NCBI GenBank assembly: GCA_030653545.1
Contig: JAURZE010000028.1
Coordinates: forward strand, 24,607-88,606
DNA from: Nitrospira sp.
GTDB taxonomy: Bacteria; Nitrospirota; Nitrospiria; Nitrospirales; Nitrospiraceae
Direction: 5' to 3'
Length of the DNA stretch: 64,000 nucleotides
In this document: positions 1-64,000 of the stretch, piece by piece
How the letters are laid out: each line of letters opens with the position of its first letter
Position numbering within the stretch: position 1 is the stretch's first letter
Made by a program: the position numbers and the translations under genes
Notes under the pieces: generated by a model
The model's input: only the letters and a program-made list of their open reading frames with translations
Told to the model about the DNA's origin: nothing
The model's database searches: none

Positions 1-1592
1 TCATCTCCCTGATGCCGGAGTCCATGCACATGGTCATGTGGGTGATGTCGGATCGCGCCCTTCCGCGGAGCTACCGGATGATGGAAGGCTTCGGCGTCCA
101 CACGTTCCGCCTGGTGAACGACAAGGGGCAGGCCCGCTTCGTCAAGTTCCACTGGAAGCCGCTGCTCGGCCTCCACTCGGTATTGTGGGATGAGGCGCAG
201 AAGATTTCCGGGAAAGACCCGGACTTTCACCGCCGCGACCTGTGGGAGGCGATCGACAGCGGCGCCTATCCCGAATGGGAGTTCGGGATACAAGTCGTCG
301 AAGAAAAAGACGAGCATGCTTTCGATTTCGATCTGCTGGACCCCACAAAACTCATTCCCGAAGAGCTGGTCCCCGTGCAACGCATCGGCAAAATGACCCT
401 CAACCGCAACCCGGACAACTTTTTCGCGGAAACCGAGCAGGTCGCATTTCACCCGGGCCATCTCGTATCGGGCATCGATTTCTCCAACGATCCTCTTCTG
501 CAAGGCCGCCTGTTTTCGTACACCGACACCCAGCTGATCCGGTTGGGCGGCCCCAACTCGCACGAGATCCCGATCAACCGCCCGATCGCGCCCCTGCACA
601 ACAATCAGCGCGACGGCCATATGCGCCAGACCATCAACGAGGGACGGACCAGTTACCAGCCGAATTCCCTCGGCGGAGGCTGCCCCATGCAAGCCAAAGC
701 CGGCCTCGGCGGGTTTGTCAGCTACGCGGAGAAAATGGATGGGGTAAAAGTGCGGCAGCGAAGCCGGAGCTTCTTCGATCACTTCAGCCAGGCAGCGCTC
801 TTCTGGCGCAGCCAGTCGGAACCGGAACAAAACCATATCGTGAACGCGTTCCGATTTGAGCTCGGCAAGCTGGAAGTGCCCGCCATTCGAGAACGCATGA
901 TCGGCATGCTCACCCGCGTAGATCAGTCTCTGGCCAAACGCGTCGCGCAAGGCCTGGGACTGACGGTCCCCGCGAAGCCTCCCGCCTTCTTGAACGAAAG
1001 CGTCCCGGCGGACGGAAATCCGGCGCAGTACCAGCCGAAACCCGCAGACAAAACAGCGGAACGCTCGCCCGCGTTGGCGATGGTCAACTCCCTGAAAGGC
1101 GGCATCGCGACGCGCACGGTCGCGATCCTCGCCGCCGACGGAGTCGATGACGCCGACCTCAACGGCATGAAGAAAGCGTTGCTCGATGCCGGAGCCCAAC
1201 CCAAGGTCGTGGCCCCACGCCTGGGCATGTTGACCAGCGCCAAGGGCGCGCAGGTTCACATCGATTTCAGTTTTCTGACATCCAGCTCTGTCCTCTTCGA
1301 TGCCGTCTATATCCCCGGTGGGAATAAGAGCGTCCAAGCGCTCCAACAGGAAGACGAGGCCGTCGCATTTGCGAAAGAAGCCTACAAACATTGCAAAACC
1401 ATCGGAGCCAGCGGATCCGGACAGGGGCTGTTGAGCGCTGCGGGCCTCGATGCTGAACCGGGCCGGCAGACCGAGGACAAGGGGCTTATCGTCGGCCGGG
1501 AAGGCGATATCCGCGGAACGGCATCCCAATTCATCGGCGCGATGGCCCGGCATCGCCATTGGGAGCGCGAGGCGGCGGCCCGCCCGACCTGA
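1..1592 (+). CDS. katE: Large-subunit (HPII-type) catalase, 5'-truncated by window edge
   Basis: ORF 12..1592 is open to the window start. The translation contains the catalase core C-terminal half (RLFSYTDTQLIRLGGPNSHEIPINRP). This is followed by the DJ-1/PfpI-like C-terminal domain typical of large-subunit catalases. Confidence 0.9.
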   Translation, partial: ISLMPESMHMVMWVMSDRALPRSYRMMEGFGVHTFRLVNDKGQARFVKFHWKPLLGLHSVLWDEAQKISGKDPDFHRRDLWEAIDSGAYPEWEFGIQVVEEKDEHAFDFDLLDPTKLIPEELVPVQRIGKMTLNRNPDNFFAETEQVAFHPGHLVSGIDFSNDPLLQGRLFSYTDTQLIRLGGPNSHEIPINRPIAPLHNNQRDGHMRQTINEGRTSYQPNSLGGGCPMQAKAGLGGFVSYAEKMDGVKVRQRSRSFFDHFSQAALFWRSQSEPEQNHIVNAFRFELGKLEVPAIRERMIGMLTRVDQSLAKRVAQGLGLTVPAKPPAFLNESVPADGNPAQYQPKPADKTAERSPALAMVNSLKGGIATRTVAILAADGVDDADLNGMKKALLDAGAQPKVVAPRLGMLTSAKGAQVHIDFSFLTSSSVLFDAVYIPGGNKSVQALQQEDEAVAFAKEAYKHCKTIGASGSGQGLLSAAGLDAEPGRQTEDKGLIVGREGDIRGTASQFIGAMARHRHWEREAAARPT

Positions 1593-1810
1593 ACCATTGC
1601 TGCGAACTTCTGCCCGCATCACGAGGCTGAGAAGAAGTAGCGAACGATGGTGTAAGTGGATGGATCAAAAACGGGAAGACCCGGCTCGATGTCCGGAACA
1701 GAGGGGGGTACAGCATGCCCTTAGCCTGAACCCTGACGAGGGTGACTGTCAGTGTGCGACAGCAAAACGTTCGTAGACCGGTTTTACCAACTTTAAGGAA
1801 GGAGAACACG

Positions 1811-2329
1811 ATGAAACCTATGCAGGTCTTTTCAGCAGCCGTATTAACAGCGGGGCTTATCTCTGTTTCAGACTATGCCGCCACCCCGGTTCATGCCGAT
1901 GGCGGTTCGACATCTGATTTACTGCTCGTTGCGGAGGGCGCCAGCGGGAGCGGTGGAAAAGGCAGCAGCGCAGGCAGTGGAATGGACACAGGACGACCCG
2001 GCTCGGGCAGCAGCGCAGGAAGCGGAATGGATACAGGACGCCCCGGCTCAGGCAAGCAGGGAACCATATCTCCAGGGACAGAAATGGGCAGTGGAAAGTC
2101 CGGTTCCGGAATGGGTGGGAATCGGAGCTTGCCAGGCGGAATGAGTAGCGGAGGGGCTGGTTCAGGAATGGACACCGGAGAAAGCGGGAGCAAGGGTTCG
2201 ATCGGCGGAAAGAGCAGATCGAGTTCCGGAGGGATTGGCTCACCCGGGCCTTCGAGCGGAAGCGGGTCATCCGGAATGGGTGGTAGCAGCACTGGTCCGA
2301 CCAGTGGGTCCGGAAGCGGAGGAAAGTAA
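1811..2329 (+). CDS. Secreted Gly/Ser-rich repeat protein (function unknown)
   Basis: ATG 1811 is preceded by AAGGAAGGAG. There is an N-terminal signal peptide (MKPMQVFSAAVLTAGLISVSDYAA). The mature part is low-complexity G/S with repeated SGMDTG units. Confidence 0.6.
   Translation: MKPMQVFSAAVLTAGLISVSDYAATPVHADGGSTSDLLLVAEGASGSGGKGSSAGSGMDTGRPGSGSSAGSGMDTGRPGSGKQGTISPGTEMGSGKSGSGMGGNRSLPGGMSSGGAGSGMDTGESGSKGSIGGKSRSSSGGIGSPGPSSGSGSSGMGGSSTGPTSGSGSGGK
1964..2053 (+). repeat. In-frame 45-bp tandem repeat x2 (SSAGSGMDTGRPGSG)
   Basis: Units 1964-2008 and 2009-2053 encode the same 15 aa and differ at a few synonymous positions. A third degenerate SGMDTG copy lies downstream. Confidence 0.85.
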
Positions 2330-2667
2330 CGAGAATCCCGAGGGCTTGGCTCAGTAATAGGCTGCGCTGAGCCCTCGCGCGGTTCGTCCGACTTCTCCAA
2401 GTATATGTGCGTAGGTTATGAACCTCTTTTCCGGATTTGCAAAAGAAGTCTTGCCTCACTTGCCATGTTCGATGCCCCTGTCTGCATTAGGGTTTACTGC
2501 TGAATAAACTAGGGGTGCGCCCAGTCCTTTTCTCCCCCGAGGCCAGCTATAACCCCACAATGGCAAGGGGAATGATCATCCGCGCGAGAAGACCAGACGG
2601 AGGCATCCGTCGCGCCGCACGCGGGTGCTCCAATTATTCAATACTTACTCATCGAAAAGGAGACACG

Positions 2668-2922
2668 ATGAACAGCGATCATTTCAAAGGAAAGTGGAGT
2701 CAATTCAAAGGCGAGCTCAAACAACAGTGGGGGGCATTCACCGACGACGACCTGATGACCATCGAAGGGGATTACGACAAGTTCAAAGGACTGATGCAGG
2801 AGAGGTATGCCGACCGAAAGGACGAGGTTACACGCTGGGTCGATGACTGGTACCGCGCCGAGCAATCCCCCGACTCGGCCTCGCGCGGGCCGAAGCCGGT
2901 CAGAGAGAAGAGGCGAATATAA
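2668..2922 (+). CDS. CsbD-family general stress protein
   Basis: ATG 2668 follows AAAAGGAG. The sequence KGKWSQFKGELKQQWGAFTDDDLMTIEGDYDKFKGLMQERY is the canonical CsbD repeat. Confidence 0.85.
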   Translation: MNSDHFKGKWSQFKGELKQQWGAFTDDDLMTIEGDYDKFKGLMQERYADRKDEVTRWVDDWYRAEQSPDSASRGPKPVREKRRI

Positions 2923-3036
2923 CCGGATGAACCGGAACCAGGGAAAGACCGTCAGTCGCTTCTCCCGCACGGTTTCTTCAGAACCAAACCGCCGAATCAG
3001 GCGCTTCATTATTGTAGGGAAGAATCGACGACGACC

Positions 3037-3072
3037 GGTGCGTTGGGCTTTATCGCCCAACGCACCGCTTTT
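3037..3072 (+). terminator. Intrinsic terminator-like hairpin
   Basis: Perfect 12-bp stem GGTGCGTTGGGC / GCCCAACGCACC with a 6-nt loop, followed by GCTTTT. Confidence 0.6.
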
Positions 3073-3175
3073 GACCGACCGTGCGCAAAACCAAGAAAAG
3101 GAAACACCTATGAAGCAGGCATACACAACTCCGGCGTTTATCGGACGCACATCACCATCGAAAAGAGGGGCAATA

Positions 3176-3763
3176 ATGCGTACTCTTTCCGCCGTCCCAC
3201 TCCTGGCTCTCATGCTGTCCGGATTGCCCGGACTCGCTCCTCAACCGGCCGCAGCCGCGGATAACGACCTGTTTCAGCAAATGGATATCGGCTTCTTCTC
3301 CCTAGGCGGCCGCGCGACCTATACCGACCCAAAAGAAGGGCAGTCCCGGTGGTTCGGCGGCGCGCAGGTCCGGATCAATCCGTTCAAATATTTGTCGTTC
3401 GAAGGATCCGCCGATTATCGCCGCCAGGATACGGCGGGCTCGCGTATCCATACCTACCCGGTGCAAGTCTCTGCACTCATCTACCCGCTAGGGCACACCC
3501 GCTTGGCTCCATTTCTGCTCGGCGGCGGCGGATGGTACTACACCACGGTGAAAGGACCGGGCAACTTCGACGATACGCAAAATCGATTCGGCCTCCACGC
3601 CGGCGGGGGGCTCCAATTCTTTTTCAATGACCACGTATCGATCGACAGCACGTACCGGTACTTATGGCTGGAAGATATTCAATCGAAAGACCAGAACATC
3701 AAAGATAAAAGCTTCAACGACAATGGCCACATGGTGACCGTCGGCCTCAACTTCCACTTCTAA
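3176..3763 (+). CDS. Outer-membrane beta-barrel protein (OmpW/OmpA-like barrel)
   Basis: Signal peptide MRTLSAVPLLALMLSGLPGLAPQPAAAA, alternating beta-strand pattern, and a C-terminal ...VTVGLNFHF ending in Phe. An alternative start lies at 3110. Confidence 0.7.
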   Translation: MRTLSAVPLLALMLSGLPGLAPQPAAAADNDLFQQMDIGFFSLGGRATYTDPKEGQSRWFGGAQVRINPFKYLSFEGSADYRRQDTAGSRIHTYPVQVSALIYPLGHTRLAPFLLGGGGWYYTTVKGPGNFDDTQNRFGLHAGGGLQFFFNDHVSIDSTYRYLWLEDIQSKDQNIKDKSFNDNGHMVTVGLNFHF

Positions 3764-3956
3764 GCGCCGAGGCGAAAGAGCGACGAGTGGACTCGTTCGT
3801 GAAGCGGCTTTCCCAAACAGGAAAGCACGATCGTCTGCAACGACAAGGATCACTTCACGAACGGCCACCTGTTCAAGATAGGCATGACGAGACGAGCTCC
3901 CAGTCTCTTCCAGGAGAGACATCTGCCTGCCGTCAGCTCACAGGAGGGTACCTTAC

Positions 3957-5711
3957 TTAGGTGGGCTTGGGGGAGGATGAACGGCCAGAGGCCTGACGAA
4001 TGGCGGCATAGAGGTCCGTGTTGATCGCTTCCTTCGGTAAGAAGGTGGTAGCCCCTGCCTCGAGCATGGCCTGCTCAATATGCGGATCGGCTTGAACAGA
4101 AAGGCCGATCACCGTGATCAATGGGTATTCTTTCAACATCCTTTTCGTAGTTTCCGCTCCATTCCAACCGGGCATTTGCATATCCATAATCACGATGTCC
4201 GGCATGAGCGTACCAGCCAATTGAAGCGCCTGACGGCCGGTAGATGCCTCCCCGACCACGCTCAGGTCGGCGTATTCTCTCAAAAGACAGTGCAGACCCT
4301 CTCTCACCAGTTGGTGATCGTCGACAATCAGTACCCGGACCGCGGTCGATAATTTTCCGTCGGAAAGATTATCGCCTGACGCGCTAGGCTGGCAGTGCCC
4401 CCCACGGATCGCGCCTTCTGAGGCAGCCGGCTGCTCCATGTCGGCCGTGGGGGCCTCGGTGCCCACGGCAACCGACGTACAGGACAGATGGAGCGACGCA
4501 ACCGTTCCCTTGCCCGGTTCCGATTGCAGGTCGAATCTTCCACCCAGGTCCATCATCCGCTCTCGAATACTCAACAGGCCGAACCGATCGGAATGATCGT
4601 TGTTCAATTTTTCGAGATCGAAGCCGCATCCGTGATCCAACACAGTGAGGATTAATTCACCCTTGGCATAGCTCATTGAAATGGCCGCCTGATCGGTCTG
4701 TCCATGCTTGATCACGTTGAACAATAATTCCCGAACCGAGTGGAAAAGCAACACCGCATCCGCCTCTGGAAGTATCAGGTCGGCTTCGCGAACAGACACC
4801 TCGACGTTCAGGAGCTTCTGTCGACGCATTTGATCGCCCAGCCACTGGAGAGCAGGGCCCAGACCGCGCTCGTACAAAGCCTGCGGGGTCAGTTCGGAGA
4901 CCAACGACCGGGTATAATCGAGAGCTTGATGGAGTAGCCCATCGGCATCCTGCAGTACCGTTCTCACGTCCGGCGCGGGCTCCTGTCGCAGCAGCTGTGC
5001 CACCTTCATCCGAGTCACGACCAGCAGCTGCGCCAGAAAGTCGTGCAACTCTATCGCCAGCTTCCGCCGCTCCGACTGTTCCGCGACTGTTAAGTCGGTA
5101 GCGAGAGCCCGGAGCCGGTCGTACGAGGCCGCAAGCTGTTGCGTTCGCTGACTGACCCGCTCCTCCAGTGTGTCGGCCAGCTGGCGAAGCCGCGCTTCGG
5201 CCTGTTGACGCTCGTGAAGTTCGTGAGCTTTCTCGCGATTGGCCGCCTCGAGTTCGGCCGTTCTCTCTACGACCCGCTTCTCCAATTCTCGATTCAACAG
5301 CCCCAATTGTTTCTGCGCTCCGGCGTATTGCGCGCGTAATCGCCGCTTCTCCAATGCTTGGCGTGCCGCCTCGCCCAAACGGCCCATCCGGTCCTTACGG
5401 AGATAATCATCCGCGCCGTTGCGCACCAACTGTACCGCTTCCTCTTCGCCGATCGCATGCGACACGACGATGAAGGGAATCTGCAGCCCCCTTTCCCGCA
5501 AACAATCCAAGGCCTCGCCCGAACTGAATTGCGGCATCGCATCGTCTGAAATAATCAGATCCGGCTGTTTATGGGACAGCTGATAGGTGAAGTCCGCCAG
5601 CGTATCGACGCGCTGCCATTGTATGGCGAAGCCGCTTTTCTGCAATTCCCGGAGGGCCAATTCGGCGTCGATCGGATTGTCTTCGACGAATAAGACGCGC
5701 AAAACACTCAT
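3957..5711 (-). CDS. Hybrid histidine kinase REC - coiled coil - HisKA_3 - HATPase_c - REC
   Basis: ATG 5711 overlaps the upstream RR stop (ATGA). It has an N-terminal receiver (VLFVEDNPID...), H-box LAIELHDFLAQ, ATPase G-boxes and a C-terminal receiver (VLIVDDHQLVREGL...IMDMQMP). Confidence 0.85.
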   Translation of the reverse strand: MSVLRVLFVEDNPIDAELALRELQKSGFAIQWQRVDTLADFTYQLSHKQPDLIISDDAMPQFSSGEALDCLRERGLQIPFIVVSHAIGEEEAVQLVRNGADDYLRKDRMGRLGEAARQALEKRRLRAQYAGAQKQLGLLNRELEKRVVERTAELEAANREKAHELHERQQAEARLRQLADTLEERVSQRTQQLAASYDRLRALATDLTVAEQSERRKLAIELHDFLAQLLVVTRMKVAQLLRQEPAPDVRTVLQDADGLLHQALDYTRSLVSELTPQALYERGLGPALQWLGDQMRRQKLLNVEVSVREADLILPEADAVLLFHSVRELLFNVIKHGQTDQAAISMSYAKGELILTVLDHGCGFDLEKLNNDHSDRFGLLSIRERMMDLGGRFDLQSEPGKGTVASLHLSCTSVAVGTEAPTADMEQPAASEGAIRGGHCQPSASGDNLSDGKLSTAVRVLIVDDHQLVREGLHCLLREYADLSVVGEASTGRQALQLAGTLMPDIVIMDMQMPGWNGAETTKRMLKEYPLITVIGLSVQADPHIEQAMLEAGATTFLPKEAINTDLYAAIRQASGRSSSPKPT

Positions 5712-6178
5712 GCTTTTACCTCTTTCTCCCCGAGGCAAAGCTCCAAGGGCACCTGATTCAGCATCATCCAATAGAGTCCCAATTGCCGGACCGCTTCGGT
5801 GAATTGAGTAAAGTCGACCGGCTTGACCACATAACTGCTCACCCCGAGCTTGTAACTCTCGACCAGATCGCGCTCTTCTTTGGAGGACGTGAGTATTACG
5901 ACAGGAATGTTCTTGGTACGCGGATCCGATTTGCACTGATGCAAGACTTCCATCCCGTCGACCTTGGGAAGTTTCAGGTCGAGCAGAATCAGCCGGGTGG
6001 TCGAGCTGAGGGGGTTCCCGGCGTATCGCCCGGTACTGAAGAGACATTCCAACGCCTCCTCGCCGTCCCGCACCACATGAATCCTGTTCGCCAAATGATA
6101 TTTCTCAAACGCCCGCAGGGTGATTTCCACATCCTCCGGACTATCTTCGATCAATAAAATCTCCGTCCCCTGCCTCAT
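5708..6178 (-). CDS. Single-domain CheY-like response regulator
   Basis: ILLIEDSPEDVE...ILLDLKLPKVDG...VVILTSS...VVKP receiver motifs with no output domain. ATGA overlaps at both ends (6175-6178 and 5708-5711). Confidence 0.9.
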   Translation of the reverse strand: MRQGTEILLIEDSPEDVEITLRAFEKYHLANRIHVVRDGEEALECLFSTGRYAGNPLSSTTRLILLDLKLPKVDGMEVLHQCKSDPRTKNIPVVILTSSKEERDLVESYKLGVSSYVVKPVDFTQFTEAVRQLGLYWMMLNQVPLELCLGEKEVKA

Positions 6179-8790
6179 GCGGTGGCCTTTCTCAAGGAAA
6201 AAAAGAAGGTGGCGCCACAGTCTATCTTGCCCTCTGCCCACACCCGCCCGCCATGGCGGTGGACGATGCGCTGGACGATCGCCAATCCTACGCCGGTGCC
6301 TTCGAAATCCTCTTTCCGATGCAACCGTTGAAATACCCCGAATAACTTGTGCGCATATTTCATATCAAACCCGACGCCATTATCCTTGATGTAGTACGTG
6401 ACCGCATCTGCGTTCATCTCGTCCGGCAGCCACCCGACTTCGATCCGAGCCTCATCCCGATACCGAGTATACTTGAACGCGTTCGTCACCAAATTGCTCC
6501 AGACGAGTTTCAAGAGGCGCCGGTCGCCGTGGCAGCAGGGCAAGTCCTGCAGGGTCAGTTCTATGGTGCGGTTTTCCTGCACGATCCTCAATTCGTCCGC
6601 CGCCTCCCGCGCTAGCTCTGTCATCGTGACTAAACGGATCTCCAGGCCCTGGCGGCCCAACCGGGACAACTCCAGCAGATCGTCGATCAGCTCGCCGGCC
6701 TGCGCGGAGGCCTTGCGGATAATGGTCAGGCAGCGACGGGCTTCGGCGTTCAAGAGAAGGCCGTGATCTTCCTCGACGATCCGGCTGAAGGCGTCGATGG
6801 TGCGCAGGGGGGCGCGCAAATCGTGAGACACCGAGTAGGAAAAGCTTTCCAGGTCCTTGTTCGATTCGGCCAGCGCCGCCGACTGTCTCTTCAAAGCGTC
6901 GTTGGCAGTCGTCAACGCCGCGTCGCGTTGCAGCAGCGACTCCTCCACACGTTTCTGATCCGTGATATCCCGCGCGATCTTCGAGGCGCCGATGATCTTT
7001 CCTTGGGAGTTGACTACCGGTGACACGGTCAGAGAAACAATTAATTCGGTCCCATCCTTGCGACGCCGAGCCGTTTCATAACGCTCGATCACCTCACCCC
7101 GCACTATCCGTTCGAGAATGTGAGACTCTTCGTCCTGCCGCTCCGGAGAAATGAGCCGAAGCACGGGGTGTCCGATCATTTCCTTTGCGGTATGCCCGAA
7201 CAAGCGTTCTGCTGCGTGATTCCAACTCGTCACGATGCCCCGCAGATCGATCCCGATGATCGAGTCGTCAGACGACGTCACGATGGAAGCTAAATTAGCG
7301 ACCGCCTGCTCTCCCTGCTTGCGGTCGGTAATGTCAATATTGACTCCGCGGACCCGCGTCGGAAAGCCGGAGGTCCCCTGGATCATCGTGTGCCAACGCC
7401 CCATCAGCCAATGCTCGCTCCCGTCCGGCCACAGCACGCGAAACTCCTCTCCATCCCGCTCGCCCGTCTCATTGGCTTCCCGGAACTGCTGGAACACTCT
7501 CGGCCGATCTTGGGGATGGACCAGGCTCTCCCACGCCGCCTGGGTGGTGGGGAATTCTCCCGGCGGCAGCCCATACAGCGCCTCCATTCCCTGACTCGAG
7601 ATGAAGCCCTCCGCCTGCAGATCGACCTCGAATGTGCCGACTCGACCGGCTTGTTGGGCAAAGCGGAGCCGCGCTTCGCTCTCGCGCAAGCCCTTCGCCT
7701 GCGCATCCCTGGTGCGGAGGGCCGCTTCATAAGTCCCCGCCAGCGCCCGCAGGTGGTGGATCATCAGCAGCGCGATTAACGTGCCGGCCCCCAGCAACAG
7801 CGACAGCGTAATGCCGTAGAAGAATTGCCCGCGCCCTTGCACCTGACGACTCCGTTCATCCCGCAATGTCCGCTCGGTGGCAAGAAAGGCGGCGATCTTA
7901 TTGCGGATGCCGTCTATGAGGTGCTTCCCCTGGTCCTGCAGCGCGAAATCAGCCTGACCTCTCCTCGAGACCGTCATCATCCTTTCGGCAAGGGCTTTCC
8001 ACTGGGCCGTCAGGTCTTGCAGCTCCTCCACCACCAAGACCTGGGGACGGTTATCGGACACCAGCACGTGTAGGCGAGCGACCGAGAGATCGATATTCTG
8101 TCTCGCCTGCTCATAGGGTTCCAAAAACCGGCGGTCTGCGGTCAACAGATATCCCCGCAACCCCGATTCCATCTCGACGAGCTGGAGAAGATGATTCTCT
8201 CCCGCCATAATCACTTCATCGGTCTGGGCCACCCGTCCGCTGGCGTCCAATAACTGCTTCATCTGCCATAACAAAAACCCGGCGATGAGGAGCAATCCGG
8301 CAACCGGCACCCCGACCGTCATGATGAGTCCGGTCCGGCTCGGCCCGGGGCCGCATACACCCCCTGCCTCCTCCCCCGCGTCGTTCACATTCGCGCGGAA
8401 GCCGGCCCCAGGCGCCGGCCGCATATTTTCAATGACCGCAATAATGACGGCGATGGTTGATAAATAGATCCCGAATCCCCACAATTCTTCGGGGCCGGCG
8501 CTGAATGCAAACCGTGGTTCGATAAACAGCCAGTTTGCGGCAAGGTAGCTGACGAGCGCAGCGAGGAGACCCGGCCCCCATCCCCCGTACCACGTTGCTA
8601 GAGCTACGAAACCGAACAGGGTAGTAACCGGGAGCTGAGGACCCATTACGGGATCGAACAAGGCCCGCAGGAGTATCGCGCCGGCCGCGCAGGCCACTCC
8701 GACACCGTATGCCCGAAGCGTGGAACGCGCCCGAGCCGGCTGCGGAGGATTTTCCGCGAGTATAGCGGAACCCGAGCTGTCACCCGTCAT
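6175..8790 (-). CDS. Membrane sensor histidine kinase (multi-TM N-terminus, CHASE3-like, PAS x2, HisKA, HATPase_c)
   Basis: Hydrophobic N-terminal segments, then a CHASE3-like stretch (ESGLRGYLLTADRRFLEPYEQA). PAS/PAC units follow, then H-box FSYSVSHDLRAPL and ATPase N/G boxes. Confidence 0.85.
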   Translation of the reverse strand: MTGDSSGSAILAENPPQPARARSTLRAYGVGVACAAGAILLRALFDPVMGPQLPVTTLFGFVALATWYGGWGPGLLAALVSYLAANWLFIEPRFAFSAGPEELWGFGIYLSTIAVIIAVIENMRPAPGAGFRANVNDAGEEAGGVCGPGPSRTGLIMTVGVPVAGLLLIAGFLLWQMKQLLDASGRVAQTDEVIMAGENHLLQLVEMESGLRGYLLTADRRFLEPYEQARQNIDLSVARLHVLVSDNRPQVLVVEELQDLTAQWKALAERMMTVSRRGQADFALQDQGKHLIDGIRNKIAAFLATERTLRDERSRQVQGRGQFFYGITLSLLLGAGTLIALLMIHHLRALAGTYEAALRTRDAQAKGLRESEARLRFAQQAGRVGTFEVDLQAEGFISSQGMEALYGLPPGEFPTTQAAWESLVHPQDRPRVFQQFREANETGERDGEEFRVLWPDGSEHWLMGRWHTMIQGTSGFPTRVRGVNIDITDRKQGEQAVANLASIVTSSDDSIIGIDLRGIVTSWNHAAERLFGHTAKEMIGHPVLRLISPERQDEESHILERIVRGEVIERYETARRRKDGTELIVSLTVSPVVNSQGKIIGASKIARDITDQKRVEESLLQRDAALTTANDALKRQSAALAESNKDLESFSYSVSHDLRAPLRTIDAFSRIVEEDHGLLLNAEARRCLTIIRKASAQAGELIDDLLELSRLGRQGLEIRLVTMTELAREAADELRIVQENRTIELTLQDLPCCHGDRRLLKLVWSNLVTNAFKYTRYRDEARIEVGWLPDEMNADAVTYYIKDNGVGFDMKYAHKLFGVFQRLHRKEDFEGTGVGLAIVQRIVHRHGGRVWAEGKIDCGATFFFSLRKATA

Positions 8791-8841
8791 CGATCGCTCA
8801 CGATTCAGCGAACTCCTACAGCTTTATTCCGACCGGGGCAT

Positions 8842-8888
8842 AGTATAAGGCAGGGCGCTTCTCCGAGTCCCCTAGGGGAATCCCTAGT
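8842..8888 (-). promoter_or_regulatory. Candidate operator box (palindrome CTAGGGGAATCCCTAG, 8872-8887) plus -10-like TATACT
   Basis: The 25-nt box 8864-8888 is 23/25 identical to 19602-19626. It lies about 80-95 nt upstream of ATG 8790. On the minus strand TATACT (8842-8847) follows the box after 16 nt. Confidence 0.4.
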
Positions 8889-9089
8889 CGGAGGATAAAC
8901 GGTGGGTTGTTCGACGAAGACTCGGCGCGGCCCCTTTCGCGTTTCTCGCCACCCGGGCCCTCGTTAGGCACAAGATTGATTGCGAGTGGAAACCCTGGAA
9001 CAACGAGTTGCCCTCATTGAACACCGTCTGGGCCTCACCGTGTGACCGGACACATCAGGTGTGAGCCTGCCGCTCCGCCCCCCGCCTCG

Positions 9090-11672
9090 TCACTTATCCA
9101 ACCCGGCGCCCAGAGCAGTCCCTTTGAGCTTCGCGCCCAGCGTCTCGCGAATCACTCGATAGAGTTCATCCACCGCCGCCTCCTTGGTGAGCAACAGGGC
9201 AGCGCCGGCGTGTTTCATCGCCTCCTCGTTCGCGCCACCCGCTTGCACGGACAAACCAATGACGACGGTGCCCGGGTAGCGGGAGACGATTGCGGCCGTC
9301 GCATCAATGCCGTTCATCTTCGGCATATTGATGTCCATGACGACGATAGACGGCTGCACCCGTTCGACGAAGGCCACCGCTTCTTCCCCGTTGCAGGCCT
9401 CGCCCACCACTTCCACATCAGGATAGGCGTCCAGCACCGTGCGTAAGCCCTGCCGCACCATGGCATGATCATCCACCAGGAGGACGCAAATCTTCGCGTC
9501 CTGCTGGTGCAGGTTTGAGTTTGGAGTTCTGGGTCCTGAGTTTCGTCCCTGATCGGACAACTCAGCACTCAAAACTTGCAACTCAGAACTCGGCTCACTT
9601 GTGCTGTCTACAGGCAGCATAAGAGTGGCCGTGGTCCCTTCGCCCGGCGCCGATTGCAGATCGAACCACCCGCCCAGCGCGGTCATCCGTTCCCGAATGC
9701 TGAAGAGTCCGAACTTAGAGGACATGGCGGTAGTAGAACAGCCTGCAGCAGCAAGATCGAAGCCGACGCCGTCGTCGCGCACCTCAATGCACAGCCGACG
9801 CTCCCCCTCTTGCAGACGGATGTATACGTGTTGACAACCCGCATGTTTCAGCGCATTCATCAGCAGCTCACGAACCGACTGAAACAGGAGCACCGCGCAG
9901 TCATTCGACAGGGACCCCGTCGAGGCATTGCCGATCTCGACGAGCACCATTAACCCCTGGCGCTGCATTTGTTCGCCGAGCCACTTAAGTCCGGCCGGAA
10001 GACCATGTTCCTGCAAGACCGGCGGACTCAGTTCGGCCATCAAGGTGCGACTGTAGGTCAACGCTTGGGTCAGCACCCCTTCGGTTTCTTGGACCTTCTC
10101 CACTGCTTTCGGAGGTAAACCGATTCGTTTCATCTGACCGAGATTGAGTAGACCGAGCACGAGCAATTGCGTGAGATAGTCGTGCAGTTCGTCAGCCAGG
10201 CGTTTGCGTTCCCGCTGCTCGGTAAGGTTCAGCATCGTCGCGAGTGCCCGCAAGCGATCCTGCGACTGGACCAGTTCCTCGGTGCGCTCCTTCACCACAT
10301 GCTCCAATTGGCCGGCCAAGGCGCGGAACTGCTCCTCGCTCGCGCGTAAAGCCTCCGCTTTCAGGAGGCGGTCGGTGATGTCCTGCACCGTCCCGATGAT
10401 GCGCGTGGCGCGTCCGTTCTCCGCCGCGTCCCTTTTGCTGGTGAACTCGAGCCAGCGCGCTTCGCCATCGGACCGGCGGATGCGCCCCACAAAGGCGAAC
10501 GGCTCCCGCGCCTCTAACGTCTGGGCCACGGCCTGCTCGAAAATGGGCCTATCGTCGGGATGAATGAACTCTGCGACGAACCGGGCGGCAGTGACCGGCG
10601 GGGATCCTAGCGGCACGCCCAGTATCCGATACGGATACTGGGTTTCCCACAGGACGGAATCTTCGTCGGGCCGCCACGACCAGAAGCCCATCTGCGCGGC
10701 TTCGCTCGCCAGCAGGATGCGCTCCCGGCTCTGCCTCTGCGCTTCCTCCGCCTGCTTGCGCTCGGTGATTTCCTCCACCACTGCGCCAAACCCGACAATC
10801 TCTCCGCCCTCGCCATGCACCGGATACCAGCTCTCGTTCCAATAACGGGTGGCTCCCGGCGCGAGCGCCGTCTCGCCGCTGAACTCGTGATGGAGCACCG
10901 CCTCGCCGGTCGCGAGGATGCGCTCGGTCGCCTCCCGCACTGCCCCCTCCAGCGTGGGGACAATCTCCCCCACCGTCCGCCCGAGGTGCGCCGCGACGGA
11001 GATGCCGTCCATCTCGGCGAGCCGTTCATTGATGCGCACATACCGCAGGTCGCGGTCGAAGTAAGCAAACCCGACGGGCGCACGGGTGAGCAGTGTGTCC
11101 AGCAGCCGCAGCGCGTCCGCCTTCTCCTCCTCCAGCTTCTTGCGGTCGAGGATGTCGCGGATGACCTTGATGTAGCCGGTGCCCGCGCCGTCGGGGTCGC
11201 GCAGGGCGGTGGTGCTCATCTCGACGTGCCGCTCACGGCCGTCGGGCGCGCGGTGGATCAGCTCGCCGCGCCACTCGCCGCGCTCGCGCAGCGCCGTGCG
11301 CATCGTGATTTCAGCCTCAGCGCTCGGCCAGTGCGGGGTGAACATTTCGGTGAACGTGCAACCGAGCACATCGTCGGAGCGGACGCCGTATAGACGCTCG
11401 GCGGCGGCGTTCAGGAAAGTGATGCGCTCCTCGGCGTCCACCGCGATCACCGCATCGCTGACCCGCGCGAGCATCTCGCTGCGGAAGCGGGTCTGCTCGG
11501 CGTCGAGGCCTTGCAAGGTGAAGAGCCGCGGGCCGGCCGCACCCTCCACCACGAGCGCATCGACTTCACCTTCACGGATGGCGCGAAGCGTAGAATCCGA
11601 CTCCTCCAGCCGCGCACGCAACTCCCGGTTTTCCTGAAGGAGGGTCTGAACCGTGGGGGGGGGCTTTGCCAT
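9090..11672 (-). CDS. Hybrid histidine kinase: coiled coil - multiple PAS - HisKA_3 - HATPase_c - REC
   Basis: PAS/PAC repeats, H-box LADELHDYLTQ, ATPase boxes and a C-terminal NarL-class receiver (VLLVDDHAMVRQGL...VVMDINMP...LTKEA) with no HTH. It starts 14 nt after the kaiB stop. Confidence 0.85.
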   Translation of the reverse strand: MAKPPPTVQTLLQENRELRARLEESDSTLRAIREGEVDALVVEGAAGPRLFTLQGLDAEQTRFRSEMLARVSDAVIAVDAEERITFLNAAAERLYGVRSDDVLGCTFTEMFTPHWPSAEAEITMRTALRERGEWRGELIHRAPDGRERHVEMSTTALRDPDGAGTGYIKVIRDILDRKKLEEEKADALRLLDTLLTRAPVGFAYFDRDLRYVRINERLAEMDGISVAAHLGRTVGEIVPTLEGAVREATERILATGEAVLHHEFSGETALAPGATRYWNESWYPVHGEGGEIVGFGAVVEEITERKQAEEAQRQSRERILLASEAAQMGFWSWRPDEDSVLWETQYPYRILGVPLGSPPVTAARFVAEFIHPDDRPIFEQAVAQTLEAREPFAFVGRIRRSDGEARWLEFTSKRDAAENGRATRIIGTVQDITDRLLKAEALRASEEQFRALAGQLEHVVKERTEELVQSQDRLRALATMLNLTEQRERKRLADELHDYLTQLLVLGLLNLGQMKRIGLPPKAVEKVQETEGVLTQALTYSRTLMAELSPPVLQEHGLPAGLKWLGEQMQRQGLMVLVEIGNASTGSLSNDCAVLLFQSVRELLMNALKHAGCQHVYIRLQEGERRLCIEVRDDGVGFDLAAAGCSTTAMSSKFGLFSIRERMTALGGWFDLQSAPGEGTTATLMLPVDSTSEPSSELQVLSAELSDQGRNSGPRTPNSNLHQQDAKICVLLVDDHAMVRQGLRTVLDAYPDVEVVGEACNGEEAVAFVERVQPSIVVMDINMPKMNGIDATAAIVSRYPGTVVIGLSVQAGGANEEAMKHAGAALLLTKEAAVDELYRVIRETLGAKLKGTALGAGLDK
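9241..9480. repeat. Copy 1 of a 240-bp near-identical direct repeat (REC-coding)
   Basis: 12 mismatches in 240 nt against 14459-14698. 9307-9410 is a 104-nt perfect match. The adjacent 60 nt (9181-9240) is only ~77 % identical and 9481 onward is unalignable. Confidence 0.9.
11655..11663 (-). repeat. Homopolymer C9 (G9 on plus strand) in codons 3-6 of the kinase gene
   Basis: The minus strand reads ATG GCA AAG CCC CCC CCC ACG. This is the longest G/C homopolymer I saw in the window. Confidence 0.9.
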
Positions 11673-11686
11673 GAGAAATTTCCAGG

Positions 11687-12052
11687 TTAGGTGAGAGGGC
11701 TTGCCTTCTCCCGTGCCTTGCGAAGATCCAGCCCGAGGAGAATCTTCTCGGTCTGCGACATGTCGCCGATGAAGCGGCGCAGGGGCAGCGGAACTTTTTT
11801 GATCAAGGTCGGCGCGGCGATGATCTGCTCGCCTTTGGCCAGCGTCGGGTGTTGGGAGATATCGATGACTTCAAGGTCGTAATGTCCTTGCAGGTGTTCT
11901 TCGCAAATCTTCCGGATATTCACGATCGCCCGGGTGGAATGGGACGTGGTGCCGGTGATGTAGAGCCGCAGGACATAACGGGCCGTCGCGCTCCCGACAG
12001 TCGCTTGTTCAAATTCGGCGAAACGGTCTGTGGCGGGAATCTTTTTCTTCAT
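11687..12052 (-). CDS. kaiB: KaiB (distal copy, longer N-terminus)
   Basis: YVLRLYITGTTSHSTRAIVNIRKICEEHLQGHYDLEVIDISQHPTLAKGEQIIAAPTLIKKVPLPLRRFIGDMSQTEKILLGLDL aligns end to end with cyanobacterial KaiB. Confidence 0.9.
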   Translation of the reverse strand: MKKKIPATDRFAEFEQATVGSATARYVLRLYITGTTSHSTRAIVNIRKICEEHLQGHYDLEVIDISQHPTLAKGEQIIAAPTLIKKVPLPLRRFIGDMSQTEKILLGLDLRKAREKASPLT

Positions 12053-12056
12053 GCGG

Positions 12057-12353
12057 TTACTCTTTCACCGGCTGCACGTCAAGGCCGACGAGCACGCGCG
12101 CTTCGTTCGACAGGTCGCCGATGATTTTTCTGATCGGCTCGGGTACGCGGCGGACGAGCGTGGGCACCGCGAAGATTTGGTCCCCGGCGGCCAGCTGCGG
12201 CGTAATCATCAGATCAATGATCTCAATGCGGTATTGTCCGGCGAGGTGCGTCTCACAGATGTGCTGGAGATTCGCCAGGGCCGCGCGCGATTTCGGCGTC
12301 TGGCCCGCGACGTAGAGCCGGAGTTCAAATTTTGCAGGTGGCTCCTTTTTCAT
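12057..12353 (-). CDS. kaiB: KaiB (proximal copy)
   Basis: [40 protein letters not shown]...[35 protein letters not shown] 12353 overlaps the kaiC stop (ATGA). The upstream 148 codons of listed ORF 12057..12797 are an out-of-frame overlap with kaiC. Confidence 0.9.
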
Positions 12354-14098
12354 CGGCTTCCTTTCGTCCGGCTGTTGCCGCTTTTGATGCCGCCGCGCAG
12401 GGCCGCCATGGCGCCGGCGTTTTGCTGCGTGTTCATGGTTTGCAAGGTCTCCTGGGCGATGGCAAAGTTCACATCTTCCTCCGCGGCCTCGCCCTCGGTC
12501 CGGAGCGCGGCGATCTGCGCTTCGAGGGCTTTTCGTTTGGCGGCGAGCTGCCGGAGCTTGCGCGCGTGTTCCTCCTGGCGCAGCCCGGCGGCGGCGCGTT
12601 CCTGCGCTTCCTGCGCCACGCGCGCGGTGCCGGTGAGCACGCGGTCCCCGCCGAGATACACGGCCCGGAGGTCGATGCCCGCGTCGCTCAGCACGAATTC
12701 TCGCACCTGATTCGAGTGCGCCATGCCCCGCGATTTCATCACGTGAATCAAGCGGTTGCGCTCGCCGTTGAATTCCACATTGCGTAGCAGCAGCCACGTA
12801 TCCATGAGCGAGGACACGCCGACCTGGCTATCCTCCGGCGCGGTCGCCGAGGTGCCGCCGGACGTGAGGCTGGTGAAGACCGAGGTGATTTGCAACTGCT
12901 TCACTAAATCGATGAGCCGCATCAGCGTGGGCTTCACCTCCGCCTCGCTGTCGGCGAGCGACAAATTGCTGATAGGATCGACGACCACGACGCCGGGCCG
13001 GAACGCCAGTACCATCTCGTGCATCATCACGAGATGCTGCTCCAGCCCGTGCATCGACGGGCGCGAGCACTGAATCTGGAGCAGCCCTTTTTTCACCCAC
13101 GGCGCAAGGGCGATGCCGATGGAGCGCATGTTGCGTAGCAGTTGCTCGGACGATTCCTCGTAGGCGAAAAGGAGCGCGCGCTCGCCGCGGCGGCACGCGG
13201 TCTCGGCAAACTTCGCGGCAAGGCTGCTTTTGCCCGTGCCCGACGCCCCGGTGAAGAGCACGCTGCTGCCGCGATACACGCCCTGGCCGCCTAACATGGC
13301 ATCGAGCGCCGCGATGCCGGAGGGGATGCGCTCCGTGGAGGCCCGGTGGTCGAGCTGGAGCGACGTGATCGGCAGTACCGACATGCCGCGCTCGCCGATG
13401 ATGAACGGGTATTCGTTCGTGCCGTGCGCCGTGCCGCGATACTTCACCACGCGTAGCCGCCGCGTGCAGATCTGCTCGGCCACGCGGTGGTCGAGCGTGA
13501 TCACGCAATCGGCCACGTATTCCTCCAGCCCGTAGCGCGTGATCGAGGCCTCGCCCTGCTCGCCGGTGATGATGGTCGTCATGCCGCGGTCCTTCAGCCA
13601 GCGAAACAGTCGCCGCAGTTCAGCGCGGAGAATCGCATGATTCGGCAGCCCGGCGAAGAGCGCTTCGACGGTGTCGAGCACCACGCGCTTCGCCCCGATG
13701 GCATCGATGGCGTGCCCGAGCCGGATGAAGAGCCCCTCGAGATCATACTCGCCTGTCTCCTCGATCTCGCTGCGCTCAACGCGGACGTGATCGAGCACGA
13801 TCTGTTTCTTCGCCACGAGCTTGTCCAAGTCGAAGCCGAGCGAGCGCACATTGTCAGTCAGCTCCTGCGCATTTTCCTCGAACATCATGAACACCCCCGG
13901 CTCCCCAAACTGCGTCGCCCCGCGCACGAGGAACTCCAAGGCGAGCATCGTCTTCCCGCACCCCGCCGAGCCGCACACGAGCGTGGGCCGCCCGGTCGGC
14001 AGCCCGCCGCCGGTGATTTGATCGAGACCGGTGATGCCGGTGGGCGCCTTGGAAAGCTGTGGCGGAGGAGAGATCATCGGTCGGGATAGTTTTGCCAT
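12350..14098 (-). CDS. kaiC: KaiC, double RecA-type ATPase with extended C-terminal coiled-coil tail (582 aa)
   Basis: ATG 14098 has AAGGAG 8 nt upstream. Walker A motifs are GSAGCGKT (CI) and GASGTGKS (CII). Catalytic Glu pairs are MFEEN and AYEES. A Ser-Ser pair (GVSSLMDT) sits at the position of the cyanobacterial S431/T432 by hand alignment. About 60 extra C-terminal residues relative to a 519-aa KaiC. Confidence 0.92.
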
Positions 14099-14292
14099 GA
14101 GTGGTCGCTCCTTGGAATAAGAGGAAGATCCTATTGGGACAGGGCCCCCATGAGAAACCGTCACTCTTCAACGCACCGTGGCACCCTGCCATACTCCATG
14201 GGATTGTCCCGACACGTTGTGGGCGCTTCGTGCCGGCAGGGGTCCTCGTCTCCCGAATCGCTCGATATAATTCATCCCCTGCTTCTCCTGCT

Positions 14293-17200
14293 TCAGGAGT
14301 TTGGCGGGGCCGGCTCTATACCTTGCTCCGGCACATTTTCCTTGAGTCTCACATCCAGCGATTCGCGGATCGCCTTATAGAGGTCATCCACTGCCGCCTC
14401 CTTGGTGAGGAGCATCGCGGCGCCGGCCTTCCGCATAGACTCCTCGTTCTCGCCGCCCGCTTGCACGGACAAACCAATGACGACGGTGCCCGGGTAACGG
14501 GAGACGATCGCGGCCGTCGCATCGATGCCGTTCATCTTCGGCATATTGATGTCCATGACGACGATAGACGGCTGCACCCGTTCGACGAAGGCCACCGCTT
14601 CTTCCCCGTTGCAGGCCTCGCCCACCACCTCCACATCGGGATAGGAGTCCAGCAACGTGCGCAGGCCCTGCCGCACCATGGCGTGATCGTCCACCAGCAG
14701 GACCCGAATGCTGGCGGCCGCGCGGAGTGAGGGACTGGAGGCCGGGGATACAGAGGCTACGTTTGTTACTTCGCTGGCCTCTTGGACCGCGCCGAGGGCG
14801 GCGCGCCTCGATATTCGTGCCTGCGACCCCGCCAGCGGCAACCGCAGCGTGGCCGTTGTCCCGGCACCCGGCGCGGATTGCACCTCGAAGCTCCCGCCCA
14901 GCGCCTGCATGCGTTCCCGAATGCTGAAGAGACCGAACTTCGAGGACATGGCCATAGTAGAACTGCCAGCAGCAGCAGCAGCAAGATCGAAACCGACGCC
15001 TTCGTCGCGCACCTCAATCTGCAACGTCTCCTGCCGATATTCGAGCGAAACCCATGCTACGCCCACTCCCGCATGCTTGGCCGTGTTGATCAGTAACTCG
15101 CGAGCCGATTGGAACAGCAGCACGGCTCGATCCTCCGGCAACGACAGGTCTTCGGTCTCGATCCGGACCGTCACGGCCAGCCCATGCCGTTGCATCCGCT
15201 CGCCCAGCCAGCGCAGCGCCGCCGGCAAACCAAACTCATGGAGGATCGGAGGGCTGAGATCGATCACCAAGGTCCGCGTGTAGGCCAGCGCCTCGGACAA
15301 CACCTCGTCCGTTTCTTCGACCAATTCGTCGCGTCTCTCCCGCGGCTGCGTCACGCGCTTGCTTTGGCCCAGTTTCATTTTCCCGAGCACCAAGAGTTGC
15401 GCCAGATGATCGTGCAGCTCGGTCGCCAGGCGCCGGCGTTCCCGCTGCTCGGTGAGGGTCAGCTCCGTCGTCAAGGCCCTCAATTGCTCGTGTAGCTGCG
15501 TGAGTTCCTGCGTGCGATCCGCCACACGCTGCTCGAGCTCCGCTGCGGCCTGCCTGCGTTCGGTGGTGTCGGTGAAATAGCAGACCACCCCGACCTGACC
15601 GTCGGGCAAGGTGACCCGCTGCGTTTCCCAATCGTACGATTGCTCCACGCCCAGATCGTAGCGTCGTCTGGAAAATTCAGGTGAGATGTACCGCTCACCG
15701 GTCTCCAGGGTGTGCCGGAAAATGTCCGCGACTTGTCCGCCGACTTCCGAACCCCACAGAATCCTGACGACATCTGAAAAATCGCGGCCGATCAGCGGCT
15801 GCACCGAGGCGAACGCCGGGAGGGCTCTCGAATTGATTTGCTGCACGCGGAATTGGCCGTCGACGACATACATGCCGACCGGCGCCTGTTCGATGAGGGT
15901 GGAAAACAATGTCTCGTTCTGACGCAACGCCGCTTCCACTCGCTCCCGCTCCGTAATATCGCGTGCAATCTCCGCCGCCCCGATGACTCGGCCCTCGGCG
16001 CCCTTGATAGGCGAAACGGTCAGCGACACGCCGACGAGGCTTCCGTCCTTGCGCCTGCGGACGGTGTCGTAATGCTCGGTACTTTGGCCACGTGTGACCC
16101 GCTCCAGATTACGCTTCTCCTCGTCCTTACGGTCCGGCGGAAGCAGCCTCGCGGACGGCCCGCCCACCGCTTCCTCAGCCGTATAGTCGAACAGCCGCCG
16201 GGCCCCTTGATTCCAACTGGTGATGATGCCGTGAAGGTCTTTACTGAGGATGGCGTCATCCGACGATTCCACAATCGCGGCAAGTCTGGCCCGCGAGGCT
16301 TCCGCCTGTGTACGTTCGGTGATGTCCTCGATGACGAGGAGAATGCGGTTCATCCCATTCTGGCTGTGCTCGATGCGCCGGGCATAGAGCAGCATGATGC
16401 GGCGGCCCAGGTGTTTGAAGACGTGATCCACGCGGAACTCTTCGATACTGCCGTGAGACGGCTGAATCTGCTCCAGCAGCTCGTGCAAGCGCGGGATGTC
16501 CCACTGGCCGTTGCCTAAGTCGTAGATGCGCCGGCCGATCGTCTCGGCGGGCGCCACCTGGAAGATGCGATAAAAGGCGCGGCTGGCGCGTTCGACGCGC
16601 AGCTGCTCATCGAGCACGAGCAGCGGCTCGCGCACCGTCTCGAGCGTGTCCCCCGCGAGCTTCAGCGCGGCCGCGACGTTTTGTTCGTTGCGTTTGGCAG
16701 CGTCGATGTCCACCAGGACGAGGACCGCGCCGTCCACCTTGCCGTCGAGCGTCAGGTACGGGCGCACGCGAAGAGCATGCCAGTGGCCGCTTTTGTCGCG
16801 CACCTCGCATTCCTGCTCGCGCAGGTCAGCGATGACTCCGCCGGCCAGGACCTCCAGATCGAGCGGCGATTCCCCGCTGCCGGTCGCCACGAGGTTGTGC
16901 CGGATGTGATTGATCGGCCTTCCAATATCGGCCGCCAGCAAATCAAACTGCTTTTCCGCCTGCGCGCTGAACCGGCGAATGGTCAGATCGCGCCCCAGCA
17001 ACACGATGGCGAGTTTGGCCGAGGTCTGGAGGTTGACCAGGTCGTTGTTGAGGCGGGAAAGCTCGACGTTCCGGTTCGTCATTTCCTCGTTGACCGTGGT
17101 CAGCTCTTCGTTGGCCGATTCCAACTCTTCTTTGGACGTCTCGAGTTCCTCGTTGATGCTTTGCAACTCTTCGTTGGCGGACTGGACTTCCTCATTGGAC

Positions 17201-19497
17201 GCTTGGAGTTCCTCGTGGGCGGCTTCCTGCTGCTCCTGAACGGATTGGAGATACTCGCGGGTTTCGGACAGATCGGCTTCGAGTTCAGCGACGCGGTGCG
17301 ACTCCTGCCGCGCGGTCAGCGGCCGCGCGGGCGGCGTCGGGGGCGGCGGCGCGAGGGAGGCCTTGCCCGCTTCTTCGAAGACGACCAAAAAACAGCGCTC
17401 CCGCAAGTTTTTCAGCGGGATGACCGCCACGCCGATGGTCCGGGTCACGCCGTCGCGCTTGACCCGGACGCGCTCCGTGCGTACGGTCTTGTTGCCTTGC
17501 TTGGCTTGGTTGATGGCGGCGCGCAGCGGCAGCATCAGCCCTTCGCGCGCCATCTTCAATACATCGAAGCTCGCCTTGCCAGCGGGGGGTTCGAGATAGG
17601 CCCCCGTCGGCCCGCGGAACTGCAGCACTTGCAGGTCGTCGTTGATCAGCACCCCCGGCGGAGCGAACTGGACGACGGCGATCCGATCGGCCTCACGCTG
17701 AGCGTTGAGTTCGCCGCGGAAATCCTCCGGCGGATCCACTCCCACCGGCAGGCCCCTCTTCTGGATCGGACGCGGCCGCGGGCCGCGCGCATCCAGTTCG
17801 GCCTGCTTTTTCCCCGCCAAAAGGGGAAACCCCCGAGTCGGCGCGGCCTTCTTGGAAAAGATTTTGTGTTTCCGGTCCACCGGCTCGAAGAGGTCGGTGA
17901 ATTCGCCGACGGATTCCGAGGCGCCCAGCAATAAGTATCCATGGGGTTTGAGCGCATAATGGAACGTCGGCAGCGCTTTTTGTTGCAAGCTCGGCTCGAG
18001 ATAAATCAGCAGATTCCGGCAGCTGATGAGGTCCATGCGCGAGAAGGGCGGGTCGGCGATGAGGTTCTGCCGCGCGAAGACCACCATTTCGCGCAACGCT
18101 TTGTTGATGCGGTAGCCGCCGTCCTCCTCTCTGAAAAACTCGCGCAGGCGTTCGGGCGAGATGTCCTGGGCGAGCGTCTTCGCATACAGGCCCTGCCGAG
18201 CTTTCTCCAGGAGCTTTTCGTTGAGGTCGGTGGCGAAGATCTGGAGTGGGTGCGCGCGGGTGGCCTTCCGCGCGACTTCCACGAAGGCCATGGCCAGGGA
18301 ATACGCCTCCTGGCCGGTGGAGCAGCCGAGCACCCAGAAGCGGACCGGCTCGTCGCCGCGCTGCGCCGCCATGAGCTGGGGCAGGATGTCGCGCTGGAGC
18401 GCCTCGAACGCCTCGGGGTTGCGGAAGAAGCTCGTGACGCTGATGAGCACATCGGAGAAGAGCGCGTCGAGTTCCTCGGCGTTGCCCCGGAGAAACGCGG
18501 AGTAGCCCTCCAACCCTTGCTGCCTGGTAAGGACTATACGCCGGGCGATGCGCCGCTGGATAGTGTTGGACTTATAGAGCGAGAAGTCGACGCCGCAATG
18601 ATTGCGCAGGAGCAGCAGAATTGTATGGTAGCCGTCTCCCGCGCCTTTCCCCGGAGGCTTCTCCTCCTGCTCGGCCTCGCCGCGCGCCTGCCTTCCGCCC
18701 GTCGGCGCGGTTGCGCGCCCGCCCGACGGCAGCGGCTGGTCGTCATCCTGATGCGCAATCGCTTCCTCGCGATCCTGTTCGGCGCGCGTCGGCAAATCGC
18801 GCAGATCCGCGGCGACAGACGGATGCCTGGCGATCCGCGCCAGCTCTTCGGCGATGCCCGACGGCGACAGCACCAGATCGACGCAGCCCGCGGCCACGGC
18901 GCTGCGGGGCATCGAATCGTACTTGGCCGAATCGTCCTGCGCGAAGGTGATGCCGCCTTCGGCCTTGATGGCCTCCAACCCGAGCGTGCCGTCGCTGGCC
19001 GTGCCGGACAGCACGACGCCGACGGCCCGGTCTCGCTGGTCTTGCGCCAGCGATTCAAAAAATGCATCGATCGGCCGATGCGGCGTGCGCGTCCGCGCGC
19101 GCGGCCCGAGCTTCAACAGGCCATCCACGATTCTCAGGTGAGTGTCGCGCGGAATGATATAGACCTGATTGGCCTGGAGCGCCTGATTGTGAGTGATTTC
19201 GCTCACCGGCATCCGCGTGGCACGTGAGAGGAGTTGCGTGAGCGCGCTCTCATGGTCGGGATCGAGATGCTGCACCAACACAAACGCCATACCGGTATCC
19301 AGCGGCAAATGCGTGAGCAACTGCGTAAAGGCTTCCAGTCCGCCGGCGGATGCACCGATGCCGACAATGAGCATGCGGCGGCCATTGTCCGTCCCGTCCT
19401 CCTTCCCGCGCTCGACGGCAGGGGAAGATGAACGAACCGCAGCGGACTGGCGGCGCTGTGTCGCGCGAGCAGCGGTTGTTGTGCGGCGCGGTGCCAT
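14293..19497 (-). CDS. Giant CheB methylesterase - CheR methyltransferase - coiled coil - multi-PAS - HisKA_3 - HATPase_c - REC protein
   Basis: CheB motifs are GIGASAGG, VQHL and SGTASDG. CheR motifs are LGCSTGQEAYSLA and ISCRNLLIYL. NEEL heptads follow, then about four PAS/PAC units, H-box LATELHDHLAQ, ATPase boxes and a C-terminal receiver. The start is uncertain: GTG 19593 overlaps the predicted -10, ATG 19497 is chosen, and ATG before MLIVGIGASAGG is also possible. Confidence 0.85.
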   Translation of the reverse strand: MAPRRTTTAARATQRRQSAAVRSSSPAVERGKEDGTDNGRRMLIVGIGASAGGLEAFTQLLTHLPLDTGMAFVLVQHLDPDHESALTQLLSRATRMPVSEITHNQALQANQVYIIPRDTHLRIVDGLLKLGPRARTRTPHRPIDAFFESLAQDQRDRAVGVVLSGTASDGTLGLEAIKAEGGITFAQDDSAKYDSMPRSAVAAGCVDLVLSPSGIAEELARIARHPSVAADLRDLPTRAEQDREEAIAHQDDDQPLPSGGRATAPTGGRQARGEAEQEEKPPGKGAGDGYHTILLLLRNHCGVDFSLYKSNTIQRRIARRIVLTRQQGLEGYSAFLRGNAEELDALFSDVLISVTSFFRNPEAFEALQRDILPQLMAAQRGDEPVRFWVLGCSTGQEAYSLAMAFVEVARKATRAHPLQIFATDLNEKLLEKARQGLYAKTLAQDISPERLREFFREEDGGYRINKALREMVVFARQNLIADPPFSRMDLISCRNLLIYLEPSLQQKALPTFHYALKPHGYLLLGASESVGEFTDLFEPVDRKHKIFSKKAAPTRGFPLLAGKKQAELDARGPRPRPIQKRGLPVGVDPPEDFRGELNAQREADRIAVVQFAPPGVLINDDLQVLQFRGPTGAYLEPPAGKASFDVLKMAREGLMLPLRAAINQAKQGNKTVRTERVRVKRDGVTRTIGVAVIPLKNLRERCFLVVFEEAGKASLAPPPPTPPARPLTARQESHRVAELEADLSETREYLQSVQEQQEAAHEELQASNEEVQSANEELQSINEELETSKEELESANEELTTVNEEMTNRNVELSRLNNDLVNLQTSAKLAIVLLGRDLTIRRFSAQAEKQFDLLAADIGRPINHIRHNLVATGSGESPLDLEVLAGGVIADLREQECEVRDKSGHWHALRVRPYLTLDGKVDGAVLVLVDIDAAKRNEQNVAAALKLAGDTLETVREPLLVLDEQLRVERASRAFYRIFQVAPAETIGRRIYDLGNGQWDIPRLHELLEQIQPSHGSIEEFRVDHVFKHLGRRIMLLYARRIEHSQNGMNRILLVIEDITERTQAEASRARLAAIVESSDDAILSKDLHGIITSWNQGARRLFDYTAEEAVGGPSARLLPPDRKDEEKRNLERVTRGQSTEHYDTVRRRKDGSLVGVSLTVSPIKGAEGRVIGAAEIARDITERERVEAALRQNETLFSTLIEQAPVGMYVVDGQFRVQQINSRALPAFASVQPLIGRDFSDVVRILWGSEVGGQVADIFRHTLETGERYISPEFSRRRYDLGVEQSYDWETQRVTLPDGQVGVVCYFTDTTERRQAAAELEQRVADRTQELTQLHEQLRALTTELTLTEQRERRRLATELHDHLAQLLVLGKMKLGQSKRVTQPRERRDELVEETDEVLSEALAYTRTLVIDLSPPILHEFGLPAALRWLGERMQRHGLAVTVRIETEDLSLPEDRAVLLFQSARELLINTAKHAGVGVAWVSLEYRQETLQIEVRDEGVGFDLAAAAAGSSTMAMSSKFGLFSIRERMQALGGSFEVQSAPGAGTTATLRLPLAGSQARISRRAALGAVQEASEVTNVASVSPASSPSLRAAASIRVLLVDDHAMVRQGLRTLLDSYPDVEVVGEACNGEEAVAFVERVQPSIVVMDINMPKMNGIDATAAIVSRYPGTVVIGLSVQAGGENEESMRKAGAAMLLTKEAAVDDLYKAIRESLDVRLKENVPEQGIEPAPPNS
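14459..14698. repeat. Copy 2 of the 240-bp near-identical direct repeat (REC-coding)
   Basis: See 9241-9480. Same orientation, offset 5218 bp. Confidence 0.9.
17080..17226 (-). repeat. Seven in-frame 21-bp (heptad) repeats encoding x-N-E-E-L-x-S
   Basis: Plus-strand units are cagctcttcgttggccgattc / caactcttctttggacgtctc / gagttcctcgttgatgctttg and so on. The protein reads SNEEVQS ANEELQS INEELET SKEELES ANEELTT VNEEMTN. Confidence 0.85.
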
Positions 19498-19581
19498 ACT
19501 CGAAGACCTTGGAAAAAGGGCGATTTTATCTCCGCCGCCAAGGGAAGGCAATGCCTCCCCACGTTGTCTCCGCGGCTCTTC

Positions 19582-19626
19582 ACCATACAACACCAGCAGA
19601 TCGCGTCCCCTAGGGAAATCCCTAGT
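19582..19626 (-). promoter_or_regulatory. Candidate operator box (palindrome CTAGGGAAATCCCTAG, 19610-19625) plus -10-like TATGGT
   Basis: The 25-nt box 19602-19626 is 23/25 identical to 8864-8888. On the minus strand TATGGT (19582-19587) follows after 14 nt. The box lies about 105-130 nt upstream of ATG 19497. Confidence 0.4.
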
Positions 19627-19797
19627 TTTTCGATCCGCCTTTGCCCTCCCGAGCGGGATCCTGCGCTGACCGATGGACTAGGGAATCTCAGAGTGCTCCT
19701 CGCGCACCGGGTGCGATACAGGTGAACAGGTCCTTGCAAGGGCGGCCGCGCAAGGGATCCAGCGGCAAAATCATTCGACAAGAAAGGACGGTCTCAT

Positions 19798-20901
19798 ATG
19801 AAAATCGCTCAGATCGCGCCTCTGTGGAACCGCTTGCCTTCCGACGGCCTTTCGGACGCTGAACGGACAGTGTCGTATCTTATCGACGAACTCGTTCGCC
19901 GGGGCCACGCGGTCACGCTGTTTGCGAGCGCCGATGCCCGCACCAGCGCGAAGCTTGAACCCTTCGGCGCGGCGCCGTTCTCCCAGGGGCCGGCAAACTG
20001 GGGCCGGGCAAGCGCGGCGGTCCTGGTCCTCGAACAGGTGTTCGGACCTCGCGCCCACGAGTTCGACATCATCCACTCGCACTTTGGAGTCGACGGCTTC
20101 CCGCTGGCGCAGCCCTGTGCCACCCCGACGCTGGCAACGGTTGTGGAGCGGCTCGATGCACCGGAGTACAGTGCGGCATTCACCCCGTTTCAGGACCTGC
20201 CGCTGGTGTCGACCTCTCATGCCCAGCGGCGGCCCCTGGCGTGGGCGCCCTGGGAACAGACCATTTATCCCGGCGTGCCGGCCGAGCTGTACCGGTTTCA
20301 CCCGTGGCCCGGACAGTATTTGGCCTTTATCGGCAGTCTTTCCATGGACGGGGGACTGGGCCTCGCGATCGAGATCGCGCGGCGCGCCCACCTCCTGCTT
20401 CGCGTCGCCTCCCGGCAAGACCACACCGATGCCTTTCCGCTTTCGATACCGATGGAGTTGTTGAGCGCCGGCAACGGAGTGGAATGGGTCGGCGCGCTCA
20501 CCGAAGAAGAGACTCACGATTTTCTGGGAAACGCCCTGGCCCTGGTCTGCGCCCAGGACGGACCGCACGCCTCCGGACTCTGCGTCGCGGAAGCGCTGGC
20601 CTGCGGCACTCCGGTCCTGGCCTTTCACGGGAGCCCCGCAGCGGAGATGATTTACGACCATGTCACAGGATTCGCTTGTGAGAGTCTCGAGGAGATGATC
20701 GAGATGGTACCATTGATCGGGGATATCGATCGGAGAGAATGCCGGGGCGCCTTTGAGAAACGGTTGAGCGCGGAGCGGATGACGGATCAATACCTCGATC
20801 TGTATGCGCGCCTGACCGGCGCCGCCCCGTCGCACCGGGAGGACGGGGCAGCCGGCCGGATGGCCCAGGCTGATCGGAGGCCTGTGGCGGTTGCGGACTG
20901 A
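19798..20901 (+). CDS. Glycosyltransferase, GT-B fold (family 1/4-like)
   Basis: N-terminus MKIAQIAPLW...ERTVSYLIDELVRRGHAVTLFAS, and a C-terminal E-x7-E-like region (GLCVAEALACGTPVLAF). Confidence 0.8.
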   Translation: MKIAQIAPLWNRLPSDGLSDAERTVSYLIDELVRRGHAVTLFASADARTSAKLEPFGAAPFSQGPANWGRASAAVLVLEQVFGPRAHEFDIIHSHFGVDGFPLAQPCATPTLATVVERLDAPEYSAAFTPFQDLPLVSTSHAQRRPLAWAPWEQTIYPGVPAELYRFHPWPGQYLAFIGSLSMDGGLGLAIEIARRAHLLLRVASRQDHTDAFPLSIPMELLSAGNGVEWVGALTEEETHDFLGNALALVCAQDGPHASGLCVAEALACGTPVLAFHGSPAAEMIYDHVTGFACESLEEMIEMVPLIGDIDRRECRGAFEKRLSAERMTDQYLDLYARLTGAAPSHREDGAAGRMAQADRRPVAVAD

Positions 20902-20906
20902 CGCCT

Positions 20907-21575
20907 TTAGCGGGCGCGAGTGACCGAGGGCGGACAGAAAGTACGGACCATTCGCGTAACGCTTGTCGTCGCGATGGCGCCGAGGAGGGCTGCGACCATA
21001 TCTTTTTGCGCATCCCATTCATCGCCTTGCGTACCCAAGTAGGCCGCGCCCAACTCCGGGCTGACCCTGCTTGCCACCAGGGCTTCGATGACTTCGAACA
21101 GTCCGCTCTGTGCCAGCACCATGCTGACTGGAAGGTAGTCGGCCCAAAACCCCTTGAGTCCCGTGAGGCGCACGAGCACCTCACGGATCGGATAGACCAA
21201 CAACAGTCCGTAGGCACCATGCACCATCCGGTCGAAGGGGTTGCGGCTCAGATGCAAGAGATCTTGCACCCAGAATCCCGCCGGCACCTTCGCATAGGTG
21301 TAGTGCGCGCCCACCGTATGCAGCGCGAGAAATGCCGTGATGAGTAGGTACGACCAAAGAGATAGTTCGAAACGCCGGTAGGTCGCCGTCAGCAGGGCGA
21401 TCAGGGCGAGACTGAGAATATTTTCCACGAGCCAGTCTGCGCGATCGATCGGATCGATCGCCATTGCGATCCATAAGCCGGCATACACGGAGAGCATGCC
21501 TGCGAGGATCGAGGAGTTCGCCACCAGTATTCGGCCGTTCTGCCTGTCCGCCGGCCCATTCTGATTCTCCGTCAT
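20907..21575 (-). CDS. Integral membrane protein, DUF2238/YjdF-like
   Basis: Multiple TM helices and the motif LHTVGAHYTYAKVP that I associate with DUF2238. Recalled by eye only. Confidence 0.55.
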   Translation of the reverse strand: MTENQNGPADRQNGRILVANSSILAGMLSVYAGLWIAMAIDPIDRADWLVENILSLALIALLTATYRRFELSLWSYLLITAFLALHTVGAHYTYAKVPAGFWVQDLLHLSRNPFDRMVHGAYGLLLVYPIREVLVRLTGLKGFWADYLPVSMVLAQSGLFEVIEALVASRVSPELGAAYLGTQGDEWDAQKDMVAALLGAIATTSVTRMVRTFCPPSVTRAR

Positions 21576-21582
21576 GGCCTGA

Positions 21583-21921
21583 TCAGTGAACAGGTGTTTG
21601 CAGTTCCGGAAGCGGCACTTCTATCACCTTGAGCGCTTCCCCACGGTCATTGATGCGAACGCTGATTCTTGTGCCGATGGACAACCGTTGAAAGAGCTCC
21701 TGGTTGATCACCTTGACGCGCACCACGCGCTCCACGCGCTCCACGTCTGTTTGAACTGAAGCGTGCATTTCGGTCTTGTCATATTCTGTCAGAACACCTG
21801 TGACAACCTCTCCTTGTTCCCCATTGGAAAGATCAGCCCCCTGCACCGGTACAACCACCATCGACATGGCAGCGACCAGGCACAGAACTGCGAAAGATCC
21901 ACTGAAGGGTATATTTCCCAT
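21583..21921 (-). CDS. Small secreted protein (unknown)
   Basis: Start at MGNIPF with signal peptide ...VVVPVQGA. No recognisable domain. Confidence 0.45.
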   Translation of the reverse strand: MGNIPFSGSFAVLCLVAAMSMVVVPVQGADLSNGEQGEVVTGVLTEYDKTEMHASVQTDVERVERVVRVKVINQELFQRLSIGTRISVRINDRGEALKVIEVPLPELQTPVH

Positions 21922-21982
21922 GGCTGGCTCACTTGTTGAATTCGCGTACGGGTTCAGCTGACTGAAAAACAATCGGCTCAGA

Positions 21983-22291
21983 CTAGCCGTAATGCGTGAG
22001 GGTCGTGATGGGCTCAGCGCTCAAGACCTCTCGGGAAAGCGACGATTCACTATCTTGTCTCTGGCGTTTGAGCGCTAATTGCGCCATAAAGTGATCAAAA
22101 CATCGCGGGCAGTAGGTATGAGTCAACCGGCATTCATTTCCGTCAATGCGGTGGATACGCAATAGGGATCTCAATGACATCCACTGCTCGCGAACCGCGC
22201 GAGTGGGCACATCGCTCTCCTCTCGATCGTTCCTGACCTGTAGGCAGACGCAACACATCGTAATCCATGCTGCCTGGTTCATCCTGTTCAT
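21983..22291 (-). CDS. Small Cys-rich protein (CxC ... CxxC, putative zinc ribbon)
   Basis: WITMCCVCLQVRND...W...LTHTYCPRCFDHF. Sense-strand codon usage is consistent with its neighbours. Confidence 0.5.
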   Translation of the reverse strand: MNRMNQAAWITMCCVCLQVRNDREESDVPTRAVREQWMSLRSLLRIHRIDGNECRLTHTYCPRCFDHFMAQLALKRQRQDSESSLSREVLSAEPITTLTHYG

Positions 22292-23044
22292 ACTTCCCTC
22301 TCGCGCTGTAAACTACCCAGCCTCAATCTCTCGCCGATCTGATCTCTCGCGCTGCGACCGCGTTCTCCGGATGATTCTATCGCGATCGGCGTTCCTCCTC
22401 TCACTGGTAAGGCCCCTAGTTCTGTCCGGCCTCTGATACGTGTGACCCTATGAGGCGAGGATGGTTCCCTCCTCCTAGGCTCCAAAATTTCTGTCGCCCA
22501 CCACTATCAATGCGCGGATCGTCGGGAGGACACCTGAACGGCACCCAGGCTTCTCAAAAAGGCTTTACCCCTGCTCATCCTCAGCTGAAGAACCATTACA
22601 CTCGACTGCTCGCCGCCGCTCGCCGGCATGCAGAGTTGCGGCACGCTATTGGGCATCGGTGGGCTGGTGGAATCTTCGACCGGACAAAAACCGCTCTGGT
22701 GCTCGATATTCCTCTACACGACTCTTCCGCTCATCCCTGATTCACGCCATCTCACGCACGGTCTCGTATCTGAGACTGCCAGGTCTGCTCCACGTAATCT
22801 AAAGCCCTGTCATTCAGCCTTCCCGGCGTTCTGAATTGCTAGTTCTCATCAACATTGCCAATGCCTTGATGAGGCAGGGAGGGGGGTGATCGTCCTTTTA
22901 TATTTCCCCCACGACCAGGGCAATCGAGTGCTTGAACTAGGGAAGTTGCGAGGACTCTCAGAGCGCCGGCGCCAGTAGAGTACGCATATTCAAACGGGCT
23001 CAGTCATTCAATCCACCTGCACTACACATCGAGAGGAGATCCAG

Positions 23045-23275
23045 ATGAACACGATGATGTATGAAACCACAGAGGCGATTACCGGCAAGTCGGTTCATAC
23101 GAGCTGCGCGCGATGTCACGGACACATGGTGCATGACGTATGGACCGATCGTCCGAGCGACATTCCCTCGAGCGCCTTATGGGCGTTCCGTTGCATCCAA
23201 TGCGGCGACGTGATTGACGAGGTGATCCTGCGGCATCGCTCGAATCCTGCGTCCGTTTATGCCGTCACGGAGTGA
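23045..23275 (+). CDS. Small zinc-ribbon protein (CxxCxGxM ... CxxCG), YgiT/MqsA-N-like by eye
   Basis: GAGAGGAG RBS, with SCARCHGHMVHD...FRCIQCGDVIDE. A paralogue lies at 29524-29694. Confidence 0.55.
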   Translation: MNTMMYETTEAITGKSVHTSCARCHGHMVHDVWTDRPSDIPSSALWAFRCIQCGDVIDEVILRHRSNPASVYAVTE

Positions 23276-23355
23276 CCCGAAGAGTCCGCGTTCGGACATG
23301 TCCATCGAACAGTCGGGATAACTTAGGCTATCTTCTCATCAAAGGAGTTTCCGCG

Positions 23356-24084
23356 ATGACCAACGGATTTGCACAAGCACAAACCAGCGACCAGGCGAAG
23401 GAGCGACCCTACAGAAAGAGCCCTCTGGCGCAGTCCGGTTCCATGCCCTTCAATCCCCACGTCTTTCTGACGCAAGGCGGGGAGGGAAGAACCATTCTAC
23501 GGTGTCACAAGCAGCAGGTTCTGTTTGCGGAAGGAGATATGGCCAATGAGGTGTTCTACATTCAGGATGGGCTAGTCAAGCTCACGGTCCTGTCCACGCA
23601 AGGCAAAGAGGCGGTCGTCACCATATTGGAAGGCGGAGACTTCTTTGGCGAAACCTGCCTCACCGGGCAGAGGACATACCCGTCGACCGCCACTTCCCTG
23701 GGCGCCTCGACTATTGTGCGTATCGACCGGACCGCCATGAGCCGGGCCCTCCGCAACGAGCCGGCATTCTCCGAAATGTTCATGGCTCATCTCGTGACCC
23801 GCAATCTTCGCCTCCAGGAAGACTTGATCGATCATCACTTTAATACAGCCGAGAGGCGGCTGGCGCGGCGGCTCCTGTTGCTCGCTCACTTTGGGAGCGA
23901 CAAGAAGCAGAAGCCCGTGATTCCCCCTATCAGCCAGGAAACGCTTGCCGAAATGATCGGCACAACACGATCCCGAGTCAGTTTTTTCCTCAATCGATTC
24001 AAGAAGCTCGGCTTCATTGAATACCGGCACAATGCCGGCCTGCATGTGCATGGGGCGCTTCTCAATGTCGTCCTTGCTTCTTAA
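23356..24084 (+). CDS. Crp/Fnr-family transcriptional regulator
   Basis: AAAGGAG RBS. A cNMP-binding-like beta-roll (VLFAEGDMANEVFYIQDGLVKL...GDFFGE) and a C-terminal HTH (SQETLAEMIGTTRSRVSFFLNRFKKLGFI). No N-terminal Fnr Cys cluster seen. Confidence 0.88.
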   Translation: MTNGFAQAQTSDQAKERPYRKSPLAQSGSMPFNPHVFLTQGGEGRTILRCHKQQVLFAEGDMANEVFYIQDGLVKLTVLSTQGKEAVVTILEGGDFFGETCLTGQRTYPSTATSLGASTIVRIDRTAMSRALRNEPAFSEMFMAHLVTRNLRLQEDLIDHHFNTAERRLARRLLLLAHFGSDKKQKPVIPPISQETLAEMIGTTRSRVSFFLNRFKKLGFIEYRHNAGLHVHGALLNVVLAS

Positions 24085-24156
24085 TCCAACCTGCAGGTCT
24101 CTCCAGACGCTCATTGATTTGGCGAATCGACAAGACACCGGCTGGAGAGCTAAGAG

Positions 24157-24786
24157 CTAATCGCGCCTTGAGGCGTGAGCGGAACCCCCACGCCGGTCTG
24201 AGTTGCTGCCGCCGACCAGATGCACGAAGACTGCAACAACCTGATGAGCCATCTTACGAACAAGGCCGCGTCCGAATCGGATGACACTATGGTGTACCCG
24301 GCCGAGTTCGTCTTGAATAGCTTGCTCCAATTCGGCCCGCAGGGTTGGGAGGTCGAACCGGGCTGGTTTGGAGGGATAAAAGGGATACACCCCGGACTGC
24401 TCGTGTCCGGAGAAAACCGACGCACTCGCCGGCATCACTGCCGCACCCTCCGCTGCAGGCGGATAATAAGGAACCACTCCAGCGGTAAGCCGCCATCCAC
24501 GGCGGGAGGCGACGCCGGCCGCACAGCCGAGGAGCAGCGCCCCGCCCAGAAACGTCCATGGGTGGCGTGCGGCATGCACGCTGGGATCGAGGGCATCTTT
24601 GGTCGCTTGCATTGTGTGACGCATTGTCGAGACCGTCTGATCCGCCAACCGAGTCATTGTCACCCTCGCATGTTGCATCGTCTGTCCGACGTGTTGCTCG
24701 ATGTCACCGAATTTTTCTGCAATCGCTGCTCTGGTCTGAGCGATAGCTTTGATATCTCGGGCAATGCGATCCGCACTTGTGTCCAT
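24157..24786 (-). CDS. DUF883/ElaB-like membrane-anchored protein with ~100-aa C-terminal extension
   Basis: Helical N-terminus followed by the anchor HPWTFLGGALLLGCAAGVASRR. Confidence 0.55.
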   Translation of the reverse strand: MDTSADRIARDIKAIAQTRAAIAEKFGDIEQHVGQTMQHARVTMTRLADQTVSTMRHTMQATKDALDPSVHAARHPWTFLGGALLLGCAAGVASRRGWRLTAGVVPYYPPAAEGAAVMPASASVFSGHEQSGVYPFYPSKPARFDLPTLRAELEQAIQDELGRVHHSVIRFGRGLVRKMAHQVVAVFVHLVGGSNSDRRGGSAHASRRD

Positions 24787-24867
24787 GATGTTGCTCTCTT
24801 TCCCCTGAGGTCAGGGCATTGGTTGAGGAGCGCTCAAGTCCGACACCTTCCGACCCGCCTGCGCGCC

Positions 24868-25212
24868 CTACCGGTGGCGCGATCGAGTGAACAGGTATCC
24901 CAGCGAGAGCCCGATCAAGAGGGCCTGCAAGGGATAGCGACGGATCAGTGTCTCCAAATCTTCGACCACCCCGGCCACTCCACGCTCGCTGAGATACTCC
25001 GTGGAGGTCTCGACCCCGTCCGCAACCGACTGCACCGCCGCGGCGGCGGTTTTCTTGGTACGGCGGATCGTGTCTTGTACGGCTTGCGCCGCCGAGTCCA
25101 TCGTCTGATCGATAGACTCGGATACTTCCTCAGCCTGTTCCGTTGCCCCCGCCACTGCCTGCCCGATCAACCCTCCGCCTGGTTTTGTTTCGTATTCTTT
25201 TCCCCGCACCAT
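24868..25212 (-). CDS. DUF883 (ElaB/YqjD-like) stress membrane protein
   Basis: Helical repeat region and the typical tail RRYPLQALLIGLSLGYLFTRSR. Confidence 0.75.
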   Translation of the reverse strand: MVRGKEYETKPGGGLIGQAVAGATEQAEEVSESIDQTMDSAAQAVQDTIRRTKKTAAAAVQSVADGVETSTEYLSERGVAGVVEDLETLIRRYPLQALLIGLSLGYLFTRSRHR

Positions 25213-25251
25213 ATGAGCCTCCTTATTCTCGACCGGTTACGAATGCACTCT

Positions 25252-25806
25252 TCAGCCCCCCGATCTACCGGGCAAGGCCGCACGGGCTGCACCGCGTGTT
25301 GCGCGGGAGCTGAAAGACACGGGCACTCCCAAGATCCAAGGGTCCTTTTGCTCTAACATTTGACGCCGCCGTAACACATGCTGCGCCAGATGGTCCCAGT
25401 CCAGTTGAGCCCGTTCTGCTCGGGGAAATATTTTCGCCTCTTCCTCATTGATATGTCGTGTGACATGCTCGCTGAGGACCCGAAACTTGGCATTGTACCG
25501 CTCGTTCTCCGGGTCCATATACTTGATCTCTTTGATCAATACACCAAGGAGATGATGTTCCTCGAAGGCTTCGTTCATAAGATCGCGAGTGTCTATATAT
25601 TGCTGCCACGCAGGGTAAATCAGCTCCTCTTCGAGGGTTGCATGGACCTCTAGTGCTGCGATCGCTTCCGTCACGATGGTGCGCTTCTCATTGGCACTCG
25701 GTGTTTCATTGAACTGATGGAACAGCTGCGCGATTTTCTGGTGATCTTCGCGGAGCATCAACGTGATAATGGTCACCTTGGCATCCGCATCAGTATGATT
25801 AGCCAT
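25252..25806 (-). CDS. Hemerythrin-like HHE cation-binding domain protein
   Basis: Metal-ligand spacing of H/E residues: LREDHQKI...LEVHATLEEELIYP...FEEHH...LSEHVTRHINEEE. Confidence 0.8.
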   Translation of the reverse strand: MANHTDADAKVTIITLMLREDHQKIAQLFHQFNETPSANEKRTIVTEAIAALEVHATLEEELIYPAWQQYIDTRDLMNEAFEEHHLLGVLIKEIKYMDPENERYNAKFRVLSEHVTRHINEEEAKIFPRAERAQLDWDHLAQHVLRRRQMLEQKDPWILGVPVSFSSRATRGAARAALPGRSGG

Positions 25807-25892
25807 AGGCCTCCTCCTGTCCGGTTACGGAATCGACAATCGGTGCAAGACTACTTACCGCGGAGCCTCGCATGACTCCGCGCCATCGGCTA

Positions 25893-25908
25893 CTAGGAAT
25901 TCCCCGAG
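25893..25908 (-). promoter_or_regulatory. Degenerate copy of the CTAGGG-N4-CCCTAG palindrome
   Basis: CTAGGAATTCCCCGAG matches 14/16 to the reverse complement of site 8872-8887. The adjacent GAGTCCCAGGAATCC resembles the box flank. It lies about 87-102 nt upstream of ATG 25806. Confidence 0.25.
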
Positions 25909-25942
25909 TCCCAGGAATCCGCGCGAAACGATCGAACCGCGT

Positions 25943-27086
25943 TCACAAAGTTTTTCCGGTCAATTCATGAAGCACTCGAGGATCGTCGCGGGGATTCGTC
26001 ACGCCGTCGATGATCACAATGTCCTCTTGCAGCTGATAGTCGTCCCGATAGATCGTAAACGTTTCGAGCACAAGGGCGAGAATCAGAGGGCCGAGAAACA
26101 GACCAAGGAATCCAAAATAGGCGAGCCCCCCGAACGATGCTAAGAACAGGGGGAGCACCGGAAGGCGAGCGTGTCCACCCACCAGGAGCGGCTGCAGCAG
26201 GTTGTCCATGAGGCCGACCAGGCCGACTCCGACGCCGATCAGGATGAGGCCTTTGGTCACGGCGCCGCTGAGTAAGAGATACAGTGAGACCGGCCCCCAG
26301 ACCAGGGCCGTCCCCCCGACAGGCAACAACGAGAGGAGGCCGGACAAGGCGCCCAAAAATACGGCGAAAGGCACGTCCAATAGAGCGTAGGCCGCCCCAG
26401 CCGTCACACCCTGGGCAACGGCGGTCAACAGAGTCCCTCTTACGACGGCCTTGATCGTCGTATTGAGCCGCTCGAAGATCTTCACTTTGTGCTCACGTTC
26501 CATGGGAAGCGCACGGACAATCGTGTCGGACAATTGAGGGCCGTCGCGAAATACGAAGAAAAGCGTGAAGAGCATGACGAGAAAGTCCGTGCCCAGGAGC
26601 AGCGCATTTTTGGCAAAATCCACCCCTTGGGAAAGCAGAAACGCGCTGACTGCCTTCCCGCCCTCCAGGAGGGACGACTCGATCTGGCCGCTGCCGGTCA
26701 CGACGAGATGGCCCACCAGCTCCTGGCTCACCCCGCCCACCCCGGGGATTCTGGCCAACACAGCCCCCACGTCTTTGAGATGCCCTTCTTTCAGCCATTC
26801 TGAAGCCAGCTGATACGCCTCTGCCTTGCTGGCCGGCGAGGATCATCCCGTACACGGCTGGCAGGACCGCCATAAGGAAGACCCCCGCGGTCATGATTCC
26901 CGCGGCAATATTTTCGCGCCGGCCGGTGCGTCCCAATAGCCGGACGTATACGGGATAGGTCGTAGTTGCCAGGATCAGAGCCCAGAAAATCGGTGAGAAG
27001 AACGGACGCAGAATGAATCCCAGCTCCCACAGGAGCAGGAGAAACAGCAGCAGAAAAGTCCCTGTGAACAGCTGTCGTTTAGACAT
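25943..27086 (-). pseudogene. AI-2E family (PerM/YhhT-like) transporter, interrupted by an apparent +1 frameshift
   Basis: The N-terminal ~85 aa (MSKRQLFTGTFLLL...LPAVYGMILA) lie in the frame of ORF 26493..27095. The remainder (SKAEAYQLASEWLKEGHLKDVGAVLARIPGVGG...) lies in the frame of ORF 25943..26770. The switch falls within ~26825-26845, at the GGCCGGC run. Confidence 0.7.
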
Positions 27087-27158
27087 GGGGCTCAAAACCG
27101 GTAAGCCAATCGAGGAAGCGGACTCACTTCGTCAGACTACGGTAACGGGTCCCAGGTT

Positions 27159-27581
27159 CTAAATTGAGGTCCAGCGCATACACACCCGCTCTGCCATCCC
27201 CTTCAGATCGTCCACGACTGTTCGCACGGCCCGGAAGGGAACGAGGCGAACGGACTTGGCGACACGCAGCCCCGCGGCCATCAGTCCCCACGCCCCTCCT
27301 AAGGCCACGACGCTCACAATTCCGGCACAGGCCCATGCAGGCAGGCCCGTAAACTCCACAAGCATCAGCACCGCGGCCGCGGCCACCACGACCGATCCGG
27401 TCAGAGCGAGTCCTGCGGCCATCCCGAACCACACAACCGCCTTGAGGATTTTTCCGATCTCGTACTGCACCTCGTGTTGCGCCAAGACCATTTCCTGCCG
27501 CACGAGAGTACGAAGATCTCCGAAGAGTCCCACCACCGCTGTTTCAACCCACGATCGACCTCTGTCCTGTGCTTGTGCCAT
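27159..27581 (-). CDS. YqjE/DUF1469 (holin-superfamily-like) membrane protein
   Basis: Two long TM helices after the N-terminal LVRQEMVLAQHEV motif. The stress-cluster context with DUF883 mirrors the E. coli yqjDEK arrangement. Confidence 0.6.
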   Translation of the reverse strand: MAQAQDRGRSWVETAVVGLFGDLRTLVRQEMVLAQHEVQYEIGKILKAVVWFGMAAGLALTGSVVVAAAAVLMLVEFTGLPAWACAGIVSVVALGGAWGLMAAGLRVAKSVRLVPFRAVRTVVDDLKGMAERVCMRWTSI

Positions 27582-27812
27582 CGTTATTTCGCCTTGTTTC
27601 GACAGGAACCACTCCCCATAAACCCCGGCAAAGATGCGCGAGCAGGTATCGGCCGCCGTCTCATGTGCATCTGGGGGAAACGCTTCAATCTTTGGTATGA
27701 GTCAGGACCTTTCTCCCGCGTCCCTTTGCAGTCATCGGATTGGTTCCGCCTTTCCGCCTCAGATTACTCATCGGGTAGGGAATACTTATCCGGCGTGATG
27801 TCCTGCGGGTCA

Positions 27813-27839
27813 GGCGCCGGCGATACTATCGCCGGCGCC
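27813..27839 (-). terminator. Perfect 12-bp hairpin downstream of the BON gene
   Basis: GGCGCCGGCGAT-ACT-ATCGCCGGCGCC. No clear U-tract. Confidence 0.4.
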
Positions 27840-27856
27840 CGCTCACGATCCTCCTA

Positions 27857-28180
27857 TTAAGGATTGCTCATAGACAAAGACTGAATTGACAAATTATTGT
27901 TTACATTCCTGACTCCGTTGACTTGGCGCGCGAGGTCATCCACGCGCGACTTCTCCTCGACGGAACGGACGGTCCCGGTCAACGTGACCACGCTCCGCTC
28001 AGTGTCCACATTGATACGCGAAAAATTAGATAATTTATCGCCGGTTAACTTTCCCTGCACAGCCGCAGTAATCCCAGCATCGTCAATATTCTGGCCGGCC
28101 GTTTTCCCGGTCATGGACTCGCAGCCCGTGAGAACCATGAGACTGAGACCGACAATCGTCCCTATTACAGCGTGATACAT
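27857..28180 (-). CDS. BON-domain lipoprotein (OsmY-like)
   Basis: Lipobox LVLTGC, then DAGITAAVQGKL...VDTERSVVTLTGTV...ARQVNGVRNVNNNL. Confidence 0.85.
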   Translation of the reverse strand: MYHAVIGTIVGLSLMVLTGCESMTGKTAGQNIDDAGITAAVQGKLTGDKLSNFSRINVDTERSVVTLTGTVRSVEEKSRVDDLARQVNGVRNVNNNLSIQSLSMSNP

Positions 28181-28236
28181 GACACACCTCCTCCTGTTGA
28201 AAGCGCCAAGGTTCTATGACACAGTCGCTCACGCAG

Positions 28237-28572
28237 CTACCTATGCTGTGACGCGAGTTCGTCCTGCGTATCTCTGACTGCCTTCGTCCCAGCCTCGGTA
28301 TAGCTCTTCACCTGGCGGCCGGCTTCACGCAGCGATTCTTTTCCCTTCTCCACGACCTGGTGACCGCGCTCCATCGCGCCGTCATACGCTTCCGTTCCTT
28401 GATCGATGGCCTCGTCCAGCTGATCCTTGGCGCGCGACGCATAATCGCGCAGAAGCCCTCGCATCTCTGCACCTGACCGGGGTGCTAGAAGCAGCGCAAT
28501 TCCTGCTCCCAGTAGAGTCCCGGCGATAAATACCGATAAGGTTCCTGATTCCTGCGCGTCTGATGATCCCAT
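28237..28572 (-). CDS. YtxH-domain general stress protein
   Basis: Start at MGSSDAQ, with TM FIAGTLLGAGIALLLAPRSGAEMR and a helical tail. Confidence 0.75.
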   Translation of the reverse strand: MGSSDAQESGTLSVFIAGTLLGAGIALLLAPRSGAEMRGLLRDYASRAKDQLDEAIDQGTEAYDGAMERGHQVVEKGKESLREAGRQVKSYTEAGTKAVRDTQDELASQHR

Positions 28573-28869
28573 GGTTCCTACCCCTTTCATACATACCGGT
28601 TGTGCGGGTGTCTCCCCGACCGTTGCCGATGACTGAACCCCTTCTACTGCCCCTGCGTGCCCGAAGCCTTGATGGTGTCGCGCCATTCAAACCGACGCTA
28701 GTCTCCGAATACCCGCGATCGCCCGAGCGCTCATTCTTGTATTGTGGTTATACCTGCCGCTTGCATGGATCTTGACTAGGAAGCACCCCAGCCCCTGAAC
28801 AATTGAACCCTTGGCCTCATAGCGGAGGCGGGCGAAGGAGGGGGAACGCGCCGTCGAAACGACCTGTCT

Positions 28870-29242
28870 CCAGCGGTTCGTAAGGCTGCGCCCGGTAGGT
28901 GCGCCGGGCCTCCGCAGTAACGATGGTCTGATCTTCCAGAGTCGGCTGTTTCGGCAGGCCCGTCGAGAACACCGGCTACAGCAGGAATGCATCACACCGT
29001 ATACGCCGGAGCAGAATGGGATGATCGAACGGTTCTTTCGAAGCCTCAAAGAAGAGTGTGTCTGGCAACATAGGTTTCAGACGTTTGAGGAGGCGCGACG
29101 GACAATCGCGACTCTGGATCCAATGGGTACAGCGCGAGGAAGACTCACAGTGCCCTCGGCTACAAGAGGCTGGCCCAATACCGGCTTAGCAATCACTCCA
29201 GGAGGCTTGATTTCAGGGGAGCACTACGTGCGTTTCAACTGA
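28870..29242 (+). mobile_element. Remnant of a DDE (rve) transposase C-terminus, 5'-truncated and frameshifted
   Basis: Reads ...SNDGLIFQSRLFRQARREHRLQQECITPYTPEQNGMIERFFRSLKEECVWQHRFQTFEEARRTIA. The expected ...HSALGYKRLAQYR continues in another frame. No N-terminal half and no inverted repeats were identified. Confidence 0.7.
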
Positions 29243-29523
29243 CTTTCTTATTTCATATTCATTCTCCCACTTCCTTGACTCGCAGATGGTCAGAATAGAG
29301 TTATTCACGTCTCTTATTGCCAAGCTTCAAACGTTATTCCTGAATCTCAGACATTTCTACTGCGACCATACGCCGACACAGTCCCTCATCATCACGAACA
29401 TTCAACCAAAGATTAGACACTTTTAACTACCGGTTAACATGGGATTAATCTGCGGATGTTAAGTTTCCTCCCGAGCATTGATCGCACTCTCGTACTCGTC
29501 GGTATCAAGAGGAGGATAGATTG

Positions 29524-29694
29524 ATGAATTGTCAAAAGTGCAAAGGGTTGATGATCGAGGAACAGCGACCGGAACTCGCACCTAAATCGGTCGTACATCG
29601 ATGCATCAATTGCGGATTGGTCTTGGATCCATTGATTCAGCAGAATCGCCTCAGCAGCCGACCGAGAAAAGACTCGTTCATGCGGGCTGCGTGA
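29524..29694 (+). CDS. Small zinc-ribbon protein (56 aa), paralogue of 23045-23275
   Basis: Below the ORF-track cutoff. GAGGAGG lies 8 nt upstream of the ATG. Translation: MNCQKCKGLMIEEQRPELAPKSVVHRCINCGLVLDPLIQQNR... Confidence 0.45.
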   Translation: MNCQKCKGLMIEEQRPELAPKSVVHRCINCGLVLDPLIQQNRLSSRPRKDSFMRAA

Positions 29695-29782
29695 GACTCA
29701 AGCTGTTGATCTGCTCCCATCCGGAGGTAGGGAGGACTTGCCCTGCTACCGGATCGGGCGGGTGTGGACGTCGCGCATGTGG

Positions 29783-30556
29783 TTAGACCGAAAACTCTGC
29801 CCAGAGAAACGTATGATCTGATGGGTCTTTCGCTCGCCGCGGCTCGACGTCCACGTCAACCCTCGTGCACTTCTCCACCAGCGGTGCCGTCGCCAGGATA
29901 TGATCGATGCGCCAGCCTTTATTCGCCTCTAACGAACTCGGCGCCCGATAATCCCAAAACGTATATTGCTGCCGGTCCGGATACAGCTTCACAAACACGT
30001 CCTGAAATCCCCACGCCAGTGTTCGCTCGTAGGCCTTCCGCGCATCCTCGTGATAACAGACATGCTTGAGGTGCTTCTCCGGACTGTGCACATCCATGGG
30101 ACGAGGCGCCACGTTCATGTCGCCGCACCAGATGGCCGGCTCGCCGGGAGACAGATGTTTCTCGAAGTACTTTCTCAGCCGGTCATACCACCCCAGCTTG
30201 TATTGATACTTGGGCGAATCGATTTCAAAGCCCTGAGGCACGTACGTATTGACGATCGGAATTCCGTCGATCACGACTCTGAGCAGCCGGGCATCCTCCG
30301 ATTCACCGCCATCGTCGAATCCATGGAACACCGCCTCCGGCTGCTTCCGGCTCAAGATGGCCACGCCGTTGTACGATTTCATCCCACGAAACGTGATGTG
30401 ATAACCAGAGGGGGCCAGACCCAACAACGGGAACTCGCTGTCCTGCACTTTGGTTTCTTGGAGGCACAAGACATCAGGCTTCTGCTGGGCAAGCCAATCC
30501 AACACGATCGGAAGCCGTTTGCGGAGCGAGTTGACGTTGAACGTTGCGATTTTCAT
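29783..30556 (-). CDS. xthA: Exodeoxyribonuclease III
   Basis: MKIATFNVNSLRKR...LCLQETK...WCGDMNVAP...WRIDHIL motifs. Confidence 0.9.
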   Translation of the reverse strand: MKIATFNVNSLRKRLPIVLDWLAQQKPDVLCLQETKVQDSEFPLLGLAPSGYHITFRGMKSYNGVAILSRKQPEAVFHGFDDGGESEDARLLRVVIDGIPIVNTYVPQGFEIDSPKYQYKLGWYDRLRKYFEKHLSPGEPAIWCGDMNVAPRPMDVHSPEKHLKHVCYHEDARKAYERTLAWGFQDVFVKLYPDRQQYTFWDYRAPSSLEANKGWRIDHILATAPLVEKCTRVDVDVEPRRAKDPSDHTFLWAEFSV

Positions 30557-30748
30557 AGTAGGGGTCAATTGACCGGCGAGGATGCTAGCAGAAGCACGAA
30601 GAGGGAACAAGCTGGACAGATCGAAACTTGTTTATCAGAAGATGAAGGAGACTTGCTCTCCGGCAGGCCATACCGTGCCGTGTCGCATAAACACAACGGC
30701 CTCTGGCAATCTGCCAGAGGCCGTTCCAACTAGGCTCCAAGGAAGGAG

Positions 30749-31162
30749 TTATTTCCCCATCGCGCCGACAGCATCCTTCATCTCCTGCCCGGCGGCTTTG
30801 GCATCGCTGCCCATCTGCTGACCAGCCGCTTTCATATCTTGCGCTTGGGTTTGCACCGCATCGCCTTGTCCTTTGACTTCTTCCTTCTTCGCCTTCATCT
30901 TATCTTTCATAGCGGCCCGCTTGGCCTTGGCCTCTTCGCGATGGGCCTTCATCTTGTTCTTCATTTCCTCTTTTTTGGCCTTCATATCAGCTTTCATCTG
31001 ATCCTTGTCGGCCTTCATCTTCTCGGGAGCCGCTTTCACATCGGCCTTTATCTGGCCCTTCATCGCTCCCATTTCACTCATCATCGCATCGTCAGCCAGC
31101 GCCAATGAACCGGCACCGACCAGATACACTGCCGCGATTGCAGCCAATACTATCTTTTGCAT
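30749..31162 (-). CDS. Secreted Met/Lys-rich low-complexity protein
   Basis: Signal peptide MQKIVLAAIAAVYLVGAGSLALA. The mature ~113 aa carry 15 Met, mostly in x-M-K contexts (KMKADKDQMKADMKAKKEEMKNKMKA). Confidence 0.6.
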   Translation of the reverse strand: MQKIVLAAIAAVYLVGAGSLALADDAMMSEMGAMKGQIKADVKAAPEKMKADKDQMKADMKAKKEEMKNKMKAHREEAKAKRAAMKDKMKAKKEEVKGQGDAVQTQAQDMKAAGQQMGSDAKAAGQEMKDAVGAMGK

Positions 31163-31289
31163 AATGCTTCTCCTCTATATACGAATAAGTGGACAAACAG
31201 AAATTCCCTAGGCGCGGTTTCTCGCATCCTGCCCCGAAACGAGACTGGCGTCAAATACGTCCAGCACGAACGCTTCTCAGACCGCTTGA

Positions 31290-32207
31290 TCATCGTCCCT
31301 CCGACGCCACATGCTTCAGGCCTGGTATCTTCAGTGCCCGCACGGCATCTGAAACCGCATCAACCACTTGAGGACGAGTAAATCCTCTCCGCCAGGCCAA
31401 TCCGATCCGCCGGCCTGGGACCGGCTTCGCCAAATCGATCGCAACCAGCCGCTTGTTCTCGTGTTTCGTTGTCAACGCGCTGCACGGCAACACGGTAATC
31501 CCCAGTCCTGAGGCAACCATTTGGCGAATCGTCTCCAGAGAGTTCCCTTGCCATCCCTCAGCATCGGATCGGCTCAGCTCGGGACAAGCATCCAGCACTT
31601 GCTGCCGGAAGCAATGCCCGGCATGCGGCAAGATGACTTTCTCCGCCCCCAGTTGGCGCGAATCGATTGACTTCTTTTTCTGCCACGGATGGCCGACAGG
31701 GACGAGGGCTTTAAACGGTTCATCATACAAGGCCCGCGTGACGATTCCGGACTCCTCCAACGGCAGCGCGATCATAATCACATCGAGCTTCCCGCTCTTC
31801 AGCATGGCCACCAGATGAAGTGTCAAATTTTCTTCGATCTCCAGCGGCATCAGTGGGGCACGCTTGTTCAGCAGAGGGACAAGATCCGGCAGGACGTAGG
31901 GTCCGACCGTCGCAATGGCACCGAAACGGAGCGGGCCGACCAGCTGATCTTTCCCCTGAGCGGCAATCACTCGAATCTGATCGGCTTCTTCCAACACGCG
32001 CTGGGCTTGCTGAACAATTCGCTCACCCAAGACAGTCAACGTGATGTGATGCTTGCGCCGCTCAAAGATCATCGTCCCGAGCTCGTCCTCCAGCTTCTGG
32101 ATCGCCAAGCTCAGAGCAGGTTGGCTCACGCAGCATCGTTCGGAAGCGCGGCCAAAATGCCGATCCTGAGCCAGCGCGACAAGATAGCGAAGTTCCGTGA
32201 ACGTCAT
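31290..32207 (-). CDS. oxyR: LysR-family peroxide sensor OxyR
   Basis: wHTH N-terminus, and GHCFRQQVLDAC...LETIRQMVASGLGITVLP matching the OxyR redox Cys pair region. Divergent from the peroxidase gene. Confidence 0.85.
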   Translation of the reverse strand: MTFTELRYLVALAQDRHFGRASERCCVSQPALSLAIQKLEDELGTMIFERRKHHITLTVLGERIVQQAQRVLEEADQIRVIAAQGKDQLVGPLRFGAIATVGPYVLPDLVPLLNKRAPLMPLEIEENLTLHLVAMLKSGKLDVIMIALPLEESGIVTRALYDEPFKALVPVGHPWQKKKSIDSRQLGAEKVILPHAGHCFRQQVLDACPELSRSDAEGWQGNSLETIRQMVASGLGITVLPCSALTTKHENKRLVAIDLAKPVPGRRIGLAWRRGFTRPQVVDAVSDAVRALKIPGLKHVASEGR

Positions 32208-32324
32208 AGCCTTCCTTCGATCGATAAGAATTATAAATCGATACCCTCAATATAATCAATTGGACTAATTTATAGCCATGACCTAGGATTCAAGTAGTCG
32301 CTCATTCACGAAAGGAGTCTCCTC
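32208..32324. promoter_or_regulatory. AT-rich divergent oxyR / peroxidase control region
   Basis: Direct ATCGATA repeats at 32220-32226 and 32237-32243, and TTATAAAT / TATAAT-like elements. This is typical LysR T-N11-A-rich DNA. Confidence 0.4.
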
Positions 32325-33398
32325 ATGAACAAACACACATCGTATTTCTCTTTGTTCGTTGTTTCGTTCCTGGCACTCAGCGGGGTCGGAGGGTCGGGGG
32401 TGTCGCAGTTCGCCCACGCTGAAGCCGGACCCGGTTCTGGCACGGATTACAAACTCCCTCAGATCCAAGGCTTGGAGGATCCCAACACCTTTGTACCGGC
32501 GGACAACCCTCTGACCGCTAAGAAAGTCGAATTGGGCCGCCTACTGTTTTTCGACAAGCGCCTTTCGAAAAACGACACGATCGCCTGCGCCAGCTGCCAC
32601 CTGCCAGGCAACGGCTTCACCGACGGCAAAGCCGTTTCGACCGGCATCAACGGATTGAAAGGCGGGCGTAGCGCACCCTCTTCCTTCAACCGGGTATTTA
32701 GCAAGGCACAATTCTGGGATGGCCGTGCCGAAACACTTGAGGAGCAATCCATCGGGCCGTTCGTCAGCCCGGTCGAGCATGGGTTCAACAACCATGACGA
32801 AATGATCGTAAAGATGAAGAAGATCCCGGGATACCGAAAACTCTTTCAAGAAGTATTCGGCCGCGAGATCGTGATCGAGGATGTGGGTAAGGCCATCGCG
32901 AGTTTCCAACGGACCAAACTGTCCGGCAACAGCGCCCTGGATAAGTTCGATGTCGGCGGAGACGAGAAGGCCTTGTCGGAATCGGCGAAGCGCGGATTAG
33001 AACTGTTCCGCGGCAAAGCCCGTTGCACTCGCTGCCATTCTGGCTTCAACTTCACGGACGAGAAATTCCATAATCTTGGCATCGGCTGGGACACCAACAC
33101 CGTGGATCTCGGCCGCTATATGGTCACGAAGAATCCGGAAGACATCGGCGCCTTCAAGACACCGACGCTGCGGGAGATCGCGAGAACAGCCCCCTATATG
33201 CACGATGGGCGGTTCAAGACGCTGGAAGACGTGGTGCAGTTTTATAACCAGGGGGGCATCAAGAACCCGCATCAGGACAACACGATCATTCCACTCGAAC
33301 TGACCGAGCAGGAACAACAGGATATCGTGGCGTTACTGAAATCACTGAACGGCGAAGGCTGGCAGCAGGTCACGGCCCCGAAGACATTCCCGAAGTAA
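32325..33398 (+). CDS. Di-heme cytochrome c peroxidase (CCP/MauG family)
   Basis: Signal peptide and two CxxCH motifs (CASCH, CTRCH), plus ...FKTPTLREIARTAPYMHDG. Confidence 0.9.
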   Translation: MNKHTSYFSLFVVSFLALSGVGGSGVSQFAHAEAGPGSGTDYKLPQIQGLEDPNTFVPADNPLTAKKVELGRLLFFDKRLSKNDTIACASCHLPGNGFTDGKAVSTGINGLKGGRSAPSSFNRVFSKAQFWDGRAETLEEQSIGPFVSPVEHGFNNHDEMIVKMKKIPGYRKLFQEVFGREIVIEDVGKAIASFQRTKLSGNSALDKFDVGGDEKALSESAKRGLELFRGKARCTRCHSGFNFTDEKFHNLGIGWDTNTVDLGRYMVTKNPEDIGAFKTPTLREIARTAPYMHDGRFKTLEDVVQFYNQGGIKNPHQDNTIIPLELTEQEQQDIVALLKSLNGEGWQQVTAPKTFPK

Positions 33399-33420
33399 CT
33401 CTTGGCGTACGGCAGTTCCG

Positions 33421-33456
33421 GAAGGGCCTCGCGATGTTTCATCGACGGGGCCCTTC
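33421..33456. terminator. Hairpin between convergent genes
   Basis: GAAGGGCC...GGCCCTTC outer stem with an inner CGATG/CATCG, followed by T-rich sequence. Confidence 0.4.
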
Positions 33457-33468
33457 TATTGCTTCAAG

Positions 33469-34305
33469 CTACGACTGATTCATCTCGACGAGGTATCGGC
33501 GAAGAATGGCTTGCTCCACTCGCGAGCGGCCCCGATCAGGAGCCGGGAACCGGAGCACCAACTGAATCTTCCCCGGCTCGGGGAGCTGAATGGTAATACG
33601 GGGCTCCGGCGAGGGAGCTTCCAAGAGATTGGCCTGTTCCAGCAGTTTCATCTGTCGCGCAGCTTCTTCCATAAACGGCCCACACTCGGCCTTCGCCGCA
33701 CCCAACAACGCCTGCTCAGCTCGCTGCCATTCACCCTCCGACCTCAAGGGCACGACAAGTGTATAGAGGCCATATTCCTGTCCCGGGTTTTCTTTGACGA
33801 GCGCATTCGTAAACAGAAGACTATTCGGAAACACCGTCACGCGGCCGGTATACAAATGTGCAGATTGGCCGGGGCCGATCTCCAACAATTTTGTGGCGAA
33901 CAGATCGTGATCCAGCACTACCCCCCGGTGTCCGGCAATCTGAATGCGGTCACCAACGCCGTACACCTTGCCGCCCACACGTAACGCCGCTCCGCTCAAA
34001 CAGAGAATCAACTCCTTCGTCGCCAAGACCAACGCAGCCGCCAACGCGACAATCGAGACGGCGAAGGCCTCGAGCTCATGCGCCCAGATAACGACGAAGC
34101 CTATCAGGATGACGAAGACCATCGAGTTTCTGGTCGTCACGACCCAGCGACGCTTGTCCTCCATCGACAAGGCCTGGTTGCGCGAGATCCCCCGCACGAC
34201 CAACGTCCGGATCAGAATGACCGACACCAGCAGAATCAACGACTTGAGTCCATCCAAGACGACGGAACTATCAACAGTCATCCAGCCAAGCTGCATACCA
34301 GTCAT
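33469..34305 (-). CDS. Small-conductance mechanosensitive channel (MscS family)
   Basis: TM helices followed by VGDRIQIAGHRGVVLDHDLFATKLL...VTVFPNSLL. Confidence 0.8.
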   Translation of the reverse strand: MTGMQLGWMTVDSSVVLDGLKSLILLVSVILIRTLVVRGISRNQALSMEDKRRWVVTTRNSMVFVILIGFVVIWAHELEAFAVSIVALAAALVLATKELILCLSGAALRVGGKVYGVGDRIQIAGHRGVVLDHDLFATKLLEIGPGQSAHLYTGRVTVFPNSLLFTNALVKENPGQEYGLYTLVVPLRSEGEWQRAEQALLGAAKAECGPFMEEAARQMKLLEQANLLEAPSPEPRITIQLPEPGKIQLVLRFPAPDRGRSRVEQAILRRYLVEMNQS

Positions 34306-34386
34306 CCTCTGTCTTTTCTTCTGTACCGGTTAAGATTCAGGGCCATTCCTCCGATACAACTTGTGGGATTTTTGGGAAGGAGCCCC

Positions 34387-35934
34387 ATGTCATCGTCGTC
34401 CACATCGTCGGAGTCGGCCCTTGCCGAATCCCTTCGTCCCCGTCTGCACAGTACGTTGCAGCCACTCCTCAACCAGGCTAGCCCTTGCTTACCAGCCCTG
34501 GAGAAAACCTGCCAGAAAATTCTCAGTCTGGCCGGAGGACTCACCGGAGCCGATCGCCTCGCTCAGATTATCAGTCGTGATCCGGCCCTGTCCTGCCGGG
34601 TCCTGCAAATCTCAAATAGCATTGCCTACAGTCCGCAACAAGTCATTACCTCGATCCCCCACGCCGTCAGTTGGCTCGGGTTGGATACGGTCCGTTCCAT
34701 CGTCACCGCCTCCCAACTCGTAGAACAGCTCAATCAATGGCCGAATCAGCAACAGATCGTCAGCGGAGTTATCGCTCGGGCCCTCGTCGCAGCCGTGCAT
34801 GCCAATGAACTGGGCATGGCACTTGAGTATCCATCGTTGAGCCAGCTCTTTAGCGCCACCTTGCTCTATTCCATCGGTGACCTTGCCATCGCCAGTCAAG
34901 CTCAGGATCTCTATGTCTCGTACCGCAAAATCCCCCTGACAGCCAAGACGCCCGCGGCGCGCATCATCGAAGAAACGCAACTCTATGGAGTCCCCCGCCT
35001 CCGGATTGCGCAAGCTCTCGGGCAGATGTGGGCGCTGCCACCCTTTGTCGTGGAGTTATTTTCAATCGAAGGGCATCAGAGCCAGGAGCGGTGGGGTTCC
35101 AGTCAGGAGATGTTCAAGGGCCTCGTCATCGGCTGCTCTTCATTGATCGATGTCATGACTGGTCCCCCCTCCCCAGCCATCATGGAGGCCACCAAGCGGG
35201 GGCTCCTCACAGGGAGCGGTCTGCCATCTCACTTGTTCGGCGAAATCCTGGCGCGCGCACTGGATCGGGGCAAGCAATTGGTCCATTCCGCGGGCTTGTC
35301 GTTCGATCTCTGGGGAGACCCCGCGGAACCGGAAATCAGCTGCCCGATTCCCGTAGCCCCTCCGGTGGAAATTCCCGCCGTCACGGCGGCGCCACAGAAA
35401 CGCGGGCCGAGTGCGATTGAGACGAATCCGCTCGAGACGCTGCAATTGCTGCAAACCGCCTTGCGCGAGGCGAAAGATATCAACACGCTCCTGAGCACGC
35501 TGGTGCATGCCCTGCACCGGGACGGCGGCTTTGCCCGGGTGGCCCTGGCGTTGCTGAACCCGAACAATACTGATCATCTGGTGGGGCGCTTGCTACTCGG
35601 AGTGGAAGAATCGGCTCCCTATATCGCCAGTCTGTCCGGCTCGCTGACGAAGGAGCATCCGCACTTTTTACAGCTCATGAAGCGATCCGATGCCGTGTGG
35701 ATCGAGGATTTCACCGTCCCTCTCGGGGACCCCATCAATCCCAAATTTCTCCGAACGTGGAACCCCGGATCGGCCATCGTCGCACCCCTCCGAGTCGGAA
35801 CCCGACCCATCGGCATGCTGTATTGCGACAACGGCCCACTCCCCCGGCAGGTGCAGCAAAAGGACTACCACGCCTTCCAGCTGTTCTTTGGCCAGACGAC
35901 ACTGAGTATCAATCGATTGGCGGGAGTCCTCTAG
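34387..35934 (+). CDS. HDOD domain - GAF domain signalling protein
   Basis: ATG 34387. HDOD region (LAQIISRDPALSCRVLQISNSIAYS...) and a C-terminal GAF-like region (FARVALALLNPN...GMLYCDN). Confidence 0.7.
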   Translation: MSSSSTSSESALAESLRPRLHSTLQPLLNQASPCLPALEKTCQKILSLAGGLTGADRLAQIISRDPALSCRVLQISNSIAYSPQQVITSIPHAVSWLGLDTVRSIVTASQLVEQLNQWPNQQQIVSGVIARALVAAVHANELGMALEYPSLSQLFSATLLYSIGDLAIASQAQDLYVSYRKIPLTAKTPAARIIEETQLYGVPRLRIAQALGQMWALPPFVVELFSIEGHQSQERWGSSQEMFKGLVIGCSSLIDVMTGPPSPAIMEATKRGLLTGSGLPSHLFGEILARALDRGKQLVHSAGLSFDLWGDPAEPEISCPIPVAPPVEIPAVTAAPQKRGPSAIETNPLETLQLLQTALREAKDINTLLSTLVHALHRDGGFARVALALLNPNNTDHLVGRLLLGVEESAPYIASLSGSLTKEHPHFLQLMKRSDAVWIEDFTVPLGDPINPKFLRTWNPGSAIVAPLRVGTRPIGMLYCDNGPLPRQVQQKDYHAFQLFFGQTTLSINRLAGVL

Positions 35935-35956
35935 TCCGTGGCGCCGCCCCACACGG

Positions 35957-36388
35957 TTATTGCGCCATCAGAGTTTCGCGGGTGCCTGGCACGCACTCCT
36001 CACGCTTCCAGGACTTGAGGACTTTCTGCTCGTTGAACGTCAGCGTATACCGATAACAATACAATGTCGGTTTCGGCCCCTCTCCCGGCTTTCCCAAGAG
36101 CGCACCGACCGATTCGCCCGCGCCGCTGATCCCAGGGGAGGTGATCGACTCCAACTCTTTGTCGCCCATCGGGACCCGGTACGTCCAGGTACTGTCCCCT
36201 CCCAACGCCGGCGTCTTGGTGGTATGGGGATTGCCCAACCTCTCACGAACATCGTCCTGGGCCAGTCGATCCACGCCCTTCTTGAAATAGGTGTCACGCC
36301 AGGGCCCGCCGCACGCGGTACACGTGAGAACGAGGGCCATGACAAGCCCCCAGATAGCGGTGCGAAGAGCTGACCGGTAACGCATCAT
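35957..36388 (-). CDS. Lipoprotein (unknown)
   Basis: MMRYRSALRTAIWGLVMALVLTCTAC lipobox-like signal. ATGA overlap with the upstream gene. Confidence 0.5.
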   Translation of the reverse strand: MMRYRSALRTAIWGLVMALVLTCTACGGPWRDTYFKKGVDRLAQDDVRERLGNPHTTKTPALGGDSTWTYRVPMGDKELESITSPGISGAGESVGALLGKPGEGPKPTLYCYRYTLTFNEQKVLKSWKREECVPGTRETLMAQ

Positions 36389-36621
36389 GATTGGGAATTC
36401 AGTTGCTGCATGCGTTTGATCGAGCAGTAGAGGGCATAGCCTTGCGCCAGCATGCCGGTGGTGAGGAGGCCCAGCGCCGTGTGCAGCCAATGGGAGGCGG
36501 GATCGTCGAGTCCGTGCATACCAAATACAAATCCGAGGGCAATGGCCACGATACCGACCGCTCGTGCGATCATGCCCTGCATTCGCCAATTGATCTCTGT
36601 CTTATGTCTCTGCACCGTCAT
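36385..36621 (-). CDS. Small two-TM membrane protein (unknown)
   Basis: Two hydrophobic helices. Its stop overlaps the next start. Confidence 0.45.
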   Translation of the reverse strand: MTVQRHKTEINWRMQGMIARAVGIVAIALGFVFGMHGLDDPASHWLHTALGLLTTGMLAQGYALYCSIKRMQQLNSQS

Positions 36622-36653
36622 ACGAGTACGCTACACTGGACAGGAACCGGACT

Positions 36654-37343
36654 TCAACTCCGCCGTTGCTTGATCGCCGACAGCCGTTTCTCCAACAGCG
36701 TCGCGTCGGCGTCGCGATGCAATTTCTGCAAGACGCCGATGAGCTCGCCCAGGCTCTTTTCCACATCCCGGTGTGTCTCTCCAAGCGCCTTCTCCCGAAT
36801 GGCCAACGCGCGCCGATAGAGCGGTTCGGCCTTCTCCAGAACCCCTTGCGACACATAGACCAGTCCCAGGTTGTGCAGGGTAAGGGCGACATCGGGATGG
36901 TCCGGACCATGGAGACGCTCTTTGATCGCGAGCGCCCGCATGAGTAATGGTTCCGCCTCCGCATATTGTCCGTGCATCCGATGCAAGACGCCGAGGTTAT
37001 TCAACGTCGCCGCCACATCGACATGATTCTCTCCATGCGCATCCTGGTAAATCTTCAAGGCCTGAAGATAGGCCGGTTCCGCTTCCACATACTTGCCCTG
37101 CGCCGTGAAGGCTTGCGCCTCACTCGACAGCGCGACGGCCACATGCCGATCCAAGAGTCCATACTGAGACTCGGCTTTTTTCACGGCCGCGGCAAAGATA
37201 TGCTCCGCCTCAGGGTAATCCCCCTTCTGGAGCGCGCGCTGCCCCGCCGCCATCGCCGACTCCCAGGTTTGTTGCTCGCAGGAACTCGCCAAGGCCATCG
37301 CAAGCACCAGCGTGACAACGCGTAGTGAGACTCGAAGACTCAT
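36654..37343 (-). CDS. TPR-repeat lipoprotein
   Basis: Lipobox LASSC, with repeated A-x-x-Y-x-x-A-L TPR units. Confidence 0.75.
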   Translation of the reverse strand: MSLRVSLRVVTLVLAMALASSCEQQTWESAMAAGQRALQKGDYPEAEHIFAAAVKKAESQYGLLDRHVAVALSSEAQAFTAQGKYVEAEPAYLQALKIYQDAHGENHVDVAATLNNLGVLHRMHGQYAEAEPLLMRALAIKERLHGPDHPDVALTLHNLGLVYVSQGVLEKAEPLYRRALAIREKALGETHRDVEKSLGELIGVLQKLHRDADATLLEKRLSAIKQRRS

Positions 37344-38731
37344 GACCGTCGCATCTGCTCAACAATGGATTCGGCCGGATAGGTCACGATCTCGGCCAGC
37401 GTCGGATGGTAGTGCGGGATTCGAAGAAGGTCCTGTACGGTCCCGTGATAGTACATCACCGCAATCAGCTCATGAATCAGCTCCCCGGATTCCGGCCCGA
37501 CAATCTCGGCACCCAGGACAGTCCCGCTTGCGCGGTCTGCCATCAATTTCACAAACCCTTGTGTGCTCCCGAGACACATGGCCTTTCCATGGTCGGCAAA
37601 CGGATAGGTCCCGGTGAGGCAGGAGAGGCCGCGAGCACGGCAGGATTTCTCCGTCAGACCCACCGCAGCAACTTGCGGCTCGGTAAAGATGACTTCCGCC
37701 ACTAACCGATCGTCGAAACGTCTGGGAGAATCGGACGGATGGCAGGCATTCCACCCCGCCAACTCCCCCTGTTGAATGGCGATGTGCACAACATCATAGA
37801 GATTCGTGACGTCCCCGACGGCAAAGATGTGGGGCTGCGATGTCCGCATTCCGTCATCCACGACCACACGACCGGCATCGACCGTCACGTGGGCCGCCGA
37901 CAGATTCAGCCCGGCGATGTTCGGGACCCGGCCAAGCGCGTTGAGCACCAGATCGCCAACCAGGACCTCTTCCTCCCCTTTGTGCAGGACAGACACCGCC
38001 ATCTTCTTTCCGTCTCTCTGTACACGGAGCGCCTGCGTGTCGGTCATGACACGAAGGCCTTCGGCGGCGAGTGCCTGTCCGAGTGCAACCCCGACGTCGG
38101 CATCAAGACGGGACAGGACATGAGATGCCCGCAGCACGAGGGTGACCCGTGTGCCGATCCGCGCAAAGAACTGGGCAAACTCTAATCCGACGGGTCCGGC
38201 CCCCAGTACGATGAGCGATTCCGGCTGCTCCCGTCGATCCAGCAGACTGTCGCTGGTGACACAACCCGCATCCGTCAGACCCGGAATCGCCACCTCGCGC
38301 GGAACCGATCCGGTGGCAATGATAAAGGATTTCGCGGCCAGACTCGTCGAACCGACCTGCAGCCGATAGGGTGAAAGAAAAGTCGCCGGCGCTTCGTAGA
38401 GCGCAAAGGCCGGATCGCGCAATTGCTGAATCCGGTAGTCGGCGAACTCACGGACCAAGCGGTTCTTTCGATCGACAATGGCCGAGAGGCTGGCGCGTAC
38501 CTCGACCGGCGATAGGCCGAATTCAGGGGCTCGCCGCATCACCGCGGCAATCTCAGCCGATCGCAAGATGGTCTTCGTCGGCATGCAGCCCCGCAGAATG
38601 CAGAGTCCCCCGAGCGGGCCCTGATCAACGATCGCCACGTCTGCTCCTGCCTCACGGGCCGTCCGTGCCGCCGCATAACCGGCTGAACCGCCGCCGATCA
38701 CGATCACGTCATGTGTCCGTTGAGTTGTCAT
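37340..38731 (-). CDS. Class I pyridine nucleotide-disulfide oxidoreductase (dihydrolipoyl dehydrogenase / mercuric reductase-like)
   Basis: Start MTTQRTHDVIVIGGGSAGYAAA, redox CILRGC, second Rossmann LIVLGAGPVGLE, and a dimerisation domain with HPTLAE. Confidence 0.85.
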   Translation of the reverse strand: MTTQRTHDVIVIGGGSAGYAAARTAREAGADVAIVDQGPLGGLCILRGCMPTKTILRSAEIAAVMRRAPEFGLSPVEVRASLSAIVDRKNRLVREFADYRIQQLRDPAFALYEAPATFLSPYRLQVGSTSLAAKSFIIATGSVPREVAIPGLTDAGCVTSDSLLDRREQPESLIVLGAGPVGLEFAQFFARIGTRVTLVLRASHVLSRLDADVGVALGQALAAEGLRVMTDTQALRVQRDGKKMAVSVLHKGEEEVLVGDLVLNALGRVPNIAGLNLSAAHVTVDAGRVVVDDGMRTSQPHIFAVGDVTNLYDVVHIAIQQGELAGWNACHPSDSPRRFDDRLVAEVIFTEPQVAAVGLTEKSCRARGLSCLTGTYPFADHGKAMCLGSTQGFVKLMADRASGTVLGAEIVGPESGELIHELIAVMYYHGTVQDLLRIPHYHPTLAEIVTYPAESIVEQMRRS

Positions 38732-38770
38732 ACACCTTCCCTTTATAGTCGATCCACGAAAGGATACACC

Positions 38771-39001
38771 ATGATCCAACCAGGCCGCTATCGACACTAC
38801 AAGGGAAACGACTACGAAGTCGTGGGTGTGGCAAAACACTCCGAAACGGAAGAGGAGGTCGTCGTCTACCGCGCGCTCTATGGGAAAAAGGGGCTCTGGG
38901 TGAGACCGCTGGTCATGTTTCTTGACACCGTGGTGGTCGAGGGTCGACCGCAACCCCGTTTCCAATTCGTGGCGGAATGCCCCATTCCACCCAAAGCCTA
39001 A
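38771..39001 (+). CDS. DUF1653-family small protein
   Basis: GRYRHYKGNDYEVVGVAKHSETEEEVVVYRALYG...WVRPLVMF. Confidence 0.65.
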   Translation: MIQPGRYRHYKGNDYEVVGVAKHSETEEEVVVYRALYGKKGLWVRPLVMFLDTVVVEGRPQPRFQFVAECPIPPKA

Positions 39002-39103
39002 CCCCCCAGCTCCACCTCGATCCTCATCCTCCTCAACTATTCAGCTTTCTCCGCTTAAGTATTTCCCGCAGTCCACCGATACTACGGGCGAGGAGAGACT
39101 TCC

Positions 39104-39718
39104 ATGGCAGTCGTCCAAGCCATCACTGGAATTGCCGAAAACTATCCGGTCAAACCGGTGACGCCCCGAGCTCCGCTGGTCGACGCCGTGGATAGCCAGG
39201 CCGGCGAGGATCCCCGCCACCCGGCCGGGGATCGAACGAAGTTGGCGGCGCAGCAGGCCTATCAAGAACAGACCAAGCAGACGCGGCCTCCAAAGCCGGC
39301 CATTCTGGCCAGAGACTTGATGACGACCCCGGTCATCACCTTGCCCTCCGACGCCACCCTTGTTGAAGCGTGGACCTTGATGACACGCCGATCCTTCCGC
39401 CATCTGCCGATTTCCTCAGTCCATGGCACGCTGGTTGGAATGGTCTCGGACAGGGATCTGATCCGCCACGCTCCCGATCTCGTCATTGCCGGAGTGCAGA
39501 GCACCGCGGCCCATCGACGGTTGGCAGAAATCATGAGCCCTCGCGTGCTTTCCGCGGCACCCACGACCGACATTCGGGAAATCGCCCGGGTCATGATGGA
39601 CGAGCGGGTCGGGGCATTGCCGATCCTCGATGCCAATCGGCAGCCGATCGGCATCATCTCCAAGCAGGACTTGCTCCGCGGTCTGGCCAACCACGGCCCC
39701 ATCGAACTCTGGACCTAG
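39104..39718 (+). CDS. CBS-pair domain protein
   Basis: Two CBS units (ARDLMTTPVITL...LPISS..GTLVGMVSDRDL and EIMSPRVLSA...LPILD...IGIISKQDLL). Confidence 0.8.
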   Translation: MAVVQAITGIAENYPVKPVTPRAPLVDAVDSQAGEDPRHPAGDRTKLAAQQAYQEQTKQTRPPKPAILARDLMTTPVITLPSDATLVEAWTLMTRRSFRHLPISSVHGTLVGMVSDRDLIRHAPDLVIAGVQSTAAHRRLAEIMSPRVLSAAPTTDIREIARVMMDERVGALPILDANRQPIGIISKQDLLRGLANHGPIELWT

Positions 39719-39804
39719 CCGCGCATTCCGTTCCGTTCCCCTCCCACCGCGCGCATCACGTCACCGCCGATGCGATTCCCGGGAATCGGTCCAGCTGAGC
39801 CACA

Positions 39805-40275
39805 CTATTCCATCATTGTCCAACGAGCGAATGTGGCGGCCTGGCCCGCTCGAATCCCCCGATCATCGACGACATTCCACACGGTGACGTCTTTGACCAG
39901 GAACCGCTTACCAGTAGAAGAGATTCTGATTCCACGATAGCCGGAATAATATCCCTGCCGCTCAGCCGACGCCAACATGCGGGCGCGCTCATCGCGGTTC
40001 ATGGCCTCCGCGGTGAGGCGAGAGGGCGTGCTCGTCAATTGTGCCCACGACAACTCCCACAGATCGAGAGCCTGCTGGTTGCCGTAATTCAACATCGGAT
40101 CGGTCTGTGTGTCATGCGATACCACCACGAAGGGCGCGGCAAATAGCGCTTGCGCCTGCGCGTCTGAGGTGCCGGTTCGGATCAGCAAGTCCCGCCCGGT
40201 CCAGCGCCGAAAGCTATCCAAGAGCAGCTGTGACCATGTAACCAAAAAGCGGTGGGACACGTCATCGGTCGACAT
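39805..40275 (-). CDS. MEKHLA-domain (PAS-like) protein
   Basis: PFVVVSHDTQTDPMLNYGNQQALDLWELSW...PSRLTAE...RISSTGKRFLVKDVTVWNV matches my recollection of bacterial MEKHLA proteins. Confidence 0.65.
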   Translation of the reverse strand: MSTDDVSHRFLVTWSQLLLDSFRRWTGRDLLIRTGTSDAQAQALFAAPFVVVSHDTQTDPMLNYGNQQALDLWELSWAQLTSTPSRLTAEAMNRDERARMLASAERQGYYSGYRGIRISSTGKRFLVKDVTVWNVVDDRGIRAGQAATFARWTMME

Positions 40276-40319
40276 GCCATGCTGCTATCACGTCTGAACG
40301 GGCAAGACAAGCGAGGGAA

Positions 40320-40535
40320 TTAGGGCTTGGCGGAATTGGCCTTGCGGGGGGTCGGTTTCGGGAGCAAGCGGTATTCGACGAGCCGACAGCTACAGAATGC
40401 CACTTGCCGGGTATCGGTTGTCACCCGCACGATGATGGAATGGCAGAACACACAGCCCAACGAGCGGGTATCCCGGGCAATGGTCCAGCGAGGGATCGAG
40501 ATATGATCGGGATTGAGTGTGTGGTCGCTCATCAT
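40320..40535 (-). CDS. Possible small Cys-containing protein
   Basis: 71-aa ORF with CxxC...CxC, a weak RBS and no recognisable family. Confidence 0.25.
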   Translation of the reverse strand: MMSDHTLNPDHISIPRWTIARDTRSLGCVFCHSIIVRVTTDTRQVAFCSCRLVEYRLLPKPTPRKANSAKP

Positions 40536-40668
40536 AATCCGTATCGGCAGTCCTGGAAAATTCTGAAGTCTACCGATGTCATGCGCCCCTCCCTGGCATG
40601 CCGCCTGAGCCCTATGTATAATGACGGTCCTTTACATTCCACTGGTACCGGTTAGTGAGGAGCACGTC

Positions 40669-42072
40669 ATGGCAGGCAAGACACTATTCGATAAGATTTG
40701 GGACACGCATCTCGTACGGGAGGAACCGGACGGGACGACACTGTTGTATATCGATCGGCAGCTGGTCCATGAAGTCACCTCGCCGCAGGCCTTCGAAGGG
40801 TTAAAGCTCTCCGGTCGCCGTCCGCGACGCCCAGCCGCGACGCTCGCGGTCCCGGACCACAATGTCCCGACGACGGATCGCCGGCTCGGTATTGCCGATG
40901 CCATCAGCGCCAAACAAATCCAGACACTGGAAGACAACTGCCGGGACTTCAATATTACGTTGTTCGGGATGAACGACATCCGTCAGGGGGTCGTCCACGT
41001 CATCGGCCCGGAACAAGGATTTACGCTCCCCGGCACGACGATCGTCTGCGGCGATTCGCACACCTCCACCCACGGCGCGTTCGGCGCTCTGGCCTTCGGC
41101 ATCGGCACCAGCGAAGTCGAGCATGTGCTGGCGACGCAATGCCTGGTTCAGAAGCGGCCTAAGACGATGGAGATCCGCGTCGACGGCGTCCTCTCAGATC
41201 GCTGCTCTGCCAAGGACATCATTCTCGCCATCATCGGCAAGATCGGCACGGCCGGCGGGACCGGGTATGTCATCGAATATACGGGATCAGCCATTCGCGC
41301 CTTGAGCATGGAAGGCCGTATGACCCTGTGCAACATGTCGATCGAGGGCGGAGCCCGCGCCGGCATGGTCGCTCCGGATGAAAAGACCACCGCCTATATT
41401 CAAGGGCGTCCCTTGGCCCCGAAGGACGCGCTGTTCGAACAGGCCGTGCGGGCATGGGAACAATTGAAGACGGATCCCGACGCGACGTACGACGCCACGC
41501 TGGTCATGCGCGCCGAGGACATTGCCCCGCAAGTCAGCTGGGGAACCAGCCCCGGGATGGTGCTCGGAGTGGATCAGCGGGTCCCGGACCCAGCCACGAT
41601 GACCGACGACAATACCCGCAAGGCCACCGAGCGCGCGCTGGAATACATGGGACTCGCCGCGAACATGCCGATCGCGGACATCAGAATCGACAAGGTATTT
41701 ATCGGGTCCTGCACGAATTCGCGCATTGAAGACTTGCGTCTCGCCGCGTCGCTGGCCAAAGGCAAGCAGGTCGCCAAGTCGGTGCATGCGATGGTGGTGC
41801 CCGGCTCCGGTCTCGTGAAGCAGCAGGCGGAGCAGGAAGGACTCGACAAGATTTTCCGCGAAGCGGGGTTCGAGTGGCGGGAGGCCGGATGCAGCATGTG
41901 CCTGGCGATGAACGCCGATGTGCTCAAGCCGGGGGAACGCTGCGCCTCAACCAGTAATCGAAATTTCGAAGGGCGACAGGGAGCAGGCGGACGCACGCAC
42001 CTGGTATCCCCGGCCATGGCCGTCGCCGCCGCCGTCGAGGGACACTTTATCGATATTCGTCATTGGAGTTAG
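40669..42072 (+). CDS. leuC: 3-isopropylmalate dehydratase large subunit
   Basis: [16 protein letters not shown]...VCGDSHT...[12 protein letters not shown]...[17 protein letters not shown]-like hexamer lies at 40617-40622. Confidence 0.95.
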
Positions 42073-42080
42073 AGGACATC

Positions 42081-42704
42081 ATGCAAGCCTTTACCACGCT
42101 CACCGGCTTAGTCGCCCCCTTGGACCGGGTCAACGTCGACACGGACCAGATCATTCCGAAGCAGTACTTGAAGACGATCAAGCGCACGGGGCTGCGCGAG
42201 GGATTGTTCTTCGACTGGAAGAAGCAGAAGGACGGGTCGCCGGATCCACAGTTTTTCCTGAACCAAGCCCGCTACCAAGGCGCCACGATTCTATTGACCC
42301 GCGACAACTTCGGCTGCGGCTCGTCCCGCGAACACGCCCCCTGGGCCCTGCTCGATCAGGGATTCCGTTGCGTGATTGCGCCGAGCTTCGCGGACATCTT
42401 CTACAATAATTGTTTTCAAAACGGCATCCTGCCCGTCGTCCTCACGGCCGACGAGGTCCTGGCGATGATGCACGAGGTCCTGGCCGCGCCCGGCTACCAG
42501 TTGACGGTGGATCTCGGCAAGCAAACCGTCACCACGCCAACCGGCAAGATCTGCACATTTGCGATTGATCCGTTCCGCAAAGACTGTTTGTATCGCGGGC
42601 TGGATTCGATCGGCCTGACGCTGCAACACGAGTCCGCCATTTCCGCCTACGAACAAAAGCGGAAAACCGAAGCGCCCTGGCTGTTCGCCGATATTCCGTC
42701 ATGA
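42081..42704 (+). CDS. leuD: 3-isopropylmalate dehydratase small subunit
   Basis: [15 protein letters not shown]...[15 protein letters not shown]. Confidence 0.95.
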
Positions 42705-42720
42705 ACTGAGGACCTAGCCC

Positions 42721-43077
42721 ATGAAGTTCTTGCGTCCCACATTCCTGCTGACCATCGTCCTCTTTCTCGGTGCAGCCTATCTCCTCATCGCCTTCAACCT
42801 GAGTTACTCCGACGGGAGTCGAGCGGGTTATATTCAGAAATTCTCTCAAAAGGGATGGGTCTGCAAAACGTATGAGGGCGAGCTGGCCATGACGACGGTG
42901 CCGGGCGTCGCTCCGGTACTTTGGAGCTTCACCGTCCGAGACGAACGGGTCGCCGCCGAGCTCGAGAAAGTGCTGGGCAAGCGCGTGATCTTCCACTACA
43001 AGGAATACCGCTACCTCCCCACGACCTGCTTCGGAGAGACCGACTATTTTGTGGATCGGGTCGAAATCCAGGAGTAG
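42721..43077 (+). CDS. Membrane-anchored hypothetical protein
   Basis: N-terminal TM helix. It sits 16 nt after leuD. No family recognised. Confidence 0.5.
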   Translation: MKFLRPTFLLTIVLFLGAAYLLIAFNLSYSDGSRAGYIQKFSQKGWVCKTYEGELAMTTVPGVAPVLWSFTVRDERVAAELEKVLGKRVIFHYKEYRYLPTTCFGETDYFVDRVEIQE

Positions 43078-43113
43078 GCAGCGACCCGCAAACAGGCTGC
43101 TTCAACGGCTCTG

Positions 43114-44169
43114 CTAGAGCCAGCGCCGTTGGCGGAACGCCATCAGCATCCCCGCGGCAATAAGCCCCATCGCTCCCAGCACCGCCGGATAACCCCACTC
43201 CGATTTCAGCTCCGGCATGTGCTCGAAGTTCATACCGTAAATGCTCGCGATAAAGCTCAGCGGCATGAAGATCGTTGTGATGACGGTCAACACACGCATG
43301 ACCGAATTGAGACGGTAACTGACGCTGGACAAGTAAATATCGAGGCTGGCCGAGACCATCTCGCGCAAGGTTTCGATCGTATCGACAATCTGCACGACAT
43401 GATCATACACATCCCTGAAGAAGACCTTGGTCGGTTCATGCAGATAGGGGCAATCGGAACGGGAGAGGCCGTTCGTCGCTTCCCGCAGCGGCCACACCGC
43501 CCGGCGAAGGAAGAGCAGCTGTCGTTTGAGGGCGTGAACTTCCCTCAGCGTGTCCGGCCTCGGATCCGCCACTACTTTCTCTTGCAATAATTCAATTTTT
43601 TCGCCCAGAGATTCGAGGACCAGAAAGTACTGGTCGACGATCGCATCCACCAAGGCATACAGCAGATAGTCGGCGCCGCCCTGCCGCAGACGGCCCTTGC
43701 CCCCGCGCAACCGTTCCCGCACCGGCTTGAAGACGTCGGTCCCGTTCTCCTGAAATGACAAGACGAAATTCCGTCCGATGACGAAACTCACCTGCTCGAC
43801 CAGTAAATCGTGCGTCTCCGTGACGGACAACACCTTCATGACCAGAAACAGGTAAGACTCATAATCATCCAGCTTCGGACGTTGATCGGTGTTGGCAATG
43901 TCTTCAAGCAGCAGGGGATGGAGCGAGAATTGTTTTCCGAAGGCTTCGACCAGGTCGAGTTTATGAACCCCGCCGATATCCACCCAGGTGACGGACTCAT
44001 CGGCGGGCGGCTGCAACTCTTCCGGATCGGTCACAATCCGCTCATCGCAGCGCGCGCCGGCATAATCGAAGACCGTCATGGTCACCGTGTCGGATTTTTT
44101 TTCACCGATGTGGACCAACGTCCCCGGCGGCAACCCGGTTTTCTTCGAACGTTTTTGGACCAGTTTCAT
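43114..44169 (-). CDS. corA: CorA magnesium/cobalt transporter
   Basis: C-terminal YGMNFEHMPEL (GMN motif) between two TM helices. Start at MKLVQKRSKK. Confidence 0.9.
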   Translation of the reverse strand: MKLVQKRSKKTGLPPGTLVHIGEKKSDTVTMTVFDYAGARCDERIVTDPEELQPPADESVTWVDIGGVHKLDLVEAFGKQFSLHPLLLEDIANTDQRPKLDDYESYLFLVMKVLSVTETHDLLVEQVSFVIGRNFVLSFQENGTDVFKPVRERLRGGKGRLRQGGADYLLYALVDAIVDQYFLVLESLGEKIELLQEKVVADPRPDTLREVHALKRQLLFLRRAVWPLREATNGLSRSDCPYLHEPTKVFFRDVYDHVVQIVDTIETLREMVSASLDIYLSSVSYRLNSVMRVLTVITTIFMPLSFIASIYGMNFEHMPELKSEWGYPAVLGAMGLIAAGMLMAFRQRRWL

Positions 44170-44260
44170 AGGTGCCCTGCTTGTACGCAGATTCTCCCGG
44201 GAGGTCAAGCGATGGAATGAGCCGGCTTCCAATCTCAGCGCGACCTTGCTACTCTGCACT

Positions 44261-45055
44261 ATGCCTTGGGAACAGGAATATCGTGTCCTCACCGCCGCGA
44301 TTCGCGAAGCCGGCGCCGAAGCCTTGCGGCTTGCCGCAGAGGGATTTCAGATCTATACCAAACCGGACGATTCTCCGGTCACCTCGGCCGACCATGCCGT
44401 CAATGACATTCTCATGGATCGTCTGCTCGGACAATTTCCGCACGACGGATGGCTGTCTGAGGAAACTCCCGATACCGACGCCCGGCTGACCAAACCCCGC
44501 GTCTGGGTCATCGATCCCATCGACGGAACCAAAGCCTTCATCCGGCACGAGCCGGAATATTGCATCTCCGTGGCGCTGCTGGAAGGCACACAGCCGGTGC
44601 TGGCGGCGATCTTTAATCCCTCGACCAACGAGCTCTATACCGCGATCCGCGGCCAGGGCCTCCATCTGAATGGCGCACCGGCCCCACGCCACGAGTCGGA
44701 GGCCGGCCAACTGCTGACGATCGCGCTCAGTCCGTGGGAACTCCATGTCGGACGCTTCAAATCGATCGAGTCGCACATGACGAGTCGCCCGATGCGCTCC
44801 ATCGCCTGGGCGCTGGCGCAGGCAGCCCGTGGGACGATTCACGGCGTCATCACCTTCGAGCCGGAAAATGAGTGGGATGTGGCGGCCGGAACGCTCTTGC
44901 TCGAAGAAGCCGGCGGATCAGCGCACGATGGCGCGGGACAGCCACTCCGATACAACCAACCGCTTCCCCGGTTTGGGGGATTCATCGCAACCGTGCAGGG
45001 ATTTCCCGATCACCTCACGGCCCAGGTACGACAACTCCCGAGATCAGCCCGCTGA
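44261..45055 (+). CDS. Inositol monophosphatase family / CysQ-like 3'(2'),5'-bisphosphate nucleotidase
   Basis: SPVTSADHAV...WLSEE...WVIDPIDGT...EWDVAAG motifs. Confidence 0.8.
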   Translation: MPWEQEYRVLTAAIREAGAEALRLAAEGFQIYTKPDDSPVTSADHAVNDILMDRLLGQFPHDGWLSEETPDTDARLTKPRVWVIDPIDGTKAFIRHEPEYCISVALLEGTQPVLAAIFNPSTNELYTAIRGQGLHLNGAPAPRHESEAGQLLTIALSPWELHVGRFKSIESHMTSRPMRSIAWALAQAARGTIHGVITFEPENEWDVAAGTLLLEEAGGSAHDGAGQPLRYNQPLPRFGGFIATVQGFPDHLTAQVRQLPRSAR

Positions 45056-45076
45056 CAAAGGAATGACGACGGCCTC

Positions 45077-45940
45077 ATGCGCGTAGCAATTGTAGGGATT
45101 GGCTTACTCGGACGAGCCGTTGCAGAACGGCTGCACAACTCGGGACATGCCGTCACGGTCCATAACCGCACGGCTTCCAAGACGGATCCCCTCCGCGCGC
45201 AGGGCATCACGGTAGCCGCGACCGTTGATGACGCGGTGGCCTCCACGGACTGTACGTTGCTCTTCTTGACCGATGCGACCGCCATTCACGCTGTGCTGTT
45301 CCCTCCCACCGGACCGGTAGATCTCCGAGGTCGAACCATTATTCAAATGGGGACCATCAGCCCGGATGAAAGCCGTGCATTCCAACGCGCGGTGGCCGAT
45401 GGCAGAGGAGACTACTTCGAAGCGCCTGTCCTGGGCAGCCTCCCCGAGGCCAAGGCCGGCACCTTACTCGTTTTGGGCGGGGGCACAGCTGACCAGCTCC
45501 GTCGCTGGGAGCCGGTGTTCTTGTCCTTAACGCCGGCCCCATCCCTTATCGGGCCCGTCGGACAGGCCGCCGCGCTCAAACTGGCGCTGAATCATCTGAT
45601 CGCCGCGGAACTTTCCGCCTTCGCCCTGAGTCTAGGGCTTATCCAACGAGCCGGAATCTCCGTCGACCAGTTCATGGCCATTCTCAAATCCAGCGCGCTG
45701 TTTGCGCCGGCCTTCGAGAAAAAGCTTCCCCGACTGCTGACACGCCAGTACGACAAGCCGAACTTTCCAACCAGCCATCTGCTCAAAGACGTGAACTTGT
45801 TTTCGGATGAAGCCCGGCATCAGGGACTGAACGTGGCCGGCCTCGCAGGCGTGCGCGCCCTCCTCGAGCAAGCCATCCAGGAGGGACACCGGGATGAGGA
45901 CTATTCGGCACTGTTTGAGTCGATTAACCCGAGAGATTAA
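45077..45940 (+). CDS. NAD(P)-dependent oxidoreductase (3-hydroxyisobutyrate / 6-phosphogluconate dehydrogenase-like)
   Basis: MRVAIVGIGLLGRAVAERL Rossmann N-terminus and an all-helical C-terminal domain. Confidence 0.8.
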   Translation: MRVAIVGIGLLGRAVAERLHNSGHAVTVHNRTASKTDPLRAQGITVAATVDDAVASTDCTLLFLTDATAIHAVLFPPTGPVDLRGRTIIQMGTISPDESRAFQRAVADGRGDYFEAPVLGSLPEAKAGTLLVLGGGTADQLRRWEPVFLSLTPAPSLIGPVGQAAALKLALNHLIAAELSAFALSLGLIQRAGISVDQFMAILKSSALFAPAFEKKLPRLLTRQYDKPNFPTSHLLKDVNLFSDEARHQGLNVAGLAGVRALLEQAIQEGHRDEDYSALFESINPRD

Positions 45941-46407
45941 GGAGCGGGAGGCGTATCGCTGGCGGCTACACTGGACGTCTTTCGCGAGAGATGGAAGGTC
46001 CCCCCTTTTGCCGTCGGAGCTCGATCATCGCCGATGCGCGTGTACCACCAGCGGCCATCACCCTCGGAAAGATCCGGGCTCAATTCCACGACGAAGTTAC
46101 CCTCTCGGTCATTCTCTTCCTGCAGCCAGGTGCCCTCCCAATGCAAGCCCCTGAAAGCGACGGTTCGAAGCTGCCCCTTCTTCCACCCGTAGGTCCCGTT
46201 GCCCGTCTCATCGAGCGTGAGCAGCACCACCGCCAGCTCTTCGTAGTCCCACTCGCCGGCGAGGACGCGGCGATCGCCCGAATCATGCGCGGCCGATCCG
46301 GCAGGCGATGAGCTCGTAAGAGGGTGTGAGGCTTGCGGATGACTGCACGCGGCCAGCAGCAGCATTCCCACGATCAGCGCGGGACTCCGAGATAGCATCA
46401 GATGCAT
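45937..46407 (-). CDS. Lipoprotein (unknown)
   Basis: MHLMLSRSPALIVGMLLLAAC lipobox. Confidence 0.5.
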   Translation of the reverse strand: MHLMLSRSPALIVGMLLLAACSHPQASHPLTSSSPAGSAAHDSGDRRVLAGEWDYEELAVVLLTLDETGNGTYGWKKGQLRTVAFRGLHWEGTWLQEENDREGNFVVELSPDLSEGDGRWWYTRIGDDRAPTAKGGTFHLSRKTSSVAASDTPPAP

Positions 46408-46495
46408 AAACAGACAGACTCCCCGATGTTTCACCCTATCTACCATGCAGCGGCGCGATGGACAAGCGCTTCAAGAAAATCAGAACCGGTCCGCC

Positions 46496-47656
46496 TTACA
46501 GATGGAGCATCGCTAAACGCCGGCAAGCCTCGTCAAAATCAGACTCGGTTTTCGCATAGCTGAAACGCACAAACCGCGCACCTTCCGGCCCCGTGAAGAA
46601 GGCTTCCCCAGGAACGGCGGCCACGCCAGCCATTTCCAGCAGCGCCATCGCGCGAGCCTTGCCAGTGCTCCCTGGAAGCCGGCTCGCGTCCGCCAGTACG
46701 TAGTACGCGCCCTGGGGAATCGCCGGCGTGAGCCCCGCCCGCGAGAGCGCCTCGCAAAAACGATCCCGCTTCCGTTGATACTCCCAAGCCATCTCCCGGT
46801 AGAAGGAATCCGGCAGTTCGTTAATGCCGGCCGCCACACCCATTTGCAACGGCGCAGGCGCACAGACATACAACAGATCATTCATCGCCCCGATGAGATG
46901 CGCCCATCGCTCCGCCGCGACGCTGTAACCGATGCGCCACCCGGTAATGCTGAATGTCTTGGAGTAGCCTCCGATTGTGATCGTCCGCTCGGCCATATCA
47001 GGCAGGGTCGCGAGGCTCACGTGTTGTCGGCCATCATACAAAACGTACTCGTAGATTTCGTCGGTGAAGACGAACAAGTCGTGGCGCGTCGCGATCTCGG
47101 CAATCCCTTCCAGCTCCGCACGCGAAAACACTTTCCCCGATGGATTGCCGGGGCTATTCACCACAATCGCTCTGGTGCGGTTCGTGACGGCCCTTTCCAC
47201 CTCGGCGAGCGAGAAGGTCCAATCAGGTGGTTGCATCCGCACCGGCACAGGAACAGTATCGACCGACTTCAGCGCCGTCGCATGGTACTGGTAGTAGGGT
47301 TCGAAGAGAATGACCTCATCACCGGGGTTCAACAGGGCGGCGCACGCGCAATGAAACGAGCCCGTCGCCCCGGCACTCACCGTGATGTGGCGTTCAGGAT
47401 CGGCCTGAATGCCATTGTAGCGAGCCAGCTTCGTGGCCAGCGCCTGCCGCAATTCAGCGAGACCGTCGAATCGCGTATAGGTATTGAATCCCTGATCCAT
47501 GGCGCGCTTGGCACCCTCCAAGACCGGCAGAGGGACGGGCGTGTCACAGACCCCTTGGGCCATGTTCACCCCCTTGGCGTTCACACAGGCCTGAGTCATG
47601 GCTCGGATTTCCGACGGTCCGAGCTGCGCCATCCTGCGATTCCCTGTTCGCTTCAT
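46496..47656 (-). CDS. Class I/II PLP-dependent aminotransferase
   Basis: Start MKRTGNRRM, with ...VNSPGNPSG...GGYSKTFSITGWRIGY (PLP Lys). Confidence 0.85.
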   Translation of the reverse strand: MKRTGNRRMAQLGPSEIRAMTQACVNAKGVNMAQGVCDTPVPLPVLEGAKRAMDQGFNTYTRFDGLAELRQALATKLARYNGIQADPERHITVSAGATGSFHCACAALLNPGDEVILFEPYYQYHATALKSVDTVPVPVRMQPPDWTFSLAEVERAVTNRTRAIVVNSPGNPSGKVFSRAELEGIAEIATRHDLFVFTDEIYEYVLYDGRQHVSLATLPDMAERTITIGGYSKTFSITGWRIGYSVAAERWAHLIGAMNDLLYVCAPAPLQMGVAAGINELPDSFYREMAWEYQRKRDRFCEALSRAGLTPAIPQGAYYVLADASRLPGSTGKARAMALLEMAGVAAVPGEAFFTGPEGARFVRFSYAKTESDFDEACRRLAMLHL

Positions 47657-47935
47657 CGCTGCTCCTCCTCTCTCACATTCCAATCCGATCTTTTTCGCAG
47701 AGACCTCGGCGAAGGTCAACTGCTTGTCGGGATCCCGCCACACCGCCACCCTTGATGGGACTCTAGTTACTTCTTAGTCGTTTGTACTTGCATTCGTGTG
47801 GGCCTCTGTTAGACATTCTCTGTGACGTCAGGATCTTTCCGGAGGCGTTGCCCCCCGTCCGAACTACACCATCTGGGGAAGGCGGAAAGACAGAACACGC
47901 GGTACAGTCAAGGCGTGAGGAATTTCTGAGAGGAC

Positions 47936-48304
47936 ATGAGGGTTATGGAATTACGACCACAACCGCCTGCGCACCCGGACCCGGCAAGCGATCACCACAA
48001 GGATCGACGAGGAAGGCGGATGCTGCTCTCCTGCCGTCTGTTCTTCTTCGGCGAAGACGACTTCGAGGGTGAGGCCACGCTACTGGACATCTCCGCGAGC
48101 GGCTGTCGCGCGAGTTCGTCGATTCCACTCGAGATCGGAATGATTCTGCGACTGTCTCTTTTCCTGCCCGATCATCAATGGCCGCTACGCATCAATCAGG
48201 CCCTCATTCGCTGGATCGACCACAAGGAGTTCGGACTGGAGTTCATCGACATTACCATGGCCCAGCGGGAGCGGCTGCGGACATTGGTGATGAAAGCACG
48301 ATAA
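47936..48304 (+). CDS. PilZ-domain protein
   Basis: RRGRRM...LLDISASGCR... matches the RxxxR / D-x-S-x-x-G signature. Confidence 0.7.
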   Translation: MRVMELRPQPPAHPDPASDHHKDRRGRRMLLSCRLFFFGEDDFEGEATLLDISASGCRASSSIPLEIGMILRLSLFLPDHQWPLRINQALIRWIDHKEFGLEFIDITMAQRERLRTLVMKAR

Positions 48305-48410
48305 CACCCCCTTGACATCACTCTGGGAGGGCTCCGACCTCACCGATACCTCTTACGTTTGATCACTCGGAGCAGCGGAAATTCTTCCCCCCGGATTTCC
48401 GAACGGTCTC

Positions 48411-49028
48411 CTACGATGGAGAGGGCAGCGATATTGAAGGGGGCTTGGCTGAATGATCCGCCGGAGTCGCTTGGGGACTTCTGGATCGATACCTTTCGTA
48501 GTACTTGAGCACTTTGCGCACATAGTGCCGGGTTTCGCGAATACGTGGAATCCGGCCTCCCTTCACCCGATGTACCCCGGCATTGTAGGCGGCCAGCGTC
48601 AGCGAAAGATCCCCGTCGTAGAGATTCAGCAGATGCCGCAGCTGTTTCGCGCCACCACCGATGTTCTGAATGGGATCGTGGAGGTCTCCCACGCGTAAGG
48701 TGGCAGCAGTCTCGGGAGTCAATTGCATGAGCCCGACCGCTCCCTTCCGAGAGACCGCGTCCGGACGAAAATCAGACTCCGTCTTAATGACCGCACGCAA
48801 GAGCGCCGGATCGAGTCGGTACCGTTTCGCGTAGAACGCGATCGCCCGACGGATTTCCTGTGTGTCATATCGCGGGCGCCCGTCGAAATCCGACTTCGTA
48901 GGAACAGGGATCGCCCCGACCATCGCCATGGCCAACACAAGAATCCCCGCGTTGCGCAGAAACGCAACGGAGGGGCGAAACCGCTGTATGGAGATTGGAG
49001 TAGTCACGCAGCAACCTGGCCGACCCAT
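48411..49028 (-). CDS. Lytic transglycosylase (SLT domain)
   Basis: IKTESDFRPDAVSRKGAVGLMQL...AYNAG. Confidence 0.8.
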   Translation of the reverse strand: MGRPGCCVTTPISIQRFRPSVAFLRNAGILVLAMAMVGAIPVPTKSDFDGRPRYDTQEIRRAIAFYAKRYRLDPALLRAVIKTESDFRPDAVSRKGAVGLMQLTPETAATLRVGDLHDPIQNIGGGAKQLRHLLNLYDGDLSLTLAAYNAGVHRVKGGRIPRIRETRHYVRKVLKYYERYRSRSPQATPADHSAKPPSISLPSPS

Positions 49029-49185
49029 TCAGCAGGGGTGGACTCGGGTTACCGAAGTATCTCCTCAAGAGCCGTGCCGTCCAGATCGATTCACAACTCA
49101 CTGAAGACATTCAGGCTTTATCTCAATGGATCCTGCGACGAGGATGCGCAGATCGAACAATCGTGACCATTTCTCGGCAAGAGAA

Positions 49186-49626
49186 CTACGGCAGGACTCT
49201 TGCCCCGTCACTCTTGGCCATGCCCCAATAGACAAAGGCCTGGACGGTCGCCACCAGCACCACGAGCATCAACAGTATGAGAAGCGCCACGGCGATCCCG
49301 CCCATCACAGGAGCGTGATAGGCATGAAAAATCACGGCTACAGGCTGGTCCGTGAAAGGGCTGAAATGCGAGAGCCAGCCAAAGGCCAATCCACCCAACC
49401 CGATACCGGCCCAGAATCTCGGCCCCACTGTTCCTCGCCGGTAACCGATCAATCCCAGCCCTAACACGAGATAGATCGAGGCGATCACGACGATGAAGCC
49501 GATCGACTGGTCATCGATTGGCCAATGGAAATCACCGCGCAGGACATGATCGACCGCATGGAGTCCGTTCAACACCGCAATTCCCTTGATCAGTCGTTCG
49601 AGCGTATCGGGCTGACGTACAGGCAT
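49186..49626 (-). CDS. Integral membrane protein (unknown)
   Basis: Three to four hydrophobic helices. It starts 4 nt after the msrA stop. Confidence 0.5.
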   Translation of the reverse strand: MPVRQPDTLERLIKGIAVLNGLHAVDHVLRGDFHWPIDDQSIGFIVVIASIYLVLGLGLIGYRRGTVGPRFWAGIGLGGLAFGWLSHFSPFTDQPVAVIFHAYHAPVMGGIAVALLILLMLVVLVATVQAFVYWGMAKSDGARVLP

Positions 49627-49629
49627 CGC

Positions 49630-50253
49630 CTAGGGCTTCCCCCAAACCTCTTCCAGCCGTTGGGTCCGGCCGCAATTGAATTTATAGAACTTATAGCGCA
49701 CGGGATTTTTTTTGTAGAAATCCTGGTGATACTCTTCGGCCGGATAAAACGCCGTGGCCGCCACGATCTGCGTCACGATCGGGCTGTGAAATTTTTTCGA
49801 CTCTTCAAGCCGCTTTCTCGAAGCCTCCACCAATTTCTGCTCCTCGGGAGTCGAGGGAAATATCGCGGCCCGATACTGATTGCCATGGTCACAGAATTGC
49901 GCGTTCGGAGTCAGCGGATCCACATTGCGCCAGAACGCATCCAAGAGCTTCTCGTAACTCACTTTGGCGGGATCGTAGGTCACCTCAACCGACTCCGCGT
50001 GCCCGGTCCCGCCGGCTGACACCTGCTCATAGGTCGGATTGGCCAGGGTTCCGTCCATGTAGCCGGATACCGCCGAGAGGACACCGTCGACTTTCTCAAA
50101 GGCTTCCTCCATGCACCAGAAGCACCCGCCGGCAAAATAGGCCTTGGCCTGAGCGGTCGCGGCCGAGCGGTCCGGTTGGATCAGACTAAGGCCCAGTCCC
50201 ATCACCAGGACCATCCCTGCCAATGCTGCTTGTCCAAAATTCCGTCTTGTCAT
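49630..50253 (-). CDS. msrA: Peptide methionine (S)-sulfoxide reductase with Tat-like signal peptide
   Basis: FAGGCFWCMEEAF catalytic motif. The N-terminus MTRRNFGQAALAGMVLVMGLGLSL...ATAQA fits the S/T-R-R-x-F consensus. Confidence 0.9.
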   Translation of the reverse strand: MTRRNFGQAALAGMVLVMGLGLSLIQPDRSAATAQAKAYFAGGCFWCMEEAFEKVDGVLSAVSGYMDGTLANPTYEQVSAGGTGHAESVEVTYDPAKVSYEKLLDAFWRNVDPLTPNAQFCDHGNQYRAAIFPSTPEEQKLVEASRKRLEESKKFHSPIVTQIVAATAFYPAEEYHQDFYKKNPVRYKFYKFNCGRTQRLEEVWGKP

Positions 50254-50352
50254 TGCGAAGACCCTCCTCTGTGGTCAGTCGGGGCTGACGCGAAACTCTT
50301 ACAGTCTACTACGGCGCTCGGCTTCCGATGGATTTTCGGGTATGATATTCCC

Positions 50353-50823
50353 ATGCATTTCTCGAAGCTTCTGCTCTTCGTTGCGACCCTCACCGCACTG
50401 TCCGGTTGCGCCTCCTGGTTCGCGAAGGGGGAAATACCGGACGTGCTGGTCAGCAATATCACCCCTCTGGATAGCACGCCATTCGAGCAGCGGCTCAAAA
50501 TCGATCTGCGCGTCCGGAATCCGAACGACTACGAGCTCCAGGTGACCGGCATGGACATCCGATTGGATTTAAATGGAAAGCGGTTGGCCCGCGGTCTCGG
50601 GAACCAGGCGTTCACCGTCCCGCGTCTGAGCGATAGCGTCGTGTCGATTGAAACGACGACCTCTACCCTCGATGTCGTGCGACAGGTTCTCGGGTTACGA
50701 AAAGTTCAGGCCCTGAGTTACGAGATCAGCGGCGTGCTGCATCTGAAAGAGGGCCGGCTCCCCTTCGAGAATAGCGGGGTGCTGGTAGAAAAAGGCGACC
50801 TCTCCGGCGTTCTCGCTCCCTAA
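50353..50823 (+). CDS. LEA_2 / WHy-domain lipoprotein
   Basis: Lipobox LTALSGC, with LKIDLRVRNPNDYELQVTGMDIRLDLNG. Confidence 0.7.
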   Translation: MHFSKLLLFVATLTALSGCASWFAKGEIPDVLVSNITPLDSTPFEQRLKIDLRVRNPNDYELQVTGMDIRLDLNGKRLARGLGNQAFTVPRLSDSVVSIETTTSTLDVVRQVLGLRKVQALSYEISGVLHLKEGRLPFENSGVLVEKGDLSGVLAP

Positions 50824-50830
50824 CGGACAC

Positions 50831-51373
50831 TCACAATGCCAGATCGCCGTATTCCGTCGGCTCTTCCGAATGAGACCGGCGCTTCCTGCCGCCCATTTGC
50901 TTCATAATGAGCTCGATCGCCTCTTCCGGAGAGCCGGCTGCAGAGACGAGGCGTTTGCCCAGCTTGCGGAAGAACGCCACATCGGCCGGAGCGGCGTCCA
51001 CAAGAATCACGGGCTTCCCGGCTTTCACCGCCAACGCGACTTCAGACACCGTGCCAGATCCACTTAGACCGCACGCCACCACCACATCACTCGTGAGCAC
51101 GTTGATGTTGTTACGGCCGCTGCCCATTTCCGTAATGATCGGCACATCGACATGACACGACACCCGGTCCTTCGCCGTGGGCAAAATTCCCACCGTCAGG
51201 CTCCCGCCGACTCGCTTCGCTCCCTCACAGGCGGCATCCATGACACCCAGGTCGCGTCCTCCGGTAAGCACCACCCAGCCGCGCCGGGCGATAAATTCGC
51301 CGAGTACCCGCGCGTTATCCAGATCTTTCTTCTTCGCCTTGGCCGGCCCCATTACACCCACTATGAATCGCAT
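50831..51373 (-). CDS. TIGR00725 / LOG-like (SLOG) family protein
   Basis: MRFIVGVMGP...VVLTGGRDLGVMDAA...GILP...SGRNNINV...GSGTVSEVA. GGAGGAG RBS. Confidence 0.7.
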   Translation of the reverse strand: MRFIVGVMGPAKAKKKDLDNARVLGEFIARRGWVVLTGGRDLGVMDAACEGAKRVGGSLTVGILPTAKDRVSCHVDVPIITEMGSGRNNINVLTSDVVVACGLSGSGTVSEVALAVKAGKPVILVDAAPADVAFFRKLGKRLVSAAGSPEEAIELIMKQMGGRKRRSHSEEPTEYGDLAL

Positions 51374-51590
51374 CGCTCCTCCGCTCCAGACTGTCTCGAT
51401 TAAACTCGTGATGCTGTCAGTGTGACATCGGCAGGGGTCCGATAGGTCCAGGCCGCCTTGACCTGCCCGTCGATCATACGCCCACAATAAATCGCCTCGC
51501 TCCTCCGCTTCAGACTACTCTGATCAAAATCGTGATGCCGTCAGCGTGATGTCGGCATAGGTCCAGGCCGACTTGAACTGCCCGTCGATC
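51357..51590. repeat. Tandem ~124-bp duplication of a gene junction
   Basis: Copy A is 51357-51475 and copy B is 51481-51590. They are ~87 % identical, with a 9-nt indel. Copy B holds the real 3' end of the TPR gene. Copy A holds the real RBS and start of the TIGR00725 gene. Confidence 0.85.
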
Positions 51591-53248
51591 GTGTCCGCGT
51601 CGCCCCCTTTATGCTGGGCGCGGAGACTCTGGGTCAATCCCCAGAGACTCCACCCGTTCTGCGGGTGACGCCGAAGATCCTCCCGGTAGACCTGTTCGGC
51701 TTCTGCCGGCCGGCCGGCCGTCAGCAACGTCGCCCCCAGATAGTGGCGTACGGGAATCGGCCAATAGGGAGGCTCCGTGTAGGCCAGAGATTCTTCCAGT
51801 GCCACCCCTTCACGCAGAATCCTGATGGCCTCGTCATACTTCTGGCGGCGTGCGGCAATGTCTCCCGCCAGCAGCCGCTCTGCAATTTTTAACATGGTCC
51901 GCGCGGTCTTGTCCTCGGAACTCCGGTCGCGGCGGAACTGCTTCGCCAGGCCAGCCAGCGCAAAATGCTCGCCTTCGGCCCCCGGAACTCTGCCTACTGC
52001 CGCCGAGGCAAGTCCCCGCCCCAGCCGCCACATACCTTCTTGCACCCGTAATCCCTTCGGTGGGACCGGCTCGCGCAGCAGATCCTCCCACCGGCCGAAA
52101 CGGATCAGCGAAAATACCGGCGCCGGAAGATAGAATTCTTTCCACCTTTCCTTCCGCGCTTCCGCTTCGGTAATGGTCCCCGTCAATTCTCGGGCGGTCT
52201 TCAGCGCCTCAGCCTGTCGCCCTTCCATCATCAGTGAGGCCCAGAGAAAATGCAGATTGTGCGTGAAGTAGCCATCCGCATAGTCTCCGCTCAGCGCCCG
52301 TCCTGCCAGGTAGTCTTTGTCGACATGGACCGCGTGGGCGTTTCCTTCTGCCGCCTCATGATACTTGCCGAGGCGAAGATAGATATGCGCCGGCATATGC
52401 ACCAGGTGTCCGGCCCCCGGCATGAGGCCGGCCAACCGTTCAGCACAGGCCAGAGCCCGCTCCGGCTTCGGCGACGCTTCGACGACATGGATGTAGTAAT
52501 GGCAGGCGCCGGGGTGATCGGGATATCTGGCGAGGACCGCTTCCAGCGTCGACACCATCTCGTCGGTTCCAGGATGCGGACGTCCGTCAGACATCCAGAA
52601 ATCCCACGGCCGCAGATCCATCAACGCCTCGGCAAAGAGGACTCCGGCATCCGGATCATCCGGCGACTGCTGCCGGACAGTCCGCATCGCCGAGGCATAG
52701 GCCTTATCGAGCGCGACACGGGAGCCGCCTTTGGCGCTGTATCGTTTACCAAGCGCCTCAATGTATCGTTGCTCGGCGGAACTGACACGGCCGGCCTGCG
52801 TCCGGGCTTTCTGCAGCGCCTCCCATGCCCGCCGTTCATCGGCCTTGGCCATCGGCGCATTGATATTCGGCCCCAAGGCCAGCGCAATCCCCCAATAGGC
52901 CATCGCGGCAGTCGGGTCGAGCCGAGCCGCCTCCTCGAACGAACGAATCGCCTCTTCATGATTGAACGCGTAGACCAGGCGCAAGCCCTGATCGAAATAG
53001 TGCTGTGCCTGTTCCGAGGTCGTCGTAATAGGGTGGTGAAGTGTCCCGAGATTCGTAAAGAGCGGGACCGTATCGGCAGCCGCGCCGGCCACAGCAGGCG
53101 AAAGAACCATGGCTAGACACAGACTCACGGCATGAATCAGTCCCCTGATCAGTCGATGAGAACGGGCCGGACCGCTAACCAGGCTTCGTCGTGGATTGGA
53201 GGATAGAGGGCTGTATGTTGTGAAGAAGACCCGCATGTCGACTTTCAT
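51524..53248 (-). CDS. Secreted TPR-repeat protein
   Basis: N-terminal signal (...LCLAMVLSPAVAGAAA) and multiple TPR-like helical pairs. Start approximate. Confidence 0.7.
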   Translation of the reverse strand: MKVDMRVFFTTYSPLSSNPRRSLVSGPARSHRLIRGLIHAVSLCLAMVLSPAVAGAAADTVPLFTNLGTLHHPITTTSEQAQHYFDQGLRLVYAFNHEEAIRSFEEAARLDPTAAMAYWGIALALGPNINAPMAKADERRAWEALQKARTQAGRVSSAEQRYIEALGKRYSAKGGSRVALDKAYASAMRTVRQQSPDDPDAGVLFAEALMDLRPWDFWMSDGRPHPGTDEMVSTLEAVLARYPDHPGACHYYIHVVEASPKPERALACAERLAGLMPGAGHLVHMPAHIYLRLGKYHEAAEGNAHAVHVDKDYLAGRALSGDYADGYFTHNLHFLWASLMMEGRQAEALKTARELTGTITEAEARKERWKEFYLPAPVFSLIRFGRWEDLLREPVPPKGLRVQEGMWRLGRGLASAAVGRVPGAEGEHFALAGLAKQFRRDRSSEDKTARTMLKIAERLLAGDIAARRQKYDEAIRILREGVALEESLAYTEPPYWPIPVRHYLGATLLTAGRPAEAEQVYREDLRRHPQNGWSLWGLTQSLRAQHKGGDADTIDGQFKSAWTYADITLTASRF

Positions 53249-53352
53249 CTACGAATGCATCAATCGTGTCGACCCGAGGACCAAACAGGTGATCGGATAG
53301 CACCCACTATCGACGACGGGCGCGAGGCTTTACGCGTCCCCATCTGAACGGG

Positions 53353-54033
53353 TTACAAATTGAGTGACGGCTCGCGTGATACTTTCCGTGAAGCAGACAG
53401 CTCTTTCCCGCCGGACTTCGCCCGCATCACACGGGATTTCTTCGCAGACGGAGCAGCCTGGGCCGCGGCCATGGCCATCGGCTGCTGCTGCGCTTCCAAC
53501 TCTTGCCCTATATAGACCAAGACCTGCTGTTGCGACCCTACCATCGCCTTCAATTCTTGTAACTGAACCGATAGGCGGGCCACCTCTTGCTGATGAGCCA
53601 ACAACTCCAGGCGCAATGCGACCACTTCATCACGCGGTGCTGATGTCACGGCTTGGACTGGCATGGACTCCGGCAGCCTCTCCGCTGATTCAATATGCGG
53701 GACCGTCGCATCCAGAAGGGCATTCCATCTGGCCAAGCGATCGTCGGACAGATACACCGTCCCCGTAGCAGGCTGAGGCTTCGCGCCCTCTGGTCCACCG
53801 GACTGGTCCAGTGAGACAGGCCCGGCCGGCTGGCGCTTCATGGGTGCGCCGGTCGATCGACCCAACCGGTGAAGTTGCGCCACCATGTCGGCAATTCCGC
53901 GCGCACAGGTTGCTCCGGACTCCATCACCAGTTGGATGAAGGACCGCTGCTTCGGGCGCGCGGCGGACATCTGAGCAGGAGAAGGAATGCGTGCGATCAG
54001 GTTAATGGGTTGGTCGCTAAATCGACGGGACAT
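53353..54033 (-). CDS. Hypothetical coiled-coil protein
   Basis: Start at MSRRFSDQ, with a central coiled coil (LRLELLAHQQEVARLSVQLQELKAMV). No family recognised. Confidence 0.45.
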   Translation of the reverse strand: MSRRFSDQPINLIARIPSPAQMSAARPKQRSFIQLVMESGATCARGIADMVAQLHRLGRSTGAPMKRQPAGPVSLDQSGGPEGAKPQPATGTVYLSDDRLARWNALLDATVPHIESAERLPESMPVQAVTSAPRDEVVALRLELLAHQQEVARLSVQLQELKAMVGSQQQVLVYIGQELEAQQQPMAMAAAQAAPSAKKSRVMRAKSGGKELSASRKVSREPSLNL

Positions 54034-54254
54034 GACGGAACCTCCTCTATCAACTTCACCATCCAGACCGCAGTACATCGTGGAGCGGGTTGCGACGATC
54101 TGACTGGAGGGATTCGAACATCGTGCAGGCTCGAACATGGACAGAGCCATATCTCCGAGCCACTACGTACTTGTCTACTCCGACCGGGAGGGTGAGTCAA
54201 TCATTTTCCCAAACAAGGTGCGTGAGCGCGCGTCACAATCAGAGCGACTGAGGC

Positions 54255-55598
54255 CTAGAATCTCGTGACGCTGGAGAAATGAAACTCCGGCAGGACCACG
54301 GCGGGCACGAGCATCTTTCCCGTTTCAGAGGTCACCGCTTCCATCGGTGTCGTCCAAGACTCAACGTGTTGGAACGCCCGCAGAGGACTCTCATGAAACC
54401 GGAAGTTCTTCACGGCAGACACGATCTCCCCCTTCTCTACGAGGAACGTTCCGTCCCGGGTCATGCCGGTTAATGTCAGATCGGTCGGATTGACCGTGCG
54501 GAGATACCAGAAGTTGGTGACAAGGATCGCCCGGTCGGTTGATTTGATGAGTTGCGCCAAAGAACTTGCCGACGCCCCCTCCATCGAAAGGCGCGGCGCC
54601 TCGATAGTCGGGATCGGTGCGATCTGTTGTGCCTGGGCCGTAAACCGGTCGTAGAACAGTTGCTGCAGGAGGCCTTGACGAATCCATGCCGACGCCATGG
54701 ACGGTAGCCCTTCGGCAGTAAAGCCGCCACCGAGCAGATCGGCGTGCCCCGGACAATTCTCCAACGAGAGGCGTTTATCCAGAATCCGCTTCTGCAGTTT
54801 TCCGGCAAAAGGACTCGTGCCTTTCAGGTACGACTTCGCGTCCAGCATCCAGATGATCCACGACCACAGGCCGGCCACCGCCGCCGGCTCGAGGATGACT
54901 CGATAGCGGCCGGGAGGCAGCTCCTGCGGCTCGGCCCCCACGGTGGCTTTGTGAATCGCGGACAGCGTGCGTTCCTGCACTTTCAGCCGATCGATGGATC
55001 GGTGCGCAGCCGAGGCCCACCCGGTCGCGTCACCGGCTTGCACGGTAATACTGAATCGCGCTTCCGTACGCTCTTCAAACGCAAGGAGTCCGGTGTCCGC
55101 CGCCACCCCGACCGACGCGCGGGATGAAGAGACAATGCCCGCAGCCGACATATTCTCCATACGGCATTGACCGATCGCTTCGTTCGCATATTCCAGCCGC
55201 AAGGATGGTCCGGCTTTGAGCGTCTCGCTGCGCGCCGTGGGACAGGCCACACATGCCTGCGGTCCGACCGGCGGCAGATACTCCGGATCTTCGGGAGACA
55301 CGCGCGCGATGGCTTCAGCCCGTTTAACGGTCTCGCGCAGCGAACCGGCCGTGAAATCCGTCGTCGTCGCCGTGCCCTGCCTGGCACCGAATGCTACCGT
55401 CACCGTCACGCCTCCCCGGCGCGTGTTGACGTTTTGGATCACCTGGTTGTTCGCGAATCGCGTCGTGCCGCCATCCTGATCATGCAATGTCACCAGAGTG
55501 TGGTCCGCCGTCGAACATTTAAGCACCAGTTCGGCGATAAACTGAAACTCCTCGCGGGTGGTCATCTTCGGCCAAGGCTTGGCGCCGGTGACAGTCAT
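54255..55598 (-). CDS. pmbA: PmbA/TldE metalloprotease partner
   Basis: TldD/PmbA fold signatures. ATG overlaps the tldD stop (ATGA at 55595-55598). Confidence 0.85.
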   Translation of the reverse strand: MTVTGAKPWPKMTTREEFQFIAELVLKCSTADHTLVTLHDQDGGTTRFANNQVIQNVNTRRGGVTVTVAFGARQGTATTTDFTAGSLRETVKRAEAIARVSPEDPEYLPPVGPQACVACPTARSETLKAGPSLRLEYANEAIGQCRMENMSAAGIVSSSRASVGVAADTGLLAFEERTEARFSITVQAGDATGWASAAHRSIDRLKVQERTLSAIHKATVGAEPQELPPGRYRVILEPAAVAGLWSWIIWMLDAKSYLKGTSPFAGKLQKRILDKRLSLENCPGHADLLGGGFTAEGLPSMASAWIRQGLLQQLFYDRFTAQAQQIAPIPTIEAPRLSMEGASASSLAQLIKSTDRAILVTNFWYLRTVNPTDLTLTGMTRDGTFLVEKGEIVSAVKNFRFHESPLRAFQHVESWTTPMEAVTSETGKMLVPAVVLPEFHFSSVTRF

Positions 55599-57052
55599 GA
55601 TCGTCCCTCGCCACGAATCACCCGGATGTTGCGGAAACGGGCATGCGAAGCGGCGTGGGTCATCCAGCCGGACTGGCCGGGCTGGCCCTTGCCGCAGGTG
55701 ATAAAACCGTAGCGTTGGCGATGCGACCGGTCGGCCACCCCGTCACAACTATTCCAAAATTCCGGCGTGATACCGTGGTAGATCACGTCGCGCAGCATGT
55801 GGGTCCGCCTGCCATTCTCGATCAGCCAGAAGGCATCCCCGCCGAACTGAAAATTATAGCGCCGCTGATCGATGCTGTAGGAGCCGTGGCCTTCGATATA
55901 GATCCCGCGCTTCACATCCGCAATGAGCGTATCGACAGTCGCCTCGCCTGGCTCCAGCCCGATATTGGCGATGCGCACGATCGGGACAGTCCCCCAACTG
56001 TCGGCACGATTCGACCCGCGCGAGCGGGCGTCGCCGATCTTCGGCGCGACTTCCCGATTCGTGCAGTAACCGACGAAGCGTCCCTCGCGCACAATGTCCC
56101 ATTTCTGGCAGGCCACTCCGTCGTCATCGTACCCGGTGGCCGCCAAGGTCTCCGGCTCCGTGTTATCCGCCACCAGATTGACCTGCGGCGACCCATACCG
56201 GAACGTACCCAATTTATCGGTCGTCAGAAAACTGGTCCCGGCATAGTTCGCTTCATACCCGAGCGCCCGATCCAGCTCGCTCGGATGGCCGCAGGATTCA
56301 TGCATGGTCAATGAGAGGTGTTCGGGGTCGAGCACCAGGTCGTACAGGCCTGCCTCCACGGCCGGCGCTCGCACCTTCTCGACCGCTTCGCGCGCCACGC
56401 GCGGCGCGTGCCCAAGGAAGCCGGCCTCTTCGATCAATTCATAGCCGCGCCGCAGTTGCGGCGTATTGAAGGATCGACTCGCGAATCTCCCGTCGTGGAG
56501 GGCCGTCGCCGTACAGTCTCCGCTCGACGCGAGGAGATCGAATTCCAGTCGCGTCCCTTCAGTCGACGCAAAGAGCTTGCAGTCCCGCCTCGCCCAGAGC
56601 TCGGCACTGCTCCGGACGACTTCGGACTGCGCTTGAAGCGACTCCATGGTCGCGAGAAGCAACTCCGTCTTTTGCCGAAGCGGAACCGTGAAGGGATCGA
56701 TTCGAACCGGGGTGACAACCCGCTCGCGATGGACCGGCTCTTTGGCCAGGATAACCTTTTCGATCGCGACCGACGCGGACCCTCGGGCGATTTCTATCGC
56801 CAGGTCAGTGACTCGCGGCACTTCTTCGAGGGAGAGAATCGAACTGGCCGCGAACCCCCAGCCTCCATGATAGAGGATGCGCACGCCGAACCCGACGTCA
56901 TCGGAATCCCGAATCGACGCGATCCGGCGATCCTCACCCCTGATACTTTGCATAGAGCTGTGCACGATGCGGATGTCGCCGTATTCGGCGCCTGATGACG
57001 TGATGCGCTTCAGCGCGAGCTCAGCGAAATCATCCCACGTGGGAGCGCTCAT
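55595..57052 (-). CDS. tldD: TldD zinc metalloprotease
   Basis: HESCGHPSELDR (HExxxH-type) and ...GGDAFWLIENG. Confidence 0.9.
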   Translation of the reverse strand: MSAPTWDDFAELALKRITSSGAEYGDIRIVHSSMQSIRGEDRRIASIRDSDDVGFGVRILYHGGWGFAASSILSLEEVPRVTDLAIEIARGSASVAIEKVILAKEPVHRERVVTPVRIDPFTVPLRQKTELLLATMESLQAQSEVVRSSAELWARRDCKLFASTEGTRLEFDLLASSGDCTATALHDGRFASRSFNTPQLRRGYELIEEAGFLGHAPRVAREAVEKVRAPAVEAGLYDLVLDPEHLSLTMHESCGHPSELDRALGYEANYAGTSFLTTDKLGTFRYGSPQVNLVADNTEPETLAATGYDDDGVACQKWDIVREGRFVGYCTNREVAPKIGDARSRGSNRADSWGTVPIVRIANIGLEPGEATVDTLIADVKRGIYIEGHGSYSIDQRRYNFQFGGDAFWLIENGRRTHMLRDVIYHGITPEFWNSCDGVADRSHRQRYGFITCGKGQPGQSGWMTHAASHARFRNIRVIRGEGRS

Positions 57053-57157
57053 CGCGTGACCGCCTTTGAGAGGAGTGAATGAATCTCGAATGAAGTCAGT
57101 ATAACAGGATCAGAGGAGCGCACGCAGAGGATCGGAACGGATGGGAGCGAAGACCGG

Positions 57158-57910
57158 CTAGAACAGTCCGGCAATACCGGTGTTGACCTTGTCCTGAATA
57201 ATCGGCGTGGCCTCAGGAATGTCGAGGTCCTTTTGTCGGACGTGACCCACCATACGCATCTGCTGCACTTTGGGGCTGCTCGCATGCTGGCCTCCGACCG
57301 GAGCACCGATCGTCTTCCCGAGCTTGCGATCAGTAATTTGGACATCCGTCACGCACAAATACGTGATGCCATCCTCTTTCGGAGCCTGTTGCATCTGCAT
57401 ACCGGGAAAGCCGCCCCCCCCGGCCATGGCCTGCCTCATCATGGCGTTGATGTCCGGCATGCCGCCCATTCCACCCATACCCATCATGCCCGCACCCATT
57501 CCACCTCCAGACATATCACCGGCAGAGGCCATCGTCGTACCGCCGCTGCTGATGCCGGCGCCGGCCCCGGCTTTCGCCACGCTTTCCGGTGTGACCCCGT
57601 CTGCTGCTTTGTGGCAGTAAATGACTTTGGCCTGGATCCAATAGTTCGCCTGCTCCGGATCCTTGACCAGCTGATACCCCTTCGCCGTCAACTTGGCATT
57701 CAGCTCATTCAACGTCACCTGCTGATTTTCTGACGCGTTACGGAGCTGCGTATAGACCGTCCGGTTGGTATTCGGATCCAGGAAGATGGTGTTGCTGTTC
57801 ATGAGGCCGGAACGGATGATGTTGGAACAGCCGGTCGATAGCAGGAGAAGGAACAGGATCGTCGTCAGGCGTGAAACGGAAAGCGTGAGGCGATCAGACG
57901 AACAGCTCAT
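57158..57910 (-). CDS. TraT-like (complement resistance / surface exclusion family) lipoprotein with Met/Gly-rich insert
   Basis: Lipobox LLSTGC. TIFLDPNTNRTVYTQLRN..., AKGYQLVKDPEQANYWIQAKV, ITYLCVTDVQITDR and ...IQDKVNTGIAGLF align by eye with F-plasmid TraT. The start shares 1 nt with the upstream stop. Confidence 0.7.
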   Translation of the reverse strand: MSCSSDRLTLSVSRLTTILFLLLLSTGCSNIIRSGLMNSNTIFLDPNTNRTVYTQLRNASENQQVTLNELNAKLTAKGYQLVKDPEQANYWIQAKVIYCHKAADGVTPESVAKAGAGAGISSGGTTMASAGDMSGGGMGAGMMGMGGMGGMPDINAMMRQAMAGGGGFPGMQMQQAPKEDGITYLCVTDVQITDRKLGKTIGAPVGGQHASSPKVQQMRMVGHVRQKDLDIPEATPIIQDKVNTGIAGLF

Positions 57911-58623
57911 TAGAAATTCCCCGCCACGGCGGCGCTCAGCTTCTGTTGCAACAGAGGCGTCGCTTCCGCCTCATCGAACTTCTTTTGGTGCACATCGGCC
58001 GCGAGCCGGGTTTGATACACACCTGGCTGCTGCCCCGCTCCGGATTTTGCCGGGGCCGGAGCTGAATCGCCCTGGCCCTGCTCGGTAATCTGAATATCCG
58101 CGATGCAGGCGTAATTCACATCGTCCGGCATCTTCGGAGAGGAGGAGGAACTGAACAAACTCCCGACCGCACTGCCGATGCCCTCGATGGCATTCAGCCC
58201 CATTGACGCCGCAGCCCCGGCCATGGCGCCCTGCGGTCCCGCCATGCTGGCCATGCCGGACAGGCCTTGCAGGCCGGACATCATCTTGGAGCCGAATCCA
58301 GACCCGTAACCGCCCGCGACCATGGCTTCCACCGGCATCTCTGGTTTCGTAATGTTGCAATACACGATATTCGCCAGCACGATGTAGTGTGCGGCGCTGT
58401 AATCCTGCACGACCTCATACCCTTTCGCGGTCAACCGCGATACCAGATCGTGAAATGAGACACCCTGATTGTCGGATGAATTGCGGGCCTGAACGAAGAC
58501 GGTTTTGTGCGTGCTGGGAGGCAGAAAGAACGTGTTACTGGCGATGAGATCGGTATCTTTGATGTTACCGGCGTAGGCGTTGACGGGAAGCGCGATCAGG
58601 ATGAGCAGCAGGACGTATCGCAT
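57910..58623 (-). CDS. TraT-like envelope protein, second tandem copy (signal peptide, no lipobox Cys)
   Basis: TFFLPPSTHKTVFVQARN..., AKGYEVVQDYSAAHYIVLANI, VNYACIADIQITEQ, YQTRLAADVHQKKFDEAEATPLLQQKLSAAVAGNF. Confidence 0.65.
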   Translation of the reverse strand: MRYVLLLILIALPVNAYAGNIKDTDLIASNTFFLPPSTHKTVFVQARNSSDNQGVSFHDLVSRLTAKGYEVVQDYSAAHYIVLANIVYCNITKPEMPVEAMVAGGYGSGFGSKMMSGLQGLSGMASMAGPQGAMAGAAASMGLNAIEGIGSAVGSLFSSSSSPKMPDDVNYACIADIQITEQGQGDSAPAPAKSGAGQQPGVYQTRLAADVHQKKFDEAEATPLLQQKLSAAVAGNF

Positions 58624-58797
58624 CGATACCTCACACCAAGCGGGACGGATTCTACGCAATGGCCGCCTCGAATAGCAACGGAGAAATTAGGCAGATCCGT
58701 GAGCGTTTCCCCTTACGGACCGTATTGAAGAATTCCAACGCATGGGCTAGCATGGCGGCCATTCGAGCCATTGGCTATTCCTGTAAGGGAGTCCCCG

Positions 58798-60963
58798 ATG
58801 CCAGCTCGCTCGTTTCTCCTTGTAAGCGTCGCGCTGTTGACCGCCAGTTGCGGCGGCGGTGACAAGCACCTGCCGTCCTCGAATCCGCCTGAGTACGATC
58901 CCAAGAAAGTCTATACGGCACCGGCCGCACCGACTGTGTCCATTGCAAAACCGGCAGAACAGGGCCCACCGCCAATCCAGTTGCCTCCGCTCGAACCGCA
59001 GCCGAATGAAAAGGGCGAGTGGAAGAAGACGCCGGTTAACCCGGAGTTGCTGCAACTATTCAACAGCATCAAAGGCCCGTGCGATGCCTTGACCAAAATC
59101 GTCCAAGGCCTCGGCAGTGCACAGCTGTTTGTCGGGAAAGAAGGACAGTCACTCAAGCAATCGCTCGGCACACGGGCCGAGTCGGTTGCGCGATCCTTAG
59201 ATCAGCAGTTGTTCGACAACTTCAAAGCACAACTCGGCCCGACTGTCGCCGATTGTCCCTCACCAGCGTCTGCGCGCAAGAGCAGCATGGAAGAGACCAA
59301 CCCGCCTCGCCTCGTGCTCGCCTCAGGACCTTCCCATGGGTCCTTCCAACTCGCGCAAGCTACGGGGCCAGGAGGTGAACGGGAGGGGTATACCATCACG
59401 AAAGGCTCAATGAACATCCCCATCCCTCCCGATGCGGTGGGCAGGAAGTCACGGGAATGGAGAGTTGAGGAAGGAAACACTCCGCAAACGGCCGGCGACC
59501 GCAAAGGTTTCTCGCTCATCAATGGCGGCTACGCCAAGAAATGCCCCTCACCGGACCCCGGCGAGGAAGGGGCCTATGTTGTCGAGGGCGACTATGAATT
59601 TTCCATGGTCGTAGACCAGACGATCAACTATTCCGGGAGCATCCGAACGGAGTACAACGCTCGAAGCATTCACGCCACCTTGAAAGGCCGCGTTGACGAT
59701 GATGCGAAGCTCCAGTACGTCGATCTTGACGCGTCGCTGGTGATCGGGAGCGGAGGGACGAATAGGCCAACATCGTTTGCTCATCAGCACCAACATGTCC
59801 GGTTTGTGCCTGATCGGGGAGCGGGAGGAATGCCGTCGCAGTTTTCCAATTGGTCGGTCTCGGAATGGGACTCTGCTCTGGCGGGCACGGCCCAAAGTGA
59901 AGCCATGAACATGTTGCTGCTGGCCGTGACGATATTCTCCGGGCCGTTCTACTTGACTGCTGAAGGTGAATGGACCACAGCCAATACCTGCGTGGAGATT
60001 ACCTTCACCCCGCCGACCAAGACAAGAAAGTTTGTTCCAAGCGAGTCGACTCCGGTGAAGACGGAACTGCGCACCAAAAAGGGATCGAACGTCGTTCCGG
60101 CGAAGTTCAAGGAGGCGAGGGAGCGGCCCAGGGAGGGCAATGGTCGTGTGTCGCCGAGGGAGGACAAATCGGAGAGCAACAGGTCGGCGACGTTCACCTA
60201 CCAGGCCCCGGCTACAAAGGTTCAGCACAGTGGATTTAGGCTGACGGCGGTCTCCCGGGCGGGAGTCGGCGAAGCGAAGGACGGAGAATGGGAATTGGCC
60301 CCTTCTGCGTATGTCCTTGAATTCAAGTCGCACATCGTTCAGGAGCCTTTGAATATTGTGAGTGGATTCGGCATGCAAATGAGTTCGAATGGATTCGATG
60401 CCCAGGTCGAGGCGACAGTCCCCCTTCGGCGCAGAGAGAACGATGGCGAATGGGTTGGGGAAGGCGTGATGCAATACACAACTCGCACAATGACTCAGCC
60501 GGCCTCGTGCGAAATCCGCATTCAGGGCACCGGCAAAACAACCTTCCATGTGAACGGAGGCTCGATCAAACTGGACCCCGAGCCATTTGCCGTGAAACTC
60601 GTTATTCTTCCAGGGCAAACAGAGGAAGTGGCAGAGACCCACTGTTCAAGCGGCAGTACACCGGAAAAATTAAAGGAGTTGTTTGCATCACAAGGTGTAC
60701 AAGGCAGTGAGGGGCACGGTGTGAGCAAAGCTGGGGGATGGCGCTCAGCTTTCAATGTCACGCGCTTCAGGACATTCATATGGACTCCGGGTAGGCAAGG
60801 CTACGAGATCGGAGGCTGGACCCCGGTACGTGACTCCGATGTGATCGCCAAAAAGACAATCACCGTCAACTGCGGCCTAGGAGCTAACACCTGCCGGGAA
60901 GAGACGACGCTGACCTTGCGATTGGCCGATGAGCCAGATGCCGCAGCATCCCCGCCGAGATAG
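58798..60963 (+). CDS. Large orphan lipoprotein (721 aa)
   Basis: MPARSFLLVSVALLTASC lipobox. The long ORF has coding-like composition. No domain recognised. Confidence 0.6.
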   Translation: MPARSFLLVSVALLTASCGGGDKHLPSSNPPEYDPKKVYTAPAAPTVSIAKPAEQGPPPIQLPPLEPQPNEKGEWKKTPVNPELLQLFNSIKGPCDALTKIVQGLGSAQLFVGKEGQSLKQSLGTRAESVARSLDQQLFDNFKAQLGPTVADCPSPASARKSSMEETNPPRLVLASGPSHGSFQLAQATGPGGEREGYTITKGSMNIPIPPDAVGRKSREWRVEEGNTPQTAGDRKGFSLINGGYAKKCPSPDPGEEGAYVVEGDYEFSMVVDQTINYSGSIRTEYNARSIHATLKGRVDDDAKLQYVDLDASLVIGSGGTNRPTSFAHQHQHVRFVPDRGAGGMPSQFSNWSVSEWDSALAGTAQSEAMNMLLLAVTIFSGPFYLTAEGEWTTANTCVEITFTPPTKTRKFVPSESTPVKTELRTKKGSNVVPAKFKEARERPREGNGRVSPREDKSESNRSATFTYQAPATKVQHSGFRLTAVSRAGVGEAKDGEWELAPSAYVLEFKSHIVQEPLNIVSGFGMQMSSNGFDAQVEATVPLRRRENDGEWVGEGVMQYTTRTMTQPASCEIRIQGTGKTTFHVNGGSIKLDPEPFAVKLVILPGQTEEVAETHCSSGSTPEKLKELFASQGVQGSEGHGVSKAGGWRSAFNVTRFRTFIWTPGRQGYEIGGWTPVRDSDVIAKKTITVNCGLGANTCREETTLTLRLADEPDAAASPPR

Positions 60964-61136
60964 ATCGCGTCCAGGGTTTCAAGAGGTGCTTCTGATCGTC
61001 GAGTAGGAACCAGCAGCTACAGAAAGCGAGGTCCTCTCTCTGGGGGAGACTCAAAGTAACAGTTCACCAAGAGAACAACTTTCGCATCGGCAAGATTCCG
61101 CTTTAACTCCACCGCCGACTCGCCTACGATAACCCC

Positions 61137-61508
61137 ATGCTCGTTCCTCCACGCACACCTCGCCAGCGCATGATTGAACTGTTGATCGGCACGCGCCTGG
61201 CGACCCACCAGCTGGCCCAGATGCTCGGTATTCCCGAACGGCAGGTCGAGGATCATCTCGAACACGTCGTGAAATCCATCGCCCGTGACAAAACCCGTTG
61301 CTTCATCCTGGAACCGTCACGCTGTCAGGATTGTGACTTCGTCTTTCGTGACCGGCGGCGGCTCACCAGGCCCAGTCGCTGCCCCCAATGCCACAGTGAA
61401 GATATCGCCCCACCGCGTTACGGCATCGACCTCGTAGAATCATCAGCCGTCGCACAACAACAAGTCCGCCGCGACTCAATAGGATGCGATGAGAAAGGAC
61501 CACGATGA
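61137..61508 (+). CDS. HTH domain fused to C4 zinc ribbon (COG3357-like regulator)
   Basis: RQRMIELL...THQLAQMLGIPERQVEDHLEHV, then CQDCDF...CPQCHSEDI. Confidence 0.6.
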   Translation: MLVPPRTPRQRMIELLIGTRLATHQLAQMLGIPERQVEDHLEHVVKSIARDKTRCFILEPSRCQDCDFVFRDRRRLTRPSRCPQCHSEDIAPPRYGIDLVESSAVAQQQVRRDSIGCDEKGPR

Positions 61509-61729
61509 CGGTGACCCGCTTCCTGCTCTGTGCCCTCTGCTGCAGCCTGTTGCTGAGCTGTTCTGGAGATAAAGCGAAAGAACTGTTGGAAACCGCCGAG
61601 TTCGAAGAACGGCAGATGAACCTGCCGCACGCCAAGCAGCTCTATGATGACGTGATCCGCCTCTATCCCTCCAGCAAACAGGCAGAAATCGCCCGGGCCC
61701 GGCTGGCCCAATTACATACCAGCCCCTAA
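61505..61729 (+). CDS. Small helical lipoprotein
   Basis: ATGA overlap with the upstream gene. Lipobox LLLSCSG and one TPR-like helix pair. Confidence 0.5.
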   Translation: MTVTRFLLCALCCSLLLSCSGDKAKELLETAEFEERQMNLPHAKQLYDDVIRLYPSSKQAEIARARLAQLHTSP

Positions 61730-61861
61730 CCGGTCTGCAGCAATACTCTCCCCCCTTCAGAGGCTCCCACTCCCCCCCTTTCGAGGCACGCTGGGGCGCC
61801 GTTCTGCGAGTACACTCAGACCATGATGCAGAACAGGATCCACTCTGGCGAGGAGGCATTC

Positions 61862-62191
61862 ATGGTCAAGACGTACAGTGTGCGCAGCGCAGACCGCGTC
61901 CCCACTCAATGCACATTCTTATATTTCTGGAACGGCACGCTCGAACAGGGGAAGGTCTGGGATCTCTCGGAAACCGGCTGGCGCGCCAGCACCAAACAAC
62001 CTCTTCCTCCCGGATCGGAAACGACGGTCTACCTGGCGCTGCCGGATCGCGATGTCTACAAATACATGATTGTGAATATGGCGACCGTCTGCTGGTCGGA
62101 CGGGAAAACGGCCGGATGGAAAGTGTCCCACATCGATGAAGCGGCAAAGAGCCGGCTCGATCAGTTTTTGAATGGCGCAGAGGAAGACTGA
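61862..62191 (+). CDS. PilZ-like small protein
   Basis: GAGGAGG lies 6 nt before ATG 61862. RSADRVP...WDLSETGWR resembles the PilZ signature. Confidence 0.45.
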   Translation: MVKTYSVRSADRVPTQCTFLYFWNGTLEQGKVWDLSETGWRASTKQPLPPGSETTVYLALPDRDVYKYMIVNMATVCWSDGKTAGWKVSHIDEAAKSRLDQFLNGAEED

Positions 62192-62979
62192 CCCGTCTTC
62201 GGCCACCAGGGAATGAAGGCGTTCGTGGTTTCCTGATAGCGACGATAATCATTGCCGCGCGTTCGAATGGCCTGTTCCTCCGCCCAGGGAATACCGGTGA
62301 TCCTGACCAGCGCCACTCCCATCACCAGCGGACCGATCCAGGCCAGAAGCCAACCGGGGCTGCCGATCGCCATCACCACATAGGCCCACCAGTGCACCCA
62401 TTCGAAAAAGTAGTTCGGATGGCGTGAGAAGAACCAGAGTCCGTCGCGGCAAACACGATCGTGATTCCACGGTTTTGAGCGAAACCGGGCGAGCTGCAGA
62501 TCCGCAAGGGACTCCCCGGTAATCCCGATCAGCCACACGATCACGCCGGCCAACTCCCACAAGCCGAACGGCGGTCGAGGGTTCTGCATCACGGCCAGAA
62601 AGGGAAGGGAGAACAGCACGACGGCGGCCGCTTGCAGCTGAAAGTATCCGAACATTCTGAGCGGCTCTGACAAACGCCAGTCACGGCGCAACCGTTGATA
62701 GCGCTGATCTTCGGTTTTTCCGATCACCCGATTAGAGAGGATGTACCAACCCAGACGCAAACCATAACCCGATGCCATGACGACCAGCAGAAGCTTCCGC
62801 TCACTCTCACCGGTCGCCAACCATCCGTACCCCGCCACGACCGCGACCAGACCGAAGCACCACCCGACATCCGCAAGCGAGGCATTACGCCGGACGCGCT
62901 CGACCAGCCACCACAGAGCCATCCAGCCCGCCATCGCGATCCAGGCCCAAAGGAGCAACGTAAGTGGATCATGAGACAT
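62161..62979 (-). CDS. DUF1295 / steroid 5-alpha-reductase-like membrane protein
   Basis: Multi-TM, with GLWFFSRHPNYFFEWVHWW. Its 3' end overlaps the convergent gene by 31 nt. Confidence 0.7.
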   Translation of the reverse strand: MSHDPLTLLLWAWIAMAGWMALWWLVERVRRNASLADVGWCFGLVAVVAGYGWLATGESERKLLLVVMASGYGLRLGWYILSNRVIGKTEDQRYQRLRRDWRLSEPLRMFGYFQLQAAAVVLFSLPFLAVMQNPRPPFGLWELAGVIVWLIGITGESLADLQLARFRSKPWNHDRVCRDGLWFFSRHPNYFFEWVHWWAYVVMAIGSPGWLLAWIGPLVMGVALVRITGIPWAEEQAIRTRGNDYRRYQETTNAFIPWWPKTGQSSSAPFKN

Positions 62980-63004
62980 TGAGACCTCACGAAAAGACGC
63001 GTGC

Positions 63005-63880
63005 CTACGTCAGCGGATAGTCCCACACATCCGTATCCGGAGATGTGCGACTCATCAGCCATGAACGGAATCCGGGAATCGGAAACGAGAGAAGCCGCTG
63101 GAGCTTCTCACAGCGCATCGACAGATCCGGTGGCCGCGACGGCCCGTGATACGCGGCCACCGATCCCGGCTGAAGGCGCGACGCCAGCTCGGGATAGCTC
63201 ACCGCCAGCGCCTCGCCGATCTCCATTCGCGACAGCCGTTCCGCTCCTCCAAGATGATAGAGACCGGAGGGCTTCTGCGCGACCAGCTCCCAGATCACCC
63301 GCGCGACAGCCCCGGCCGGCACCGGGCTGCGAAATTCGTCGGTAAAGAGCGTGAGGCGTTGATCGCGTCCGGCGCTTCGCCGCATGTCTTCCACAAAACT
63401 CCGATCGCCGGTCGCCGAGGTCCCGGCCGTCAGCGCCAAACGAATCACGGTGTGCCGGGGATTGCCCAGGACAATCTCCTCCGCGGCGGCTTTGGTTTCG
63501 CCATACCGGTTGATCGGATTGATCCGGTCCGTTTCGACATACCAGCCTTGCCGGCCGTCGAATACTTGATCGCTCGAAAAGAACAGCAGGGGCCGGTCTC
63601 CCGCGAGCGAGACGAGAAACGCTGTGGCATCGACGTTCACTTTCCTGGCCAACCCGGGATCTTGCTCGCAGACAGCGGGGCGGCTGATCGCCGCACAGTG
63701 GATCACCGCCACCGGCTGATGCTCCTGCCAGAGGCGGCGAACTGCCATCTCGTCCGTGAGATCCACATCCTGTCTCGTCAGGCCGCGGACATCCCAGTGG
63801 GGCGCCCACCGGTCGGCAGTCCGCAGAAGATAGCTCCCGACCAATCCGCCCGCGCCGGTAATCCATACAAGCGGCTTCAA
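63005..63880 (-). CDS. RmlD-like NAD(P)-dependent sugar reductase (dTDP-4-dehydrorhamnose reductase family)
   Basis: TTG start with GGAGG RBS. WITGAGGLVGSYL Rossmann motif and ...NRYGETKAAAE (YxxxK). Confidence 0.8.
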   Translation of the reverse strand: MKPLVWITGAGGLVGSYLLRTADRWAPHWDVRGLTRQDVDLTDEMAVRRLWQEHQPVAVIHCAAISRPAVCEQDPGLARKVNVDATAFLVSLAGDRPLLFFSSDQVFDGRQGWYVETDRINPINRYGETKAAAEEIVLGNPRHTVIRLALTAGTSATGDRSFVEDMRRSAGRDQRLTLFTDEFRSPVPAGAVARVIWELVAQKPSGLYHLGGAERLSRMEIGEALAVSYPELASRLQPGSVAAYHGPSRPPDLSMRCEKLQRLLSFPIPGFRSWLMSRTSPDTDVWDYPLT

Positions 63881-64000
63881 GAAATGCCTCCTAGTCGACG
63901 GATCTCGGACACCTCGATCACCCGAATCGATTCAGGCGGATATTCGATCGCCCAAAGAAGCGCCGCGAGCATATCATCCATGCTGACCAGACCCAACCGC

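Follow-up and report, generated by a model that had tools for sequence, protein, structure and literature searches.

Related timing systems

The closest described relatives of the locus studied here come from purple bacteria. The KaiC of Rhodobacter sphaeroides type autophosphorylates without KaiA and acts as an hourglass (Pitsawong et al. 2023, PMC10076222; structures 8DBA, 8FWI and 8FWJ), and in R. palustris and R. sphaeroides the order kaiC, kaiB, PAS kinase is found without KaiA in a predicted single operon (Ma et al. 2016, PMC4794148). The kaiC-B-PAS/HK operon is thus an already described kind (PMC4794148, PMC9478674). In Synechococcus elongatus, the state of the KaiABC clock is read by kinases and PAS proteins docking on KaiB/KaiC, in a system with SasA, CikA and KidA; the PAS domains of KidA bind fold-switched KaiB, and PAS genes adjoin KaiA-less kaiBC (PMC9478674). 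In Pseudomonas, KaiC-like proteins form modules with a kinase and a single-domain regulator, and KaiC binds its kinase via a PAS domain (bioRxiv 10.1101/2022.01.26.477890).

Here we analyse a window of 64 kb (the whole stretch of DNA under study) from a Nitrospira sp. MAG, whose kai cassette is assigned by gene order and protein similarity to the known kaiC-B-PAS/HK operon kind of the purple-bacterium hourglass type, in a subfamily with two kaiB genes. It shares with the R. sphaeroides system the coiled-coil KaiC tail, the Ser-Ser phosphosites and the lack of KaiA, whereas it adds to the operon a further KaiB paralogue, ancient and extended at its N-terminus, and belongs to a nitrite-oxidising lineage. 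Compared with the R. palustris operon, it has two kaiB genes in place of one, and its kinase is a HisKA_3 hybrid with a receiver, a minority output in our survey (4 of 64). The KaiC and KaiB folds and the docking principle are common to S. elongatus and Nitrospira; however, KaiA is missing here, Ser-Ser stands in place of Thr-Ser, the kinases show neither a SasA-type KaiB-like N-domain nor a CikA-type GAF/pseudo-receiver architecture, and self-sustained oscillation is not expected. The Pseudomonas modules are alike in having KaiC beside a PAS kinase, a PAS-mapped interaction and receivers without DNA-binding output, but their loci lack KaiB, and their KaiCs are classified in three groups of their own (bioRxiv 10.1101/2022.01.26.477890).

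Gene organization of the locus

All five genes of the cluster lie on the minus strand, at the positions given in a preliminary description of the locus. The first is a CheB-CheR hybrid kinase (CheBR kinase, 19593..14293, 1766 aa counted from GTG), followed by a non-coding leader of 194 nt (14292..14099, minus strand) with the RBS AAGGAG at 14113-14108. Then come kaiC (14098..12350, 582 aa), kaiB1 (12353..12057, 98 aa), which overlaps the kaiC stop codon by ATGA, kaiB2 (12052..11687, 121 aa), 4 nt past kaiB1, and the PAS kinase HK2 (11672..9090, 860 aa), the fourth gene of the cassette, 14 nt past kaiB2. On the same strand follow a DUF4118-CHASE3-PAS-HisKA-HATPase sensor kinase (CHASE3-HK, 8790..6175, Pfam) and HK3, a REC-HisKA_3-HATPase-REC kinase (6047..3957, two REC by Pfam and NCBIfam). 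The ORF positions and Pfam bear out the order and domains first described, with two corrections: the end of the large kinase had been placed at 19626, while its first possible start is 19593, and Pfam and NCBIfam give four REC domains (1 + 1 + 2) instead of five at 3.9-19.6 kb. In agreement with the same description, no kaiA, SasA-type KaiB-like N-domain, GAF or DNA-binding output is found in the cluster genes with Pfam and NCBIfam. KaiA, MCP, CheA and CheW are likewise not found among the ORFs scanned in the window, namely the cluster genes, ten flanking ORFs and 20 of the 38 ORFs of at least 200 aa beyond 25 kb. Among the neighbours in the window are a catalase, a cytochrome c peroxidase and a disulphide reductase.

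KaiC and the two KaiB proteins

KaiC consists of two KaiC/RecA-like domains, which Pfam KaiC matches in two stretches (6e-107), and it scores 729 bits against NCBIfam NF006799 KaiC, with a cut-off of 408. In PDB it matches R. sphaeroides KaiC best (8DBA/8FWI, 631 bits), over residues 15-570, and the alignment takes in the C-terminal coiled-coil extension, some 70 aa long at about aa 500-570. S429 and S430 align with the Glu-Glu positions of the phosphomimetic 8FWI, and 12 homologues show no variation at the two Walker A lysines or at either Glu-Glu pair. On these features the protein is classified as KaiC2, or R. sphaeroides type, with predicted Ser-Ser phosphosites, and because of the coiled-coil tail and these phosphosites KaiA would not be needed. 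The module was earlier described as KaiA-less, and the PDB match fits this well, as it places KaiC in the type known for KaiA-free autophosphorylation and hourglass behaviour (PMC10076222).

Of the two KaiB proteins, KaiB1 (Pfam KaiB, 7e-24) is the paralogue nearer to R. sphaeroides KaiB (100 bits against PDB 8FWJ_M KaiB_RS), and its orthologues, with 58-86% identity, lie directly 3' of kaiC in most related loci. KaiB2 (Pfam KaiB, 1.3e-25) is 47% identical to KaiB1 and carries an N-terminal extension of about 25 aa; its orthologues form a separate group (113-126 aa, 74% mean column identity) and take the second kaiB position in 71 of 78 assessable loci. The AF2 models of the two proteins, with pLDDT of 59 and 69, are too uncertain for fold-state assignment.

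Distribution of the four-gene cassette

We surveyed 82 non-redundant KaiC-centred loci, whose labels cover more than 10 bacterial phyla and two archaeal bins. Among the 78 assessable loci, 73 have kaiC followed by at least two kaiB genes (71 with two and 2 with more), and in 60 of the 71 loci with enough sequence a gene starting with a helix and a PAS domain lies directly after the second kaiB. In HK2, which by Pfam has three PAS, HisKA_3, HATPase_c and REC (nt 9150-9485), this N-terminal helix and PAS correspond to aa 1-180 (nt 11133-11672). They are kept across 64 homologous fourth genes, while the output domains differ: PAS is found in 59 of these genes, HisKA in 36, HWE_HK in 12, HisKA_3 in 4, GGDEF+EAL in 3 and REC in 37. 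The two kinases flanking the kai genes had been taken as input and output arms; for the downstream PAS kinase this is supported by its conservation, and we propose HK2 as a Kai-docking signalling partner, while the CheBR kinase finds no such comparative support. The kaiC CDS has 87-90% nucleotide identity to bins named Kuenenia, Chitinophaga and Verrucomicrobiaceae, and the unit kaiC-kaiB1-kaiB2-PAS hybrid kinase is probably self-contained and horizontally moving, as judged from these comparisons. The carriers include heterotrophs and anaerobes such as Kuenenia, Ignavibacteria, Bacteroidales and Methanoperedens.

The kai block among resident sensor kinases

Orthologues of the CheBR kinase (CheB-CheR-PAS_10, 78-81% identity) occur in the same flanking synteny both with and without the kai block. 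The block is missing between the same flanking genes in L089/L091, L092, L093 and L095; in L092 and L093, the CheBR kinase, CHASE3-HK, HK3 and OMP genes follow the same upstream Crp and ORFs, and no kaiC, kaiB or HK2 lies between these residents. CHASE3-HK is found directly 3' of the CheBR kinase in relatives without kai, with 72-79% nucleotide identity over its 3' half in L092 and L093, and HK3 has orthologues of 67-74% identity in L091-L093. The locus is therefore polymorphic for insertion/deletion, and the kai cassette is, in our judgement, likely a block of 5.2 kb inserted or deleted between resident paralogous sensor-kinase genes. The CheBR kinase, CHASE3-HK and HK3 are the residents, with CHASE3-HK outside the cassette. 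The paralogy of the two flanking kinases, noticed before, is evident from their C-terminal halves, which are 52% identical over 581 aa, with 87-90% in the REC; the kinase core of HK3 is 46-50% identical to both, making it a third paralogue of this transmitter family.

Proposed mechanism

On the whole, we favour as the probable explanation a KaiA-independent four-gene hourglass cassette lying as an insertion/deletion block among resident kinases. KaiC hexamers would pair via their C-terminal coiled coils, so that the A-loop stays exposed and KaiC could therefore autophosphorylate on S429/S430 without KaiA. KaiB would bind the CI ring of phosphorylated KaiC, raise its ATPase and drive dephosphorylation. 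These steps are carried over by homology from R. sphaeroides and may well hold here, though the system studied there has one KaiB and the cassette two. As the ATP/ADP ratio would set the direction, the result would be an environmentally reset hourglass and not a free-running clock. The state of KaiC/KaiB would be read by the N-terminal helix and PAS of the fourth gene, a likely step in view of the synteny and of PAS-Kai binding in other systems, and the output in Nitrospira would be a HisKA_3 kinase with a NarL-type receiver, feeding a phosphorelay.

Nitrospira is a non-phototroph, so a day-night role is not obvious. For Legionella and Pseudomonas, KaiBC or KaiC has reportedly been proposed to act as a stress or energy-state switch, and it is conceivable, if less probable, that the cassette is a stress or energy-state (ATP/ADP) switch in this chemolithotroph and not a day-night timer. 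This reading assumes the same anatomy and differs from the hourglass timer only in physiology. It suits the many carriers that are heterotrophs or anaerobes and the nearby catalase, cytochrome c peroxidase and disulphide reductase genes, and in R. sphaeroides, too, it is the ATP/ADP ratio that drives the system (PMC10076222). Pseudomonas KaiC homologues do aid stress resistance, through a kinase and a single-domain receiver (bioRxiv 10.1101/2022.01.26.477890), but in Pseudomonas and Legionella the proteins fall into other KaiC groups and lack the two-KaiB cassette, and in R. palustris, which has the closest described operon, fitness under 24-h cycles depends on KaiC (PMC4794148).

The CheB-CheR hybrid kinase

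Pfam detects in the CheBR kinase a full-length CheB_methylest (5e-56; nt 18841-19365) and CheR_N with CheR (1e-55; nt 17866-18630), then PAS_10, three further PAS, HisKA_3, HATPase_c and REC (nt 14365-14703). The start at ATG 19497 is likelier than that at 19593 because of a promoter-like site at 19551-19523. The catalytic motifs first reported are present, namely GASAGG (aa 80), VQHL (107) and SDG (200) with a CheB-like Ser-His spacing, and GCSTGQEAYS (aa 423) and CRNLLIY (525) of CheR, and over its full length the region aligns to CheB and CheR structures in PDB. As in chemotaxis, where CheR and CheB act on MCPs, both CheR parts (N-terminal and SAM-binding) and CheB look intact, and the Glu-Glu sites sit in a heptad coiled coil (nt 17059-17286); unlike in chemotaxis, both are fused with PAS domains and a hybrid kinase in one polypeptide, CheB has no N-terminal regulatory receiver, and MCP, CheA and CheW are missing among the scanned ORFs of the window, its own coil being the probable substrate. 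Four matches to an MCP-like methylation motif, [ASTG]xxEE[LIVM]xx[ASTG], are found in the kinase, all in this Glu-Glu-rich coil, and all 58 relatives evaluated have at least two matches between CheR and PAS_10, with a median of four. No match is found in KaiC, KaiB1, KaiB2, HK2, CHASE3-HK or HK3. By these motif positions, methylation is more likely on the coil than on the Kai proteins, and the methyltransferase and esterase most likely act on this coil as an adaptation device.

It had been suggested that reversible Glu methylation is wired to the Kai timer, with the CheBR kinase and the downstream PAS kinase as dedicated input and output arms. The five genes are indeed co-directional with short gaps, and the adjacency is kept in a sister lineage (L169, L174 and the cut contigs L170, L171 and L175; KaiC 89-90%). 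However, this is the only lineage that keeps the order CheBR kinase, leader of about 190 nt, kaiC; where KaiC is 86-88% identical, it is placed beside other genes (L001/2, L172/3, L176 and L177), and the resident orthologues described above do without the kai block, so that the check proposed with the suggestion, conservation of the synteny, gives a split picture. The leader is 92% identical to that of the sister lineage, equal to the kaiC CDS, while the 3' end of the upstream kinase is 82% identical; it matches no Rfam family, does not fold significantly as RNA (z = +1.0) and shows neither a terminator nor a sigma-70 consensus site, and it probably holds a promoter or operator of kaiC's own.

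CheB-CheR genes do lie near kai in other genomes, in differing orders (L166, L083, L003 and L130): L166 has them in one co-directional cluster with kai, L083 (Anaerolineales) has them two genes upstream, and in L003 (Verrucomicrobiota) a remnant of CheB directly follows the PAS kinase. Yet only about 5 of the 82 related kai loci have CheB or CheR sequence of any kind at a distance of up to 10 kb, and more than 70 have none. Conversely, kaiC is present in 2 of 80 CheBR-centred loci (flanks of about 0.44 Mb) against about 0.1 expected by chance, an excess that is inflated by the clustering of sensor-kinase genes in any case. Together with the missing methylation motif in the Kai proteins and a literature search that found no paper linking Kai with CheB or CheR, this makes a methylation-coupled timer unlikely. 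The co-location elsewhere and the alike flanking RECs still allow a facultative coupling; the CheBR kinase beside the cassette gives at most a weak hint of a new link, and the kinase would at most be an additional timer input particular to this lineage.

Receiver domains flanking the kai genes

The RECs on either side of the kai genes are 90% identical to each other in the window, and 86% in L166, whereas their identity to orthologues is 69-83%. The gene directly upstream of kaiC in L166 is a different GAF/PAS kinase with a homogenised REC of the same kind; any shared feature is therefore the REC and not the methylation module. It is quite improbable that this REC, common to the kinase upstream of kaiC and the PAS kinase, docks on KaiB/KaiC like the pseudo-receiver of CikA or KaiA and is the real link: receiver-like domains are established to bind KaiB in cyanobacteria, the flanking RECs are the most similar pair in both genomes with HisKA_3-REC kinases on either side of kaiC, a NarL-type REC ends directly 5' of kaiC in the window, L166, L001 and L071, and a REC ends 37 of the 64 fourth genes, but neutral gene conversion readily affects direct repeats spaced 5 kb from each other, and such repeats can also explain the insertion/deletion polymorphism, and in most cassettes a search with the query REC and HisKA_3 core gave no match in the 4 kb 5' of kaiC, where divergent receivers can be missed. 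The sequence after HK2 has weak similarity to the one that follows the CheBR kinase in L091 and L093. As a point against the preferred reading of the locus, the likeness of the RECs could stem from a common function instead of neutral gene conversion, and it may leave some room for cross-talk.

Gene organization of the kai cluster

Five genes occupy the minus strand from 19.6 down to 9.1 kb, and ORF and Pfam analysis confirms the layout given in the preliminary description. The first is an ORF of 1766 aa (19593..14293), here called the CheBR kinase, in which Pfam identifies a full-length CheB_methylest domain, CheR_N and CheR, PAS_10, three PAS domains, HisKA_3, HATPase_c and REC. It is followed by a 194-nt gap ending in AAGGAG (14292..14099), referred to below as the kaiC leader, by kaiC (14098..12350), by kaiB1 (12353..12057), which overlaps kaiC by ATGA, by kaiB2 (12052..11687), 4 nt after kaiB1, and, 14 nt after kaiB2, by a kinase of 860 aa with three PAS domains, HisKA_3, HATPase and REC (HK2; 11672..9090). 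Two details have to be revised. The cluster had been taken to end at 19626, where the large ORF cannot start; its first possible start is 19593, and the ATG at 19497 is the likelier one because of a promoter-like site at 19551-19523. In addition, five REC domains had been counted between 3.9 and 19.6 kb, whereas Pfam and NCBIfam find four. An exact look-up of the window KaiC gave no record, but in homologue searches KaiC, KaiB1 and KaiB2 all match a Nitrospira sp. MAG at 100%, which is the source of the window.

The two kinases are indeed paralogous, with 52% identity in their C-terminal halves and 87-90% in their receivers, both of which are NarL-type and have the DD...D motif. As described before, kaiA is missing: KaiA is not found among the scanned ORFs, which comprise the cluster, ten ORFs on its flanks and, beyond 25 kb, 20 of 38 ORFs that reach 200 aa. 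Nor is either flanking kinase of SasA or CikA type, as neither has a KaiB or GAF domain in Pfam or NCBIfam. Thus, unlike the clock output kinases SasA and CikA, both window kinases lack the KaiB-like N-domain of the former and the GAF domain and pseudo-receiver of the latter. A KaiA3-like reading of the upstream receiver is ruled out, since no KaiA-like C-terminal domain follows the REC.

KaiC belongs to the KaiC2 subgroup

The window KaiC (582 aa) contains two Pfam KaiC stretches and passes NCBIfam NF006799 with 729 bits (cut-off 408), and its Walker A and catalytic Glu-Glu residues (G43-T50, E74/E75, K290/S291 and E314/E315) do not vary among 12 homologues. Among solved structures, those of R. 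sphaeroides KaiC (8DBA, 8FWI and 8DB3) are the closest, with 631 bits over residues 15-570. This span therefore takes in the long C-terminal tail; against 8DBA the alignment reaches query residue 570 and chain residue 556. Cyanobacterial KaiC structures score about 350 bits, and their alignment ends near residue 495. In the motif GVSSLMD, S429 and S430 align with the two Glu-Glu positions of the phosphomimetic 8FWI, and in the 12 homologues S430 is invariant and S429 nearly so. Members of the kaiC2 subgroup are defined by their Ser-Ser pair and by a tail of about 50 aa that extends the C-terminus (Pitsawong et al., PMC10076222). With tandem RecA-like domains, the C-terminal extension and the Ser-Ser pair, the window KaiC is a member of this KaiC2, or KaiC_RS, subgroup.

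In this subgroup two hexamers are linked by the tail, a coiled coil that takes the place of KaiA, and KaiC and KaiB of R. sphaeroides form an hourglass set by ATP/ADP (PMC10076222). By analogy, the window KaiC would autophosphorylate without KaiA by way of its coiled-coil tail, and upon a drop in ATP/ADP the binding of KaiB would raise its ATPase activity and drive its dephosphorylation. In a nitrite oxidiser the role may be either day-night timing or the gating of energy or stress responses.

Two distinct KaiB proteins

Both KaiB1 and KaiB2 match positions 1-81 of 82 of Pfam PF07689, and their matches to KaiB structures in the PDB range over 84-100 bits. KaiB1 is closest to KaiB_RS (100 bits), and KaiB2, which is extended N-terminally by about 25 aa, scores 89 bits in the PDB search. 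The NCBIfam equivalog 'circadian clock protein KaiB', which is of cyanobacterial type, gives 94.3 and 93.6 bits and its cut-off of 110 is not reached; both proteins carry the NCBI name 'KaiB family protein'. AF2 models from paralogue-specific alignments, built to see whether either KaiB is locked in the fold-switched state, have low confidence (pLDDT 69 for KaiB1 and 59 for KaiB2); in both, the elements follow each other much as in the ground state.

The number and type of kaiB vary among the homologous loci. In L172 (8639-8758), L173 (2799-2918) and L176 (2251-2370), whose KaiC is 86-87% identical to that of the window, the first kaiB has shrunk to a 39-codon ORF overlapping the kaiC stop, and the only intact kaiB is of KaiB2 type (113 aa). 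The sole kaiB retained in L035 is also KaiB2-like, and the single kaiB of L068, L069 and L080 is nearer KaiB1. At least three kaiB copies stand in a row after kaiC in an uncultured archaeon (L077, 11776-12933) and a Planctomycetota bin (L081, 6706-8182). In the literature searched we found no description of tandem kaiB outside cyanobacteria. Why two KaiBs are retained is a question raised by our survey, and one that the single-KaiB model of R. sphaeroides cannot answer.

A portable four-gene cassette

The KaiC alignment was scanned against one genome per GTDB species, and 80 loci with 61-86% identity were returned. They are labelled Planctomycetota (including Kuenenia), Verrucomicrobiota, Alpha-, Beta- and Gammaproteobacteria, Acidobacteriota, Gemmatimonadota, Ignavibacteria, Bacteroidota, Chloroflexota and Methylomirabilota, together with two archaeal bins. 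Ramlibacter, Variovorax, Acidovorax and Rhizobacter are examples of carriers in culture. On the whole, tblastn places the genes in the order kaiC-kaiB1-kaiB2 in 71 of 82 non-redundant loci; the exceptions are two loci with three or four kaiB, five with one, and four contigs that end too early. In 60 of 71 loci with enough sequence the next gene begins, at a fixed offset, with a homologue of the first PAS domain of HK2. In the window the cassette genes are co-directional and tightly spaced, with junctions of an ATGA overlap, 4 nt and 14 nt.

When 64 of the fourth genes are aligned, the N-terminal consensus L.AEN..LRARL.EAEETLRAIR.GEVDALVV... is kept and followed by PAS, and the remainder varies, with HisKA in 36, HWE_HK in 12, HisKA_3 in 4, GGDEF and EAL in 3, and REC in 37. 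A fixed gene order and a conserved N-terminus, combined with a variable rest, therefore define a selected and portable unit of kaiC, kaiB, kaiB' and a helix-PAS adaptor, to which interchangeable outputs are attached. This unit apparently spreads across phyla by horizontal transfer. As output, three types of kinase and c-di-GMP enzymes replace one another freely, which suggests that the PAS domain is the general adaptor for docking to Kai. Synteny, together with the precedents of KidA and Pseudomonas, suggests that the PAS domain reads the Kai state: the helix-PAS of HK2 (residues 1-180) may sense the state of KaiB/KaiC and modulate the HisKA_3 kinase and the NarL-type receiver of HK2.

The general kaiC-kaiB-PAS idea is already published: R. 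palustris and R. sphaeroides have a described "kaiC-B-PAS/HK operon" (PMC4794148), and binding of KaiC to PAS is on record in Pseudomonas. The window module thus belongs to the known KaiA-less, KaiC2-type kaiC-kaiB-PAS/kinase kind, within a widespread two-kaiB subfamily. A literature search for Nitrospira and KaiC gave incidental mentions only, and the carriers of a KaiA-independent KaiC2-type timer now include Nitrospira and many other non-phototrophs.

Two groups of loci are also noticeable. The kaiC coding sequences of L006-L009, from Kuenenia, Chitinophaga and Verrucomicrobiaceae bins, have 87-90% nucleotide identity to window 12350-14098; this is far above the cross-phylum expectation and stems either from a horizontal transfer in which the cassette moved recently or from contigs that were wrongly binned. 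In a Rhodocyclaceae locus (L005/L015), the fourth gene of the cassette is a PAS-GAF-GGDEF-EAL protein, and 7 kb further downstream the other strand encodes a second KaiC-like protein (18611-20173, 28% identity), with two GGDEF-EAL genes between it and the cassette.

Facultative association of the CheBR kinase with the kai genes

With the CheB-CheR-PAS_10 region as query, a metagenome scan returned 80 relatives. The closest long contigs (L089/L091, L092, L093 and L095; 78-81% identity) have flanks in common with the window. Upstream are a Crp-family gene and ORFs matching window 21983-22291 and 19771-21018, and downstream are HK3, a REC-HisKA_3-HATPase-REC kinase (window 3957..6047; 67-74%), and an OMP gene (79-89%). 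None of these contigs has kaiC, kaiB or HK2. In L092 and L093 the CheBR kinase is directly followed by the orthologue of the CHASE3 kinase (window 6175..8790), so the window differs from them by a clean 5.2-kb kaiC-kaiB-kaiB-HK2 block, which is an insertion/deletion polymorphism of the locus.

Seen from the kai side, KaiC relatives at 86-88% identity have other neighbours: kaiC follows genes for an ECF sigma factor, a HisKA_3 kinase and a REC protein in L001/2, follows the gene of a Ser/Thr kinase-TPR protein in L172, and adjoins a divergently transcribed Rex-like regulator gene in L177. Of the 82 loci, just the following have CheB or CheR sequence within 10 kb of kai: L001/2, with CheB alone at a distance of 9 kb; L003, in which part of a CheB is joined to a PAS-GAF kinase; L033 and L076, at 8-9 kb; and L083, an Anaerolineales locus whose CheB-CheR-PAS_10 protein, encoded two genes upstream of kaiC, has no kinase part. 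The adjacency of CheBR kinase and kaiC is kept in the closest KaiC relatives (89-90% aa, 92% nt), namely L169 and L174; three further contigs of this sister lineage (L170, L171 and L175) are cut inside the gene upstream of kaiC. In L166, where KaiC is 75% identical, one strand carries a GAF...HisKA_3-REC kinase, kaiC, kaiB, kaiB, a PAS-HisKA_3-REC kinase, a REC-HisKA_3 kinase and a CheBR kinase, and in L130 a CheBR gene is followed by a KaiC of 50% identity. Two kaiC genes occur in about 0.44 Mb of CheBR flanks against about 0.1 expected for a single-copy gene, a ratio that includes any general clustering of sensor kinases.

The synteny proposed earlier is kept in one sister lineage, and is absent from the above CheBR loci with shared flanks and from most kai loci. 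This shows that the association is facultative and lineage-specific, and that each partner clearly works without the other. The suggestion that the Kai timer is wired to CheB-CheR methylation fares poorly, as the kai block is absent from CheBR orthologues of the same synteny.

Directly upstream of the CheBR kinase, the window has an ORF of 415 aa without Pfam match (19771-21018). Relatives with 46-50% identity occupy the same place in L087, L088, L092, L095, L097 and L169, and one of the matches overlaps a called glycosyltransferase-like gene.

CheB-CheR enzymes and their likely substrate

The CheB and CheR catalytic motifs noted previously are present with canonical spacing, and the region aligns to solved structures of both enzymes. 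The CheB domain covers Pfam positions 1-174 of 174, aligns to 1CHD and 1A2O, and has the triad in the right order and spacing: Ser of GASAGG (motif at aa 80), His of VQHL (motif at 107) and Asp of SDG (motif at 200). The CheR part (CheR_N 8.6e-10, CheR 1e-55) aligns to 5Y4R, 1AF7 and 1BC5. Pfam finds no N-terminal regulatory receiver on CheB, and the sole REC of the protein is at aa 1631-1743. Unlike in the chemosensory (Che) pathway, neither an MCP substrate nor CheA or CheW is found among the scanned window ORFs (the cluster, ten flanking ORFs, and 20 of 38 of at least 200 aa beyond 25 kb).

A heptad coiled coil (...EELQASNEEVQSANEELQSINEELETSKEELESANEEL...) is located between CheR and PAS_10 (window 17059-17286, aa about 770-845). 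It is Glu-rich and has four matches to the motif [ASTG]xxEE[LIVM]xx[ASTG], which we take to be a relaxed form of the published MCP methylation consensus. The motif has no match in KaiC, KaiB1, KaiB2, HK2, the CHASE3 kinase or HK3. All 58 evaluable CheB-CheR-PAS_10 relatives (among L086-L165) have a heptad 'NEEL' coil in this position, each with two or more MCP-like Glu-Glu sites and with a median of four. The coil is thus a candidate in-cis substrate of the fused methyltransferase and esterase, and self-methylation, as an adaptation of the CheBR kinase, appears likelier than methylation of the Kai proteins. As the coil is Glu-rich, self-methylation is something we infer. We know of no description of such a coil as in-cis substrate of a fused CheB-CheR.

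A further reading would join the two systems, with a Kai hourglass of the Nitrospira clade in a three-part circuit with the CheB-CheR hybrid kinase and with split KaiB roles. In such a circuit, a slow chemical memory would reside in the methylation of the Glu-Glu coil within the kinase itself, and the phosphorylation state of KaiC would be an energy-reset timer; both would converge via the near-identical receiver domains. As a second point, which follows from the cassette, one of the two ancient KaiB paralogues would regulate KaiC and the other would be an adaptor to PAS/REC partners. We consider this circuit unlikely, and would bet against any real methylation-timer or REC-mediated coupling in this clade to the same degree; on present evidence, the coupling is a low-probability lead and not a finding. 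Our literature search found no relevant paper on Kai together with CheB/CheR. Such a coupling, if real, would for the first time connect a Kai timer to an adaptation module based on methylation, and would bring together receptor-type methylation and KaiC phosphorylation, two classic "memory" chemistries of bacteria.

Receiver domains flanking the kai genes

The RECs on the two sides of the kai genes have 90% amino acid identity in the window (14365-14703 vs 9150-9485) and 86% in L166 (about 6130-6500 vs 10420-10780), against 69-83% to their own orthologues elsewhere; in both genomes they are the closest pair. Since the upstream kinase of L166 is without CheB-CheR, the cause of the similarity concerns the REC itself and not the methylation module. 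As DNA, the direct repeats of the window are 88.6% identical over 368 nt, compared with 68.6% in the kinase core, and are thus heterogeneous yet not identical. The similarity points to concerted evolution or shared function. Gene conversion is the simplest explanation, although the contrast between REC and core is compatible with both neutral conversion and selection, so that recent gene conversion need not be the sole cause; a shared docking or phosphotransfer partner may also have kept the receivers alike. A general rule of a HisKA_3-REC kinase upstream of kaiC is rejected as a family feature: apart from the window, only L166, L001/2 and L071 follow it.

The kinase cores are mosaic. The CheBR kinase has an HK2-like core in L169, L174, L087 and L093, and a core like that of the window CheBR kinase in L089, L091, L092 and L095. 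In L169, moreover, the fourth cassette gene (12409-13665) is a Kai-type PAS fused to an HK3-like core, 76% identical to the window HK3. These combinations indicate frequent recombination among clustered HisKA_3 kinases. The REC repeats bracket exactly the 5.2-kb insertion/deletion block. In L091 and L093, the stretch that follows the CheBR kinase weakly resembles the gap after HK2 (scores 29-31 vs 19-21 ± 2 in shuffles), and intergenic alignment finds no similarity to relatives in the gap after the window CheBR kinase. With repeats at the block edges and the weak match after HK2, REC-REC recombination is a plausible route of block gain or loss, for which these data are suggestive and no proof.

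The kaiC leader and the genomic surroundings

In the sister lineage the kaiC leader is 227 nt long, and over the last 190 nt it shares 92% identity with window 14099-14288. This is the level of the kaiC coding sequence, and higher than that of the neighbouring coding DNA (82-87%) and the 3' end of the upstream gene (82%). The sister contigs are near-identical to each other in the leader and are therefore counted as one lineage; the leader is not found upstream of kaiC in any other locus examined. A structured riboregulator in the leader is not supported, because no Rfam family is matched in the whole window and the leader fold is no more stable than that of shuffled sequences (z = +1.0). A promoter and terminator scan of 8.7-20.2 kb gives no site in the leader and counts no higher than in shuffles, and is thus uninformative on operon structure.

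The surroundings of the cluster are rich in oxidative-stress and redox genes. These include a catalase of large-subunit type (12-1592), which carries a DJ-1/PfpI C-domain and is truncated where the window begins, a di-haem cytochrome c peroxidase (32325-33398) and a pyridine-nucleotide disulphide oxidoreductase (37340-38965). An HDOD-GAF signalling protein is encoded at 34078-35934, and another long ORF without Pfam match, of 730 aa, at 58771-60963. In addition, two tandem TraT-like lipoprotein genes (Pfam TraT 1.6e-40 and 7e-33) are located on the minus strand at 57158-58659, in housekeeping surroundings.

Follow-up and report, generated by a model that had tools for sequence, protein, structure and literature searches.

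What has made one short segment of two otherwise diverged histidine kinase genes nearly identical? The two genes flank a kaiC-kaiB-kaiB cassette in the 64,000-nucleotide stretch of DNA analyzed here (the window), and the segment encodes the front of a C-terminal receiver domain (REC) in each. Two answers were offered by the original prediction: that recent or ongoing gene conversion is homogenizing the segment, and that exactly this surface is kept alike because both receivers must fit one common partner.

The DNA comes from a groundwater metagenome, and the source organism is a Nitrospira-like bacterium. The gene set comprises kinase B, kaiC, two copies of kaiB, and kinase A, with both hybrid kinases encoded on the minus strand. 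Coordinates are given in Table 1. In both kinase A and kinase B, the HisKA_3, HATPase_c and Response_reg domains score above Pfam cut-offs within a single protein. The top PDB sequence match for KaiC is 8dba/8fwi, which we take to be the Rhodobacter sphaeroides protein, and the alignment spans residues 15-570 with the tail included. The locus contains the elements of a non-cyanobacterial-type KaiC-KaiB module: KaiC has two domains and a C-terminal extension, KaiB is present, and a histidine kinase is encoded on the same strand. No KaiA was found among the 17 window ORFs scanned against Pfam. By gene order, kinase A can be assigned as the positional equivalent of the PAS/histidine kinase gene that other bacteria carry after kaiC-kaiB. 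Its N-terminus and its kinase-receiver region resemble those of kinases following kaiC-kaiB-kaiB in contigs L085, L086 and L087, and an exact-protein look-up returned no record of the identical protein. An AF2 model of the kinase A receiver (pLDDT 91.5) confirms the fold, and its closest PDB sequence matches include NarL, VraR and DesR. Receiver residues D10, D11, D56, S84 and K106 are invariant in a 30-sequence family alignment.

Table 1. Features of the kai-flanking kinase locus (window coordinates).
Feature	Position	Strand	Description
Kinase A	9090..11672	-	860 aa: coiled-coil, 3 PAS, HisKA_3, HATPase_c, C-terminal receiver (translation and Pfam)
Kinase A receiver (REC), NarL-like	9150..9485	-	Pfam Response_reg, aa 730-841
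Tract copy A	9241..9480	-	95% identity; encodes REC strand 1 to strand 4
104-nt perfect core, copy A	9307..9410	-	aa 755-789: strand 2, helix 2, strand 3 with phospho-acceptor Asp, start of helix 3
Kinase A linker	9498..9600	-	27% identity to kinase B linker, unalignable; would limit heteroduplex upstream
Older raised-identity zone, C-terminal part of ATPase domain	9613..9774	-	partner copy 14837-14998; 79-91% nt identity; dS 0.2-0.4; repeat search family D3
kaiB, second copy	11687..12052	-	121 aa; Pfam KaiB 1.3e-25
kaiB, first copy	12057..12353	-	98 aa from ATG at 12353, adjoining kaiC stop; Pfam KaiB 7e-24
kaiC with C-terminal extension	12350..14098	-	582 aa from MAKLSRP; Pfam KaiC 5.9e-107
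Kinase B	14293..19593	-	up to 1766 aa: CheB methylesterase, CheR methyltransferase, PAS_10, several PAS, HisKA_3, HATPase_c, C-terminal receiver (translation and Pfam)
Kinase B receiver	14365..14703	-	Pfam Response_reg, aa 1631-1743
Tract copy B	14459..14698	-	perfect core 14525-14628

The two tract copies lie in the same orientation at an offset of 5218 nt and differ at 12 of 240 positions (9279, 9291, 9306, 9411, 9420, 9428, 9437, 9444, 9446, 9465, 9471 and 9480). A recount returned exactly the mismatch number and the 104-nt perfect match first reported. Ten of the differences are synonymous and two change an amino acid (V746L and A749S). As first described, the tract encodes the front of the receiver (aa 731-811 of kinase A). 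It covers about two-thirds of the domain and holds the DD pair, VVMDINMP with its phospho-acceptor Asp, and strand 4. A blastn self-comparison aligns 9124-9491 with 14342-14709 at 88.6% over 368 nt, and a repeat search finds the same pair. An embedded RNA or mobile element was considered for the perfect core and rejected, since what is conserved there is REC code in the reading frame, and third positions of the core are not conserved in more distant relatives.

The tract had been described as a sharp 240-bp block. This holds for the linker-side edge, which is sharp because homology ends there; the linkers match at 28 of 103 positions and are as unalignable as reported. The other edge is graded, with identity falling from 95% to 80% and then to 77% (46 of 60 positions at 9181-9240, in agreement with the earlier value), and excess synonymous identity extends beyond the tract. 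The kinase cores, previously put at 75-80% identity, measure 62% in protein and 68.6% in nucleotides by blastn, with a local peak of 85-91% toward the C-terminal end of the ATPase domain. The linker of kinase A resembles those of kinases B1/B2 (L081/L082) and A4 (L084).

Synonymous divergence between the two kinases is strongly uneven. The A-B dS is 0-0.2 across 9225-9434. Over most of the DHp domain and of the N-terminal ATPase part, it runs from about 1 up to saturation. Codon usage in the window predicts 29.5±4.1 identical codons among the 73 conserved residues in the N-terminal part of REC; the observed number is 64 (z = 8.4). The DHp and N-terminal ATPase part has 43 of 94 identical codons against 34.1 expected (z = 2.0), and the older zone in the ATPase domain has 36 of 49 against 17.7 (z = 5.6). 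Synonymous identity in the rest of REC is also above expectation (z = 4.0). Because the remainder of REC and the C-terminal ATPase part both carry such an excess, the tract represents the most recent layer in a nested set of exchanges and not one isolated block. Our own implementation of a Sawyer/GENECONV-type permutation test, which assumes exchangeable sites, gave p ≤ 0.0005 for A-B, both for all sites and for third positions, so the identity greatly exceeds chance. Permutation within REC gave p = 0.009, a weaker value because conservation is generally higher in REC than in the kinase core. For the A1-B1 kinase pair of L081, the values were p ≤ 0.0005 for all sites, 0.003 for third positions, and 0.035 for REC only. 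The tract is discrete: identity is 95% over 240 nt and 100% over 104 nt, compared with 62-69% in the kinase core and 27% in the linker.

Relatives of the two kinases group differently according to the region compared. In comparisons drawn entirely from metagenome contigs, several of which (ERZ25039xxx) look like long-read assemblies with frameshifts and might conceivably have had paralogues blurred by polishing, the core of kinase A is closest to P0001 (80% aa) and that of kinase B to P0025/P0048/P0052 (79-80%), against 62% between A and B. The cores fall into two sub-lineages that separated long ago, and each of these has its own orthologues elsewhere. The N-terminal receiver codons, about 80 in number, group by genome and not by orthology, and are near-identical at synonymous sites. 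Over this part the A and B proteins are 96% identical, compared with at most 85% to anything else, and no protein among the 5.8 billion searched exceeds 85% identity to it. In a four-taxon comparison with L081, nucleotide identity over the same part is 94.2% for A-B and 88.8% for A1-B1, against 80.8% for A-A1 and 84.2% for B-B1; the corresponding third-position values are 87.5% and 80%, against 62.5% and 72.5%. Orthologues differ at 30-38% of third positions, and A and B at 12.5%. Private shared nucleotide states in REC number seven for A and B, five for A1 and B1, three for A6 and U6, and zero for orthologue pairs.

L081 has its own within-genome homogenized pair, with no kai genes between the two kinases. 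As the nearest outgroup pair is itself homogenized, it gives no help on the direction of donation. A6 and U6 are the kai-flanking kinases of L086, where a micro-tract accompanies their private states. L087 is syntenic with the window (CheB/CheR kinase, kaiC, kaiB, kaiB, PAS kinase), and its receiver N-terminal parts are 72% identical, and 55% identical at third positions. Since this pair reaches only 72%, REC is not intrinsically constrained to identity.

The kaiC-kaiB-kaiB cassette is present in L085, L086 and L087 and absent between the same kinases in L083. A simple REC-REC deletion was rejected as the origin of the L083 loss: both kinases are kept, and the junction falls after the B stop codon, inside the N-terminal region of A. 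The 5.2-kb deletion between direct repeats that was originally predicted for the window would be mechanically sound; no 5,218-bp joint is listed in the de Bruijn contigs of the sequencing runs, where a repeat longer than k hides such a junction. In a KaiC-anchored genome scan, none of 80 loci retains both flanking kinases, and the best KaiC matches (85%) occur in other contexts; KaiC neighborhoods are too fluid to anchor the kinase pair. Neither a 58-nt exact core nor the core pattern with free third codon positions had a match in the JGI metagenome contigs scanned.

Unitigs built from the reads of two samples were compared with the tract. Those from run X1, the source sample, match the two copies and their four unique flanks without a single difference, a unitig covering 14456-14628 among them. 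The shared-core unitig has a depth of 39.8, against 26-30 in the flanks and about 41 expected for two copies, and X1 contigs break exactly at the repeat. In run X3, from a related wetland population, a 116-nt shared unitig is present at 21.3x, against 10-13x in the flanks. The ends of the perfect core are shifted in X3 (9292-9407, versus 9307-9410 in the window), and the X3 A copy has the B state at 9197, 9201, 9212, 9213, 9237, 9306, 9411 and 9465. At 9351/14569, both X3 copies have G and both window copies have C, and it is on this one site that the covarying-substitution evidence for conversion after the populations split rests.

The first answer is upheld by the synonymous profile, the conflict between genome and orthology, the permutations, the L081 pair, and the shifted ends and covarying substitution in X3. 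On this sequence evidence, the tract very probably results from recent, recurrent ectopic gene conversion between the REC-coding 3' ends of two paralogous hybrid HisKA_3 kinases. That conversion has recurred is shown by the older decayed layers, the independently homogenized L081 pair, the L086 micro-tract, and the X3 ends with their two-copy substitution. Non-reciprocal homologous recombination between direct-orientation REC segments 5.2 kb apart would be the underlying event. The upstream edge would be sharp because non-homologous linkers stop heteroduplex extension, and the downstream edge graded because tract ends differ between events. Proximity and pre-existing REC conservation would then be sufficient to explain the site of conversion, without appeal to a common partner.

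The second answer fares less well. Selection might maintain the tracts if both receivers dock on, or transfer phosphate to, one partner such as KaiB, KaiC, or a common Hpt protein or response regulator, and this we consider unlikely. The setting is suggestive, since the kinases flank kaiC-kaiB-kaiB, the kai-flanking kinases of L086 also share a micro-tract and private states, and the phosphorylation site lies inside the tract. Contact between a receiver and KaiB also has a precedent in cyanobacteria, where the CikA pseudo-receiver binds KaiB. The divergent receivers of L087, however, sit in the same architecture and argue against a general rule, and the L081 pair is homogenized with no intervening kai genes. 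The perfect core takes in strand 2, helix 2, strand 3 and the active-site loop. Helix 1 is usually the main partner-recognition helix of receivers; the perfect core omits it, and it bears two of the three amino-acid differences between the A and B receiver N-terminal parts. No Hpt gene was seen among the neighboring ORFs scanned. The excess identity is moreover mostly synonymous, so selection on the protein surface does not explain the excess. The claim that this surface is homogenized to suit one partner is therefore not supported as stated. It is also decidedly unlikely that selection keeps conversion going because the CheB/CheR-fused and PAS kinases need interchangeable phospho-acceptor modules read by one Kai-linked partner, for which fold-switched KaiB, KaiC, or a single downstream phosphotransfer protein would be candidates. 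If it did, gene conversion would be a means for two inputs to co-evolve with one timing module. From the sequences, both kinases could possibly present such modules to the same downstream protein.

A donor outside the pair is very unlikely. A third paralogue or a foreign allele would have to have overwritten both genes independently, and the kinase family is indeed large and visibly mosaic: the DHp of kinase A is closest to L083/L087 (89% nt), its N-terminal ATPase part to L081 (87%), and its linker resembles those of B1, B2 and A4. The X1 core depth fits two copies and not three, and only this depth makes an unseen paralogue unlikely as common donor; the protein search yielded no candidate donor above 85% identity to the REC N-terminal part. 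Such an event would still be gene conversion, with another donor.

It is highly improbable that purifying selection and codon bias acted alone, with the receiver N-terminus simply the most conserved part of the family and no recombination. Family-wide consensus is strong here (VLLVDDHAMVRQGLR, MDINMPKMNGI), and in the MDINMPKMNG motif even unconverted pairs reach 84-91% nucleotide identity. Conservation of this kind does not account for more than twice the expected number of identical codons, for third positions that differ far less between A and B than between orthologues, or for genome-wise grouping in two lineages, and the L087 pair is only 72% identical. An assembly artefact, whether from collapse of the repeat, a chimera, or polishing that overwrote one paralogue with the other, is scarcely credible despite the metagenome source and the X1 contig breaks, and as a possible refutation it is excluded by the independent unitigs and their depth; the independent X3 sample has the same two-copy structure, the copies still differ at 12 sites, and L087 synteny confirms the gene order.

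Gene conversion between the two kinase genes makes this locus a real but ordinary new example of a well-known process. It provides a clean, well-controlled case of domain-limited concerted evolution within bacterial signaling proteins. Discussion of paralogous two-component systems usually centers on insulating divergence, whereas here the phospho-acceptor modules of two sensor kinases that differ in their inputs are repeatedly made alike while the sensing and catalytic parts stay apart. The expanded kinase family of these Nitrospira-like bacteria is a mosaic that recombines, a point to bear in mind when orthology or specificity is inferred from receiver sequences. The near-identity here is recombinational and should not be taken to signal functional constraint. 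What the locus gives Kai biology is a hypothesis, and not evidence, that both kinases address the same partner.

Classic cases of ectopic conversion and concerted evolution include tufA/tufB, rRNA operons, and the Neisseria pilE/pilS and opa genes. As in conversion between classic paralogues, the kinases have a discrete tract within diverged sequence, a loss of synonymous divergence, genome-wise grouping, and lineage-variable ends. They differ in that the tract covers part of one domain in multidomain signaling proteins whose cores are 62% identical, one side is bounded by a non-homologous linker, and no antigenic-variation or dosage role is evident. A full-text literature search found no description of gene conversion or concerted evolution in the receiver domains of bacterial kinases.

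Spatial tethering in hybrid histidine kinases reportedly relaxes kinase-receiver specificity, according to Capra, Laub and colleagues. The A and B receivers are likewise covalently joined to their own kinases, so a swap of paralogue receivers should be tolerated, which fits neutral or near-neutral conversion. The same literature is said to stress divergence that insulates paralogous pathways; here, in contrast, the phospho-acceptor modules of two paralogues have been made alike. Pseudo-receivers are reviewed elsewhere (PMC12632262). Like CikA, kinases A and B are histidine kinases that end in a receiver-fold domain and are encoded in a Kai context. Unlike the CikA pseudo-receiver, the A and B receivers keep the DD pair, the phospho-acceptor Asp, Ser and Lys, and since the full catalytic set is retained they are not pseudo-receivers.

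In Rhodopseudomonas palustris and Rhodobacter sphaeroides, kaiC, kaiB and a PAS/histidine kinase gene form an operon on one strand (PMC4794148). The window has the same order of kaiC, then kaiB, then a PAS histidine kinase, also on one strand. It differs from these operons in having two tandem kaiB genes, a downstream hybrid HisKA_3 kinase that ends in a NarL-type receiver, and, upstream, another hybrid kinase that is fused to CheB and CheR.

The window carries two paralogous hybrid HisKA_3 kinases, A and B, on either side of kaiC and two kaiB genes. The tandem kaiB pair (11687-12353) also follows kaiC in three related contigs, L085, L086 and L087, and the duplication is therefore conserved in the window's lineage. 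Within kinase B, between the CheR and PAS_10 domains, a 63-nt unit occurs five times in overlapping copies at 21-nt spacing (17062-17208); these encode an acidic heptad-like repeat (…EELQASNEEVQSANEELQSINEELETSKEELESANEELTTVNEEM…), presumably a coiled coil. Elsewhere in the window, a tandem-like direct repeat (51335-51475 versus 51454-51590, 77.6% over 147 nt) sits where two minus-strand ORFs meet.

Kinase and kai genes around the receiver repeat (window coordinates)
Feature	Coordinates	Strand	Size and domains	Position
Kinase A	9090-11672	minus	860 aa: three PAS, HisKA_3, HATPase_c, C-terminal receiver	
Kinase B	14293-19593	minus	up to 1766 aa: CheB, CheR, PAS_10, further PAS, HisKA_3, HATPase_c, C-terminal receiver	
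kaiC	12350-14098	minus		between kinases A and B
kaiB, first	12057-12353	minus		between kinases A and B
kaiB, second	11687-12052	minus		between kinases A and B
CHASE3-PAS-HisKA kinase	6175-8790	minus, same strand as A		downstream of kinase A
Third HisKA_3 hybrid kinase	3957-6047	minus, same strand as A	two receiver-domain matches	downstream of kinase A

The receiver (REC) segments 9241-9480 of A and 14459-14698 of B differ at 12 of 240 positions, 10 of them synonymous, and contain a perfect 104-nt run at 9307-9410, exactly the figures given in the original prediction. Identity is 77% in the adjacent 60 nt and 27% in the linker. Because the A and B linkers are unrelated, the upstream edge of the tract is where homology between the two starts; the downstream edge is graded. 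A's linker is similar to those of B1, B2 and A4, kinases of the same family in other genomes. Comparison of the window with itself by blastn, a check proposed beforehand, recovers the repeat pair (9124-9491 versus 14342-14709, 88.6%) and a second, weaker match over the kinase cores at 68.6%. The cores had been estimated by eye at 75-80%, which is too high; at the protein level they are 62% identical. Modelled with AlphaFold (pLDDT 91.5), the receiver of A has the canonical fold of five strand-helix pairs, on which the tract starts at strand 1 and reaches the loop that joins strand 4 to helix 4. Its perfect core takes in strand 2, helix 2, strand 3, which bears the phospho-acceptor Asp, and the beginning of helix 3. 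Of the three residues that differ between the N-terminal parts of the receivers, two fall in helix 1 (9429-9464), within the less perfect flank; the helix 4, strand 5 and helix 5 part diverges at the ordinary family level.

Synonymous divergence between codon-aligned A and B (Nei-Gojobori) was profiled along the two genes, another check proposed beforehand. dS collapses to 0-0.2 across 9225-9434; it is 0.5-0.7 in the remainder of REC, about 1 to unmeasurable over the greater part of DHp and the N-terminal ATPase part, and 0.2-0.4 in the C-terminal ATPase part. Where A and B encode the same residue, we compared the number of identical codons with that expected from the window's codon usage. Identical codons number 64 of 73 in the N-terminal part of REC (expected 29.5±4.1, z 8.4), 21 of 28 in its C-terminal part (10.8, z 4.0), 36 of 49 in the C-terminal ATPase part (17.7, z 5.6) and 43 of 94 in DHp plus the N-terminal ATPase part (34.1, z 2.0). 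Codon bias is therefore no explanation of the tract, which is the youngest layer above older exchanges. A second zone of raised identity, in the C-terminal ATPase part (9613-9774 versus 14837-14998, 79-91% nt), is probably one such older exchange; there A, B and their orthologues A1 and B1 are about equally similar, and the distinction between the A and B lineages collapses.

A database search with the kinase-receiver region of A returned a large family, its top match just 73% identical, and the taxa, where named in the sources, are always Nitrospira, Nitrospiraceae or Nitrospirales. Among these homologous proteins, A's core is closest to P0001 (80%) and B's to P0025, P0048 and P0052 (79-80%). 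Over the first 80 receiver residues A and B are each other's best match (96%, and at most 85% to anything else); over the last 38 they are not. The nearby third hybrid kinase is no participant in this exchange, since its C-terminal receiver is just 47% identical to A's.

Comparison pairs were taken from contigs bearing these homologues. L081 carries A1 and B1 with another kinase and no kai genes between them. Nucleotide identity in the N-terminal part of REC is 94.2% for A-B and 88.8% for A1-B1, versus 80.8% for A-A1 and 84.2% for B-B1; at third positions the values are 87.5% and 80% versus 62.5% and 72.5%. Identity within genomes thus exceeds that between orthologues, and each genome has therefore homogenised its own pair. 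Seven nucleotide states occur in A and B and in no other receiver; A1+B1 have five such private states, A6+U6 three, and every orthologue pair none. U6 and A6 (REC 7134-7487 and 11414-11767) flank kaiCBB in L086. Both have EIVGEACNG, whereas A5 of L085, 95% identical to A6, has EVVGEAWNG; this micro-tract has the appearance of a short conversion that took place very recently. A GENECONV-type test, also foreseen, was run as our own implementation of a Sawyer-type permutation of polymorphic sites and gave p<=0.0005 for the A-B pair and, for A1-B1, p<=0.0005/0.003; third positions inside REC alone gave 0.009 and 0.035. The dS collapse, codon counts, within-genome grouping and permutation tests together bear out the original reading of the feature as gene conversion.

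An assembly artefact is ruled out by the reads. Run X1, the groundwater metagenome behind the window, contains 98% of the words sampled from the window, and the read-derived unitigs match both tract copies and all unique flanks without differences, ending at the repeat. Their common 173-nt unitig has a depth of 39.8, with flanks at 26-30 and expectations of about 41 for two copies and 55 for three. A wetland run, X3, holds a related population 90-97% identical to the window in the tract region, with its own common unitig of 116 nt (9292-9407 = 14510-14625; 21.3x versus 10-13x in the flanks). Its copies differ from one another at about 17 of 240 positions, and its A copy has the B state at 9197, 9201, 9212, 9213, 9237, 9306, 9411 and 9465. 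The repeat is therefore real, is found in an independent sample, and has altered since the two populations split. Ongoing conversion is supported, though not overwhelmingly, as covariation is seen at one site only (9351/14569, G in both X3 copies and C in both window copies).

Kinase A is itself mosaic. Its DHp is closest to A3 of L083 (89% nt, and 66% in the next segment; 9588-10307 compared; p=0.004 for the A-A3 run by the Sawyer-type permutation), and its N-terminal ATPase part to A1 (87% nt, and 75% in DHp). The kinase family as a whole resembles a pool of modules that recombine with one another. L087 and L083 differ by a 3.3-kb segment (11338-14627 versus 9837-10098) between flanks about 89-90% identical. 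The segment comprises kaiC-kaiB-kaiB and the initial 0.9 kb of the A-type kinase, both absent from L083, whose A-type gene retains its start codon region but is missing PAS domains amounting to about 285 aa. This difference indicates that the kai cassette has been gained or lost between the flanking kinases. In its place, the L083 spacer (9826-10040) holds a degraded receiver relic, a helix 2-strand 3-like fragment (85% to B7) fused directly to a helix 4-helix 5-like fragment (…GENEVAKSRAGPALLLTTGEAGNELYRAIRG), which suggests past rearrangements with receiver copies. L081, L083, L084 and L087 are ENA ERZ25039xxx contigs in which many genes, such as the CheB/CheR kinases and kaiC of L087, are split into adjoining fragments; these look like long-read frameshift errors, and gene calls there are unreliable at face value.

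The tract most likely reflects ectopic gene conversion of the RecA type between paralogous segments that lie close together in direct orientation. Conversion would be seeded in already conserved receiver sequence, be blocked upstream by the non-homologous linker, end downstream at variable points and be repeated over time. It is established for two-component systems that a receiver tethered to its own kinase tolerates replacement, and conversion could therefore plausibly be nearly neutral. The signatures are observed directly; the molecular mechanism and near-neutrality we infer. The original prediction further held that recombination between the direct repeats would delete kaiC-kaiB-kaiB, which is sound in principle given their 104 nt of perfect identity. 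The REC-REC junction was not the route of the L087/L083 difference: both kinases persist in L083, and the joint falls beyond the stop codon of B and within the N-terminal region of A. The original prediction also hypothesised that the receivers are homogenised to fit a common partner. L081 counts against this as a general rule, and so does L087, the key control, which has exactly the window's layout (CheB/CheR kinase, kaiC, kaiB, kaiB, PAS kinase) and receivers only 72% identical in their N-terminal parts (third positions 55%); identity reaches 82-93% in a single short stretch where the linker meets REC. The L087 pair shows that neither an intrinsic pressure on the receiver N-terminus nor the kai-flanking position demands identity. 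The scan of neighbouring ORFs turned up no Hpt gene, and a functional reading of the homogenised receivers is speculative.

Operons of kaiC, kaiB and a PAS/histidine kinase are known from purple bacteria (PMC4794148), and the window's KaiC best matches the extended KaiC of PDB 8dba/8fwi. The receivers of A and B keep all catalytic residues and are thus not CikA-like pseudo-receivers. Full-text literature searches found no description of gene conversion of bacterial kinase receiver domains. Conversion between bacterial paralogues is itself a textbook process, of which the A/B tract is a fresh example.
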